Assembly (NCBI GenBank): GCA_038087875.1
Contig: CM075990.1
Location: 8,558,001-8,622,000, forward strand
DNA length: 64,000 nucleotides
From: Malacoraja senta
Taxonomy: Eukaryota
Direction of reading: 5' to 3'
Part shown: piece after piece, positions 1-64,000 of the stretch
How the letters are laid out: every line of letters begins with the position of its first letter
Position numbering within the stretch: the first letter of the stretch is position 1
The notes under the pieces: model-generated
What the model saw: only the letters and a program-made list of their open reading frames with translations
Database searches by the model: none
Told to the model about the DNA's origin: nothing
Position numbers and translations under genes: made by a program

Positions 1-128
1 GGTCGAGACCCTTCTTCAGACGTCACCCATTCCTTCTCTCCAGAGATGCTGCCTGTCCCGCTGAGTTACTCCAGCTTTTTGTGTCTATCTTCAGTGTAAA
101 CCAGCATCTGCACTTCCTTCCTACACAG
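1..128 (+). mobile_element. Penelope-like pseudo-LTR (pLTR) remnant; the inverted arm is cut by the window edge
   Basis: Reverse-complement hammerhead segment ggtcgagacccttcttcagac joined to the forward family body (cacccattccttctctccagagatgctgcc...gcatctgc..ttccttcctacaca). Confidence 0.6.
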
Positions 129-918
129 TGTCTCTGGGGGACACCATTGGTGACATTTTGGGTCGAGGACTTTCATTGGAATGATCAGTGCAAAGAAGGG
201 TCCCGACCTGAAACATCGCTTTTCCATGTTCATCCAGAGATGATGCCTGACCCGCTGGGTTACTCCAGCACTTTGTGTCTATTTTGGGAAAGCAGCATCT
301 GCTGTTCCTTGTTACTCCAGGCCTAGATGAGAGTCAGGCAGCTGCAGTGTAAATGACTTCCAACCGTTCAGACTATAGCACGGAAATCAAGCTGATGCAT
401 CTGACCTCCCACTGATTCCCTGGACCCAGTGGGAACTGATTCAATTTCTCTCTGAGCTCTGAGACCGAGCACACTGATACCTTTGCTTTACTCCAGCCAT
501 CGCTGACATAAGGCTGACGTACCAGTATCCCAGAAGTCTTTCAGAGGCGCCTGGGGCAGGCTCTACTGCTCACTGACATTTACACCAGTGAAAGTACATT
601 TTAACAAATTAAAATAGTAAGCATTCTTTTTTTTTTAAAGCAATGAACTGTTAAATTTACTTTAAAACACATTCAAAATGATTAAAATAAGTATAACATC
701 AACATGCTTCATAGCTTCACTTACTTTTTTTTAATGAATACAACCCCATTCATTCAATAGGATCATTGACGCCCATTGGAAAAGTAAGTGAAGTATTAAC
801 TCACCAAGTGTCAAACGTGTTTAATTATCATATGTACCGACAACAGAATAATGAAATTCTTACTCGCAGCAGCACAACAAGCCTGTAAATGAAATACGCA
901 TAGATAACATATAATGTC

Positions 919-1215
919 ATGGTGGTGCAGCGGTAGAGTTGCTGCCTTACAGCAAATGCAGCGCTGGAGATCCGGGTTTGATTCCGATTAAGGGTGCTGT
1001 CTGTACGGTGTTTGTACGCTCTCTCCGAGATCTTCGGTTTCCTCCCACATTCCAAAGACGTCCAGGTTTGTAGGTTAATTGGCTTGGTGGATGTAAAAAT
1101 TGTCCCTAGTGGGTGTAGGATAGTGTTAATGTGCGGGGATCGCTGGTCGGCACGGACCCGGTGGGCCGAAGGGCCTGCTTCTGTGCTATAACTCTAAACT
1201 AAACTAAACTAAACA
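919..1215 (+). mobile_element. HE1-type tRNA-derived V-SINE
   Basis: A-box-like ggtggtgcagcggtag, B-box-like ggtttgattcc, V-domain ggtttcctcccacattccaaagac, CR1-like tail gggccgaagggcctg and (ctaaa)n. Confidence 0.85.
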
Positions 1216-2008
1216 AAAATTTCAATAATCTAATAACCAAAATATAGGTGCCAATAAATACAAAGTCCTTAGTGCAACCGTGGGCAGGTATTGCATCATC
1301 ATCGCGATCTGAATCTGTAAAACTGCAGAAAACCCCGAAGAACATGTGACAAGCAAATTCCTCTATGTTCATGAGAAAAACAAGTCTCAATTGTATTTAA
1401 AGATACACACAAAGTGCTGGAGTCAGGGTCAGGCAGCTCTCTGGAGAGAAGGGATAGGTGACATTTTGTGTCAGAACCCTTCTTCAGACTGAAAGATAGA
1501 GGGGTGGGGGTGGGGGGTAGGGGAGGTGGAGGGAGGAAACCGGAGGCGAGAAAAGACCAGAACAAAACAGGGTGGCCAGCTTGTATTTACCACATTATGA
1601 ATGATGTATATTTTTGAAAAGGTGCATAATACAATAAACAAGAAATACTTGAAATGTACTTTTCTAATGTGAGGCTGTCGACCTGAAATGTTAATCCTTT
1701 AACTCTCCCTACAGATGCTGCAGGGCAGTTCCCATTTTCATTTTACATTTGTTGCACATAAACTCGGGTGGTCCTAAAGCACTTTATGATGAGGTACTTT
1801 TAAAGACAGACGCAAAAAGCTGGAGTAACTCAGTGGGTCAGGAAGAATTTCTGGGGAAATAGGTGATGTTTGGGATGGAGATGGGTCTCAACCCAAAACC
1901 TTTTCCGCAGAGATGCTGCCTTACCCGCTGAGCAACTCCAGCTTTTTGTGTCCGTCTTCGGTTTAAACCAGCATCTGCCGTTTCTTCCTACACATACTTT
2001 CAAAGTAA

Positions 2009-2344
2009 TGGCCCTGTCCCACGGTACAAGTTCATTCCAAGAGCTCTCCCGAGTTTGCCCTGATTCGAACTCAGAGATTTACGGGTGATGGCCGCTCGTC
2101 GGTACTCGAGTCTCTTGTGGACATTTTTCAACATGTTGAAAAATCTTCACGAGTCTTCCCGTGCTTACCTGCCGTTAGTTAGCGAGTCTTCCCGAGTACC
2201 TGCCGTTAGCGTTACGAGCTGCTAAGAGACGTCCAAGAGCTCCGACGTACCCGCTACGTTCATTCTCCGTGCTTACCACGAGTTTGGTTTTTTTAAAAAC
2301 TCGGGAGAGCTCTTGGAATGAACTCGTACCGTGGGACAGGGCCA
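2009..2344. mobile_element. PIF/Harbinger-type MITE
   Basis: 48-bp TIR tggccctgtcccacggtac..gagttt with 1 mismatch. TAA on both sides (2006-08, 2345-47). Confidence 0.85.
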
Positions 2345-3099
2345 TAAGTTGGGAGACTGGAAGCACAAACAGATCATACTCTCAGGCAGTTTTGGCAACA
2401 CTTTGGCATGTTGTGAAGTCAAAGGTTGTCTCTGGATGTCTCTGTTTGCACCTCTCTGTTTGCACCATCTGATGCATAGTCGTCTTTCATGGACCACTTG
2501 ATCCTGCAGAATGGTCGGTCAGGAAAACGTTTTGGATGTTGAGAACTGCCAAAGGTAATTGCAGTCACGGGGTCCTTGCAAAATATGGTGTGGTTCCAAG
2601 ATGATCCTGTCCATTAATTCCAAAACATTTCAACTCATGTTGAGATAATGAGCTGGTGTAGGCCACTCGGCCCTTCAAGCCTAATCTATCAGTCAGCAAG
2701 ATCATGGTTGCCTGATTGCAGTCTCATTTCTGCTTTCCTCCCTCCCATGGTAGGCCTTCATCCCTTGTTGGGCAAGTTTCTATCCATCCCTCATAAATGT
2801 TCAAAAATGTTGCCTCCACCACCCTTTGTGGAAGGGAGTTCCAAAAACTCCTATTTTACCCGGGTTGCGTCTTATATTGGCAACCAGTCACAAAAGAAGA
2901 ATTCTCTGCGCATCTCACCTATCAAGTTCCTCAGGGTCTCATATGCCACTTCTCACTCTTCTGAACCCCAGAGGAATCCATTCAGCCCAATTTACTGTTT
3001 AGATCTTTGAATGACAAGTACGATTAATCCAATTCTGCTGCTCTTCAACCATGCGTGTAAAGTGTTTCACCTTCTAAACACCTTCTATCCTTTACTTGT

Positions 3100-3310
3100 A
3101 AGATAGACACAAAAAGGTGGAGTAACTCAGCGGGACAAGCAGCATCTCTGCAGAGAAATGGGTGACGTTTCGGGTCAAGACTCTTCTTCAGACTGATCCG
3201 AAACATCGTCCACTCCTTCTCTCCTAACATGCTGCCTGTCCCGCTGAGTTACCCCAGCTTCTTGTGTCTATCTTCAATGTAAACCAGCATCTGCAGTTCC
3301 TTCCTACACT
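3100..3310. mobile_element. Inverted pair of Penelope-like pLTR remnants
   Basis: Left arm (agatagacacaaaaaggtggagtaactcagcggga...cttcagactga) is the reverse complement of the right arm (ccgaaacatc...ccgctgagttaccccagcttcttgtgtctatct). Confidence 0.65.
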
Positions 3311-3334
3311 TAACATGTACAAGGTATGTTTAAG

Positions 3335-3670
3335 AATCTGATAATGGGGTTAAGAGGCTGTTCTTGAATCTGGTGGTACATGCTTTCAAGCTTTTGTATT
3401 TTCTGTAGCAAGGGAGAGAGAGAAGATAGAATGTCCGGGGTGTAAGTGTTCGAGATTACGTTGGCTGTTTTCCAGAAGTGGCATGAAGATGGAGTCAAAG
3501 GCTGTTTTTCATTCCAGACTGGGCTGTGTCCACAACACTCTGTCATTTCTTGAGGTGAAGGGCAGAGCAGTTGTCTTATCAAGCGGACACATCCCAATAG
3601 GATACTCTCATCATTGCATATGTAGAAATTGTTAAGGGTCATTGGCGACATATGGAATTTCCTTAGTTAA
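3335..3670 (-). mobile_element. Decayed Rex/Babar-like LINE 3' fragment
   Basis: Similar to the better preserved copy at 54750-55330 (gctgttcttgaatctgg...). Confidence 0.45.
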
Positions 3671-4509
3671 ATGGTTTGAGTAAAAGGCAAATATAAAAAT
3701 TACACTCAAAAAGCTTGGCTGAGTGCAGTGATAGACGGCAACATTTGTGGGCATGTTCAGGATGCTGCTGAAGCAAATATATTAAGTATGTGCCTCTCCA
3801 TCCTAGTCATCAATGATAAGCTGTAGTTTTCTGTATGTGTCTATGGTGGTCAAACCACATTATGTATAAAGGTGGGGAAAGATTAAGCTGCACTCTTTTC
3901 ATGGCACCGCACCTCATTGTTGCTTATGTTTATTTCTGCGTTCCCCTAATTCCAGACTGTGGCTCGATGCACCAGCCCTCTGAAGCTCGCCATTGAGCCA
4001 CTGCTACGTGCCATTGAAGTCGTAGCTCTCTCTCTGAAGGTGACTTGTGTAACTCGGACCGCTGAGAACATTGTGGGACAGAGATTTACTGGAGGCAAGG
4101 ACAGAGCAGGCTCCAAAGTCACTGCATGCGGCATAGGTACGAACAGATGGGTTCTGCAGACGTCAGCCATTGTAGGGATGGGGCATTCAGAGGCACACTG
4201 TGAAAGCACTATCTTATTTAAAATGGCTTCTGAAATGATGCCAACATGGCAGAAGAATATACATCCTGTGACTTCAGCAACTGAATTAAGATATTGTTCC
4301 AGATACCAGGTGGGATTGTGCTATTTTTACGTTAAGGTTGGTGTTTGACTGCCAGTGGGGGAACTGTTCCCTGTGAGCACTAAACACCTTAAAGACATGC
4401 ACGTGTACACTATTATATCAGGTTTGTGCCAATTCAAAGAATTAAGTTTAAATTCCAATGCAACCCTGTAGTATTGGATAAAATCAAAAGTTTTTAAAAA
4501 TTATCTTTA

Positions 4510-4817
4510 TTAGTTTAGTCTAGTTTAGAGATACAGTGCAGAAACTGGCCCTTCGGCCCACTGAGTCCACACCTACCAGTGATCCCCGCACATTAACACT
4601 ATCCTACACACACTAGGGACGATTTTATTTCAAGCCAATTAATCTACCACCTGTACGTCTTTGGAGTGTTGGACGAAATCTTGGAGAAAACCCACGCGGT
4701 CACGGGGAGAACGTACAAACTCTGTGCAGACAGCACCGGTTGCAGGGATCGAGCCTGGGTCTCTAGTGCGGTGAGCGCTGTAAGACAGCAAGTCTACCGC
4801 TGCACCACTGTGCCGCC
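4510..4817 (-). mobile_element. HE1-type V-SINE
   Basis: Reverse complement of the 919-1215 family, from (tttag)n to ccgctgcaccactgtgccgcc. Confidence 0.85.
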
Positions 4818-5489
4818 CAGTCTTGTAGTGGTCTTTTTAATCTTGTACTGGTCTGATTGTTACACCTACAGAAAGATATTTATCAATGGGCTGTTGCAAA
4901 GGTTAACTGTTTAAGCAAAGTTAAAATTGAATGTTGAGTGGACAGTGGCAATAAAACCGAACTAACGTCTTGCACAAGCAAGAGGGGAAACGTGTAAAGA
5001 AACAAGAGAATGGCAAGGATTTCCATTTGTACAGTCCTTAACAAGATAAAACTTCCCCAAAGGGTTTCATATGAATGCTATGAAGCACAATTTGACATTT
5101 AGCCATGTATTAGGACAGGTATTAAGCTATTAAGGGTAGAAGGGGCACCTTATAGGAGGTAGAGAGCAGAGAGTGGTCTTTCCATTCAGCCCAACATCCC
5201 CATGCAACCTTCCCAAGCAAGCTGCAATGCCAGATCTGTTTCTGATCCATTTTCCCTTTAAAATGAATTTGATTCTTAATCATGGATGGCACAGCATTAG
5301 TACTGCTGCCTCACAGTTCCGAGACCTGGTATATGGATTTGATCCTGACCACCTGAACTATGAGCATGCTGTTCGCACCTTCCCCCTGTGACTGCATGAG
5401 TTTCCTCTGGGTAGTCCAGGTTTCCTCCCAAATCTCAAAAGACATGCTGATGGATTAATTGTCAATTAATTAGACCTATAAATGAATTA

Positions 5490-5925
5490 TAAATGAAATC
5501 TATAAGGAGAGGTTGGACCGACTTAGATTGCTTTCTCTGGAGTGACAGAGGTTGAGGGGAGACCTGGTAGAAGTATATAAAGTTAAGAGAGGCATAAATA
5601 GAGAAGACAGTGAGAACCATTTTCCAGGGTGGAAAGACCAAATACCGGAGGGCATAGCTTAAAGGTGAAAGGAGCAAAATTTAAATATAGATATATGGGG
5701 TAGGTTTTTTAGACAGAGTGTGGAGGGTGCCCGGAACGCGCTGCCAGGGGTGGTGGTGGAGGCAGACATGATAGTGGCGTTTAAGAGGCTTTTAACAGGT
5801 ACATGGATATGCAGAGGGATATAGATCATGTGCAGGCAAATGAGATTAGTTTAACTTGGCATCGTGTTTGGTACAGACATTGTGGGCCGAAGGGCCTGTT
5901 CCTGTGCTGTACTGTTTAATGTTCA
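5490..5925 (+). mobile_element. CR1/HER1 LINE 3' fragment
   Basis: Degenerate ORF2 C-terminus (ERLDRLRLLSLE..RLRGDL) and 3' tail gggccgaagggcctgttcctgtgctgta. Confidence 0.8.
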
Positions 5926-6899
5926 ATGTTCTATTCATGGTAATGTGAGAGAGAATAATTTGCAAGGGCACAGAAAAATAAGGAAAGCCAGAACATATAA
6001 ACTAGGATGATCTAAACTTAATGGAGGTAATTCCAAGATTATGGCTCTTGGCAATGGAAGACAGGAGGGAATAAAGGTACCATGAACAAGAGGCCAGAGT
6101 GAGAGGATTACAGAGATCTTGGAGGGGTGTAAAACCGGAGGTGATCACAGGTAGATTGAGGTGGCAAGATCATCACAACTTCAATGAGGGACACTAGAAT
6201 ATCTGACCGAGAAGCAAAACTGTTGCCTCAGGTCCTAACATGAAACAAAAACAGTAATTGCTGGAAACACTCATTGGATCAGGCAGCATCTGTGACAAAA
6301 GACGTAGAGTTAACGCTTCAGATTGTCGACTTTGTTTATCTTTCCACTCATGCCGCCTGACCTGCTGGGAATTTTTAAGCAATTTCTGGTGTTCTGATTT
6401 TCAAATCAGACATGTTGTTTTGATGTCGGTGGAAGCAAAGTCTGGGAGGGATTCTTTCAAAGAATTCCATATTTACAACTGGAAATATCATGTGGAGCAG
6501 AATTTCTATTTGAGCTTCTTCAAAAAGTTGCCTTGCTTTTTTTTCTTGGCAACTCAGGAAAGCTCAGCTTTAGATGTTTCAAGTTTTCTTGTCAGGCAAT
6601 ACCCCTCTCCCATCCCTCCTCTCAGTAACTTCTCACTGTGTAAGATTTCTGAACCTTCATTTAATCTGTGTCCTTTACCAGATGCACATCGAATGGACAA
6701 TGGAGCTGTACATTGTGAGGAAATTGAAATTCCTCCTTTATTAACTGACATTTGAGGGAAAGCATGATCATGAAAGATGACTGCAGTTTTCCCAGACACG
6801 GGTCGCAGTGAGACAGAGAGGGTCAAGGAAAGAGACAGAGACAGACAGAAAGAGAGAAAGAGAGACAGACAGTGGGAGGGATTATGTTTTGAAGATTTT

Positions 6900-7200
6900 G
6901 TTTAGTTTCGAGATACAGCGCCGAAACAGGCCCTTCGGCCCATCGAGTCCGCACCGACCACCGATCCCCGCACATTAACACGCACTAGGAACAATTTGTA
7001 CCAAGTATACAAACCCAAACCAATTAACCTACAAACCTGTATGTCTTTGGAGTGTGGGAGGAAACCGCAGATCACGGAGAAAGCCCATGCGGTCACGGGG
7101 AGAACGTTCAAAGTCTGTACAGACAGCACCCGTAGTTGGGATCGAACCCGGGTCTCTGGCGCTGCAAGCGCAGTAAGACAGCAACTCTACCGTGCCACCC
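6900..7200 (-). mobile_element. HE1-type V-SINE
   Basis: Same family, reverse orientation. Confidence 0.85.
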
Positions 7201-7789
7201 TTAAGTATATTGGTATAAGATTTTAAGATGTTTTCCTCTTCTGTTGTCTCTCTACATGAGTTCAGTTTTATGGCTGTACTCAGGATGTGGGTGATATGAG
7301 TAAGGCTGCATTAATTACTCATCCTTATTTGTCTATGCTGTGATTACTTTTATAGCCTCAGAAGGGATTAAGATTCAATCAGATAGTGTGGAGTTGGACT
7401 CGTGTTGATTCTCTCTGTATTTATTGCCCGACATTAATTACCAGATTTATCAAACTGACATTCACAATTTGCCATGAAGGACCTGTGTCATCCAATGATT
7501 GAGAATTCAGCCATCCCTACATAACCTGGGGTGATATAATTGAACCTGACCCCCTTCAATCAAAAGGCAGGGGGGCTCATACAGATAAACAAGAATGCCG
7601 ACAGTGCAGAGCTATGGAACCGCTCACAGCAGATTCATTAATTCTCTCAGACTCCCTCTATCCATCCAAGGAAAGTGCAGGTATGATGGTCGGTATAAGA
7701 TGCAAGGATGGTGTCCAAAGGTCTAGGTGGTGAAGGGATGCATTTCAAGATGCTATAGAGATGGGAATATGGATGGAGGAAGAAAGTAC

Positions 7790-8280
7790 AAAGATGGAGA
7801 GGGTCCATAGGAGGTTTACGGGAATGATCCGAGGAATGGGTGGGTTAACATATGATGAGCGTTTAATGACACTGGGCCTCTTCTCGCTGGAGTTTGGAAG
7901 GATGATTGAAACTTACTGAATAGTGAAAGGCTTGGATAGAGTGGATGTATAGAGTATGTTTCCACTCATGGGAGAGTCTAGGGCCAGAGGTCATAGCCTC
8001 AGAGTTAGATGTTCCTTTTGGAAGGAGATGAGGAGGAATTTCTTTAGTCAGAGGGTGGTGAATCTGTGGAATTCATTGCCACAGAAGGCTGTGGAGGCCG
8101 TCAGCGGATATTTTGAAGGCAGTGATAGATTCTGGATTAGTACAGGTGTCAGAGGTTATGGCAAGAAGGCAGGAGAATGGGGTTAGGAGGGAGAGATGGA
8201 TCAGTCATGATTGAATGGCAGAGTAGACTTGATGGGCCGAATGGGCTAATTCTGCTCCTATCTGTTATGAACTTATGAAC
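7790..8280 (+). mobile_element. CR1 LINE 3' fragment
   Basis: ORF 7956..8186 has RGHSL..FFSQRVVNLWNSLP, the CR1 ORF2 C-terminus, and a (ttatgaac) tail. A second shorter fragment lies at ~8875-9150. Confidence 0.85.
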
Positions 8281-10703
8281 AATGATGGGATTGCTTATTC
8301 TTGCCCCAATAAATGTACTTCCGTGGCTCTATTGGTCTTGCATGGTATTTTACTGCTTTTGTAACCTTGATATTACTAATAAAGATTTCTATTTTCTTTT
8401 AACCTAGAGGTGCTGAAGTGCAGTGAGAGTAGAAGTCTGAGAAAGAATTTCAAACCCCATTAATTTTCAGTAGGCTCAGCTATGACTTGCCTCAGTCCAC
8501 ATCCACTAATGGGACTGGGCAAGGTTCAGTGCTAATACTGGCTTGCTTCTGCGGCTCAGGTAGATCTAACGGACGCTCTGTTAATATCTGTTGTTAAACA
8601 TACTGAGAAAGCATGGGGTTTCTCTTTTCATCAAAGGCCCCGATGTATTACTTTTCAACAGTTAGATTACACTTAGCATTCCATTATTGAAAATAAGGAA
8701 CAAATCCGAAGGACTCCATGTTCTTTGATGTGCTTTCCTTTAATGTTTTTCCCATTTTTTGAAGTCTGGACTAAAGTAGCTTTTGATTAGTATTGGTCCA
8801 CTGTTCTGTATGTGGATTTATTTTGGTTTGATTTCCATTTCTTCACTTTTGTTAGCGGAGATGCCACGTAACCTCTGGATTAAAGGACATTCTTTTAGCA
8901 AAGAGATGAGGAGAAATTTCTTTAGTCAGAGGGTGGTGAATCTGTGGAATTCTTTGCCACAGAAGGCTGCGGAGGCCACGTCAGTGGATATTTTTAAGGC
9001 AGAGATAGATAGATTATTGACAGATGTCAGTGGTTATGGGGAGAAGGCAGGAAAATATGGTGAGGAGAGATAGATCATCCATGATTGAATTGCTGAATAG
9101 ACTTGATGGGCTGAATGGCCTAATTCTACTCCTAACAATTATGACCTTATGAACCCCTTGAGAAATTGGACGTGGTTTATTTTTTGACTGAAATTTTCCA
9201 ACAGGATGTAGCATTAGCTGAGAGATGTTGTTCCATCACACACAAACAACCAGTTGCATATGGAAAGGACAGCTATCCAATGTTTAGACCGGCAAAACAA
9301 ATGCCCTTTCCAGAAAGTATTTCATCCGTGTTACTAAATGACAGGCCTTGCACAGACTTTATACTGGGACCTGGAATCGATCGTAGTTTGCAGGTAAGTG
9401 GATAAGATCAAGAGGTTGACAGAGGAGTTGGTCGGAGAAGATCGTTAAGAGATGGACCAGATATTGGGTGCCATGGATCCTGGGATGCAAGGTGACTTGG
9501 CAATTGAAGGGATCTTCGGACAAGGGTCTTGAGTTTAGGAGAGCTGGGACTACTATCAGATAGGTGGAGAGGGAGGAAAAGTGGGTGGTTGATGATGGAA
9601 TAACACAGCGAGCCATATTTATTATTATGTGTCTGCTGTCATGTGTACCCAACTCCTGACTCCAGATGCTACTTCCTGCTCAGAAACACTCCTTTAAGAC
9701 ACATTGAAGCAGGTTGCACAGGCTCTATAAAGCCCTGCCTCAATGGGCAATAGATAGTGAGATGTATATTGAATACTTAGACCATGTTCTCCTTGTGTTA
9801 GCATATAGGATACTCCTACAATGAAAGCTGCAAACCACTAGAAAACGGCAATTTTCCATTATGTTTTATTTAACTTTGAAATTAAATTACGCAATGCCCC
9901 AAAAATGTGGAGCAACTTTGAGACACCTGAACATGCTCTTCGGTCCACCATGTCCATATACACCTACAGTGTGAGTGGATTTCAAAGGTTGCTTCAGATC
10001 CTGGAACAGACAGGCTCAGAATCAACGGTCGTGAATCCATGCCAACTACAGCGTAAGCTTCCGTAGTGATTTAGTTGTTAAATAAAAAACACATTAGATT
10101 GACTGGTCAGCTGTGATATGTGAAATGGTGATATGAATGCCTTATCCACGAAGTTACTCAATTTGCTCCTTTAAAAGCTTGCAGAAGATGATCCGTGGGC
10201 CGCTGATAGGTCTGCCAATACAGATTTATAAGCAGGCTGCTTGAATTGATAGCGAGCACGAGTGACCTAAATACTTTGGAGCAGATCCTCGAATTAAGGT
10301 GGACAGCCGGGCACAGCCGGAGGTAAATGAACAAAAGGGTCGAGGTTGACAATAAAGAGGACTGTAACTCAGGTTCACAAATCAAAGAGGGAAATAATAG
10401 TATTGGTCCAAATTTGGGAAAATTAGGACAGGGAGCCAAAAATCCATGATGCACCAGCATATTAACAATGAATGGTCCAAAATAGAAAGAAGAATTGAAT
10501 CCGGAATTCATTATAGACCAGAAGGTACTCTGAAGGTCAAAATAAGGATATTGTCTGTATAGTAGGATGGACATGATAATGGTTTACTTAGGGGTTTGGG
10601 AACTTTGTTTTATTTTATATTAACTATTATGCTCTCATCTTGAGAGAATTAAATGTGATCTAGTTTACCACTGAGAAAAACTGGTGAATATACTACACTA
10701 GTT

Positions 10704-10798
10704 CAGTTTGAAGAAGGGTCTTGACCCGAAACAGCACCCATTCCTTCCCTCCAGAGATGCTGCTTGTCCCGCTACTCCAGCATTTTGTGTCTATCTTC
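10704..10798 (+). mobile_element. Penelope-like pLTR remnant with 17-bp TSD
   Basis: aatatactacactagtt at 10687-10703 and 10799-10815 flanks a degenerate hammerhead core plus the family body. Confidence 0.7.
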
Positions 10799-11059
10799 AA
10801 TATACTACACTAGTTGTGGTGCTAATATTTTGCAACTCATCTTATCTGCACATTTGTAAAAGTTACATTTTAAAATCTATGCACAAGTATAATGTTTGAC
10901 AACATCTCCTGCGGTTAATTATCTTTTATTTTCCACATCCTCCCCTCCTCTCGCCTTCCCCCTTCCTATCTTCTCATTCACACAGGTCAGTATGAAAGTG
11001 CAGGCGTAGGGATAGATCATTCACCTCTCATTCGCCTTACCATTCTACAGGGTCATGGC

Positions 11060-12230
11060 TAATCTTTTACCTAAATACCACTTTCTACAAGAATTTCCAA
11101 ACTCTTGATATGTTTAATTTTTTAAATCTATTAATCGTGATCTTGTGTAGTCTTGGTAAATAAGCCTTCAGTAGTGCTCTTGGGTTGAGAATTTCAAAGA
11201 TTCACTATTCTCCCACTGAATAAATGTCTTTCATCTTTGTGCTGAATATCCGATCACAAACTTTGAGTCCATGAACCCTGGTTTTGAACATCACATACAG
11301 AAAAATCATTAACTCTTTATCTATTCTCTCAGAATTTTGTACGTTTCCTGATCCCAGTCTTCTAAACTCAAGAGTGTGCTGGCCTGGGCTGCTTAATCTT
11401 GCATCATGCGGCAAGCAAAAGATCCGACGGATAAATCTTTGAATCTTCATTCCACTCCCACTTGTGCAAGTATATCTTTTCTTAGACGGGAGATCAGACC
11501 TGATCACATTATTACAGTCCAAGAGGGTCAGATCTAATTGGAGCAAGAAGCTTCTACTTTTGTACTCAAATGGTCTTGCAACAAAGGCCAACACACCATC
11601 CACTTCCTAATTGCTTGCAGTTCCTGCTTGTTTACTTTCAGTGATTCATTTACCAGGACAACCCAAGTTGCACTGAGCACTAACAACCTTCAAATTCTCA
11701 TCATTTAAAAAAATGTTCTGCCTTCTATATAGTTGTTCCACCAAAGTGGTGGACCTCATATTATTTTCCGGCAGCATTCCATCTGCCATGTCCTTGCCAT
11801 TCATAAGGTCACAAGGTCACAAGGTCACAAGGTCATAAGGTCATAAGTGATAGAAGTAGAATTAGGCCATTCAGCCCATCAAGTATATCTGCCATTCAAT
11901 CATGGCTGATCTATCTCTCTCTCCGAACCCCAGTCTCCTGCCTTCTCCCCATAAACTCTGACACCTGTACTAGTCAAGAATCTATCTATCTCTGCCTTAA
12001 AAAATTCCACTGACGGCCTCCACAGCCTTCTGTGACAAAAACATTCACAGATACACCACCCTCTGAAAAAAGAAATGTCTGCTCATCTTCCTAGAAGAAC
12101 ATCCTTTAATTCTGAGGCTATGACCTCTAGTCCTAGACTCTCCCACTGGTGGAAATATCCTCTCCACATCCACTCTATCCAAGCCTTTCACTATTCTGTA
12201 TGTTTTAATGATGTCCCTCCTCATTCTTGT
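11060..12230 (-). mobile_element. Two CR1 LINE fragments (old ~11060-11800; younger ~11805-12230 with (ggtcacaa)n tail)
   Basis: ORF 11205..11603(-) shows decayed CR1 motifs (GVLAFVAR.FEYKS, LEFRRL). The CR1 3' UTR is recognisable in reverse complement. Confidence 0.7.
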
Positions 12231-12889
12231 GTAGGAAAGAACTGCAGATGCTAGTTTAAATCGAAGGTAGACACAAAATGCTGGAGTAACTCAACAGGAC
12301 AGGCAGCATCACTGGAGAGAAGGAATAGGTGACGTTTCAGGTCGAGAAGAAGAGGGGTCTTGACCCGAAACATCACCCATTCCTTCTCTCCAGAGATGCT
12401 GCCTGTCCCACTGAGTTATTCCAGCATTTTATGTCTACCCCCATCATTCTTCTTCACTTAGCATGTCGACACTATTCTGAAGCCTCTCTGCATCCTCTTC
12501 ACAACTCGGACTGTCGCCTCATTAGAATACTTGGACGGATTACATTTGAGCTCCTCATCCACTGATATGATTTGGGACCTAGTAAGAATTGCTGATCACT
12601 GCACTGGTCACAGAATCCTAGTGTGGAAGTGACTGGTTATACCTGTTGTCTCTGCCCATTATCAATCCCAGTAAATTAAACCAAATACCACGCACTCCAA
12701 TTCTGCCCATTAAACCTTCAACAATTTCAACCCATTTTGCAATCCATCATGAGTCCAATTTGACTTTCCCCTATTCTATTATTTCCTAAGTGCCCTTTTA
12801 CCACTTCCTCGGTGATAGACTGCAGTATTTTTCCGATCACCAATTTTCATTTTCTCTCCACTTCCATCTTTAAATAATGAGGTTACATT

Positions 12890-13500
12890 TGTTACATAAA
12901 ACAGTCCAGCACAGGAACAGGTCCTACAGCCAACAATGTTTCTCTCTGTTCTCTATTCCCTGCATATCCTTGTGCTAATCCAAAAGCTTAAATGCCACTG
13001 TCATATCTGCCTCCACCACCACCCTTGGCAATGCGTTCCAGGCACCCACCACACTCTGTGTAAAAGCAATTGCCCCGCACATCTCCTCTAAACATTGCCC
13101 CTCTCACCTTAAAGTTATGCCCTCCCTTATTTGATATTTCCATCCCTGAGAAAAGGTCCACCCTATCTATGCCTGCCTTGAGTCTGAAGAAAGTTCTTAA
13201 CTCGAAACGTCACCCATTTCTTCTCTCCAGAGATGCTGCCTGTCCCACTGAGTTACTCCAGTATTTTGCGTCTACGGTGTAAACCAGCGCCTGCAGTTGC
13301 TTTCCACACAATGCCTGTCATAATCTTAGATAATTCTATCAAACTTCCAAAGAAAAGATTTCCTAGCCTGTTCAACCTCTCCTTGTAGCTAATACCGCCT
13401 AATGCAGAGAGCATTCTGGTAAACCTCATCTGCATCCTTTTTAATGCCTCACATCCTTCCTGTACTGGGACAACCCAGAACTGCTCGCATTAGACTAACG
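12890..13500 (-). mobile_element. CR1 fragment interrupted by a pLTR remnant (~13180-13300, TSD atgcctg)
   Basis: ORF 13253..13435(-) RFTRML..LGGISYKERLNRLG. atgcctg occurs on both sides of the insert. Confidence 0.7.
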
Positions 13501-14267
13501 AAAAACCTATAATCCCAATGGTTGGGAGCATTCCAAAAATGTATCATATTTTGGAAGATATCATTCAGAGCACCCATTATCTCCATGGTCTGCACCTTTA
13601 GGTGCAGGTTATCTGGTCCCAGGTTTCACTTATTGCCTTTCAGCTCCATTAATTTCTCATGTAGTAATTTTCTCCTGATGCTACTCTCTTGAGTTTGTCG
13701 CGACCCATTTGGTCTCCGCTTTTCTCACGAGATTGTCTATGCCATGAAGACAGACACATTGCATTTGTTTATTCACTCTACCATTTCCATGCTCCTGGAT
13801 ATAGTTTCTCCTGTCTCACCCTGTAAGAGACCGACATTAACATTTGCTGATCCATTTTGTTTTTACCTGCAGGGTGCAACAGGCTAAATAACCCCTCTGA
13901 CCATTCCGTATCCGAGTTGTATACAGCACTGATTGCATAGTCTGTCCCACAGAAATCTACTTGTTCACAACTGAGTTGTTAGGGCCCATTACTGTGGAAA
14001 AAAGTTCCCAGTTGTGATTGTGATTTAGTGATTCATGAAACATTTAACTGAACAAGGATTTGGACTATCAGACAATAGCAAGAGAATATTTGATTCATTC
14101 ATTTATATGTAAAGTTTAAGTGTTTTGAGAGATTTTGGAATGTGTCTGTTTTTTAATGTATTTTTCCAGAGGTAATACATTTCTCATATTTTCTTATGAC
14201 ATAGAAAGAGGCCATTTGGCCCATTGGATCCATGCTGGCTTTCAGCCATAATTTCAGTCCCCACACT

Positions 14268-14585
14268 TTAGTTTAGTTTAATTTAGCAATACAGCACGAA
14301 AACAGGCCCTTCGGCCCACCATGTCCGCGCCAACCAGCGATCCCCGCACATTAACACTATCCTAGACACTAGGGTCAATTTAAACATACACCAAGCCAAT
14401 TAACCTACAAACCTGTACGTCTTTGGAGTGTGGGAGGAATCTGAAGAGCTTGGAGAAAGCCCACGTGATCACGGGGAGAAGATACAAACTCCGCACAGAC
14501 AGCACCCGTAGTCGGGTTCTAACCCAGGTCTCTGGTGCTGCAAGCGCTGTAAGGCAGCAACTCTACCACTGCGCCACCATGCCTT
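14268..14585 (-). mobile_element. HE1-type V-SINE
   Basis: Same family, reverse orientation. Confidence 0.85.
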
Positions 14586-15708
14586 ATTTGCCTGTAACCT
14601 CTTCTGTCTCGCATCCCAACATAGATTCAATCTCACTCTACAGACCTGATTACTGGAGCAGTTCTGCACACTCCAAGTGCAGCACTGTCAACTGCAGCAC
14701 TGAGGAAGCCCCTCACTGTCAGAGAAACAGCACCAAGGGACTACTGCACTGTCAGACAGGCACTACTGAACAAGGGCTGCAGCTTCGGAGGTGCAGTGCT
14801 GAGTGATTTTCATTATTGGATGGGTAGTACTGAAGGAGAGCCTGTAAAGGTGCCATTTCTTTGATGAGGCAGGCGGGGCTGTTTATTTGTGTGAATGTAA
14901 AAGGTTTCAAAGGATCATCAAGAAGTGCAAAATACAAAGTGCTGGAGTAACTCAGTAGGCCAGGCTGCATCTACATCAAAGAAGTGCAGTTTCTTGCCCA
15001 TCATTCTTCACAAGAAGACGTATCAGCCTGACAGGCCTACAGTAGGCTTCATCCAATTATGGTGCACAACAGAGATGGGTTTACTTTGGTAATGGATGGT
15101 ATTGGTTGCAAGTCAGAAATCATGACGTTAGTTATCACAAGAAAATCATGAAATATTGAGACCAGCTCTAACTGCTAAATATGGTCAGCTCATGACTTCG
15201 TTCAAAGTGCTGGAGTAACTCAGAGGGTCAGGTGGCATCTCTGGAGAACATGGATAGGTGACGCTTCAGATCTGAAGAAGGATCCCGATCTGAAACATCA
15301 CCTATTGATGTTCTCGAGATGCTAGCTGACCTGCTGAGCTACTCCAGCTCTCTGCGACTTATTTTGTAAACCAGCACTGCAGTTCCTTGTTTCTTCATAA
15401 CTTTGGCTATTATGTGGTGTACTCTTAATGTTCTAAGTGAAATATGGGGTGAGCAATAAATTATTTCATGCTGACATTGTCCAACAGGATGAAGTAAGAA
15501 GCTGAAAATAACTCTTTCACAAATAAACAATTACACATTAAATTATAGTTTTCGTCAGGACAATCAATAAACTGGGTAATTCTCAAGGTGTATGCTTACG
15601 TTAGAATTGTTTTGTATATTTATGCCATGATTGGAAGTTCCCAATTTCTGGGCAAGCTGAAATCACCTGCTTTATTTGTAACAATCTGCCTCTTGTGCTT
15701 TATTTCAG

Positions 15709-15762
15709 GCCGTGGAAACAAACTTGGCCTCAAAGGACAGCCACTGGGTCTTTGTAAACGAG
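15709..15762 (+). CDS. GRID1: GRID1 internal coding exon (54 nt, ~exon 5): [18 protein letters not shown]
   Basis: Acceptor ttatttcAG at 15707-08 and donor GTaagc at 15763. The translation matches the GluD1 ATD peptide as I recall it. Phase 0/0. Confidence 0.96.
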
Positions 15763-18700
15763 GTAAGCTCAAAGCCACTGTTATAAGTAATAGCAACATA
15801 AGGGGTTTATTGTCTGGAGGCACACATAGAGCCAATAATGAATGTTATGTTGCAGTCAACTCTTCAACAGAATGGAAACATGAGTGTATTCCTGAAGAAA
15901 TTCAATGCATTTTCTGGAATTGTCTAATGGTGTTAGGTACTCTGGTCTTTCAAATGCATGGGTGCAAAGCTCACTGCACTTAGCAACACTAATATTTTTG
16001 GCAAAGGTTTAAGTTGGTTGGGCAAGGTATTGGTTGACAAGGAAATGAACAAAGGTATTGGCTGCCAATTTAGGGATATTTTATGATTTATCTAAGGCCA
16101 GTGGAAACAGAACCCTAAAAAAAAATCACTCTGCAAGTTAGGCACGAGGAACTGCAGATGCTGATTTACAAAAAAAAGACACAGAGTGCTGGAGTAACTC
16201 AACAGGTCAGGCAGCATCTCTGGAGATCATGGATAGCTGATGACACAAGGAAATACGGGTTCCCGAAGGTCCTGGCCGTTAGCAATCCATGTTCTCCAGA
16301 GACTCAGCAAGTTAGGCAGTATCTGTGGAAAGAACCGTTAAGATTTGAGGTCAAAGATCCTCAAATGAAATATCTTCTTTGACTAAATACTGTTTTTCTT
16401 TCCACAGATGCTGCCTGACCCGTTGAGTGCTTGCAGCATTTTCTTCTATTCTTTCAGATTTCCAGCATTTGCAGGGGTCTTTTATCATTCCTCTATATTG
16501 AGATATTGAGAAATTCTTCTGTCTTCTCTCAGACAACCAAATGCCAAGTTTGGCTAAATTTGAAAGCAGGTCTAGTTTAATTTAGTTTAGTTTATTGTCA
16601 TGTGTACCGAGGTACAGTGTTTTTGTTGCGTCCTTTCCAGTCAGCGGAAAGGCTATGCATGATTACAATCAAGTTGCCCACTGTGTTACAGATACAGAAT
16701 AAAGGGAATAACGTTTAGTGCAAGATAAAGTCCAGTAAAGTTCGATTAAATATCGCCCGAGGGTCTCCAATGAGGTAGATGGTAGGTCAGGACCGCTTTC
16801 TAGTTAATGATAGCATGGGTTAAGTCAACTGGAAATAAATTGTCCCTGAATTTGCAGGAATGCTTTTTCACACTTCTGACAGTTCCCTGTGTAACACAGT
16901 CTGTTATTTTTATTTGTTGTCAAATGTTATAGAATTTTGCAGACTGCAGTCCTGAAACTCAATGCACTGTTTCCCCCAGTACTGTTGCTGGGATTGTGAA
17001 ATCAAGGTGCAATATAGAGGGATCCAATATTGATGTAAGCTGCAAGCAATGCCAGCAGAGAACATATTCATGCATTTGATAAACTGCTCTTTCTGTGATT
17101 TAATTACATTGTTATTCCATTGTTAACAAATGTACTATAACATTCATTTGAACTGCAAACTCAGGATTTTTTTCCCCCGAGTTCATTAAACATTCATCAC
17201 CAAAAATTCACAGCGCTCTTTAAATTGTTGAGATGATGCAGTAACTGTTTTGTGTGCTTGGACCTTGTTCAATACATCAAACTGTGCTTTGGTATTTATC
17301 ACTTATGCGAGTGACATCTAGGGCCAACCCATTGGTAGTGTGCCAATCTTCACATGGATGAAATTACAGGACTAATTATTGCACAACTTGCAGGGTTGAG
17401 GGGCAGGGAAATGCTAATCCAAGTACAAAGCAAATAATAAGTAGACCAAATGGAATAATTCAATTGAGGCATTATCTTTAATTTCAGAGTCACAAATAAT
17501 GATTCACAATGCAATTTTAGTATGTGGCTTGATTGGAAAGAACATCAAATGTACATGTTAAATTGTATTAATGAACAACGTCTGATTGCACTGGCATAAT
17601 TTACCTCTGCCTGTTTTATAAATTAAACAGAGGCACAGATTCCAATCACAACTGTCAATAATAATTAGAGGAATCAATGACAAATACATTAAAAACGTTT
17701 TAGTTTCAAACATCAATTTTTACATTGAATATATACTTCCTTTTCATTTTGCACTCGTTATGTATCATTCACTTGTTTTATGGTAGCAAGAAATGTTCTG
17801 ATCATTTTGAGCTCTTTAAACAACATTACAGTGGAGATTGAACTCGTATGGAAAGTTATTTGGTTGGAATGACAATTTCAAAAATTCCATTGGCTTTTTA
17901 AAAGGCCATGATGTTTTTAATTGTTTGCTTATTTAGCTTGCACAAATCCAATTTTAATTTCATTCTCATTAAAAGTGCGTAAAAAAAAGTTAGAAATGAA
18001 AGCTGAGCTTTGACTTCACTGTCGCTGGTAGCCGGACATCCCTTTAAACTGTTGCCTGACAGCAATCGCAGTCAGGAAAGGGTAGACCACCCCACAGTGT
18101 TCACTGGACCTTTACGGTAGCCTTTCTAAAGGTCAGAACCAAGCTGTGTCACTTTGCTATTGACCGTAAATATCCAACTCTGGACATACAGTAAAATCGA
18201 AGAAAGATGTGAAGGCCTGATACAGAGCAAGATATCAGGAATAAAACAAACCTGTCAAGTGGAATGTTAGGAGTCTACTCCCACACAACAAAGGCGCTTA
18301 CAAAAAGGTGTTAGTAGAGTTTATGGCGTTTTTATGGAATAAAGAATCTTTCAGATTTGGACAGATTTATGGATAGGAGGGGTTTAGAGGGCTATGGGCC
18401 AATTGTATGCAAATGGAACTAACCCAACTTGGTCAGCATGGACAAAGTGGGCCTAATGGCCTGTTTCCATGCTGTAAATTGCCCCTGGTGTGTAGGATAG
18501 TGTTAGTGTACAGGGATCAACACAAAAAGCTGGAGTAACTCAGCGGAACAGGCAGCATCTCTGCAGAGAAGGAATGGGTTTCAGGTCTTCAGACTGTTTA
18601 GGGATAAGGGAAATGAGAAATATAGACGGTGATGTGGAGACATTAAAAAAAATGAATGAAAGATATGCAAAAAAAGTAACAAAGATAAAGGCAACAGGCC

Positions 18701-18894
18701 ATTGTTAGCTGTTTGTAGGCTGAAAATGAGAAGCTGGTGCTAGTTTCTGTGCTGTATCTCTAATCTAATCTAATCTAAAAAGAATGGATGCAGATCCCCA
18801 GACCTGATCTTGATCCGATGCAATTGGAGACCTATCCTACGTGTGATTCGCTCCCACAAGCACAAATTCACCTGAAGTTCTGACATAGCTAAAT

Positions 18895-19630
18895 TCAATT
18901 CAATTCAATTTTTTCAATTCAATTTATTTGTCTTTTGAGGGACAAATTTGTCATTTGGACCCCTTGAGGTCCAAACGAAATGTCGTTTCTGCAGCCATAC
19001 AATACAAAACAAAGAAGACCCGAGACACAACACAATTTACACATACATCCATCACAACGCTGTGATGGAAGGCAAAAATAACGTATCTCTCCACTGCACT
19101 CCCCCCCCCCCCCCGATGTCAGAGTCAAAGTCAAAGCCCCCGGCGGGCGATGGTGATTGTCCCGCAGCCATTAAAGCCACGCCGGGTGATGCAAGGTCGC
19201 GCACCGGGTCTTGGTGTTAGAGCCCCGGCGCTCGCCCGCAAAGTCCGGCAGCCATTCCAAGCCGCGCGGGGGGATAAAGCCCCGCTCCAGGTGCTCTTCA
19301 ACCCCGCAACTCGGGCGGGAGAAGTCGCCGCTGCGGAAGCCCCGAAAAGCGGTCTCCCACCAGGGGACCCGCGGGCTTCCAGTGTTGCCGTCCGCCAGAC
19401 CCGCGGTTGCAGCCCCCGAATCTCCGGCGGTCGGGTCGCAGCAGCGCCCCACCACAGCTCCACCCGCTCCGGACTCGGCCAGCCCCGTGACGGTGAGTAG
19501 TCCGCAGCTCCACAACTGGAGCCCCAGGTCGTTCCTGCTGGAGGCCGCTCCACGTTGCCCAGCCCCAACGACAACGGAGACCCGACAAAGAAAAGGTCGG
19601 GTCTCCCGTGCAGCGGAAAGATTTTAAAAG
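18895..19630 (-). mobile_element. GC-rich non-autonomous retroelement with (ATTGA)n/AATAAA tail
   Basis: A highly similar, 5'-truncated copy lies in opposite orientation at ~24091-24475. It has a simple-repeat tail and no recognisable protein. Clade uncertain. Confidence 0.65.
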
Positions 19631-20473
19631 AATTACAAGCAATGCATCACAACTGTCGAACCACAATCTAAACTACAATTATATTCTCCCTTTTAGAATC
19701 TAGTTAGTATCTTGAGTAAACTATTATCTTTAATTGATGCCTCTCGCCATTAATGATCATTTAACTTTAATTCAAAAGAAAAACTAATATTCACCAGCTA
19801 ATCACCCCCTATCTATCTGATTTCCTCAGATATAGTAAAGTCTTTTGGTTTTGACACCCCAATACTGCAAACTCCCTTCTTCTTTCGATAATCCGAGTTA
19901 TACCTGTTGACTTTTACTTTATTCATTTAATTAACATTTAGAAAATGATTCCATTGACTAAAAATAGTCTGACATTTTTTTCATATCCTTCAAGTTTGTC
20001 ATTTTATGTTTTTATCATTGTTTAATAATTCAACCATAAGCTAATTTCATGAACTCTTACCTTTTATTAATGTATTTTCAGTATTCAATATCCAGTTTAA
20101 TCTTCCAAATTCATAAAAAACAAACCCAGTTTCTTGCAAATCCCACTTCCTCTCACTAACCCACTGGCTTATACAACCAGCTTATTCAAATTCTACCAAT
20201 TATGTAAAATTTGTAGGAAGACAAAAATGCTGGAGAAACTCAGCGGAGGAATAGGTAATGTTGTAATTACAAGCATGTAATTGACTGAGCAGAACAACAA
20301 GTGAGGTAGAAAGATGCACCTTGCTAGTCTGAAGGAGTCTGAAGAAGGGTCTCGACCCGAAACATCACCCATTCCTTCTCTCCAGAGATGCTGCCTCATC
20401 CACTGAGTTTCTCCAGCATTTTTGTCTACCATCGATTTTTTTTTCAGCATCTGCAGTTCTTTCTTAAACATGT

Positions 20474-20858
20474 AACTTACAAAATTCTTAAGGGGTTGGA
20501 CAGGCTAGATGCAGGAAGATTGTTCCCGATGTTGGGGAAGTCCAGGACAAGGGGTCACAGTTTAAGGATAAAGGGGAAATCCTTTAGGACCGAGATGAGA
20601 AAAACATTTTTCACACAGAGAGTGGTGAATCTCTGGAACTCTCTGCCACAGAAGGTAGTTGAAGCCAGTTCATTGGCTATATTTAAGAGGGAGTTAGATG
20701 TGGCCCTTGTGGCTAAAGGGATCAGGGGGTATGGAGAGAAGGCAGGTACATGATACTGAGTTGGATGATCAGCCATGATCATATTGAATGGCGGTGCAGG
20801 CTAGAAGGGCCAAATGGCCTACTCCTGAACCTATTTTCTATGTTTCTATGTTTCTATG
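20474..20858 (+). mobile_element. Young CR1 LINE 3' end
   Basis: TYKILKGLDRLDAGRLFPMLGKSRTRGHSL..QRVVNLWNSLP..GYGEKAG and (tttctatg)n tail. An older CR1 remnant follows at ~20880-21720. Confidence 0.92.
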
Positions 20859-23800
20859 TAAAATTTGTATGTGGTTTATAGAGAGGTGGAATGGTTTCAA
20901 GACATCTGGTCATATGGGTGAGAAAGTAGCAAATGGAACTTAATGCAGATACTTAAGTCAGCTTCCTAAGTAGAAAATAGAACAATTCAGGGTGATGTAA
21001 ATTCATGCTGTTGGGAGATTCAATAAAATAAGATCAAACGCAATAAATGGAAGGACATCATGAATGGTGGAGAGATAGGGACCTTGGCGTGTAAGTTCAT
21101 AGGACCTTAAAGTTAGTAGGATAGTTCAAAAGGTGCTGAGTATGCTGTATCGTATTGGCTGTGATACAGAATATAAAAGCAGAAGGACAATGGTAAAATT
21201 AGATGCTGTGCCTGTTACAGTGCAGTTGAACCTCTGTTTCCACTTCTGGCCATGACATCTGGACAAAAAGGTGATGCATTGGAGATGGCGGGGAGGGGAT
21301 GCATGAGGCTACTGCCAGGAATGGAAAATCATGGCGATGAGGATGGATCAAATAGACAAAGGTATTTTTTTATAACAGAAGAAGCTAAGGAGGACTTAAC
21401 GGAGATGCATAAAATTATGAGGCACCTGGGCAGACTAAAAGGAAAGACACTCTCTCTCTAAGATGGGGTATCAAAAGGATGAGAGGGGAGATGAGGTCCG
21501 ATGATTTTGCCCAGAAGCTGAAAGCAAACTGAGACTCGCTGCCTGAAAAAGCAATGGAGGCAGACTCTCACCATTTATAAAGCATCTTAATATCTCCTTG
21601 AAAGACTGCAACTTGCATGGTTACAGATAAAGAGATGGATGGTAGAATTGGGCTGCATAGCTCTTTTTTTTAAAATCATGTAAGGACATGATGGGCTGAA
21701 TGGCTGCCTTGTGTTGTCAATTGTCTTTCCATGATATTCTTCTGCTTTCCTCCAACTGCGTTAACATTTTCCTTTAACTCTCAAAGAACCTCACCTTCTT
21801 TCTGTTAATACATAATCTCCACCTGAATTTTTACTTTTCTTCTTCAAGGTCTGCTTTAGATATTGCAGGGGCATCATGGTCATCATAGTTCACACTGTTT
21901 AAAAGCTCGCTCTGTAAGGACAAAAATCAATTTTTTGATGCCACGTTTGTTCCTCCTTCCAGAAGTTGATAAAATTGCATCGCTGCATTTGTTGATTCAC
22001 TCCATTATCTTAGTTCCCGATCAACTCTAGCAATTCTTAGCAACATGTTATAATTGATTTCTATCAGACTGACAAGTTTAACAGCAGTACTATCCAACCT
22101 CGAGACATACCCTGGCTTTTCTACCACACATTCTCTTGGATGTTCAATACATTTGTCCAAAACGTGTACTATCACCCAATGGATCTATTACATTTCAGCT
22201 GGTTTTAGTACCTAACTAGACCTTACTAGAGATTTCGTAAATACTTTTTTTGGATGTGTTCAGCCAGCTGATGTTCCTGTAATTGCTACACGTACTCTTG
22301 TCTCCTTTTTGAAAATTAGTGCTTTCATTTCACGCAGCCTTTAGGCACTTGCTGTTCTTTGCGAGTTTTGTTAAATCATTGCTGGATCGTTTTTACAATA
22401 TATTCCTTGCCCACCTGCAACATTTGCAGTCATCAAAATTAATTTCTTTATTCTTTCTCAAAATGACATTTAAATTCTTTTAAGAAAATTAAAGCTTTAG
22501 AAATGCTGGATGGGTCAGGCAGAAGCTGTGATGAGGGAAAGGCAATTGAATTCCTTGATCTTCAAAGTGACCCTGCAGCAACTAAAGACAGTCAGCACCC
22601 TCACACTGTGGAAAGAATGTTAGAAGGTACACAGGGAAAATGAATCACGGGAATGAGAAGAGGGAGTATGTCTGCATTTATGGGAGAAATAACATTTATT
22701 GAATGAATTTATGGAAAATCTGTGTTTCAGCCAGTTTGGTGATGTTACATGATGGGAGGACATGAGATAGGAGACAATTTCCTCAAGTGCACTGAAGGTT
22801 ACCTATACCAGAATCAGAGTTGTACCAAGAAGACAAAGGACGTTGGTGAGGTGCCAAAGACACGATTGCTGAGTTGGTCATTGTGTTTGTAGAGATCTCT
22901 CTTCATTTACCCTAAGAAATCACTTCATTTTGAGCATGTCACATGAAAAGAAGAGAGAGATTTTCACCGAGCTCCTATACATGTTCACACAAAGGGTGGT
23001 GGGTGTATAGAATGAGCTGCCAGAGGAGGTAGTTGAGGCAGGGACTATCCCAATGTTTAAGGCAGGTACATGGATTGGACAGGTTTGGACTGATATGGGC
23101 CAAACGTGGGCAGGTGGGACCAGTGTAGCCGGGACATGTTGGCCGGTGTGGGCAAGTTGGGCCGACATATCGCAGGTTGAAGATTATGGCGATGATGAGG
23201 ACCTCAATACATCATTGTGTCTGACACCTCACAGCCTCACCTCAGAGACTGCCTGTGAAGGGAATGAGAAGAATTGTTCAAGGGATATGTGACACAGGGA
23301 GATTTACCAACACTCACTCGTGTAACACAGCTTGGCGTCTGACCCAGGGATTCTAATAGGGACGCTCACCGGTATCAGGGTCTGCTCATCTGTACAGCCT
23401 GAGAAGACTTGGACGATGACTGCGATTGAAGTGTCCCCATAATCTAGCTGATGTAGAAGCACAGCGAGATGGGTAGTGAGATGCTCTGAGCAGCCTCAGC
23501 GCAGGAGCTGTTAAGAGGTGTGGAGGTCCCCATCTCCAAGCTCCTGTGGGATGTGGTGCGGGACAAGACAACCATGATCTCCATTCAAAATGTTTGTGTT
23601 CGTCTTCTAAGTCTGCACAAGTACTTGAGAGTCTTCAACGTACAACAATAGTCTTTATTACATTACTTCAATGCAAGACAACTCAAAATGGCTGCAACAC
23701 AGAATATGACTGCACATACAGACAGGATAACTATATACCAAAGATACTAGAGGAGCTCCGCTCTATAATCTTTGCTATATATATAGACATCTCCCTTTGT

Positions 23801-24024
23801 CCTTTGCAGCGCCACCTGCTGCACGGGAGGAGCAACGGGTCCTCCCACCCCACACAGTCCACCAAACATCACACTCTTCCCAAAAGATCAGCGGCAAACA
23901 GCATCTAAGGAGAAAAAAAACAGAATGCAGAGTGTTCCTTTAAATCAACACAAATGCCTCAAAGCAGCACCATTCACTTTTGGTTGCCCAGGGAGTGATG
24001 AACACAGGTCACGGATTGCAGTAA

Positions 24025-24989
24025 AGGGCCTGTCCCACTTAAGCAATTTTTTAGGCGACTACAGGCTACTAGGCTGTCGCCACATGGTCGCTGGAGCGGG
24101 GCTTTACATCGTCGCCCCGCGCGGCTTGGAATGGCCGCCGGACTTTGCGAGCGCGCGCCGGGGCTCTAACACCAAGACCCGGTGCGCGACCTTGCATTAA
24201 CCGGCGTGGCTTTAATGGCCGCGGGATATTCACCATCGCCCGCCGGGGGCTTTGACTTTGACTCTGACATCGGGGGGGGGGGGGAGTGCAGTGGAGAGAT
24301 ACGTTTTTTTTGCCTTCCATCACAGCGCTGTGATGGATGTATGTGTAAATTGTGTTGTGTCTCGGGTCTTCTTCGTTTTGTAATGTATGGCTGCAGAAAC
24401 GACAATACGTTTGGACCTCAACGGGGTCCAAATGACAAATTTGTCCAAACGACAAATAAATTGTATTGTATTGTAGTTGCAGCTGGGGTGTCGCCTGTAT
24501 GGTCGTGAGTAGTCTCCTCAGTAGCCGCTGGACTTTGAAATGTTCAAAAATTATCGGCTACAGCCGGCAACAGTGGGATTGACGCCAACGAGCGTAGCTT
24601 GACTTCTCCTGACGTAGGTGCTGTCGCAGGTTGTCGCCAGGTGACGTAGGTTGTCGCCGGTGCTGACTTCGGTGAATTCCATTGGCGACTGCCTACGTCA
24701 ACCTACGTCAACCGGCGACGGGTACCGGCGACTGAATTGTCTTAAGTTGTCTTCAGTCGTCGCCGACAGGGTCATCGCTTGTCGTAGCTTGTCGCGGGTG
24801 GACGTAGGTTGTCGTAGGTGTGGTCATAGGTGGACGTCCTAATGGGTCGCCGGTTGTCGGTAGCTTGACGGCGACTAGGTGGTAGGTTGGTTGTAGACAT
24901 TGTCGTTGGGGGGTTCAGTCGCTGTTTTTTCGGCGACCTGCTACGACTATGACAGTCGCCGAAAAAATCGTCTAAGTGGGACAGGCCCT
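24025..24989. mobile_element. PIF/Harbinger-type MITE with a nested retroelement (~24091-24475)
   Basis: TIR agggcctgtcccactta / taagtgggacaggccct, TAA TSD (24022-24, 24990-92). The interior is rich in gtcg/gtag repeats. Confidence 0.85.
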
Positions 24990-25320
24990 TAACACTCCCC
25001 GTCCTTTCCAACACAGTAGCCAACATGTGATGTGTGACATTGCTGGTGTCAAGCCCCAACAGGCTGAGGCAGATTGTGCATGAATGTATCCTGGCCACTT
25101 TCCTGTATAGCTGACATTTTAAGTTTAGGTTTTTGGTTTGAAGCTTTGTTTTACATGCTATCGGATCAGAACAGATAATACTACGCGCGAATCCAATCTA
25201 GTCAACCTCAAGTATAATAGGTAGACCAAAGGAAAAGAGGAGAGGATACAAAGTGCAGTATATAGTTCTTCGCATTATTTGCATTGTAGTGTATCAGTCC
25301 CATTGACAAAGTCCAACGTT

Positions 25321-25825
25321 CCTCCTAGTAGGCAAAGTAGATCAATTTCAAAAGACGTGGTCTACGTTTTTGGACCTATTACAAGCATGAGGTGCAATAG
25401 TAATTTAGAAAAACAAATAAATAAATAAAAGGTATCTGGACCTGGTAATGGGAGGTAAAATAAAAACAGACTTGGTTGGTAGTTCCTTCTCTATGAAGTA
25501 TGGTATAAGAGTTATAATAGAGCGATTGTTCCTTCTTTCTTTCTCTTTTTTTTTCTAGGGTCTATTTTCTAACTTTACTTCCTTCTCTAACTTCTTTTCT
25601 AAGGGGCTTTCTTTTCCCAACACTCTTTTGCACTTCACAACCTTTGCGCACTTTCTTCACTTTTCTTACTTCTTTCTTTTTCTTTCTTAAAGTTTAAAAA
25701 AGTGAAGCGGTACAAAAAATGTATTAATATATACGTGTTGTACATTACTGTAATCTACCGTACTTCTAAAAAATAAAAAAATAAAAAATAAAATAAAAAA
25801 TAAAAAAAAAAATAAAAAAAAAAAA
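25321..25825 (+). mobile_element. 5'-truncated L1-like LINE with poly(A) tail
   Basis: 16-bp TSD gacaaagtYcaacgtt (25305-20, 25826-41). Starts with the ORF end LLVGKVDQFQKTWSTFLDLLQA*. Pyrimidine-rich 3' UTR and A-rich tail at 25768-25825. Confidence 0.75.
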
Positions 25826-25886
25826 GACAAAGTTCAACGTTTGCAATGGGGGGGAGGTGAATCAGACCCTAGCACCATTCAGAAGC

Positions 25887-26183
25887 ACGGTGGCGTAGTG
25901 GTAGAGCTACTGCCTTACAGCGCCAGCGACACGGTTTTGATCCTGACTGTGGGTGCTGTCTGTACAGAGTTTGTGTGTTCTCCCCGTAACCCGCGTGGAT
26001 TTTCTTCGGTTTCCGCCCACACTCCAAAGACGTACAGGCTTGCAGGTTAATGAGTTTGGTATAAATGTAAAATTATCCCCAGTGCGTGTAAGGTAGGGTA
26101 GTGTTAATGTGCAGGGATCGCTGGTCAGTGCGGACTCGGTGGGCCGAGTGGCCTGTTTCCGCGCTGTATCTCTAAACTAAACC
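25887..26183 (+). mobile_element. HE1-type V-SINE
   Basis: From cacggtggcgtagtggtag to ctgtatctctaaactaaac. Confidence 0.85.
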
Positions 26184-26689
26184 AATGTCGAGGAAGAAAC
26201 TGATCCTGAGTCTGGTCTTGCACGCTTTCTAGCTTCACCCTGATATTCACCTTCAGCGATCTACACCAGGTGAAACGGTGTTTATGTGTTGTTGCGTGTG
26301 AAAGTCATATGCTAATGGATTCAGGTTCTAGGCTAATATGTTTATTCGTCTCTACCATTTATCAAATACTTAGAGAAACCAGAGAAGAGACAGCCCTAAA
26401 TTTATCAACATTTTATCACATTTCTCCAAAAGGTTTGAAGCGCTTCTTCACACGGAGAGAATTACTTTAAAGTGTCACAAGCAAAAGGATTTATTTTTAA
26501 TTCTTCCTGTGTTCATTGCCTGCTTCTTGTTTCATTTTCACGGCAACCTTCGTTCCAATTTCTTCTGCGATTTTTATTTTAGATTTTCATTCTATTTAAT
26601 TTCATTTTTTTAATCATTTTACTGGAATGGGGAGGGGGGGGGGTGCGAGGGGAGGGGGGTGGTTTGGCAAGGCTAGTGATGGTGTCCAG

Positions 26690-27345
26690 AACATAGCACA
26701 GGAACAGGCCCTTCAGCCCACAATGTCCATGCCAAGTATGAAGCCAAGATAAACCAATCTCCTCTGCCTGCACGTGATCCATAACCCTCAATTCTTTGCA
26801 TATCCATGTGCCTATTAAAACCTCCAAGCTCCACTATCATATCTGCCTCCACCTCCACTTGCAGCATGTTCCACACATCCACCACATTCTTTACAAAAAA
26901 AACTGTTCCACACATCTCCTTTAAACTTTGCCCCTTTCACCTTAAAGCTATGCCTTCTATTCTTTGATATTTCCAACCTAGGATAAAAGTTCTAACTGTC
27001 TCGCCTATTTATGCCTCCCATAACTTTATATCCTTGTCTATGTTTAATTTTGAGATACAGTGCGGAAACAGGCCCTTCGACCCACCGAGTCTGCACCGAC
27101 CAGCGATCCCTGTACACTAACACTATCCTACACACACTAGGTGCAATTTCCAATTATGCCAAGCCAATTAGCCTACAAACCTGTATGTCTTGGGAGTGTG
27201 GGAGGAAACCGGATATCCTGGAGGAAACCCACGCAGGTCACGGTAAGAACGTACAAACTCCGTGCAGACAAGCACCCATAGTCAGGATCGAACCCAGGTC
27301 TCTGCTGCTGTAAGGCAGCAACTCTACCACTGTGTCACCATGCGG
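26690..27345 (-). mobile_element. CR1 3' fragment (~26690-27030) followed by an HE1 SINE (~27045-27345)
   Basis: Reverse complements of the CR1 tail and of the SINE consensus. Confidence 0.75.
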
Positions 27346-28432
27346 CCCTGTGACCCAATAGTTTTATTATCATATATTTATGGAGCCATAGGTGGTCTTG
27401 GTTGCGTTCAGTGTAAGTGCAGACATGGACTCAGTCAAGTATCTTGAACTTAGATTTTATATGGAAATGGTGCAGCAGCTGCTGGTCCCATCTTATGTAG
27501 CTCATCTGAACATATCACACAAACTAGCCTTGTCGGTGTGCGGCCTTTATTAAGTGTGGTGGTTTATTATGGACCAGCGAAGTGCAAACATTTATTGAAT
27601 ATTGAGAATCCTACCTGCTACATGTTGCCTAATCTGATGAAGCTTCTGCTCTGTTCCTTATATTCAATTCAATTCAATTCAATTCAATTCAACTTTAATG
27701 TCATTGCACAAATACTGAGTATGGGTACAACGAAATGCAGTTTTGCGTCAGTCCGTAGTAGTAGTGCAATATAGAAATTTAAAAAAAAAAGAGGATACAG
27801 AATAATCAAAAATACAGAATAATTAACAATGGGGACGGAGGGACCGGAGGAATCTATCGGCGGAACTCCGAGTTCAGCAATGCGACGGTATAATTGTAGA
27901 AGCTGTTCCTCATCCTACTGGTACGAGACCTGAGGCTCCTGTAGCTCTTGATATGTTAGCATAGAGGGGAAATAATAGTCAGGCATTGAATAGAGTCACC
28001 AGCAATAATTGAATGAGTTGGTGCTTTTATCCAATCGGACCTATACAATACTGCTGTGGTCACCCATTTCACAGACTAAGGCTTGTAATGAATACTGTCA
28101 AATTGACATCAAAGTAACTGATCCCCTGTTAATCCCAAATTGTGCAGGAGGACACAAGATCGATTCTACTTGTTCATTTTCTTTAGCTGTTTAATATGCC
28201 ATGTTCCAATTAATTTCATGATGATGATCGCAATCAATAATGTATTTAAAGCAAATTTCATGTGTTTCACGATGAACGGGAGCTTAACCACCCAGCTGCC
28301 ACTAACAAGAATGCTATCATAAGCCGGCAACCAATTCTTTTAACAAATACTTTTTATTTTAAATGAATGTAAGGCAAGCATGTAATTAGGTGAGCAGAAC
28401 AACAAGTGAGGTAGAAAGATGCACCTTGCTAG

Positions 28433-28560
28433 TCTGAAGCAGGGTCTCGACCCGAAATATCACCCATTCCTTCTCTCCAGAGATGCGGCATGCCCCGCTG
28501 TTACTCCAGCATTTTGTGTCTTTCTTCGATTTAAACCAGCATCTGCAGTTCTCTCCTACA
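28433..28560 (+). mobile_element. Penelope-like pLTR remnant with 11-bp TSD
   Basis: caccttgctag at 28422-32 and 28561-71. Confidence 0.7.
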
Positions 28561-30568
28561 CACCTTGCTAGACTGTAGTTTGTTCCTACTGTATGTTGGA
28601 AGGCTTTGCATATATTAAAGAGCACTGGACTCATTCAGAATCCCGCACATTAGCGTGTTTGGACATTCACTGTTGAACATGTTTCTGTCAGCCGAAGCTT
28701 ATTAAATTTTAATAAAATACGTGAAGGTTCTCTTTTATCCTTGCGGCCACTTCTTTCAGCAGAAAGATCGACGTGATTGTGACGTTAGCAGTGGGTCATC
28801 ATTCTAAACTTCGCTGATCTTATCCTGTTTCCCTACCACCTTATCTTTTTTTTCATTTAAATCCTTGCTCTATTAATTATCCAGTTACTATTTAAAATAC
28901 CTCATTATATCTACCTTCGTAAGCACACGGCAAACCACTGCTGTTTGAATAACCTTCCCTGTGAAGAAAATTGCATTCTGTTTCTGATGATTTTAGGTTT
29001 GGTACAGTGGTTTGGAGATGGTATTACTAAACCAGCAAATGAAGGATAGACACAAAATGGTGGAGGAACTTAGCGGGTCAGGCATCATTCAGTGGTGTTG
29101 TTGAGCAATGCTGAGAGAATGTAAATTTAAATTGCACTTCTTGTTTCAAAGAAAAATAACTGGATATCTGTGAAAGCATCCACGATGATAATAGCCTGAC
29201 TGGCTCAGACTGAGAGAAAAAAACAAATTACCTTTGCTTCGTCTCGCCCAGCATGTGATTGCAGGCTCTTGCCAACTTTCTCAGAAGTAGCAAACAGTAT
29301 CATTATATTAAACTAAAACTGCAGTGCTTTGTGAAGAATGCCCACAAAACACCCTCTCAATGCAACTAGGAAGAAGCAACAAGTGGCGGCTTTGAAGTGA
29401 GGCCCACATCTCAGATCAGTGGTGGGAAGACCAGTGAGGTGATCTTTAGAGAAATTGGCACAGACATTGTGGGCCGAAGGGCCTGTTCGCGTGCTGTATT
29501 TTTCTTAGTTCTATGCGCTATGTAAAACCAATTGCTTTCCCTTGTGCTGAGCAGCCTTGAAGTGTTAACTCCTGCTGCTTCCATTGAAGCTGCTCTGGGA
29601 CATTTGCAGTGACTGTAGTCACTTGGGTTCACAAGCATCTTATGCTGCATCTCCAATCTCGGAAGCAAGTTGTCCACCTGAATCCATTTTCTTAATCGAT
29701 TGAAAAGAGAAGAAGATATTTCAGAAAATTATTATAAATGTTGGAGAAATTTAGAGATACAGCGCGGAAACAGGCCCACCGAGTCCGCACCGACCAGCGA
29801 CTTAGCACATTAACTCTATACTACATACTAGTAAGTAAGTAAGTATGTAAATACATTTTATTTATATAGCACGTTTAAATCAACTCACGTTGAAACCAAA
29901 GTGCTTTACATAAAAGAAATAATAAAAGAAATAATAACGTTTCCGTACATCCATAGAAAAATTAAAACCCAGAAAAATGACATAACACATTATAGAATTC
30001 AACAAGAACATCCCCCCACAACAGAATCAACATTTTCCACTGTGGGGAAAGGCAACAAAAAGTTAAGTCCTCTCCCTCTGTGAAACACCCGAGGTCGGGG
30101 CCTATTTGTGGCCTCCGCAGCCAGTCCGATGTTTTCAGGCCCTCTTTGCCGGAAAGCTGGAACTCCGGCGTCGGGTAAACACTCCTCAGTGGCTTGGAAA
30201 ATGTCTGGAGCGGCCGCTCCCTCCCCGGAGACCGCGGCACCCGTAGTCCTCAGGCTGCGCTGGTTGGAGCTCCGACTCTGACGATCTCGGATCCCAGGCT
30301 CCGCGGTGTTTTAAATCCAGCGCCGCCCGCAGCCACCGCTCCTCGATGTTGGAGTCGGCGGTCACCGCACTCCGGAGCTTACCGCACGGCGACCCGGTAA
30401 GGCATCGCCCGCTCCGTGTTGGTATCCCAGCGCTGTGCCGCCGCCGAAGCTGTAGTCCCGGCCGGTCCCGACAGGAAAACGCCGCTCCAGTTTCGATGGT
30501 AGGCCGCGAGGAAGGGGCGAAGAAACAGCTCGGAGGGAAGCCGCCTCTCCGACCAGGTAGGGGACTAA

Positions 30569-32414
30569 AGAGCCTGTCCCACCAGCATGCGACTGCATGC
30601 GTCTAGCGCGACCAAACGTGGTGGCTTGAGCCATACGGCCTCGCGGGGCCGGTCCCACTTCCAACCGCGGAGCAGTATGGAGCTGGTCCCGACATCATAC
30701 TCACCAATCAGCCGGGCAAGAGGCGGGCCGACTGAATTTGGACGTCGCACGGCGTCGGGCGGTTACGTCATCATGCAACGGCATGCCGGGCGGTGACGTC
30801 ATCGCGCAACACCATGCGCTAGGCGTACGCCGTCAAGGCATAAGGTCCCACATAAGAGATTAGTATACAAACTTAAAGCACACGGTATTGGGGGTTCAGT
30901 ATTGATGTGGATAGAGAACTGGCTGGCAGACAGGAAGCAAAGAGTAGGAGTAAACGGGTCCTTTTCAGAATGGCAGGCAGTGACTAGTGGGGTACCACAA
31001 GGCTCAGTGCTGGGACCCCAGCTATTTACAATATATATTAATGATTTGGACGAGGGAATTGAATGCAACATCTCCAAGTTTGCAGATGACACAAAGCTGG
31101 GGGGCAGTGTTAGCTGTGAGGAGGATGCTAGGAGGCTGCAAGGTGACTTGGATAGGCTGGGTGAGTGGGCAAATGCATGGCAGATGTAGTATAATGTGGA
31201 TAAATGTGAGGTTATCCACTTTGGTGGCAAAAACAGGAGAGTAGACTATTATCTAAATGGTGGCCGATTAATAAAAAGGGAGATGCAACGAGACCTGGGT
31301 GTCATGGTACACATTGAAAGTAGGCATGCAGGTGCAGCAGGCAGTGAAGAAAGCGAATGGTATGTTAGCATTCATAGCAAAAGGATTTGAGTATAGGAGC
31401 AGGGAGGCTCTACTGCAGTTGTACAGGGTCTTGGTGAGACCACACCTGGAGTATTGCGTTCAGTTTTGGTCTCCTAATCTGAGGAAAGACATTCTTGCCA
31501 TAAAGGGAGTACAGAGAAGGTTCCTGGGATGTCAGGACTTTCATATGAAGAAAGACTGGATAGACTTGGCTTGTACTCGCTAGAATTTAGAAGATTGAGG
31601 GGGGATCTTATAGAAGGTAGAAAGATGCACCTTGCTAGTCTGAAGGAGTCTGAAGGTCTCGACCCGAAACATCACCCATTCCTTCTCTCCAGAGATGCTG
31701 CCTCACCCACTGAGTTTCTCCAGCATTTTTGTCTACCATCGATTTTTTTTTCAACATCTGCAGTTCTTCCTTAAACATGTAACTTACAAAATTCTTAAGG
31801 GGTTGGACAGGCTAGATGCAGGAAGATTGTTCCCGATGTTGGGGAAGTCCAGAACAAGGGGACACAGTTTAAGGATAAGGGGGAAATCTTTTAGGACCGA
31901 GATGAGAAAAACATTTTTCACACAGAGAGTGGTGAATCTCTGGAACTCTCTGCCAGTTCATTGGCTATATTTAAGAGGGAGTTAGATGTGGCCCTTGTGG
32001 CTAAAGGTATCAGGGGGTATGGAGAGAAGGCAGGTACAGGATACTGAGTAGGATGATCAGCCATGATCATATTGAATGGCGGTGCAGGCACGAGGGGCTG
32101 AATGGCCTACTCCTGCACCTATTTTCTATGTTTCTATGTTTCTAAGATGCTGCGTACGGCGTCAAGACACTGCGTATGGCGTCGAGGCGGTGCGTGCGGC
32201 CTCCATGCGGCAGCGGGCCGGCAGGCCTTTGCCGCGCGGAATTTTTTAACACTGTCAGTTTTTCGGTGCCCCGCCCGATGTCGGGACCAGCTCCGCACAA
32301 CTCCATGCGGCTCCCGCGATCGAAGTGGGACCGGCCCCGCGAGGACGCACGGCTAGCGCGACCACGTTAGGTCGCGCTAGCCGCATGCAGTCGCATGCTC
32401 GTGGGACAGGCCCT
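30569..32414. mobile_element. PIF/Harbinger-type MITE split by a CR1
   Basis: TIR agagcctgtcccaccagcatgcgactgcatgcg / cgcatgcagtcgcatgctcgtgggacaggccct, TAA TSD (30566-68, 32415-17). Confidence 0.85.
30838..32143 (+). mobile_element. Young 5'-truncated CR1 LINE (RT domain to 3' end), disrupted
   Basis: [32 protein letters not shown] motifs with stops and frameshifts, and a (tttctatg)n tail. Confidence 0.93.
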
Positions 32415-33037
32415 TAAGAAATAAAGTTTCCCCCTTCCCCTCCCCCCACCCACCACATAAAAGACCTCCAACTAACATTTGTTTTTTGACAGGACTAAAA
32501 ATAAAAATAATAAAGGGTGAAAGGACGGACTGCAGGGAGAGCTGCCATACCTAACGGCGCCCCACTCATGCAGTCCGCCATCACTAGGGACAATTTACAA
32601 TTATGCCAAGCCAATTAACATACAATCCTGTTCATCTTTGGAGTGTGGGAGGAAACCGGAGATCCTGGAGAAAACCCATGCTGGTCACGGGGAGAACGTG
32701 CAAACTCTGTGCAGACAGCAGCCGTAGTCGGGATCAAACCCAGGTCCCTGGCGCTGTAAGGCAGCAACTCTACTGCTGCGCCGCTGTGCTGCCCAAATAC
32801 TAAACAATTTAGCATGATCCATCAATCAGATCAATAACATGCATGTCTCCAAGACACACATCAATAAATGTGATTGTTGAAAGAAGCCTCTTTGAACTTT
32901 GGATCAAAGTGTGGCATCTGCTTCTTTAACAACAAGAGTGAGTTTTGATATTCAACATTCACAACAGGTTGCTGCATAGATGGTTTTACTTTAAGTTATT
33001 GAATGCAATGAGCTTTCTGAAGCACACTTCTCAGCAA

Positions 33038-33646
33038 TTAAAGGAGTCTATGGCGGGCGAATAAGCAAGCCACACGTGGTGAATCAAAGAGATCCTTATT
33101 GTCAAAGCAAAGCTGCTTGGTTTCCCACAGCTCGTCCGCACGCACCGCTAGCAGCAGGGGATCTGCGAAGTCATCACCGGCGAGCAGCAGGCGGGTGTTG
33201 TCCGGCATGTGTTTCAAGAAGGCGTGTTTGAAGAGCAGGCAGGGCCGATGACCGTCCGTGAGGGTGAGCATCTCGCTCATGAGCACCGACGGCTTGCGAT
33301 CGCCGAGGCCGCCCATGTGCATGAGCCGCACTGCGCGGTCCCGGCGGCTGAGCCCAAAGGTCCGTAAGAGCAGCGCTTTAAGGCCCTCGTATTTGTCCTG
33401 ATCCGGTGGCGCACGTAGGTAAGGGACCAGGCGACCGGCCGTCTCCTGATCCAACGCACCGACCACATAGTAGCACCGGGTGTCATCAGCCGTGATGCGT
33501 CGAACGTGAAACTGGGACTCGGCTTGTTGGAACCAGACTTGAGGCTGCGATTTCCAGAACACGGGCAGCTTCAGGAAGACAGCATTCTGCTGGGATGGAT
33601 TGTCGGCGACCTCGGACTGTTGAGGTTGTTCATTGGCGGCAAACAT
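33038..33646 (-). CDS. Gypsy gag-like ORF (202 aa), C-terminally truncated and fused to the LTR remnant
   Basis: KLPVFW..PQVWFQQAESQF..I..D.T..YYVV.ALD and LGDRKPS.LM..M motifs are typical of Gypsy gag. It lies directly downstream of the PBS. Confidence 0.8.
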   Translation of the reverse strand: MFAANEQPQQSEVADNPSQQNAVFLKLPVFWKSQPQVWFQQAESQFHVRRITADDTRCYYVVGALDQETAGRLVPYLRAPPDQDKYEGLKALLLRTFGLSRRDRAVRLMHMGGLGDRKPSVLMSEMLTLTDGHRPCLLFKHAFLKHMPDNTRLLLAGDDFADPLLLAVRADELWETKQLCFDNKDLFDSPRVACLFARHRLL

Positions 33647-33941
33647 TGTTTAAATCCAAAATGACTGTTTTGGATCGTCGGGGTCACCAATATGGTGGGC
33701 GAATAAGCAAGCTACGTGTGGTTGTAAATAATAAACAAGCCACGTGTGAATAAAAAAAGATGTTTATTGTCAAAGCAAGGAGAACACACACACGCGAATG
33801 GGAGAAGGTTGACCCGGGGTTCATTATATACACCCCTATACCTCGTGACCACTCCTTCCCGCCATTACACAGTCACATGACCCTACCCCCGGCTGCCGAG
33901 GGTTCGCATAGTAAGTGGCCTAACCACCGGGTGGTGCCACA
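33049..33941 (-). mobile_element. Internally deleted Ty3/Gypsy (CsRn1-like) LTR retrotransposon
   Basis: 5' LTR 33941-33691, tRNA-Trp-type PBS tggtgaccccgacg at 33689-33676, 62-bp remnant of the 3' LTR at 33110-33049, 4-bp TSD agtc (33045-48, 33942-45). Confidence 0.85.
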
Positions 33942-35053
33942 AGTCCCACCGAAAACCAGGATACAACCTGAATTCCAGTGAGAGGGGAAAGGTTTAATAC
34001 GATGCTGAGGGGCAACATTTTCAGATGGAGGTTGGTACATATATGGAATGAACTGCCAGAGGAAGTGTGAAGGAAGGAACTGCAGATGCTGGTTTAAACT
34101 GATGATAGACACTAAATGCTGGAGTAACTCAGCGGGACAGGCAGCATCTCTGGAGAGAAGGAATGGATGATGTTTCGGGTCGAGACCCTTCTTCAGTCCG
34201 AAATGCCCGCCAGAGGAGGTAGTTGAGGCAGGAACAATAACAACATTTTAAAGACATTTGTGCAGTACATGGATAGCAAAGGTTTACAGGGATATGGTTG
34301 AAATTAGATTTAGGTTTAGGTCTATTATTTCCATGTGTACAGTGAAAAGTGTTTTGTTTTGCATGCTATCTAAGCAGTTCAGATAATACTGTACATAAAT
34401 ACAATCTTGTCAAGCACAATACATAGTACATTACATAGAGCAAAGGGGCAGATAAAGAGTGTCATGTTTCATCTTTTATTCATGTAAAGTCTTTTCTCTG
34501 ACGATAGTACACAAACAAAAGCTCTGCCATTGTTCATGATAATAATAAACTAAAGAGAGTCTGGGCAAAAAGGACTAGCACAGATTGGCATCTTGGTTGG
34601 GCCGAAGGGCAAGTTTCTGCACTGTATCACTGTATGGGCTAACTCTGAGAACGCTGATAGACACATGCACGCATGAGCTTGGGAACACCAACGCCGGGTC
34701 TGAAATCAAGTGTCACGACCCACGGGGATCAACAATTTCCATAAAGTATCAGAGGCAACGTATCTTGGCCAAAGTGTCCCAGGTATGGACGGAACAGTCA
34801 GTAAGGAGACTCCCCTCTCAAAATTAACTGCTTATTCAGGTATCCAGACAGAGATCCCATCCCACAGACCAGCCACCATGGGTCAATCCAAGATCCAGCC
34901 TGAATTGGAGTTCTTACAGCTTCTTGCGACACGAGTGGTGTAGCTATTGTTTCCAAAACGTTGTATTACACTTATGATATCCAAAGATAAAGAAGTGATG
35001 AAGACAATGATATTTATTCAAAGGGCCGCAGGCAGCAAAGCACTTCATGAAAT

Positions 35054-35125
35054 TCACAATGAGTGTTACATGTAACTCACAATGAGTGTTACATGTAACT
35101 CACAACGAGTGTGACATATAACTCA
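35054..35125. repeat. ~3 x 23-bp tandem repeat with an internal palindrome
   Basis: Unit tcacaatgagtgttacatgtaac; gttacatgtaac is self-complementary. Confidence 0.85.
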
Positions 35126-35244
35126 TTGTTACCTGTTGTTGGCATCAGTTGATGAGGAAGAGGTTGCCACTTGCATGGATTTCCAATCTCAGAGTTCTCG
35201 TTCTATCACACATTGATCTTAGATTTGCTTGAGACACTTGCGTA

Positions 35245-36409
35245 TATGTTAATATGCTCCTAAAGCTAACCCCCCCCCCCCCCCCAAGTCTAGTTCAGTA
35301 GAAAAACACCGACTCAAGCACTGGACCAACTAATCTTTATTATTTTAGAATGAACACAAACTCCCCTAAACGATACCTAAACCACTGCAGGTTTGATCCT
35401 TGTCTCAGCTAGGCCAAGCCCTTTAGATACACTCCAAAAGGTCACGCACTCCCAAGCGCTCTTCCAGAAGATCGACACCAATCTAAAATGGAGACACCTT
35501 TTATAGGTCCACGAACCTTGAGGGACCGAACTACATATGGGGTGATCTCTTTACAGTCCAATCAAACATATTAATTACAACAATACATTATTGATCGCTC
35601 CCCCAATCAATTACAGAATCTCCTATACATTGTTTCTCTAAAGAGCTTCTGAAAGGAAACTAACAAACTGAATAATGCAACATTTACCCTGGAACATAAA
35701 CAATCCTCTCAAGGCTTAACACTTTAACCAATCAACAAACAGTAGGGCAACCGTCTCGCAACAGTATTTACACTATTTACAACTCTCTTACAGCCATCCA
35801 ATCAAAGGGATGCATTCTCAATACCTTGGAGTTCCTTCTGCAAGATTCTCATACATAATGATACTTGGACTTCTCTTATCTGAAGGGCTGATCTGGGACC
35901 AAGACTTTCTGGCACCAGTCAGCAGCTTGTCCTCTTTTGCAGAACTTCACCATCAGGCCTTGAGAATGCATGGATTCTGTACTTAATTTTAGCCATCTTT
36001 TAGCTCCATTTTAGCCAGGATTTACATATATATTTTTCTTAGTTCTTTCTTTACTCATACTTGTGAGCTCTCACACTTACACACATTTATTGTTACTCAG
36101 GTTTATCACTATCATTTTTTCTTTGCAATTTCCTCAAGGGCCTGTCCCACTTGGGCGTCATTTGCGCGTCACGCAGAAGGTGCGCGAAGATTTTGAACAT
36201 CCCAAAATCCTGGGGCGGCGCGTCACTGCCTACGTCACCATGCGCCATGCGCGCATCACGTGCGTGCATCGTGCGTCGTGACACGTAAATGATGTTGCGT
36301 AAATTACGCACAAATGATGCCCAAGTGGGACAGGCCCTTTAGCCATCTCCCTAAAATCTGAAATGTGGACACATGCCTCTGTTCAAATCCATATCCTTTC
36401 CAATCCACA
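35245..36409 (-). mobile_element. Possible solo LTR (boundaries uncertain)
   Basis: On the minus strand: TG start near 36409, TATAAAA near 35505 and AATAAA near 35341, in LTR order. No convincing TSD found. Confidence 0.3.
36137..36338. mobile_element. PIF/Harbinger-type MITE
   Basis: TIR agggcctgtcccacttgggcgtcatttg / caaatgatgcccaagtgggacaggccct; flanks tca/tta. Confidence 0.8.
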
Positions 36410-36529
36410 TCCATATCATGTACGCTAATTGATAACGAATTACCTATCTAAATAAAGCTTGGCTTTCTACTGTTGCTGACATTCTTACATGTCTCTCCTC
36501 AACCTTTGGGCCCTTAAGATTCTGAACAA

Positions 36530-36990
36530 GATAGAAGACAGAGAGTTGTGGTGGAAGGATAATATTGAGGATGAAGTCTGTGACCAGTGGAGTTCTGCGG
36601 GGATCTGTGCTGGGACTTCTGCTCTTTGTGATATCTATATATATCACAATTATATGTATATATATTAATGACCTGGACATGAACGTACTCTAGATAGGTT
36701 GGTTGATACATTTGCAGGTGACACAAAGATTTCTGGGGTCACGGACTGTGAGGAGGCTATCAAAATATACAGTGGGATACAGATCATCTATAGAAATGGA
36801 CGGAGAAACAGTAGATGATGCTTAATCTGAAGAAGTGTGACGTGTTACACTCTGGGAGGTTGAATGTAAATGGAAAATATAGGATTAATGGTCAGCTGCT
36901 TAACAGAGGCATCTTGGGGTCCAAGTCACAAACTCCCTAAAAATGGCAATACGAATAGCAGATAGATTGGTAAAGAAAGCATATGCTTCC
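36530..36990 (+). mobile_element. Old CR1 RT fragment
   Basis: Decayed SGV.RGSVLG..LF..YINDL..FAGDTK. Confidence 0.7.
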
Positions 36991-37469
36991 AACATCCCCA
37001 TGATGTGCGGGTTGTAGGTTAATTGGTCTCTGTAAATTCACCCAGTGTGTAGGGAGGGGATGAGAAAGTGGAATAACATAGAACTAGCGTCAACTTCGAG
37101 GACTCGGTTGCCGAAGGGTCTGTTTCCATGCAGTATTCCAAAACTAAACTATGATAAACTAAATCTAGCTTCTACATTATTTTGTTTATTTACACCCCAT
37201 TGCCGGTCGATGTGTGCCAGACTGTATTGTGTTCTGCTGCCTCCTACTACATTTTTTATTACTGTATCTAATTAGTAACAACAAGTTTACAATACATCCT
37301 GACCTACTTGGCTAACTAGCTACAAAATAAATTACGTACTCATGGGAGTTGAATTTTTGAACCAAACCATCTCTTACCACATCACCTCTAAAAACAATCC
37401 TCGTTAAATGTTGGAGTGGTGCTGACTACTGTGCATTTCTGAATCTATTCAGAGGCTGTTGGTAGGACA

Positions 37470-37822
37470 GGAAGCTAGATGCAGGAAGATTGTTCCCGAT
37501 GTTGGGGAAGTCCAGGACAAGGGGTCACAGCTTAAGGATAAGGGGGAAATCCTTTAAGACCGAGATGAGGAAAAACTTTTTCACACAGAGAGTGGTGAAT
37601 CTCTGGAACTCTCTGCCACAGAGGGTAGTTGAGGCCAGTTCATTGGCTATATTTAAGAGGGAGTTAGATGTGGCCCTTGTGGCTAAGGGGATCAGGGGGT
37701 ATGGAGAGAAGGCAGGTACGGGATACTGAGTTGGATGATCAGCCATGATCATATTGAATGGCGGTGCAGGCTCGAAGGGCCGAATGGCCTACTCCTGCAC
37801 CTATTTTCTATGTATCTATGTA
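37470..37822 (+). mobile_element. Young CR1 3' end
   Basis: ORF 37490..37729, nearly identical to the 20474-20858 copy. Confidence 0.92.
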
Positions 37823-37879
37823 TCTAGGACTTCATTTAAAAAAACACACTTTTGTATCTGATTGTCAAATCAGCTCCAT

Positions 37880-38285
37880 AGAGATATCCAACACAGAAAC
37901 AAGCTCTTTGACCCATCAAGTTTGTACTATCAAGTTCGTACCATCAGGTTTGTACCATCAGGTCCGTACCATCAAGTTCGTAACCGACCATCAACCACCA
38001 ATTGACATTGATTTACTAGAATCCCATTATTTTATTCCCCCCTCATTCCCACCAACTCTCCAGATTCTATCTCTCACCCTTAAACCAGTGACAATTTGTA
38101 GTAGCATATTAACCTATTAACTTGTGTATCTTTGGGGTGTTGGAGAAAACCAGACCACTGGAGGAAAACCTACATGCTCACAGGGAGAACGTGCAAACTC
38201 AACACACGCAGCAGCTAGGTCAGGATTGAACCTGGGTCTCTGGCACAGTAAGGCAATGGCTCGACCAGGTGCATTACAGTGGCAC
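37880..38285 (-). mobile_element. Diverged V-SINE with an internal 14-bp tandem repeat (ccatcaagttYgta x~5, 37912-37982)
   Basis: SINE head and V-domain recognisable in reverse complement; the tandem is directly visible. Confidence 0.6.
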
Positions 38286-39412
38286 CCATATTGTGTTCCT
38301 AGCGTTGTTGGTTGAAATAAAAAAATAAAAATATCGGGTGTTCGGAAGTCAGACTGCACTTCGGAACAAAGAAGGGGAGTAAAAGTGTGAGATGGTCCGA
38401 TGAAATCTCATCAACCTGAAACGTCAACTTTGTTTTGCTGCCCAGATGCTGACTGAGTGCTTTCTGCATTTTTTTTCATGTTTTTAGCAGCTGCAGAATG
38501 TTGCATTTGAGCCGCTCTTTGAAACTTGAATTCCAGTTTGTGTAAATATCATATAATAATAATAATTCATTTTATTTACTGCCGCCTTTCTAAAACCCAA
38601 GGACACCTTACAAGGCATAGAATCACAAAAATACAAACACATAATTGGAATAAATTAAATATAAAAACACCACGGTACACAAATCAAGGACAGAATTCAA
38701 TTTCAAAAGCACAAAAAGAAAATAAGAAACACAATTTGAGGAGAGAGCAGCGGTGACCAATTCGCGCCAGCGTCCACTCTCCCCTCCGACCGCCATCTTG
38801 CACACAGACTAACAGGCACAGCACACAAAAATCATCCCCCACAATGACCACCACTGTGGGGGAAGGCACAATGTCCAGTCCCCAACCCAGTTCTCCCCAG
38901 AGTCAGGCCCAGTGAGGCCTCCACAGTTGCCTCTACGGAGGCAATGGCATATATGGCATATATATCGTCATAGAGTCTTATAGCGTGGAAACAAGTCCTT
39001 CAGCCCAACATGCCCACGCCGACCGACATGCCCCACCTACACTAGTCCCCCATGCCTGCGTTTGGCCCATATCCCTCCAAACCTATCCTATCCATGTACC
39101 TGTCCAAATGTTTCTTAAGCATTGTGATAGTATCTGCCTCAACTACCTCCTCCGGCAGCTCATTTCATACACTGACCACCTTTCATGTAAAAAAAGTTGT
39201 CCCTCGGGTTCCTATTAAATCTATTTAAACTATCCCTGGTAAGGTTGGCAGTTTATAGTGTTCCAGTGAAATGCAAACATTTTTCCCCATTACGTTAAAC
39301 CTATGTCTTCTGTGTTAGATGGATCAGCCATGGCACAAAGGAACACATGGTTTATTTTTGCTCCTGAAACATATGTTTTCATTGACTACCTTGTTCAATT
39401 TGTAACCAACAG

Positions 39413-39586
39413 GAAATCAGTGATTCGGAGATTCTGGAGCTCGTTCACAGTGCATTGGGCCGTATGACGGTGGTGAGACAGATCTTCCCTACCTCCAAGG
39501 ACTTGAACCGCAGGTGTATGAGAAACAACCATCGCATTTCCTCGCTGCTGTGCGACCCGCAGGAGGGCTACTTTCAAACACTACAG
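39413..39586 (+). CDS. GRID1: GRID1 internal coding exon (174 nt, ~exon 6): [58 protein letters not shown]
   Basis: Acceptor aacAG and donor GTctgt. Contains the GluD1 motifs [17 protein letters not shown] and [16 protein letters not shown]. Joins in frame with both neighbouring exons. Confidence 0.96.
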
Positions 39587-40430
39587 GTCTGTAAGTGACA
39601 GAAGTGAATCGACCTTGTCTGCGAACCTTGTACAGGGGTGTGTGCTTGGAATGTTCTGAAATAATTCTCCGTTCGAGCAGTTACAGGGGAGACGCACGGT
39701 CCCTGAGATCCCTCGGATCGCGATGTCCGTGAAAATAATATTAGGCATCAGTTGCTGCATAACGGCGTGAAGTCTGGAAATACACATCGAGAGCAGTCCG
39801 ACAGTGTTTCTGTCTGCTCTGTCTGTGTTCGTTCTGTGAGGAGGTGGATGATAGAGAGACTGTGATCTGGAGAGGTAACATGCTTTGTTATCTGGCAAAG
39901 TAACAGCATAAATCAGGTGGAATAGTGACAATGTCTGTCATAAGGGAAGTTGGCTGCATCTGTCACATAGAGGGTGACTGATATTTTTAAATGAAGATAT
40001 TACCAATCGGGACAGAAGTTTAGTATCAACAACCGAGATTAGGAGAAACTTCTTTAATGTTAAATTAAACATTCATCATCTGTTTCATTATTCAGCGGGG
40101 ATTTTAATAATACCTTTTTTAACTGGGTCTCGATGCTCAGCTAGGTTGAAGTTTTGTTTCTCTAATGCTGGTGTAAGGGTTCAGGTCTAACCCCTTTGGG
40201 CTGATCGTGAAACAGAGCTCTGTTTTCAGAAGATAATTCTCCTCTGCGTGGAAGGAGAATTTCACACAGCTTTACCAAAGGGTACTGGGAAGTAAAAAGG
40301 ATCTGACTCATTTAAGAGAGCAGACACTCCAAGTGGATTGGAAGTCAAACATTTGGAAAGGCATTTTGCGCACATTATCACCCTTCCACATGTCTACGCT
40401 CACGCAAATTTACATTTGCAGACCAATTAA

Positions 40431-41823
<1,393 letters not shown>

Positions 41824-41869
41824 TTTTTAGTGGGTTGGATGATCAATGGATGGGGGGATGAGCTTTGTT

Positions 41870-42125
41870 GTGTAAGAAGGAACTGCAGATCTTGGTTTAC
41901 ACCAAAGCTCGACACTAAATGCTGGAGTAACTCAACGGGTCAGGCAGCATCTCTGGTGAAAAGGAATAGGTGATGTTTCGGGTCGAGACCCTTCATCACA
42001 CTGTTGGGAATGGGTGACTGAAGAGGTCTGAAGAAGAGTCGCGACCCAAAACATCACCCATTCCTTCTCTCCAGAGATGCTGCCTGTCCCACTGAGTTAC
42101 TCCAGCTTTTTGTATCTATCTTCAC
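41870..42125. mobile_element. Inverted pair of Penelope-like pLTR remnants
   Basis: Reverse arm ending cccttcatca, a short spacer, then forward arm ctgaagaagagtcgcgacccaaaacatc... Confidence 0.65.
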
Positions 42126-42493
42126 CTGAAGAGCTAAAGCTGGTCAATAAAATAAAGCGACTTCCCTCGGTTGTGGTCCCAGCACTAGGCTTGGATAAGC
42201 CAAAGGAATCTCTAGTTCTGCAGCTACACAACCATCGGATTGGGTTGTGAGTGAATTTTGGATCAACATGATACTTTCTTTGCCTGTAGCAGTTTCGAAA
42301 AATGTTACACAAGGAATAGCATCATTCCATGCACATCCTGTTGGAAGCTGGAATGAGGACAGGGAAGATTTACAAGTATGTTGCCAGACTTTGAGGACCC
42401 AAGTTATCGGGAGAGGTTGGGCAGGCTAGGACATTATTCCTTGGAGAATAGGAGACTGGGGAATAATATTAACGAAGTATATAAAATCATGAC

Positions 42494-43500
42494 CCCAGCT
42501 ATTTACAATTTATATTAATGATCTGGATGAGGGAATTGAATGCAACATCTCCAAGTTTGCGGATGACACTAAGCTGGGGGGCAGTGTTAGCTGTGAGGAG
42601 GATGCTAGGAGACTGCAAGGTGACTTGGATAGGCTGGGTGAGTGGGCAAATGTTTGGCAGATGCAGTATAATGTGGATAAATGTGAGGTTATCCACTTTG
42701 GTGGCAAAAACAGGAAAGCAGACTATTATCTAAATGGTGGCCGATTAGGAAAAGGGGAGATGCAGCGAGACCTGGGTGTCATGGTACACCAGTCATTGAA
42801 AGTAGGCATGCAGGTGCAGCAGGCAGTGAAGAAAGCGAATGGTATGTTAGCTTTCATAGCAAAAGGATTTGAGTATAGGAGCAGGGAGGTTCTACTGCAG
42901 TTGTACAGGGTCTTGGTGAGACCACACCTGGAGTATTGCGTAGTTTTGGTCTCCAAATCTGAGGAAGGACATTATAGCCATAGAGGGAGTGCAGAGAAGG
43001 TTCACCAGACTTATTCCTGGGATGTCAGGACTTTCATATGAAGAAAGACTGGATAGACTTGGCTTATACTCGCTAGAATTTAGGAGATTGAGAGGGGATC
43101 TTATAGAAACGTACAAAATTCTTATGGGGTTGGACAGGCTAGATGCAGGAAGATTGTTCCCGATGTTGGGGAAGTCCAGGACAAGGGGTCACAGCTTAAG
43201 GATAAGGGGGAAATCCTTTAAGACCGAGATGAGAAAACACTTTTTCAAACAGAGAGTGGTGAATCTCTGGAACTCTCTGCCACAGAGGGCAGTTGAGGCC
43301 AGTTCATTGGCTATATTTAAGAGGGAGTTAGATGTGGCCCTTCTGGCTAAAGGGATCAGGGGGTATGGAGAGAAGGCAGGTACGGGATACTGAGTTGGAT
43401 GATCAGCCATGATCATATTGAATGGCGGTGCAGGCTCGAAGGGCCGAATGGCCTACTCCTGCACCTATTTTCTATGTATCTATGTATCTATGTATCTATG
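42494..43500 (+). mobile_element. Young CR1 LINE (RT C-terminal half and 3' end) inserted in an older CR1 (~42325-43800)
   Basis: ORFs 42625..43041 and 42989..43393, (tatctatg)n tail. The host reading YKIM|RDID resumes after the tail. Confidence 0.92.
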
Positions 43501-44484
43501 AGGGACATTGATAGCGTGAATGCACATAGTCTATTTCCAATAATAGAAAAATCAAGAACTAGAGGGAATAGGGTTAAGGTGAGAGGGGAAGGATTCAATA
43601 GGAACTTGAAGGTTTTTCACACAAAGGATGGTGGGTAAATGGAATGAGCTACCATAGGAAGTTGGAGGCAGGTGTAATAACAATATTAAGTCATTTAGAC
43701 GTGTACATGGATAGGACAATTGGAATGAGCTTGGATGGGCACTTTGGTCGACGTGGGTGAGTTGGGGGTGAAAAGCCTGATTTTGGGCTGTGCGATTCTA
43801 TGACTGTGTCTGAGGCAGAAATTTGCAAGAACAATTTGTGATGTGAATGTCTTGGGTGAATTTCCGAAATGGATTGATTTGACTTGAAAAGCTGCACATG
43901 TGCAGAGTGCCCTGGGATGCAGTGATTTTCCCTGCGTAGTCCTGAGAAATCAGCGCCATCTCTCTTTAGAGGTATCTCTAATTGTGTAATTTGCTCGTCC
44001 TCAATAAATGCTTAGTGCACCCTTTCCAGTTAACATTTAAATGCAGATAACACCTGTCATTGCATCCTCTTTTATTTGAAGAATAAGATGCTGTGTCCTT
44101 TGATAAGAGACAAGCACACACTTGCACCACGTGATTTCAATGAACGGGTTGACAGGTGGGTGATAGGCATCTAGTGTCTCTGTCACCTAATGTCAATCAA
44201 CAGTGCCGGTTCAATTATTGATGTGTATGGATGAGGGTAATGAAAGCTTCTCTCAGACTCGTTTCCTCGCCCGCCACTTCACCTCATCTGTCAGAAACCG
44301 TTTCTCTTGTCTTTGTGCAAATAAGCCTTTCTCTGATCTTGTGGAAAGGTGATCCACTTGCATCTGATCAAAGGATTCTCACTGACCTGATCACCGGAAT
44401 CACTCAGAGCTAAGCGTCTTGGAAGCGTTGCTGTGGATGTGCGAGGCGGCTGGATTCCTGCCATTATTTCAGGGCTTCTTATAA

Positions 44485-45290
44485 AGTCATAGAGTCATAG
44501 AATTATACAGCATGGAAATAGGCCCTTCGGCCCAGCTTGCCCACACCAACCAACATGTCCCATCTACACTAGTCCCACCTGCCTGCATTTAGCCCATTTC
44601 CCTCTAGTCCTGTCCTATCTACGTGCCTGTCTAAATGTTTCAGGTCTCCAGAGATGCTGCCTGTCCCGCTGAGTTACTCCAGCTTTTTGTATCTATCTTC
44701 ACCTGAAGAGATAAAGCTGGTCAATAAAATAAAGCGACTTCCCTCGGTTGTGGTCCCAGCACTAGGCTTGGATAAGCCGAAGGAATCTGTAGTTCTGCAG
44801 CCACAGAACCATCGGGTTGGGTTGTGAGTGAGTGCCTCAACTACCTCCTCCGGCAGTTCGTTCCATACACCCACCACCCTTTGTGTGAAAAAGTTACCCC
44901 TCAGGTTCCTATTAAATCTTTCCCCCCTCACCTTAAACCTACATCCTCTTGTTCTCGATTCCCCTATTCTGGGCAAGAGACTCTGTCTATATACCCGATC
45001 TATTCCTCTCATGATTTTGTACATCTCGATAAGATCACCCCTCAGCCTCCTGTGCTCCAAGGAATAGAGTCCCAGCCTGCTCAACCACTCCCTATATCTC
45101 AGGCCCTCGAGGCCTGGCAACATCCTTGTCAATCTTCTCTGCACCCTTTCCAGCTTGACAATGTCTTCCCAGCAACATGGTGCCCAGAATTGAACACAAT
45201 ACTTCAAATGCAGCCTCACCACCGTCTTATATAACTGCAACATGACCTCCCAACTTCTATATTCAATACTCTGACTGATTAAGGCCAATG
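44485..45290 (-). mobile_element. CR1 LINE 3' fragment carrying a 187-bp templated insertion
   Basis: ORF 44674..45306(-): LERVQRRLTRMLPGL..FFTQRVVGVWNELP. (gagtcata) tail. Confidence 0.9.
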
Positions 45291-45959
45291 TTATGATCCA
45301 AACCAATGACCTTGTATGCTAACTTCAGCTCAGAGGTTATGAATGGTGACAAGGTTAAAAAGGGTTGTGGAAGGGTGGTTATATAGTTCTATAACTGTAA
45401 TCTGCAAGTATTGATTCACAATCACAGCTCGCTCAATTATTATCGGTCTCTAATTGTGTGATTAATGAAGAAATTATGCTGGTACCTCAGGTGTGAGACA
45501 GGGTATTGAGCAGCCTATTTTTGGCTCCCAACAATAAGCGTTTGGTCACAAAACACAGCATGCTGGAGGAACTCAGCAGGTCAGGCAGCATCCGTGGAGG
45601 GAATGGACTCAGGACGTTCCAGATCAAGACCCTTCTTCAGACTTCTTCAGCTGTCCGTTCCATCCACCAATGCTGCATGTCCCCTTTAGTTCCTCCGACA
45701 CTTTGTGTTTCCTCTTGATTCCTGCAACCGCATGGTCTTGTGCCTCGACTATAGTTTATCACCTGACTGCAGAGCGAATGGACCAGGAAGCTGAGAAGAT
45801 GAATGGTGGGACAAGAACATCAATCAAATGTACAAAAGTGTTCCAGTGCTGTTATTGCTGCTTCTGACCAACAAGCATCAAAAGAGGATCCATTTAGACG
45901 AGGAAAGGCTCAAATCAGATGTAGCTGAGTAATTGTATTGCATTGCCTTTGTACTGCAG

Positions 45960-46121
45960 ATATCCAACCTGTACCTGTACGATAGTGTCCTATTGTTGGC
46001 TGGAGCCTTCCACAAAAAACTAGAGGACCGGAAGTGGCACAGCATGGCAAGTCTGAACTGCATGAGGAAGTCCACAAAGTCTTGGAATGGAGGGAGATCC
46101 ATGCTGGACACCATTCGAAAC
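45960..46121 (+). CDS. GRID1: GRID1 internal coding exon (162 nt, ~exon 7): [54 protein letters not shown]
   Basis: Acceptor tactgcAG and donor GTaagt. Lies within ORF 45933..46169 and has the delta-receptor signature [19 protein letters not shown]. Confidence 0.97.
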
Positions 46122-47159
46122 GTAAGTGAAGCTGAAAAGGTGAGAGTGTTCAATATAGACAGTGGTTAGGAGAGAGACACAAAATGCTGGAGTAACTCAG
46201 CGCGTCAGGCAGCATCTCTGGATAGAAGGAATAGGTGACGTTTCGGGTCGAGACACTTCTGGCTGGCTATCAGGATATCCAGGGACATTCCAAGTCGCCC
46301 ATTGAATGGTCCCATCATGAGAGTTATCAATCCCAGTTTCTTTTCCTTGTATTTAACTACCAGAAAAAGAACTTGTGTAGGAGGGAAGTGCAGATGCTGG
46401 TTTAAACCGAAGATAGACACAAAAAGCTGGAGTAACTCAGCGGGACAAGCAGCATCTCCGGATAGAGGAATGGGTGATGTTTCGAGTCGAGACCGTTCTA
46501 CAGACAAGTAAATGCCGTGCTAAGCTCTTCCTCTATTTATTCCATTTATATCAACTTCCCTCTTGTTTTCCCCTCCCCATTCCATCAGCATCTTCCTTTG
46601 GTCCATCCTGATTCCACACTCCTCTCCACTGAATCTTGCCTGGGGTATATAGGCACTGAAGACATACTGTAGGGCCTCCAGCTAAATCCTAGTGTGTGGT
46701 GCATGCTAACGATAAAAAGCACTTTGCTTCTTCAGCGCGGAAACCCTAGTACAGGGGAAATTAAATCACAGAATTTCCCGAAGGGTCCCGACCCAAAACA
46801 TTGCTCATCCATGTCCTTCAAAGATGGTGCCTGACCTGCTGAGTTACTCCAGCACTTTGTGCACTAGACAGAATCTCAGCACTACTTCGTAAATGGGTCT
46901 GATGAAGCCAAAATACGCCAGAGAATTAACCAGTCGTTAATTGCACGGTGATCTGTTTAAAATCTCAATAACAACCAAAGACACTCTGTTGCGAGGGATG
47001 CTTGTCTATTTTGAAGGCAGTAGATTTTCACCCAATACCATTTTAATGCAGAAGTGACTTAGCTGCATTGTAGTTGTTTGATGGAGCTGCGTTTTTAGCT
47101 CAAAAGCTGCCTTGCCACCAATTATAGTGGACCCCGCCACTAATTTGGAACGGTGGTAT

Positions 47160-47440
47160 AGTTTAATTTTAGTTTAGAGATACAGCGAAGAAGCAGGCCC
47201 TTTGGCCCACCGACACCACGTCGACCACCAACACTATCCTACACACACTAGGGACAATTTACAATTTTACCAAGCCAATTAGCCCACAAACCTGTATGTC
47301 TTTGGAATGTGGGAAGAAGCCGGAGCACCCGGAGAAAACCCACGAGGTTTCGGGGAGAACACATAAACTCCATACAGATAGCACCCGTAGTCAGGATCGA
47401 AACCAGAACGTTGGCGCTGGAAGGCAGCAACCCTACCACT
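47160..47440 (-). mobile_element. HE1-type V-SINE (further minus-strand copies at ~49210-49452, ~50390-50686 and ~57436-57743)
   Basis: Family consensus in reverse complement. Confidence 0.8.
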
Positions 47441-48169
47441 AGTACTTTCATCCCACAAGGTAGTTTCTGCGGCAGAAACCTGGCTTGAAACTGCACAGAG
47501 AGATGTTGCGCCATGTACTTTCCTATTGACTATTGAATGGTGAACCCACACTAAAGTGTACTGTGTCATGGAATCTCCAGAATCGTTCTTTGCAATTAAG
47601 TTTAGACTTTGTTGGAGATAATACCAAAGAAGCATTCTCATCATGTTACTCTTCAACCAATGTCACCCACAGCCACCTCTTACATTCTTGCGCAATTACC
47701 TCAAACGCATTGACCCCCTCAATTCCATCTCTCCATTTGCCTCAATATCTCTCCATCTCCCTCAATCTCTTCTTCACTATTATTGAAATCCTTGTCACAA
47801 TCCTTTCATCATCATCGTCTTGTGCAATATTTTCTGCCTGGTATCCAAACTCTATTACTATTTGGTTGGGTACTTACTCTTCACATCATTTTAATTTCTC
47901 ATCCCTTTCATTTTTTTTAGCTTGCCCACTTCTTCTTCCTCGCCCCCACCAATTACCCTTTATAATCATAAATATGTCAATTAGTTCACCTCCAGCTGTT
48001 TTCTTATAGAGCAGAAATAACAATTTTTCTTGTTTTGATAGTCGAGTTTCAGCGAGGGAATTTCATGTTTCTTCGTGGAATTATGGGCTGATTTCTTGGC
48101 AACTTCCAGAGAAATCCAATGGTCCATTAAAGTACCGTATTGAGGAAGACATTCTTTCTTGCACTGTTG

Positions 48170-48642
48170 TAGGCCCCCCTCGGTCATGACTGACTATGGG
48201 TGATGCATCCTAGTTGTTGGCTGCTTGCTCCAAACCTCGGCTAGAGCAGCAGGTGATGTGTGGTCGGATGCAAGCCTGGGCGATGTCATATGGAGGACAG
48301 GCTGTTGCCCATGCAGCACGTCCCCCCTCTCCACATCGCTGATTGATCCAAAGGAACAGCAGGGCCGTTACAGTTGGCACCAACGCCGTCGCAGGAGCTG
48401 CCAGAGCGAGGTTGTAGACAACGACGAACTGCCTTAGGGGCTCCGACTCCGGATTTTCTTGAGGTTTACTCCTGGAGCCTTTTCCATGACTGGATATGGC
48501 CACAAGGCAGTGGAGGTTTTAAATCAGAGTTTTCCCTCTCCTAGATGGACTGCCATTCCAGCCTGATGAGCCCCATCTGCCCGAGACTCGTGGGGGCGGG
48601 AGCGTCTACCTTCCCGTGCAGGTCTATAGCACCTGCCCACTG
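48170..48642 (-). mobile_element. Probable RTE-related non-autonomous element
   Basis: Minus-strand ggcagtccatctaggagagggaaaactc resembles a motif I recall from RTE 5' regions. GC-rich, distinct from the flanks. Confidence 0.4.
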
Positions 48643-48774
48643 CCCAAATATAGTATTAACTATGTTTTTACATTTCCTGTTTTTGGGACTGCATGACAGG
48701 CTAATTGTACAATCCCCTCTCCTATTTTCTTCCATTTTATCTATTCTAACTCACCTTATCCTCTTCACATTCAC

Positions 48775-49205
48775 AATAATACTTTATTAGCCAAGTATGT
48801 TTTGCAACATATGAGGAATTTCATTTGCCAAGTCAGTCATACAAATAAAAAGCAATGGAACACACAAAACACATTTTAACATGAACATCCACCACAGTGA
48901 CTCCTCCACATTCCTCACTGTGATGGAAAGTGAAAAAAAGTACAAATCTCTTCCCTTCTATGCTCTCCCGCGATCAGGGGCCTCGAGCCCTCCGTTGACG
49001 GGATGATCTTGACTCCTGTAGCCGGCGGCGTTTGGACCCTCCGCATCGGAGCGATCAGCTCCCGCATCAGGGGAATGTCAGATCCCCCGCGTCAGCGATC
49101 GGACCCCGGGTCGGGACTGGTCAAGCCTCTACATCATAGAGCTTCCCGTCTTGGCCTCCCCCAACACTGTGAGCTCTTGATGGTAAGTCCGCAGGCCACG
49201 GTAGG
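48775..49205 (-). mobile_element. GC-rich non-autonomous retroelement fragment
   Basis: Shares catcca.cac..ctgtgatggaa with the 18895-19630 element; AATAAA tail on the minus strand. Confidence 0.5.
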
Positions 49206-50999
49206 AGTGACCAGCGATCCCTGCACATTAACACTATCTTATACACACTAGGGACAATTTACATATACAAGGCAATTCACCCACAAACCTGTACGTCTTT
49301 GGAGTGTGGGAGGAAACTGAAGATCTCGGAGAAAACAGACGCGGTCACGGGGAGAACCTACAAACTCCGTACAGACAACACCCGTAGTCAGAATTGAACC
49401 CGGGTCTCCAGCACTGCAAGCGCTGTAAAACAGCAACTCTACCGCTGCCCCACCAGGCCGCCCTCTTGCTAATCCCAATTATGGATTAATGGGCAGAGTT
49501 TTGGGAGGGGAATAAGAGACAGGAACTTCTGGGAAATTGGATTGGTATCTGATGTCCAGGATTATGGAGTCAAATGAAGACAAGCGTTTAACCTTTAAAA
49601 TCTTGTAATGTGCGTGACTCTTTCACAAATACAACAGCTTTTGGGAGACAAATCAGACTGCAAATGACAGATTTTATGTGTGATCACAGATGGGCAGGTG
49701 GCAGATCATACAGGCATTTTGGAATGGTTATTACCTCATGATTATGCAAATAGTTTGCCATCCAGTGCCAAGTCATGTTTCAGCCATGGAAGAATCAGAA
49801 TTTATTGTTTGCATGTGAGGTCCAATGTGTAGAAATTCCTATACTTATATGCTCACCGCCCAAACCATGACACAAATGATATGGATACAGAGAGTTGTGA
49901 GTCTGTGGAATTCTCAGCCACAGAGGGCGGTGGAGGCCGGTTCTCTTGACACTTTCAAGAGAGAGTTTGATAGGGCTCTTAAAGATAGCGGAGTCAGGGG
50001 ATATGGGGAGAAGGCAGGAACGGGGTACTGATTGGGGATGATCAGCCATGATCACATTGAATGTCGGTGCTGGCTCGAAGGGCCGAATGGCCTACTCCTG
50101 CACCTATTGTCTATTGTCTAACTTGCATCCCAGTGTCCAATCCAGCAATAGCTAACATACCACCACATTCACTTTGGGGGGAAAAAGGGTTCTTATGGAT
50201 GGGATCAAATATATAAAATCACATCTATTTACTGCAGTGATGTTGAGTCATACGCAACCTGCAATTAGCTGATGGAAATTCACAAATGTACAAAATTACA
50301 AGAGGTTTTAATATCAAGACTAGTGTTCAATTACTCAAAGATTTGTGTATGGTCCAATTAGTTTAGACTTGATTTGGCATAATACCATGCTGCCCATTAT
50401 GTCCACGCTGACCATCGAACACCCGTTCATATTCGTTCTGTGTTATCCCACTTCCACATCCATTCCCGTCAAGTTTGGGGCAATGTTATTTTTACAGTGG
50501 ACAATTAACCTACAAACCCGCATGTCTTTGGGATGTGGGAGGAAGCCGGAGTACCCAGAGGAAGCCCATCGGGTTACCGGGAGAACGTGCAAACTCCACA
50601 CAGACACACAGTGCCCAAAGTCAGTATCAAAGCCAGATCTCTAGCATTGTGGAGCAGCAGTTCCAACAGATGCGCCACTGTGCTGCCCATATTATTCCAA
50701 CTTAACCAACCATCATTCCAGAAAGAAATCTTAGAAAGCAAAGTATACCAATGAGGCCAAGGCAAAATATTGCAGGCACAGAAGACTTTGGAAAAGGAAC
50801 AATGAAATTCTCACCAAAATGTCAATAAAACATTTTTTATTCTTGACATCCTTAAAATATTCAGCAAGTTAAAGGCGACATCTGTGAAAAGGGAGAAACA
50901 GATTTAATGTTTCAAGTCACTGCCCTTATATTTGATCTGGATCATTTTGGATTTGTTATGATGGGAATGGAAAAGAGTTAGTAAAGGGTTTGCATTTAT

Positions 51000-51440
51000 A
51001 AGTATTAGTAGCAGAATTATGCCATTCGGCCAATTAGTCTACTCCACCATTTAATCATAGCTGACCTATCTTACCTCTCCTGCCATTCTCCTGCCTTCTC
51101 CCCATAACACCTGACACCCGTACTAATCAAGAACCTATTAATCTCCATCTTAAAAAAAATATCCATTGACTTGGCCTCCACAGTCTTCTGTGGCAATGAA
51201 TTCCACAGATTCACCACCCTCTGACTAAAGAAATTCCTCCTCATCCCCTTTCTTCAGGTCTGTCCTTTTATTCTGAGGCAGTCGCCTCTGGTCCTTGACT
51301 CTCCCACTTGTGGAAACATCCTCTCCACATCCACTCTATCCAGGCCTTTCATATTTGTTAAGTTTCAATGAGGTCTCCCCCTCGTCCTAAACTCCAGCGA
51401 GTACAGGCCCAGTGCTGTCAAAGGATCCTCATATGTTAGG
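51000..51440 (-). mobile_element. CR1 3' fragment (a + strand fragment also at ~49885-50120)
   Basis: Reverse complement of the 7790-8280 subfamily. Confidence 0.8.
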
Positions 51441-52436
51441 CTTGTTTTTATGACCTCAGGTTATCTTGTAGCAACTTACAGTCGGTGAAGTGCTTCCAAG
51501 TATAACCAATGCTGTATCCTTGGGATACAACGCAGCTAATGTACGCTTAACCAGGTTCTGAAGTGATACTTAGAAAAGTAACTGGTTAACCTGTTTCAGC
51601 GTTATAGGTTAAGAGAAAAAAAGCTGTCTATGATGCAATGTACTGTTTAGAAAGGGTGCTTGAGGGAAATGGTTTAGCTCATTATACTTCATGTAATAGG
51701 AAGTGAGTGGATCTATCCAAAATCTTTTTAACCTGCTTAAAATTAAATTCTGCACTGAAACTCAGGCTAAAGGCTTACAGTGCAGGAAAAGAGCTTTTAC
51801 CAGTATCTAGGTAGGCACAAAATGCTGGAGTAACTCAGCGGGACAGGCAGCATCCCTGGAGAGAAGGAATGGATGACGTTTTGGGTCAAGACCCTTCTTA
51901 CCAGTCTCTGCTAGCCCTTTAATAGAACAATCCTGGATTAATCCCATGGCATTGGCCTCTCTCTCCATGGACCCAAACGGATGGATTTGATTCAATCAAT
52001 TGGATTATATATTGTAATATAGAATGGTTTTGTTCATTGAGATTCTGTACACAAAGAGCAATTATAGAACAATTTTGATTGAGTGGAGTTACATGACTCA
52101 TAGCAGTGTGCATTAAATTTGCCATTATCATCTTCCCTCTGAGGAAGATGACTCAGACTTATTTAAGGGTTATGAGTTGTATCGACTGGTGAAGATCAGC
52201 GCACTGCATGAGGGTCTTCTGGTGGGTGGAGTGGAAACGGTATGAAGTTTGATATATTCATTCATGAAAATGTTCTCCTGCTGCATGGGCTTGGTCCGAA
52301 ACCTTGTCCATCCATCTATACATCGCCCCGACCTGCAGCGTTCCTCCAGCAGTTTGTTATTTTAACTCCAGATTGCAGAATCTACAGCCCGTTGTATCTT
52401 TATTCATGACTTATTGTAACCTCCGCTTCCCTCTAG

Positions 52437-52556
52437 GGTCAAATTACTGGTCTGACTGGAGCCCTGGCTTTTGTGAATGGTGTGTCTAACACCAACATTC
52501 ATTTTGAAATCCTTGGCACCAGTTACAGTGAAACATTTGGCAAAGATGTTCGACGG
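52437..52556 (+). CDS. GRID1: GRID1 internal coding exon (120 nt, ~exon 8): [40 protein letters not shown]
   Basis: Acceptor ccctctAG and donor GTaagt. ITGLTG and [15 protein letters not shown] match GluD1 better than GluD2. Confidence 0.96.
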
Positions 52557-53029
52557 GTAAGTACATCTTTTACCTTCTCTACCTTTTCTTTCTGCACACA
52601 ACTGCTGGAGCTGTGCATAAGGCAAGTAAGATATAAACTTCACAAACTAGATTCTAGAATGATAGCTTCCACATGGAAAGTGTTCCTCTCTCTGCAGGTT
52701 TTAATAGGTTAGTGTTATTTTCAAGGTCTGTTTGTGCTAATCTTCTCCAATACTTGTTATGATCTGTGGGGTGTTTTTGTTATGTTATTGTCTGGAAACT
52801 CCATTGCTCCGCTCATCTGTGGAATAAGACCATGAGGCCCAGGGGCAGAATTTGGCCATTCAGCTCATCGCATCCTCTCTGCAATTCCATCATGGCTGAT
52901 CGGATGAATAAATGCTTTTCTCAGTGAAGAACCTCCCTGGGGGCCACAGGACACGTGGGCCCGAGCAATGATGTCCAGAAAAGGTTGCAACTGGAGAGAT
53001 AAATTGGAAGGAAACACACTCACAATTAT

Positions 53030-53100
53030 ATCGCACCTTTATGACCCTCAGGTTACCCAAAGTGCTTCACAGCCAACTGCGTATCTCCATAGTGTAATCA
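53030..53100 (-). mobile_element. DeuSINE/SacSINE1-like 3' tail remnant (similar at ~51445-51545; Deu-core-like repeats at ~14690-14870)
   Basis: gcacctttatgaccctcagg..cccaaagtgcttcacagccaa resembles the recalled reverse complement of the SacSINE1/AmnSINE1 3' region. Confidence 0.4.
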
Positions 53101-53446
53101 GTAGGAAAGAACTGCAGATGCTGGTTTAAATTGGAGGCAGACACAAAATGCTGAAGTAACTCAGCAGGACAGGCAGCAAGTCTGGAGAGAAGGAATGGAT
53201 GACGTTTCGGGTCGAGACCCTTCTTCAGTCGGAAGCCGAGACAACACTTCCCCTCTCTCCCATCTACTTCCCCATCTCATGTTTGCAGTCGGAAGAAGGG
53301 GCTCGACCCGAAGCGTCACCCATTTCTTCTCTCCAGAGATGCCGCCTGTCCCGCTGAATTATTCCAGCATTTTGTGTCTACCCTTCAAAGTGTTTTATTA
53401 AATGTATTGACAGTGTAAACCAGCATCTGCAGTTCCTTCCAGCACA
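53100..53446. mobile_element. Inverted pLTR pair with a captured 52-bp spacer
   Basis: The arms are reverse complements. The spacer matches 55941-55992. Confidence 0.7.
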
Positions 53447-54749
53447 TGTAGTCAGTTGTGATAGGGCAAAGAGTAGCAAGCAACTTGAAAATAGCAAACT
53501 CCCTTAAAGCATTTAGTCTGTTCTCAGAGTTTTGGCAGAAGGATAAGCAAAGGTAAGGATACCAAGTTGACAATTTAAGATAGGTTTATTTACTAAATTT
53601 GGTCACTGTTTATAGACTCGTGCCTACCCTTTTCTCTGATGCACTGGCCCTCGGTACTTTAACTCTTAAAGGGAGAACTTCATATTCTAAACACTACCTG
53701 GCAATATTCACTGCATCCATTGAAGCTGAGAATGGCAGATCTCTGTCAGCCTTTGGGGATCAGAATTAGAACCGGGAGAGGGACAGGTATTTAGTGTTTG
53801 ACGTGTAGGAAGGAACTGCAAATGCTGTTTTAAACTGAAGATCGACACAAAAAGCTGGGGTAACTCAGCGGGTCAGACAACATCTCTAGAGAGAAAGAAT
53901 AGGTGACATTTTGGTTCGAGACCCTTCTTCAGACGAATGGTCTCGATCTGAAACGTCACCTATTCCTTTTCTCCATAAATGCTGACTGACTCGTTGAGTT
54001 ACTCCAGCTTTTTGTGTTGATCTTGTTTGGTGTTAGATGCAGTACAGACTAAGTGTTAGAGAATGGCTGGTCCAGTGTAGTGGCGTTGTAATACTCGGAT
54101 TAAATGGTAAATGTGACAGGCTCAAATTCACCGGCTTGGGCTGATCCTGCAGCCCAGTGAAGTCACCCTGGCTTTAGCTGACAGCATGTCCATCACTGAA
54201 AGCTCTCGGCTGATCAAACACCACACATCTCTGCAGTTTGACCATGTCCTTGGTACTTACAACCTGGGAGGCATAATACAGATGGGAGTATTCACCTCCC
54301 ATTGACCTGCTGATTCCCAAAACTTTCTTGGCTACTTTGGAGTGATTTCATAAACGACTAAAGGTTGATATCTAAGACTTGATTCATTCCAACCACTGAC
54401 CTTTCATGGAATTATGTTGGAATCAGTTATGAATGATTCCCTCTGCAGTGTGAGGTTGTGACCTCCAGCTCCGCCTGTTTCAACATGAAGCTATGGTCCA
54501 CGTTTATCTTCTCCAGGTCGTCTGCTCATATCAGGCTCATTCTCAGTGGTTTCTTCCAAGGTTGAACAGCACGACTTCTCCAGCTTGTTTCAATCCACAA
54601 CATTATCCAGTGTTGCTAATCATAAGAGTCATACAGCATGGAAACAAGCGCCTTTGCCCAACTTTCCCACGCAACCACAATACTCCATCTACACTTGTCC
54701 CACCTGGCTGCATTTGGTCCATATTCTTCTAAATGTATCCAATCCATGT

Positions 54750-55330
54750 CAAGAGTCAAAAGTGTTTTATATGCCCCAGATAGGACAATGACATTCTTGC
54801 TTGCTGCTGCACAACAGAATATGCAAACATTGTACATAACGGGAGAAAAAAAGTTCAGTATGTGTAAATACACATGCACACATACTCTATAAATATAGTG
54901 CAATAATAATAATAATAGTCTGTTGTAGCTCAGAGCTTATTTGTTGTTGTGTTTAATAGCCTGATGGCTGTTGGGAAGAAGCTGTTCCTGAACCTGGACG
55001 ATACATTTTTCAGGCTCCTGTACCATCTTCCCGATGGCAACGGTGAGATGAGTGTGTGGCCAGGATGGTGTGGGTCTTTGAAGATGTTGGCTGCCTTTTT
55101 GAGGCTGCGACTTTGATAGATCCCTTCGTTGGTGAGGAGGTCAGAGCCAGTGATGGACTGGGCAGTGGTCACAACTTTTTGCAGTCATATCCGCTCCTGG
55201 ACATTCAAGTTGCCGAACCAGGCCACGATGCAACCAGTCAGTATGCTCTCTACTGTGCACCTGTAGAATCCTCCTTGACATACCGACTCTCCGTAATCTT
55301 CTCAGGAAGTAGAGGCACTGATGTGCCTTT
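54750..55330 (-). mobile_element. Rex/Babar-clade LINE 3' end
   Basis: KAHQCLYFLRRLRR and DPHHPGH.L.S.LPSGR.YRS....SRFRNSFFPTAIRLLN C-terminal signature. Inserted within a CR1 remnant. Confidence 0.8.
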
Positions 55331-56441
55331 GTAATTGTATCAGTACCTGCCCAAGTCTTTTTCAAATGTTGTTATAGTACCTGCCTCAGTTACCTCCTCT
55401 GGCAGCTCATCCTATATACCTACCGATGGAGATTCTATTTTAATGTCTTTCAGCAACAGCGGTGAATCTGTGGAATTAATTGTCACAGATGGCTGTGGAG
55501 GCCAAGTCAATGGATATTTTTAAGGCGGAGATAGATAGATTCTTGATTAGTACGGGTGTCATGGGGAGAAGGCAGCAGAATGGGGATGAGAGGGAGAGAT
55601 AGATCATCTGTGATTAAATTGATGGGCCAAATGGCCTAATTCTGCTCCTATCACTTATGAACATGAACAACTGTGGCTGTATCACTTTTTACAACAAACT
55701 TCTGACTCAATTACTTCAGTTCTCTTCTGTTGAACATTTCATCACAGTCAGGTACAGGGAAATATACAAGGCCTTTTAGACAGTGTGGTGTCTCTCCTTT
55801 TACATTCATTTTGTGGATGCAAATTTTGTGGATACTCTATTGATTTTCCAGTTGATTCCAACTGCCTGCACAGTAACAGTTGTGATATTAATCCTATGTG
55901 TTTTTTAATCAGTATTTCCCCCACACTTCTCATCAATCCCAGCCAAGACAACACCTCCCCTCTCTCCCATCTACTTCCCCATCCCATGTTTGTATCCCAG
56001 TCGTTTACATATAAAACCTTCATATAGACACAAAATGCTGGAGTAACTCAGCGGGACAGGCAGCATCTCTGGATAGAAGATCCAGATCTCTGGATCTCTG
56101 GGTGACGTTTCAGGTCGAGACCCTTCATCAGACTGAGCGTCAGGGGTGAGGGAGTTACAGAGATGAGGAAGTGTAAGAGATCTAAAGAAAATCTTAATTG
56201 TATCAGTTTTGTATCATGCAAGATAAAACATTCAATTGGTCTCATTTAGTCATAGTGTCCTCTCGGTGACAATTTCAAGATTAAGAAATAGTTTGTTTGG
56301 AAATGGCAATATTTTGATCTTGCAGAATCATTCTTTAATCCAAACTGCTAGTCGATTATCAGCTTATAAAAATCAGCACTCATTTAATGATCAGAATCTT
56401 TATAATGCTTTGCCTGTACTGGCTCATATAATAGCAACATA

Positions 56442-56825
56442 TAATAGTTGAAGGAATGTCGGCGAGCCCCCGGCAGGCCAAAGAAACGCTTCAAGGACAA
56501 CATCAAGAACAGTCTGAAGAAATTCCATATCACTGGGAGCACATTGCACTAGACAGGCGCTCCTGGAGGAAATCCGTGCAGGAAGGAGCTGCACTTGACG
56601 AAATGGAACTACGCCGTGTCGCAGAGACAAAGCGACAGCACCGTAAGGAGAGAGAGAAGGGGGCTCGACGACTACCAACCACCGCCAGTCTCCACTGCCC
56701 ACGTTGCAACAAGGTGTGTGGATCACAGTTCGGCCTCTACAGACATCTGCAGACCCACAAGTCGATGATCCTATGGAGAGAACAGTCATACTCTTTTTGA
56801 GTGATCACTGATGATGATGATGATG
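56442..56825 (+). mobile_element. 5'-truncated RTE-clade LINE
   Basis: GRPKKRFKD and WE..A.DR..WR motifs, C-terminal C2H2 finger CPRC..GLYRHLQTH, (gat)n tail, 12-bp TSD aatagcaacata (56430-41, 56826-37). Confidence 0.85.
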
Positions 56826-59800
56826 AATAGCAACATACAATGCTGAAAAGGTTCTGATGAATGGCCATTGATCTGAAATTGTAACTTTGTTTTTTTTTCT
56901 CTTCTATCAATGCTGCCTAACTTGCAGAGTATTTTGAGCAGGTTCTTTTTTTCATGATTTCAGATTTCCAGGATGTGCAGTGCTTTGATTTTTTTTGCCT
57001 TTATCAGTCTGTCTCTGTTTTGTTCCTCTTTGGTTATAATATCAATTCTATTCCAAACCACAGAATCTCTCAGCTGTCTTTGATCTGTCAAAGTAGTGCA
57101 AACACTTTTCAAATATTTATACCCTGAGCCAAATACCATGTATTGCTCAGGATTTGTATGCTTGGAGCCTTTTCAGTCCTGTGAGTCTGCGCTTCATTGA
57201 TGCCACAGGTATCATTGGTGTCATTGGTGTCAGGATATAGTTATTGGTTTATTATTTTCACGAGGGCTGAGATACAATGACAAATTTTGTTTGCATGCTA
57301 TCGAGTCAGGTTGCACTGTACATGGGTATAATACACAATTACAACAGGTAGTATAAAGAAAATAATAAAAGTGCAGAATATAGTTTTACAGCCTTATAAT
57401 GTTACAGATTGTGTTGACATTGGAGCATTATTATTAGTTTAGTATAGAGATACAGCATGGAAACAGGCCCTTCGGCCCACCGGGTCTGCGCTGACTAGCG
57501 ATCCCTGCACATTAACACTATCCTCCACCCACTAGGGACAATCTTTACATTTACCAAGCCAATTAACCTACAAACCTGTACGTCTTTGGAGTGTGGGAGG
57601 AAACCGAAGATCTCGGAGAAAATCCATGCAGGTCACGGGGAGAATATACAAACTCCGTACAGACAGCACCCGTAGTCGGGATCGAACCCGGGTATCCGGC
57701 GCTGCATTCGCTGTAAGGCAGCAACTCTACCTCTCTGCCGCCGTGAATGTTCTGAGTTATGTTTATGCTTATGTTCCATATGTCTGTGGCCGTTCCCATC
57801 CACATCTATTAGAATTTTGCATCAGTTGAGTGAAAACTTTCCTCTGCAACTGTGGCCTTGATTCAGACTCTGACAATACAACGAAAGTTACTCCAAATTG
57901 AACCCGGGTTACTACAAAAATCTGCACAACTTGTTGTTATTCCTCATTTTTTTTTTCCATAAAGAGAACCAAAGGATGGTTAGGACTCTAAAGAGGTTTG
58001 AAGTGCCCGCGTGAATCATTCAATATGAAATTACTGACTGATACATCATGAGACGTCCATAACAACACCATATAATACACTGTAAGCTAATAAACAATAA
58101 CACTTGTGTAGGAAGGAACTGCAGATGCTGGTTTAAACCGAAGATAGACACAAAATGCTGCAGTTACTCAGTGGGACAGACAGCATCTCGGAAAAAAAAG
58201 AATAGGTGATGTTTTGGGCCGAAACCCTTCTTCTAACAATTGATCATTTGAATGCTCTTTGCCTTTGCAGGGGTGATTGTTGTGATAAAAATCACTTGCT
58301 GAAGAAATCAGAATTTAGCTTTAAGTATCACAGTATTTAGTGTTTTATCTGTTGGGTTCTTATTTGCCAGTGTTAGCATTTTATTTTAACAACCATTTAC
58401 TGCAGATGGTAGTCACGGACTGGAGGGCTTTGATCAGCAATGTGGCCAAAGGAGCCAATGGAGATAGATGAAGCAAAATAATTCATGGGGCGATATTGAT
58501 CGCTGGTTGAAGTGTGGGGGAGAATTGTGTTGATTACTGGTGGTAGCAGGCATCATCAAAACGTCAATGTATTGAAACGAGTTACGCCTCAATGCAATTG
58601 TCATCGCACTGCCTGTTGATCACTCTGCGGTCTTCCTTCCTATACATATTGTGATGAGCAAACACATTAGAAGGGAAGCTGCTGTCACTAATGAAGAAAA
58701 ATCTCTTAAAGTCAATGAGCTTCCTGCAAAATAAAACGTGCAAGAAGATAATTGGTAGTCGGATAAGGATGGGCAACAATTACAGAGTGAGTGCTGTCAC
58801 TCATTGCAAAACATGCCACATAAAATACATCATTAAACACGTTTAAGAAGCAATTACAAAATTATCTTGCAATTATGAATTGTAGAGATTATTTTAACCT
58901 TTACATTGGCAGTTCTGAGAGGAAGACGAATGAAATGAAAATTATAATATTTTAATAAAATATTTCCCATATAATAAAATAAAAATAAAATTACTTCTGG
59001 ACCTTATTATTCCTGCTGCTGGCACAAGATTTTTAGACGGGAGATCCAGTAATATGTCCATCAACTAAATGGTGCTCAGAATATCTATATCTATCTTTTA
59101 GAGCTGCGCAGCCTGCCTTTGGGATAATCACTGACTGATGCATCACAAGATGTCTATAACAATACCGTGCAATATACTGTAAGCTAATAAACAAAAGGAG
59201 CCTGCCATTGGAATAAAGGAGATCACGGAGATTAATATGGCAAAGTTCAGTAAATAATCTAATTTGTGAAGCATACCGTAAGATCTAATGTTAACCAGTA
59301 ATCATGAGGATTTTATTTGTTATGGTTCCTTGAATCATATTATAATCTCAAAATTAATTTTAGGAGTCAAGACTCGACACATGAGAATCAGACTTATGCT
59401 TGCAGATATGACTAGAGGCTTAATGGGTTCATGTGGTCATCCTCTGTTCAGAATCAGTCCATCTATTTTTATGAGTTAATGCCGCTGCTAAATTGCAGAA
59501 AGGAAAATTCATGTAAGCGCATTAAGTAGTTCTCCATTAAAGCCTTCTTCTCTGGCTGTTAGCAGATCCTCTGACCCTATCATTTCAAATCCACTTTCTA
59601 ACACTGTTCATTCAAACATCACCCCGAAAAGCTGTGCAGGGAGGAACTGCAGATGCTGCTTTAAACCAAAAACAGACATAAAAGGCTGGTATAACTCAGC
59701 ATCCCTGGAGAAAAGGAATAGGTGACGTTTCGGGTCCAGACCCTTCTTCAGATCCCAAAAAGCTGCTTCTTTGCCCACTATTTGGGATTCCATAGACTCC

Positions 59801-59828
59801 CATCTCACAAACCAGCATGGGTTAAAGC

Positions 59829-60053
59829 ATATTGTTGGAAGGAACTGCAGATGCTGGTTTAAATCGAAGATAGACACAAAATGCTGGAGTAACTCAGTGG
59901 GACAGGCAGCATCTCTGGAGAGAAGGAATGGGTGATGTTTCGGTTCGAGACCCTTCTTCAGACGTTTGGATCTTGACCCGAAACGTCACCCATTCCTTCT
60001 CTCCAGAAATGCTGCCTGTCCAGCTGATTTACTGCAGCATTTTGTATCTATCT
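59829..60053. mobile_element. Inverted pLTR pair with 11-bp TSD
   Basis: tgggttaaagc at 59818-28 and 60054-64 encloses both arms. Confidence 0.75.
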
Positions 60054-60734
60054 TGGGTTAAAGCTTGTGTGCCCTACTATTGTATTAGTCTTGCATTCTA
60101 GTTTGAAGGAGGTCGCATTAAACATCCCCATTGTGGCTCCACCCTGAATTGCAATGAGAGTAACCACACTTCAGGAATGATGGCAAGTTTTTGGGGAAGG
60201 TGTAGACGAGATTTAGTGGAATGGCCCAAGAATTGAAAGACCATTGTGAAGAGTCTTCAGAAGCTAGGTTTGGCCTTCTTGTAGCAAAGAAATGCAAGGT
60301 ATGATTTAATGGAGGTGTTCAAAGTTACTTTGATGAAGCATCTAAGGAGAAATAATTGCTATTGATGGGAAGCAATAACATGCTGGGAAATGAGGAGAAT
60401 TTTACTTACATCCTGTGATTTGAAAAGGGGGTGGTGGAACCAGGTTTGGTAGTAACTTTCAAAAGTCAATGGAAGATATTATGCAAAAGAAAACCAATTT
60501 GGGAGTGGGGGTGGGTCCTATGTCCATGAATGGTCCTTGATTACATTGGCTGCTTTCCCACATCAATGTGAAGTGTAGCTAGAGTTAATGGTGTTAAGGC
60601 TGGTTTGTGTGATGGACTGGGACTGCATCCACAACTCTCTGTGGTCTTGGATGCGGCAGTTACCAAATCATGCTATGATACATCGAGATAGGAGAAGTGG
60701 TAACGATCATTGGAAACATGCTGAATTTGCTTAA

Positions 60735-60972
60735 AGGGCCTGTCCCACTTTCACGACCTAATTCATGACCTCTGCCGAGTTTGCCCTTGACTCATACTCG
60801 CAGCATGGTCGTCACGAGGTCGTAGGAGGTCGTAGGTAGGTCGTAGTAGGTTGTGATGCTAGTCGTAGGTACTCGTGGCATCAAGTAGGTCAGGGCGTTT
60901 TTTCTAGCCTGATGAAAAATGTCCACGAGTAAAAAAGGTCGTGAATTAGGTCCTGAAAGTGGGACAGGCCCT
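60735..60972. mobile_element. PIF/Harbinger-type MITE inside a decayed Rex/Babar-like LINE (~60580-61500, minus strand)
   Basis: TIR agggcctgtcccactttcacgacctaattca / tgaattaggtcctgaaagtgggacaggccct; flanks taa/tta. Confidence 0.85.
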
Positions 60973-61812
60973 TTAGTCTTCTGATGAAGTCACTGATGAA
61001 GTTGAGGCGTTGGTGTACTTTCTTGGTTATAGCATCAATGTGGTTGTACCAAAACAAATTGGTGGCGATATTTGCACCTCTGAACATTAAGCTCTTGACT
61101 CCCTTCACTCTGGCACTATTGATACTGTTGTGTGAGGTTCATCTTTTGACAACTAGCTCCTTTGTTTTGTTGGCATTGTGGGACAGGTTGTTGTATTGAC
61201 ACCAGGTCACTAAGCTCTCTACTTCCTGTACTTTGTCTGGCTATTACTGGAGATCCAGCCCCCAACAGTGGCGTCATTTGCTAACTTGGAAAAGGTGTTA
61301 GAGCAGGAGTGTTGAGGGAATATCACAAAGGGCTGAAAACACAGCCTTGTGCCCCAGCATTGTACTCATTGTAGTAGTGTTGAGAATTTTCATGGAGGAT
61401 ATTTTGTCACCAACCAGTCCTTGTGTCGGGAAGTCAAGGATCCAAGGATTGGACAGGGGAGCAGTGAGCCAGAGGACCAGGAGTTTGGAGATGAATTTGC
61501 TTGGAGTTATGGTAGTGAAGGCAGAGCTATAGTCAATGATGTGGGACTACTCTGCCCACTTTTGCTATAGGCCTTATATGGAAAGAATATCCATTGAACT
61601 CTGGGGCCTGGTGTTGGATCCAATCGCATTTGGTCATGAACCCACCCACTCTGCTTCCTTCCCACCAGACAACCCATCAGTTACACAACCTGCTTACTTT
61701 ACATCCTATCTATTGCACACTTTGTCCAGTTTTCATCCAAGCAGGCCCAATTTGACCATCATCCATCCTCCCCATTAGACTACTATATCTCTTGTTTCTC
61801 TAATCCCTAACC

Positions 61813-61846
61813 AGTCTGAAGAAGGGTCTCAACCCGAAACGTCACC
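61813..61846 (+). ncRNA. Minimal type-I hammerhead ribozyme motif within a pLTR (~61780-61946)
   Basis: CTGAAGA-A-GGGT(ctca)ACCC-GAAAC-GTC at 61816-61843 contains all core nucleotides. Stem III is reduced to palindromic ACGT. Activity untested. Confidence 0.65.
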
Positions 61847-61974
61847 CATTCCTTCTCTCCAGAGATGCTGCCTGTCCCACTGAGTTGCTCCAGCTTTTTG
61901 TGTCTATCTTCAGTTTACTCTGGCATCTGAAGTTCCTTCCTACACATTTCGACTACCCACCATGTCTTCCCCTT

Positions 61975-62562
61975 GTTATACAGTTGTACAGGGTCTTGGT
62001 GAGACCACACCTGGAGTATTGCATACAGTTTTGGTCTCCTAATCTGAGGAAAGACATTCTTGCCATAGAGGGAGTACAGAGAAGGTTCACCAGACTGATT
62101 CCTGGGATGTCAGGACTTTCATATGAAGAAAGACTGGATAGACTCGGTTTGTACTCGCTAGAATTTAGAAGATTGAGGGGGGATCTTATAGAAACGTACA
62201 AAATTCTTAAGGGGTTGGACAGGCTAGATGCAGGAAGATTGTTCCCAATGTCGGGGAAGTCCAGAACAAGGGGTCACAGTTTAAGGATAAGGGGGAAATC
62301 TTTTTTCAAGTTGAGGAAAACATTTTTCACACAGAGAGTGGTGCATCTCTGGAATTCTCTGCCACAGAAGGTAGTTGAGGCCAGTTCATTGGCTATATTT
62401 AAGAGGGAGTTAGATGTGGCCCTTGTGGCTAAAGGGATCAGGGGGTATGGAGAGAAGGCAGGTACAGGATACTGAGTTGGATGATCAGCCATGATCATAT
62501 TGAATGGCGGTGCAGGCTCGAAGGGCCGAATGGCCTACTCCTGCACCTATTTTCTATGTTTC
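61975..62562 (+). mobile_element. Young CR1 LINE 3' end
   Basis: ORF 61885..62475: QLYRVLVRPHLEYC..GYGEKAGTGY, followed by the CR1 tail. Confidence 0.93.
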
Positions 62563-63829
62563 TATACTCTGCCCCCCACACACATTGTCTGTTGCATACA
62601 TGTTCACTCTTCACACCTCTCGCAAAATGCCTTGACTATCGCCTATACCCCTATTATGTACCTACCTGTTCTTCACACTCTGAGCACATCCACCAATGCC
62701 TATTTAACACACACAGATTTTGCACATTGATGAATCGAAGGACTTGATCTTTGGACCAAGGAATTATATTGTGAAACTGCCACTATCTTGAACCAGTTTA
62801 GGAACCAAATTCTCAAGGCTATTTCGAGAATTGTTAATGCATGAAATGGGATGTGTTATTTTGGCAGTGACAGGTGCCTTTATGAGTCTGGGCGATAATA
62901 TTACTGGCGGAGTGTGAGAAGTCTTTCCTGTGATGTTTTCTGTGTGGGCATTGATAAAATTCTCAGAGGTGAGATTGCACATAATTCCACAATTATGCCT
63001 TTTGAAATTGCACAGACAATCACCTTTTAAAATTCGATAGATGTTTCAGCCACTAGTTTTTAACTGGTTAATAGGCCTGGCTCACAAAGCTCCTCTATTT
63101 AATGACTGCCATTAAAAGATCGATTGTTCCATTTCAATGCTAAAGTCTGGAATCTTTCACTCTCGGTGAATGCTCCCCAACAATTTCCTCTCGGCCACAA
63201 AATTTGGCAATTCCAAGCTGTGTGAAGTCAGATTAAGCCCTGGTGCTCAGTCGATCACCAGCATAGGCTTGTGGTACAATCCGAGATGCCCTTTGACTCC
63301 AACAAATACTAGAGAAGATTAAAAAGTTGCTGTCACGCTTTATTGATTTTTTTTCCACTTAAAACACAATTTCGAGTCCATTTATCGATGCGGTTCAAAT
63401 ACTAACATTCTTACGATGCATTCCTGATAGAAACGAGCCTACATTTTAATTGTTCCAGCTTATTTGTACTTGGGCTGAAATTGAAAGAGATGAGTCATGC
63501 TTTAATGGGTAAGGAAACAGAGGAACAGCATTAATAGATAGGAGAGAGTTCTAATTTACTCTGGCTGTTATGAATAATAAATAAATGTTTATCCCTTTTG
63601 TCTCCCAGCCACGTCTTCTTTTTATGTTTATCTTTAATTCTAATTACTGGTCTGTTGTGATTCCCTTGGTGCTGAAGCAGTCTGTCACAAGGTGTACGAG
63701 CTCAGGGAAATACAGCTGGTTAGTGGGGACACAGAAGTCAGACGGAGGTCTCTATTCTCTTGAAAAGGACATTTCATAATTACATAAATGGGCCTTAGCT
63801 GTCCAAAAGTACTGCAGAGTATCCACTTG

Positions 63830-63983
63830 GGGCATTGTGGCGTTGTGGTAGGGTTGATGCATTGCTGTGACAAAACCTGGGTTTGATCCTGACTATGGGT
63901 GCTGTCTGTATGGAGTTTGTACGTTTTCCCCATGACCATGTAGGTTTTCTCCGGTTGCTCCTGTTTCCACCACACTCCAAAGA
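63830..63983 (+). mobile_element. HE1-type V-SINE 5' half, interrupted by a minus-strand CR1 tail at the window end
   Basis: SINE head through ccacactccaaagac, then (caataga)n, the reverse complement of the CR1 tail at ~50105. Confidence 0.7.
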
Positions 63984-64000
63984 CAATAGACAATAGACAA

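What the first reader, a model, noticed from the sequence alone, without database searches (positions are those of the whole stretch)
20213..31780. The unique flank of one pLTR insertion was copied to two other nearby sites
Seen: the pLTR at 28433-28560 has an 11-bp TSD (caccttgctag), which marks it as an original insertion. Its left flank plus junction (28375-28439) reappears at 20270-20334 (62/65 identical), between a short inverted pLTR arm (20213-20260) and a forward pLTR. The last 31 bp reappear at 31615-31645 inside a young CR1. The 20.3 kb and 31.6 kb copies share the same variant pLTR and the same junction into CR1 (cttaaacatgt|aacttacaaaattc). Inference: template switching during pLTR insertion captured DNA or RNA from 8 kb away, and the composite was then transferred between homologous CR1 copies by ectopic gene conversion. 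This suggests a local sequence-shuffling mechanism centred on these ribozyme-bearing repeats.
Basis: partly seen in the sequence, partly recalled or inferred. Interest (0 to 1): 0.7.

Follow-up and report, generated by a model that had tools for sequence, protein, structure and literature searches.

The report
Nearby DNA copied via nested repeats
A short piece of ordinary DNA was copied 8 kb into the middle of a back-to-back retroelement pair and later passed on 11 kb to a neighbouring LINE copy, a real and datable case of known local copying processes rather than a new system.

Summary
In detail: 62 of 65 nt match at site A (20.3 kb) and 31 of 31 at site C (31.6 kb), and contigs of other runs hold the outer junctions. 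The history can be read in four steps. (1) B (28.4 kb) is a solo Penelope-type pLTR with an 11-bp TSD, shared with two relatives. (2) A is a standard short+long inverted pLTR pair with a 14-bp TSD, whose centre holds B's flank. (3) A young CR1 later inserted into A's right TSD with its own 6-bp TSD; contigs of two relatives start aligning exactly at that boundary. (4) C received the insert from A: it carries A's target-site footprint, and A and C are nearly identical near the junction (3/238) but diverge like independent copies beyond (13/291). Capture by the RT at insertion is unproven; later repair of a break at the palindrome centre fits at least as well. No ribozyme role is seen. Both long fillers among 9 inverted pairs copy DNA from 2.7-8 kb away. 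A new variant of known templated insertion and TE gene conversion.

The parts
20202..20215 (+). Site A: left copy of the 14-bp TSD of the inverted pLTR pair
   Evidence: identical to 20856-20869
20216..20262 (-). Site A: short inverted pLTR arm, ending at the short-form end, with a 23-nt internal deletion
   Evidence: 43 of 47 identical to A's long arm; its nearest copies are A and C; X1 contig reaches 20242, X6 contig 20240
20262..20269 (+). Site A: 8-nt junction filler, a second small copy of B's flank
   Evidence: identical to 28381-28388
20270..20334 (+). Site A: captured copy of B's left flank (58 nt, including B's TSD) plus the first 7 nt of B's pLTR
   Evidence: 62 of 65 identical to 28375-28439
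20336..20469 (+). Site A: long (tail-bearing) pLTR arm, variant shared with C
   Evidence: hammerhead-like core motif present; folds back on the short arm, z -6.05
20470..20475 (+). Site A: left copy of the CR1's 6-bp TSD, equal to the first 6 nt of the pLTR pair's TSD
   Evidence: identical to 20856-20861 and 20202-20207
20476..20855 (+). Site A: 5'-truncated young CR1-type LINE with 8-nt-unit tail, inserted into the pair's right TSD
   Evidence: 94-95% to three other window copies; 6-bp TSD; X4 and X6 contigs align only from 20856
20856..20869 (+). Site A: right copy of the 14-bp TSD (its first 6 nt are also the CR1's right TSD)
28375..28432 (+). Site B: source flank; the last 11 nt are the left TSD
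   Evidence: only three places in the window; X6 contig runs through it unbroken at single-copy depth
28433..28560 (+). Site B: solo long-form pLTR, ribozyme core motif decayed
   Evidence: 11-bp TSD; 18 of 127 different from A's long arm; right junction in X1, X4, X6
28561..28571 (+). Site B: right TSD
30841..32146 (+). Site C: independent young CR1-type LINE with 4-bp TSD, inside an inverted-repeat element
   Evidence: Pfam RVT_1 E 2e-14; TSD 30841-30844 / 32143-32146
31615..31780 (+). Site C: 166-nt insert (31 nt of B flank/junction, pLTR variant, A's target footprint), no TSD, no CR1 loss
   Evidence: genome-wide CR1 contigs skip exactly these 166 nt in 4 of 4 runs; footprint 6-mer at 31777-31782
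31615..31852 (+). Site C: inferred conversion tract (insert plus about 70 nt of CR1); right end approximate
   Evidence: 3 of 238 substitutions against A, then 13 of 291
53236..53285 (+). Parallel case: centre filler of the inverted pair 53101-53382, framed by a 10-bp duplication
   Evidence: 47 of 50 identical to 55943-55992

Best explanation
Four ordinary events stacked at one locus. (1) A Penelope-type pLTR inserted at B (shown: TSD, shared with two relatives). (2) A short+long inverted pLTR pair inserted at A with a 14-bp TSD (shown), and its centre acquired 58 nt of B's flank plus B's junction (shown). The long arm's inner end switched onto B's homologous pLTR start 8 kb away, slightly out of register, copied leftwards and was end-joined to the trimmed short arm (inferred). 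I put this at about 55% repair of a later break at the palindrome centre, 35% RT template jump during insertion, 10% other. (3) After the split from two relatives a young CR1 inserted into the pair's right TSD, priming on a tail-like motif and duplicating 6 bp (TSD shown; timing inferred from contig ends). (4) A break in the neighbouring CR1 at C was repaired one-sidedly from A, 11 kb away: the CR1 homology was used on the right, copying ran through the pLTR and 31 nt of flank, and the left end was joined without homology (direction strongly indicated; mechanism inferred). The pLTRs act as abundant homology and as fragile inverted repeats, not as ribozymes.
For: Nested TSDs at A. All 5 of 5 young CR1 copies have 4-6-bp TSDs overlapping the tail, while the 7 other pLTR insertions tested have 7-17 bp, so the 6-bp repeat fits the CR1 and the 14-bp repeat the pair. 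X4 record 9 and X6 record 17 both align from exactly 20856 with 22 unaligned letters on the left; 20856 is the boundary predicted if only the CR1 is missing, whereas a wholly empty site predicts 20855. X6 holds the arm. C carries A's target 6-mer. A-C substitutions step from 3/238 to 13/291 (permutation p 0.027); the distal 4.5% is like the independent pairs C-62193 (4.7%) and A-62193 (5.0%). At two CR1 sites C groups with copy 62193 and A with copies 37461/43108. Ages agree: flank copy 3/58, relatives 5.1-5.3%. All 9 inverted pairs read as one short plus one long arm, the known PLE layout (PMC3846280, PMC8557442). Conversion between Alu copies is raised within 10 kb (PMC6598467).
Against: The 22 unaligned letters in X4 and X6 are not printed, so CR1 absence is inferred from position only; X4's left contig appears to stop near 20213, so its arm is not shown. 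The split fixed beforehand (insert vs CR1) is not significant (p 0.41); only the fitted change point is. Only 3 of the 6 footprint letters are informative (about 1 in 64 by chance). C's left join keeps the CR1 contiguous to within 1 nt and has only a 1-nt overlap, which one-sided repair does not strictly predict. Fillers are not significantly younger than arms (6/108 vs 15/133, p 0.17). No whole genome was available, so low-copy homologues of the flank elsewhere are not excluded. No contig spanning C's junctions was displayed.
Confidence: 0.72

Rival explanations
1. Same order of events, but step 2 is the first reader's mechanism: the Penelope RT, priming both strands to build the inverted pair, jumped onto nearby DNA or nascent RNA at B during insertion.
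For: The filler lies inside one TSD-bounded PLE insertion. PLEs capture unrelated sequence between pLTRs with TSDs (PMC3846280). The purified PLE primes both strands (PMC11167929). An L1 co-inserted nearby pre-mRNA (PMC10191854). All 4 local copies in the window are in direct orientation.
Against: The 53-kb filler sits between two copies of a 10-bp piece of the pair's centre, as if put into a finished pair. A's short arm has lost its inner end and has an 8-nt templated patch. Fillers are less diverged than arms, though not significantly. The 44.6-kb case replaces about 16 nt of host LINE and shows no clear TSD.
Confidence: 0.3
2. C is the original site: the whole pair inserted into the CR1 at C, A is a local retrocopy of that composite with a 15-bp TSD, and C later lost the arm by deletion between 7-bp repeats.
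For: The CR1 is contiguous across C's insert. The short-arm end and the start of C's 31-nt piece share a 6-7-nt motif. C has several other deletions. A 15-bp direct repeat frames all of A.
Against: X6 has A's arm while X4 and X6 appear to lack A's CR1. C carries A's target footprint. CR1 TSDs here are 4-6 bp. A and C diverge distally like independent copies. A retrocopy landing 11 kb from its source and ending exactly at the arm's end needs two coincidences.
Confidence: 0.07
3. The flank is part of a dispersed repeat subfamily and the three copies are neighbours by chance.
For: No whole-genome search could be run; most joints and loose ends were not displayed.
Against: It ends exactly at B's TSD. 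The X6 contig crosses it unbroken at depth 17, where unique DNA has 13-17. X1 breaks at 28420, as expected where B starts to be shared with A. pLTR 5' flanks in contigs are heterogeneous (agreement 0.35) and CR1 contigs run straight through the site.
Confidence: 0.04
4. Misassembly.
For: No displayed contig bridges an inner junction of A, or either junction of C, by the 31-letter rule.
Against: The copies differ by 16 substitutions and two deletions; each element has its own TSD; outer junctions recur in other species.
Confidence: 0.02

Closest known systems
Penelope-like element insertions with inverted pLTR, 30-40-nt tail and captured host DNA (PMC3846280, PMC8557442, PMC11167929; passages or main text read)
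   Same: Head-to-head short and long arms about 40 nt apart in length, TSDs of similar size, unrelated sequence captured between pLTRs within a TSD.
   Different: Here the captured piece lies between inverted arms and its source is found 2.7-8 kb away; the passages I saw do not trace captures to nearby sources. No PLE ORF lies in the window.
Local templated insertions at breaks or at retrotransposon junctions (PMC7025897, 10.1101/2024.08.27.596794, PMC10191854; passages read)
   Same: Short genomic piece copied into a junction from nearby; joins with little or no homology.
   Different: The L1 templates described lie within 15 bp of the site, or are one case of nearby pre-mRNA; here they are kilobases away, germline-fixed and at PLE repeats. 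A 2-6-kb class of templates at human deletion breakpoints is recalled (Abyzov 2015; not held).
Non-allelic gene conversion between neighbouring TE copies (PMC6598467; passages read)
   Same: A tract of raised identity between two nearby, independently inserted copies.
   Different: The tract runs off the end of the homology and carries 166 nt of foreign sequence (one-sided invasion plus end joining; term recalled).
Recombinogenic non-spaced inverted repeats (PMC3300023; abstract only); centre-break palindrome revision (recalled)
   Same: Non-spaced inverted repeats attract repair; 7 of 9 pairs here have centre gaps of 12 nt or less.
   Different: Shown there on episomes in mammalian cells, not on PLE pairs in a germ line.

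Membership tests
Penelope-like element (pLTR) | Inverted 5'-truncated pLTR adjacent to a direct one | tested here: met
   9 head-to-head pairs in the window
Penelope-like element (pLTR) | Optional 30-40-nt tail on one arm | tested here: met
   each of 9 pairs reads as one short and one long arm, ends about 35-40 nt apart
Penelope-like element (pLTR) | Minimal type I hammerhead motif in the pLTR | tested here: inconclusive
   core pattern (written from recall) in 10 of 32 pieces of 85 nt or more, in A but not B or C; no Rfam hammerhead hit; cleavage untested
Penelope-like element (pLTR) | Partner ORF with telomerase-like RT and GIY-YIG endonuclease | not testable with these tools
   none noticed among 67 ORFs listed (5 stretches scanned); no genome held
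Penelope-like element (pLTR) | Short TSD | tested here: met
   7-17 bp in the 7 insertions picked for this test, 14 bp at A; many other copies show none
CR1-group LINE | RT-coding ORF2 | tested here: met
   Pfam RVT_1, E 2e-14 at 30839-31186
CR1-group LINE | 5' truncation and octamer microsatellite 3' tail | tested here: met
   8-nt-unit tails, varied 5' ends; feature per PMC4316615
CR1-group LINE | RT phylogeny within the CR1 clade | not tested
Ectopic gene conversion A to C | Donor and recipient are separate insertions | tested here: met
   own TSDs of 6 and 4 bp; distal divergence 4.5%
Ectopic gene conversion A to C | Tract of raised identity | tested here: inconclusive
   fitted change point p 0.027; prior split p 0.41
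Ectopic gene conversion A to C | Unconverted recipient allele in a relative or individual | not testable with these tools
   C is swamped by other CR1 copies
RT template-switch capture at insertion | Filler as old as the insertion (no filler-free orthologue) | tested here: inconclusive
   6/108 vs 15/133, p 0.17; relatives' contigs do not reach the centre
5' transduction from B | The moved pLTR is the donor's own copy | tested here: not met
   A's arm differs from B at 18 of 127 sites while the flank differs at 3 of 58

The most novel reading that the evidence does not exclude
The Penelope enzyme itself, while priming both strands to build an inverted pLTR pair, routinely jumps onto DNA or nascent RNA within about 10 kb, so that these very abundant repeats are a genome-wide engine of local sequence shuffling, and the fillers record which neighbouring sequence lay next to the integration site.
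Probability: 0.25. Interest if true: 0.65.

Novelty: new variant of a known kind. Interest (0 to 1): 0.36.

Why it matters
How Penelope-like elements make their inverted structures is still open (PMC8557442, PMC11167929). Here both long centre fillers among 9 inverted pairs trace to DNA a few kb away, and the repeat is dense (45 pieces in 64 kb), so a genome-wide count of fillers, their source distances and their ages against the arms could tell RT jumps from later palindrome repair. The locus also shows a caution for TE-based phylogeny: a shared pLTR-CR1 junction at two sites arose by conversion, not by a chimeric subfamily. No gene or function is touched as far as seen.

Tried and rejected
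Whole-genome BLAST: no genome held. First reading of A as one CR1 retrocopy with a 15-bp TSD (notes 16, 23) was dropped after and a re-reading. Searches for further CR1 copies by one 24-nt pattern found 0 in metagenome and 0 in viral contigs. Rfam: 0 hits at gathering score in the window; 10 weak hits, none a hammerhead, in 19800-34500. No RNA holder listed; no RNA run laid. 4 of 24 listed runs were laid; X9 gave no informative displayed piece at the junctions; over 600,000 pieces and 15,153 joints were not shown. The end of the X6 contig 2 letters past 28439 may reflect a second copy of the flank in that species or a heterozygous site; not used. Age test of fillers against arms: not significant. 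Three look-ups of earlier findings returned nothing. Abyzov 2015 is not held; the citing paper gave no distance figure. Searches for a prior description of nearby-sourced fillers in pLTR pairs showed none in listings or in the passages read; supplements were not read and most subscription papers are not covered.
Full report
Setting. The window is repeat-rich eukaryotic DNA (probably a cartilaginous fish, a recalled impression from the repeat families; no call tested it). No genome is held. A 90-135-nt repeat occurs as 45 pieces. I call the three sites A (20.2-20.9 kb), B (28.4 kb) and C (30.8-32.1 kb), and the copied flank F.

Observation. F plus junction matches 62 of 65 nt between A and B and 31 of 31 between C and B. 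B has an 11-bp TSD. F occurs at these three places only in the window, and the longest exact repeat in 20 shuffles was 14-18 nt. A and C are each other's nearest pLTR and share the junction into the LINE.

What the repeats are. Nine head-to-head pairs each read as one short and one long arm. That is the layout described for Penelope-like elements: an inverted, shorter pLTR, a 30-40-nt tail on one arm and a TSD of 8-10 bp (PMC3846280, passages; PMC8557442, passages). A purified PLE cuts and extends both strands and starts at two RNA sites that delimit the tail (PMC11167929, main text). A hammerhead-like core pattern is present in 10 of 32 longer pieces, in A but not in B or C; Rfam finds none; minimal PLE hammerheads are described as a variable, low-activity class (PMC4209133, passages). 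No partner ORF was seen, so PLE membership rests on anatomy. The LINE has an RT domain and an octamer tail as in CR1 (PMC4316615, passages); its clade was not tested.

A is nested. A 15-bp direct repeat frames all of A, which first suggested a single retrocopy. It resolves into two TSDs. The 14-mer at 20202-20215 recurs at 20856-20869, and its first 6 nt also stand at 20470-20475 between the long arm and the CR1. All 5 of 5 young CR1 copies have 4-6-bp TSDs that overlap the tail, while the 7 other pLTR insertions tested have 7-17 bp (these 7 were picked for having one, many other copies show none). So the pair inserted first, and a CR1 then inserted into its right TSD.

Other runs. 4 of 24 listed runs were laid. 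X1 (same species, possibly the assembly's own sample) matches the outer junctions of A and the right junction of B with 0-1 other letters. Its contig left of B stops at 28420, where a 31-letter word first becomes shared with A (word length inferred from the tool text). None of these reaches 31 letters on both sides, and C's junctions were not displayed. X4 and X6 are about 5% diverged in the displayed pieces (228/4296, 233/4569). Both hold B's right junction. X6 holds A's arm to 20240 and crosses F unbroken at single-copy depth, which argues against a young dispersed family. Both have a contig that aligns from exactly 20856 with 22 unaligned letters before it; that is the boundary predicted if only the CR1 is absent, while a wholly empty site predicts 20855. 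The letters are not printed, so this is inference; X4's left contig seems to stop near 20213. CR1 contigs in 4 of 4 runs skip 31615-31780, so C's insert is 166 nt with no loss of CR1.

Direction and mechanism of the A-C sharing. C contains A's target 6-mer at 31777-31782; 3 of its letters are informative. C's CR1 has its own 4-bp TSD. Between A and C there are 16 substitutions in 529 aligned nt: 3 in the first 238 and 13 in the next 291 (change-point permutation p 0.027; the split fixed beforehand, insert vs CR1, gave p 0.41). The distal 4.5% resembles independent pairs at 4.7-6.4%, though one independent pair is at 1.9%. At two sites C sides with copy 62193 and A with the other two. I read this as one-sided repair of a break in C from A: homology on the right, end joining on the left. 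Conversion between TE copies is raised within 10 kb (PMC6598467, passages). Unexplained: C's left join keeps the CR1 contiguous to 1 nt with a 1-nt overlap; a 6-7-nt motif shared by the short-arm end and the start of C's piece allows a variant in which a longer tract was copied and then shortened.

How F got into A. F ends with B's TSD and 7 nt of B's pLTR, followed by a repeat of the pLTR start, so B's junction was the template and the switch was slightly out of register. A's arm is not B's pLTR (18/127 different), which rules out simple 5' transduction. Two routes remain. For an RT jump: PLEs capture host DNA between pLTRs within a TSD, and an L1 has co-inserted nearby pre-mRNA (PMC10191854, passages). 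For later repair at the palindrome centre: the short arm has lost its inner end and carries an 8-nt patch copied from B; the pair folds back strongly (z -6.05); non-spaced inverted repeats are recombinogenic (PMC3300023, abstract); and the parallel filler at 53236-53285 lies between two copies of a 10-bp piece of the pair's centre. Fillers differ from their sources at 6/108 and arms from each other at 15/133 (p 0.17), so age does not decide. I favour repair, about 55 to 35. Nothing points to the ribozyme; its mutants did not change insertion in vitro.

Recurrence. Of 9 inverted pairs, 2 have a centre gap over 30 nt and both fillers match window DNA 8.1 and 2.7 kb away. Two more local copies touch a pLTR edge: 42068-42254 at 44645-44831 (180/187) and 58029-58097 / 59126-59194 (58/69). 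Each would touch an edge by chance 2-3% of the time, but I chose these pairs after setting aside two-copy matches that looked like transposon ends or copies, one of them includes pLTR sequence, and their uniqueness is known only within the window.

Comparison with the known. It works like local templated insertion (PMC7025897, passages; 10.1101/2024.08.27.596794, passages) followed by TE gene conversion. I found no description of nearby-sourced fillers in inverted pLTR pairs in the listings or the passages read; supplements were not read. Also seen but not used: 10.64898/2026.07.22.740005 (part 1 of 5), PMC12350158 and PMC7706730 (passages).

Verdict. Real, well resolved, built from known processes; the recurring local filler is the only part that may be new and is testable genome-wide. 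New variant of a known kind; interest 0.36.

Noticed in passing
window 53101-53382 and 55943-55992: Inverted pLTR pair whose 50-nt centre filler copies DNA 2.7 kb away (47/50) and is framed by a 10-bp duplication of the pair's centre.
   Followed up: partly
window 42068-42254 and 44645-44831: 187 nt (half a pLTR plus 130 nt of its flank) copied 2.6 kb into an older LINE on the minus strand, replacing about 16 nt, no clear TSD.
   Followed up: partly
window 58029-58097 and 59126-59194: Older 69-nt local duplication (58/69) whose end abuts a pLTR insertion site.
   Followed up: partly
window 20328-20345, 42015-42035, 45630-45650, 53226-53295: The first 7-10 nt of the pLTR are duplicated at the inner end of several copies.
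   Followed up: no
window 27651-27939: About 290 nt that an X4 contig skips (and probably an X6 contig): a lineage-specific insertion.
   Followed up: no
window 33038-33778: Gag-like frame (Pfam DUF7041, E 9e-19) between short direct repeats; looks like an LTR-retrotransposon remnant.
   Followed up: partly
window 2008-2345, 24021-24993, 30565-32418, 36133-36342, 60732-60975: Family of inverted-repeat elements with a shared terminal motif; the CR1 at C sits inside one.
   Followed up: no
window 30841-32146: The CR1 at C has deletions of 5, 13 and 19 nt against other copies, and 4 nt in its pLTR.
   Followed up: no
window 18915-19290 and 24091-24468: Two inverted copies (93%) of a GC-rich 380-nt repeat, high copy in the laid runs.
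   Followed up: no
window 40430-41828: Long imperfect CA/CT microsatellite with higher-order periodicity.
   Followed up: no

What the first reader, a model, noticed from the sequence alone, without database searches (positions are those of the whole stretch)
61780..61946. Abundant short repeat carries a minimal hammerhead ribozyme (Penelope-like pLTR family)
Seen: a ~130-250 bp repeat occurs more than 30 times in the window. Its conserved centre reads CTGA(A/T)GA-A-GGGTC-TC-GACCC-GAAAC-GTC. The best sense copy is at 61816-61843; good antisense copies are near 53201-53229, 56105-56131 and 59724-59750. Established knowledge: this is the hammerhead core (CUGANGA, stem II, GAAA, NUH site). An extra A between A9 and G10.1 is tolerated in some natural hammerheads. 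Minimal type-I hammerheads lacking a stem III loop are a known hallmark of Penelope-like pseudo-LTRs and are thought to act as dimers via the palindromic ACGU. Inference: these are non-autonomous PLE remnants, and sense copies place potential self-cleaving sites inside the GRID1 pre-mRNA. Only about 2 bp of stem I is visible, so a distal or trans partner may be needed.
Basis: partly seen in the sequence, partly recalled or inferred. Interest (0 to 1): 0.7.

Follow-up and report, generated by a model that had tools for sequence, protein, structure and literature searches.

The report
Penelope-element tails carrying decayed minimal hammerheads
This very abundant 130-base repeat in an intron of a glutamate-receptor gene carries a minimal hammerhead ribozyme motif and is most likely the leftover end of a Penelope-like jumping gene, a known arrangement whose scattered copies are decaying and are predicted not to cut the host RNA.

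Summary
There are 50 copies of a 130-bp repeat at 37 loci (8% of the window; 0 hits in 3 shuffles). The copy at 61816-61843 has all 11 hammerhead core bases, the extra A, a 4-bp stem II and the ACGU palindrome, but only 2 bp of helix I. The family shows the insertion signature of Penelope-like elements (PLEs): 13 head-to-head inverted pairs, a ~30-nt tail on one arm only (11 of 13 pairs) and target-site duplications. One outside record places the repeat directly before a Neptune-type GIY-YIG end; the window holds no PLE ORF. GRID1 is confirmed on the + strand. Cleavage of its pre-mRNA is unlikely: no copy meets the published descriptor (helix I of 3 bp or more), the catalytic G12 decays like any CpG, sense and antisense solo copies are 12:12, and the fold is about 4.6 kcal/mol uphill. 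New detail: most copies start 2-4 nt before the core rather than at the cut site, so they were likely copied from uncut RNA, possibly up to its 5' end. Verdict: a new member of a known kind, low interest.

The parts
61783..61811 (+). Pyrimidine-rich upstream piece of the pseudo-LTR, kept only in a minority of copies
   Evidence: 82% identical over 28 nt to 18598-18625. In four public runs its summed depth is 1-18% of that of the bin holding the core.
61812..61815 (+). Sharp 5' edge of most copies (CAGT); 61814-61815 is the 5' arm of the 2-bp helix I
   Evidence: 26 of 50 hits start at model columns 1-4. Agreement among 23 copies falls from 21/23 at -1 and 20/23 at -2 to 12/23 at -3 and 10/23 at -4. 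Loose ends before 61812-61815 have no consensus (agreement 0.31-0.44).
61816..61843 (+). Minimal type-I hammerhead: CUGAAGA, extra A, 4-bp stem II, GAAA, palindromic ACGU in place of stem III, C17 (predicted cut after 61843)
   Evidence: Sequence; descriptor scan; consensus features in PMC4209133.
61844..61910 (+). Body of the repeat after the predicted cut site, up to the first class of 3' ends; 61844-61845 is the 3' arm of helix I
   Evidence: 17 of 50 hits end at model columns 94-110.
61911..61947 (+). Optional ~30-35 nt 'tail' (second class of 3' ends)
   Evidence: 20 of 50 hits end at columns 129-131; present on exactly one arm in 11 of 13 inverted pairs.
59835..60064 (.). Head-to-head inverted pair (nearest neighbour of the flagged copy); tail on the minus arm; folds as a long hairpin
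   Evidence: -147.5 kcal/mol.
53805..54026 (.). Head-to-head inverted pair, tail on one arm
53102..53441 (.). Inverted pair with a 57-nt spacer; holds the only exact match to the 28-nt centre (53201-53228, minus)
41873..42129 (.). Head-to-head inverted pair, tail on one arm
12232..12441 (.). Head-to-head inverted pair, tail on one arm, 8-10 bp flanking direct repeat
56016..56133 (-). Antisense solo copy with intact core (N7 = U) and 2-bp helix I
59637..59752 (-). Antisense solo copy with intact core and a 10-12 bp target-site duplication
56854..56986 (+). Old, diverged subfamily member with a 4-bp helix I (GGTT/AACT) and compensatory pairs, but a mutated C15.2/C17 region
45960..46121 (+). GRID1 (GluD1) coding exon, amino-terminal domain (host context)
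   Evidence: Pfam ANF_receptor E=6e-9; PDB GluD1 E=1e-29 versus GluD2 1e-25; AG/GT borders.
39482..39586 (+). Preceding GRID1 coding exon (host context)
   Evidence: Found with a recalled short motif. AG/GT borders, 105 nt, and it joins in frame to the next exon as LQ/ISN, as in the PDB chain.

Best explanation
The repeat carries a minimal type-I hammerhead motif and is likely the 3' (pseudo-LTR) end of a Penelope-like retroelement, probably of the Neptune clade, inserted many times as 100-130 bp pieces that now decay neutrally and are predicted not to cleave GRID1 pre-mRNA. Shown: the motif, the two classes of 3' end about 30 nt apart, head-to-head pairs with the tail on one arm, target-site duplications, the sharp 5' edge 2-4 nt before C3, and CpG decay of G12. 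Inferred from PLE biochemistry: the element's RT-GIY-YIG protein nicks the target, starts reverse transcription at one of two internal sites about 70 and 100 nt past the hammerhead, copies through the uncut hammerhead and stops just upstream of it. When both target strands are primed, the two cDNAs join 5'-to-5'. The hammerhead was likely under selection in the master elements, where it would act as a protein-assisted or dimeric ribozyme, and not in the inserted copies.
For: Head-to-head pairs: 13 against 2 tail-to-tail (p=0.004); random placement gives a mean of 1.8, max 9 in 5,000 trials. Tail on exactly one arm in 11 of 13 pairs (p=0.011), as described for PLEs: a 31-bp tail optional on one inverted pLTR, 8-10 bp TSDs, head-to-head junctions and solo pLTRs (PMC3846280; PMC8557442). 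Flanking direct repeats scoring >=8 at 10 of 36 loci, against 2% of 600 mismatched controls. PAc, a purified PLE protein, nicks and extends both strands, starts at two internal sites that define the tail, and uses uncut RNA (PMC11167929). Protein P0010 (ENA) reads through the repeat at residues 47-87; from residue 105 another frame of it fits 13 of 13 positions of two Neptune endonuclease motifs at the right spacing, against at most 11 in 500 shuffles and at most 9 in 23 other proteins. Core conservation: non-CpG core 0.92 vs 0.84 downstream, p=0.012; internal A/U core 168/176 vs 1346/1593, p=0.02. Compensatory changes in older copies: U-A x3 at helix I pair 2 and A-U x3 at the stem II closing pair. 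Neutral decay: G12 G>A makes up 14.0-15.4% of depth in four runs, the highest of six CpG positions compared; solo copies are 12 + and 12 -; the ribozyme fold lies about 4.6 kcal/mol above the ensemble.
Against: No PLE RT or GIY-YIG remnant in 440 translated window pieces or by motif. The ORF link rests on one unnamed record, read through an alternate frame, with the endonuclease end downstream of the repeat rather than upstream as in a full element. The excess conservation is modest: the CUGA-GA box alone is not significant once edge bias is removed (126/138 vs 1304/1487, p=0.24), and the covariation score was reached by 24 of 500 shuffles among related sequences. Two pairs of copies are local duplicates, so the 50 hits are not fully independent. 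No copy meets the published descriptor's 3-bp helix I. No cleavage or transcript data.
Confidence: 0.8

Rival explanations
1. A dedicated non-autonomous family (a SINE-like or retrozyme-like mini-PLE) with its own short transcript starting at about 61813 is mobilised in trans by a PLE; the 100/130-nt units would be full-length copies of it.
For: The 5' edge is sharp in four runs and lies at a TCAGT-type initiator-like sequence in the long copies (initiator consensus recalled). Penelope has an internal promoter (PMC2377424). Rare head-to-tail joints of 95-99 nt exist in other genomes.
Against: A minority of copies run on upstream into pyrimidine-rich sequence, as expected for the ends of a longer element. 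Only 3 same-strand neighbours lie within 120 nt in the window, none as a perfect tandem, unlike non-LTR retrozymes.
Confidence: 0.3
2. Sense copies are active ribozymes that cut GRID1 pre-mRNA, alone or with a partner copy.
For: The copy at 61816 keeps all 11 core bases, ACGU and stem II. 2-bp helix I forms are listed among natural PLE hammerheads (D. virilis, Culex, Oikopleura; PMC4209133 Fig. S3).
Against: Monomeric minimal hammerheads showed no cleavage and dimers low cleavage (PMC4209133). PAc's needs its protein. Only 1 of 9 Xenopus dimers cut (bioRxiv 2026.07.22.740005). The only other sense copy with intact core and ACGU is 48 kb away. A half double-hammerhead scores -9.4 kcal/mol against -11.8 for two free monomers. 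No strand bias. G12 is not protected.
Confidence: 0.07
3. The repeat is a miniature inverted-repeat DNA transposon (MITE), and the hammerhead look is incidental.
For: 13 of 37 loci are long inverted repeats that fold as hairpins.
Against: 24 of 37 loci are solo single arms. The arms differ in length and at both ends, are 14-42% apart, and join at variable internal points. TSDs vary from about 7 to 15 bp. The hammerhead has every PLE-type peculiarity (extra nt at 9/10.1, G10.1-C11.1, palindromic 15.2-16.2).
Confidence: 0.03

Closest known systems
Minimal type-I hammerheads (min-HHR) in pseudo-LTRs of metazoan Penelope-like elements (Cervera and de la Pena 2014, PMC4209133)
   Same: CUGANGA + one extra nt, G10.1-C11.1, stem II, GAAAC-GU-C with palindromic 15.2-16.2; mostly single dispersed motifs from truncated PLEs; second motifs on the opposite strand nearby.
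   Different: Helix I is 2 bp, below the 3-7 bp of the published descriptor (like the D. virilis, Culex and Oikopleura exceptions). No cartilaginous fish is among the 56 aligned motifs that I read. Most copies begin 2-4 nt before C3.
Endonuclease-bearing PLEs, Neptune clade (PMC8557442, PMC3846280) and the Poseidon element PAc (PMC11167929)
   Same: Head-to-head inverted 5'-truncated arm, optional 30-40 nt tail at one end, short TSDs, hammerhead about 70-100 nt upstream of the 3' ends.
   Different: No ORF in this window. The insertions are nearly all 100-130 nt with a shared 5' edge. Unlike PAc, no RT ORF was found starting in the hammerhead.
Animal non-LTR retrozymes (bioRxiv 10.64898/2026.07.22.740005; PMC7229834 seen as listing only)
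   Same: Non-coding, PLE-derived, type-I hammerhead.
   Different: Dispersed and inverted rather than tandem; abundant in an intron, whereas Xenopus retrozymes are reported as excluded from introns; units are not bounded by the cut site.

Membership tests
PLE minimal hammerhead (min-HHR) | Catalytic core C3-A9, G12-A15.1, U16.1, H17 | tested here: met
   Flagged copy; 10 of 26 core-covering copies keep all 11 bases.
PLE minimal hammerhead (min-HHR) | Extra nucleotide between 9 and 10.1, and G10.1-C11.1 | tested here: met
   A61823; G61824-C61835; G-C in 18 of 31 aligned copies.
PLE minimal hammerhead (min-HHR) | Stem II of 3-7 bp with a loop of 3-10 nt | tested here: met
   4 bp + 4-nt loop; pair probability 0.6-0.7 in the 165-nt context.
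PLE minimal hammerhead (min-HHR) | Palindromic 15.2-16.2 with no loop 3 | tested here: met
   ACGU 61839-61842; broken by CpG decay in many copies (G16.2 kept in 21 of 45).
PLE minimal hammerhead (min-HHR) | Helix I of 3-7 bp (published RNAmotif descriptor) | tested here: not met
   0 hits at >=3 bp, 4 hits at 2 bp. The same paper lists 2-bp exceptions found by hand. An old copy has 4 bp but a mutated core.
PLE minimal hammerhead (min-HHR) | Core more conserved than flanks; covariation across subfamilies | tested here: inconclusive
   p=0.012-0.03 for the core overall and for the internal A/U core; p=0.24 for the 5' box; weak covariation.
PLE minimal hammerhead (min-HHR) | Self-cleavage as a dimer or with protein help | not testable with these tools
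   Bench assay needed; only contigs, no raw reads, were available.
Rfam hammerhead families | Match to a curated covariance model | tested here: not met
   No hammerhead family at E <= 1.
Endonuclease-bearing PLE (Neptune/Poseidon) | RT + GIY-YIG ORF joined to this pseudo-LTR | tested here: inconclusive
   None in the window; one outside record has a Neptune-type endonuclease end right after the repeat; no genome held.
Endonuclease-bearing PLE (Neptune/Poseidon) | Inverted 5'-truncated arm, head-to-head | tested here: met
   13 pairs; opposite-strand joints in other genomes.
Endonuclease-bearing PLE (Neptune/Poseidon) | Optional 30-40 nt tail, often at one end only | tested here: met
   3' ends: 17 at columns 94-110, 20 at 129-131; 11 of 13 pairs asymmetric.
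Endonuclease-bearing PLE (Neptune/Poseidon) | Short target-site duplications | tested here: met
   10 of 36 loci vs 2% control.
Non-LTR retrozyme | Tandem units, each with a complete hammerhead | tested here: not met
   No such tandem in the window; only rare 95-99 nt head-to-tail joints in other genomes.

The most novel reading that the evidence does not exclude
The 100/130-nt copies are 'strong-stop-like' cDNAs: the PLE transcript starts at the initiator-like A at 61813, three bases before the hammerhead core, and the RT starts at either of its two internal sites near the 5' end of that RNA and runs off the cap. A dimeric RT primed on both target strands, one subunit at each start site, then joins two such cDNAs head-to-head, which would explain both the inverted pseudo-LTR and the one-sided tail of PLEs. 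These genomes would hold a very large natural record of that step.
Probability: 0.3. Interest if true: 0.5.

Novelty: new member of a known kind. Interest (0 to 1): 0.22.

Why it matters
The hammerhead-PLE link is known, so the finding adds one lineage and a 2-bp helix I variant. Its use is as test material. The family is dense (50 copies in 64 kb; over 170,000 contigs laid from one public run) and has a sharp 5' edge and one-sided tails, so it could show how PLE inverted ends form and whether the hammerhead is cut during transposition, both still open. A role in regulating GRID1 would be surprising, but nothing here supports it.

Tried and rejected
No genome is held for this window, so a genome-wide extension to a PLE ORF could not be done. 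Rfam: only weak miRNA-type hairpin hits on the inverted pairs, all below gathering score. Exact DNA patterns gave 0 matches in viral contigs, metagenomes and prokaryote genomes. Run search: no RNA holder on record, so nothing is said about expression; the four runs laid were all contigs, so RNA ends could not be seen. Pfam on 440 translated pieces, covering 427 of the 502 non-repeat pieces of 42 aa or more (the 75 shortest minus-strand pieces were not scanned): no GIY-YIG or PLE domain. The two RVT_1 hits lie in LINE fragments that I read as CR1-type from recall. The repeat's one open frame found only spurious read-through ORFs, none with an RT domain (1 hit; 22 hits, of which P0003 and P0009 are unrelated repeats), so a PAc-like ORF start inside the hammerhead is not supported. 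Follow-ups on P0010 residues 95-158 found no relatives, one chance phage hit L001 and none in genomes. A cut-site-defined 5' end was rejected: only 2 of 50 hits start at columns 28-36. A distal helix I was not established: no consistent partner appeared in the folds. A 3' splice site at the 5' edge, as in D. virilis, fits the upstream YAG but predicts a shared exon 1, which the loose ends do not show. Literature: no paper describing this family was found. Lunse et al. 2017 is not held and is known to me only from its citation in PMC6765202. Repbase and Dfam were not available and may already list the family. The bioRxiv supplements, which cover one chondrichthyan, are closed.

Full report
Observation. 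The flagged stretch is one copy of a dense repeat. An iterated nhmmer model finds 50 hits (25 on each strand, 5,144 of 64,000 bases) and none in 3 of 3 shuffles; they form 37 loci: 13 pairs, 12 solo + and 12 solo -. The 28-nt centre matches 12 times with up to 3 mismatches, against 0.00 expected. At the flagged copy the sequence shows C3-A9 at 61816-61822, an extra A at 61823, a 4-bp stem II (61824-61827 with 61832-61835) closed by a 4-nt loop, G12-A15.1 at 61836-61839, the palindrome ACGU at 61839-61842 and C17 at 61843. Helix I is two pairs (61814-61815 with 61844-61845). Core plus stem II occurs 8 times in the window, against 0.06 in 100 shuffles. Rfam has no matching hammerhead model at E <= 1.

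Is it a hammerhead? PMC4209133 (main text parts 1-2 of 4 and the text of supplementary file 2 read; file 1 unreadable) gives the consensus of PLE minimal hammerheads: CUGANGA, one extra nucleotide, G10.1-C11.1, GAAAN, palindromic 15.2-16.2, NUH. All of these are met here. Its descriptor asks for helix I of 3-7 bp, which no copy meets (0 hits; 4 hits at 2 bp), but its alignment includes 2-bp cases (D. virilis, Culex, Oikopleura). Non-CpG core columns are better kept than downstream columns (0.92 vs 0.84, p=0.012). With base composition matched and edge columns left out, the figures are 168/176 vs 1346/1593 (p=0.02), mostly owing to the 24 older copies (p=0.03) rather than the 26 younger ones (p=0.05). 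The 5' box alone, in the 23 copies that start at column 3 or earlier, is not significant (p=0.24). On 31 aligned copies, older members show U-A for G-C at helix I pair 2 (3 copies) and A-U for G-C at the stem II closing pair (3 copies); the covariation score was reached by 24 of 500 shuffles, which is weak for related sequences. I read this as selection on the motif in the master elements (inference).

Is it a PLE end? Four independent insertion features say so. (1) Of 18 neighbouring hits within 120 nt, 13 are head-to-head, 2 tail-to-tail and 3 tandem; random placement gives 1.8 head-to-head pairs on average, max 9 in 5,000 trials. (2) The 3' ends are bimodal: 17 at model columns 94-110, 20 at 129-131, 13 elsewhere; in 11 of 13 pairs exactly one arm has the longer end (p=0.011). 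(3) Flanking direct repeats score 8 or more at 10 of 36 loci, against 2% in 600 mismatched controls. (4) Opposite-strand joints recur in other genomes. PMC3846280 (12 of 13 passages read) and PMC8557442 (12 of 26 passages) describe the same set for PLEs: an inverted 5'-truncated pLTR, a 30-40 nt tail often at one end, 8-10 bp TSDs, and solo pLTRs. The window has no PLE ORF: 440 translated pieces gave no GIY-YIG domain, and motif scans were blank. One outside link exists. P0010, an unnamed ENA ORF, reads through the repeat with its tail (residues 47-87), and from residue 105 another frame of it is compatible with 13 of 13 positions of two motifs printed for Neptune endonuclease C-termini (PMC8557442 supplement), 33 residues apart; shuffles reach at most 11 (0 of 500) and 23 other proteins at most 9. 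This is one record of 22 hits, and the endonuclease end follows the repeat rather than preceding it, so it shows adjacency of the kind PLE tandems give, not identity of the master.

The 5' edge. 26 of 50 hits begin at model columns 1-4 and only 2 near the cut site. Among 23 copies, agreement upstream of C3 is 21, 20, 12 and 10 of 23 at -1 to -4, then background. Four public runs from four organisms were laid as contigs: 172,217 contigs from run X19 alone, at single-copy depth 31 outside the repeat. The best-supported loose ends lie before 61812-61815 (X19: 1,589, 858, 848 and 564 contigs) with no shared consensus; 61812 is listed in all four runs, and 778 further rows were not shown. The 30 nt upstream are present at a few per cent of the depth. 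So the template was RNA that had not been cut at C17. That agrees with PMC11167929 (parts 1-2 of 4 read): the PAc protein nicks and extends both strands, starts at two internal sites that bound the tail, does not need hammerhead cleavage, and its hammerhead cuts only with protein. Why copying stops at this edge is open. The long copies read YCAGTCT there, which resembles a Pol II initiator (consensus recalled), and Penelope has an internal promoter (PMC2377424, abstract and section 14 read). Run-off at the RNA's 5' end is my preferred reading; an RT stall at structure and a splice acceptor are the alternatives.

Host context and activity. Two GRID1 exons lie on the + strand, at 39482-39586 and 45960-46121. 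The flagged copy is 15.7 kb past an internal exon and sense to the gene; that it is intronic follows from GRID1 having further exons (established knowledge; none was found in the window). Activity there is unlikely. Ten of 26 core-covering copies keep all essential bases, 4 of them sense; only 61816 and 13184 also keep ACGU, and they are 48 kb apart. The constrained ribozyme fold is 4.6 kcal/mol above the ensemble (P about 6e-4); a half double-hammerhead scores -9.4 against -11.8 kcal/mol for two monomers; paired arms fold into -95 to -148 kcal/mol hairpins (6 pairs folded). Across the four runs the catalytic G12 is G>A in 14.0-15.4% of depth, the highest of six CpG positions compared (contigs at 85% likeness or more, and depth is no copy number). 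Solo copies are 12:12 by strand, and hits downstream of the first exon are 10:11. Published assays agree: no monomer cleavage and low dimer cleavage, and 1 of 9 Xenopus dimers cut (bioRxiv 2026.07.22.740005, parts 1 and 3 of 5 and passages read).

Comparison and novelty. It works like, and by most tested features is, a PLE pseudo-LTR with a minimal hammerhead; it fails the 3-bp helix I rule and the retrozyme tandem rule. The lineage is likely a skate or ray; this is my recall of the repeat landscape plus two earlier unchecked scan notes, and comes from no call of mine. Searches found no paper on this family, and no cartilaginous fish is among the 56 motifs of PMC4209133 Fig. S3, but Repbase, Dfam, Lunse et al. 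2017 and the bioRxiv supplements could not be seen. Verdict: real, correctly recognised, a new member of a known kind; interest 0.22. The most novel open reading, short run-off cDNAs joined by dual priming, I put at 0.3.

Noticed in passing
window 20270-20860, 28375-28439 and 31614-32147 (all +): A LINE 3' end carrying a copy of the repeat occurs twice at about 95% identity. Both copies also share 25-56 nt with the flank of a third copy at 28431, suggesting local re-copying with a template switch inside the GRID1 region.
   Followed up: partly
window 53234-53285 and 55941-55992: The spacer of an inverted pair matches (49 of 52 nt) DNA 2.7 kb away beside another copy: a possible templated insertion, or a second upstream pLTR variant.
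   Followed up: partly
window 42067-42254 and 44645-44831: Local duplication (about 95%) of part of a repeat copy plus its 3' flank.
   Followed up: partly
window 46169-46260 (-): A repeat copy sits 48 nt downstream of the GRID1 splice donor at 46122.
   Followed up: no
window 33041-33649 (-): 203-aa ORF with Pfam DUF7041 (E=9e-19), probably an LTR-retrotransposon gag remnant (from recall).
   Followed up: no
window 40290-41860: About 1.4 kb of CA-rich microsatellite followed by a CT run, next to an inverted pair of the repeat.
   Followed up: no
window 10706-10820 (+): Tail-less copy flanked by a 17-nt direct repeat, seen by eye and missed by the script.
   Followed up: no
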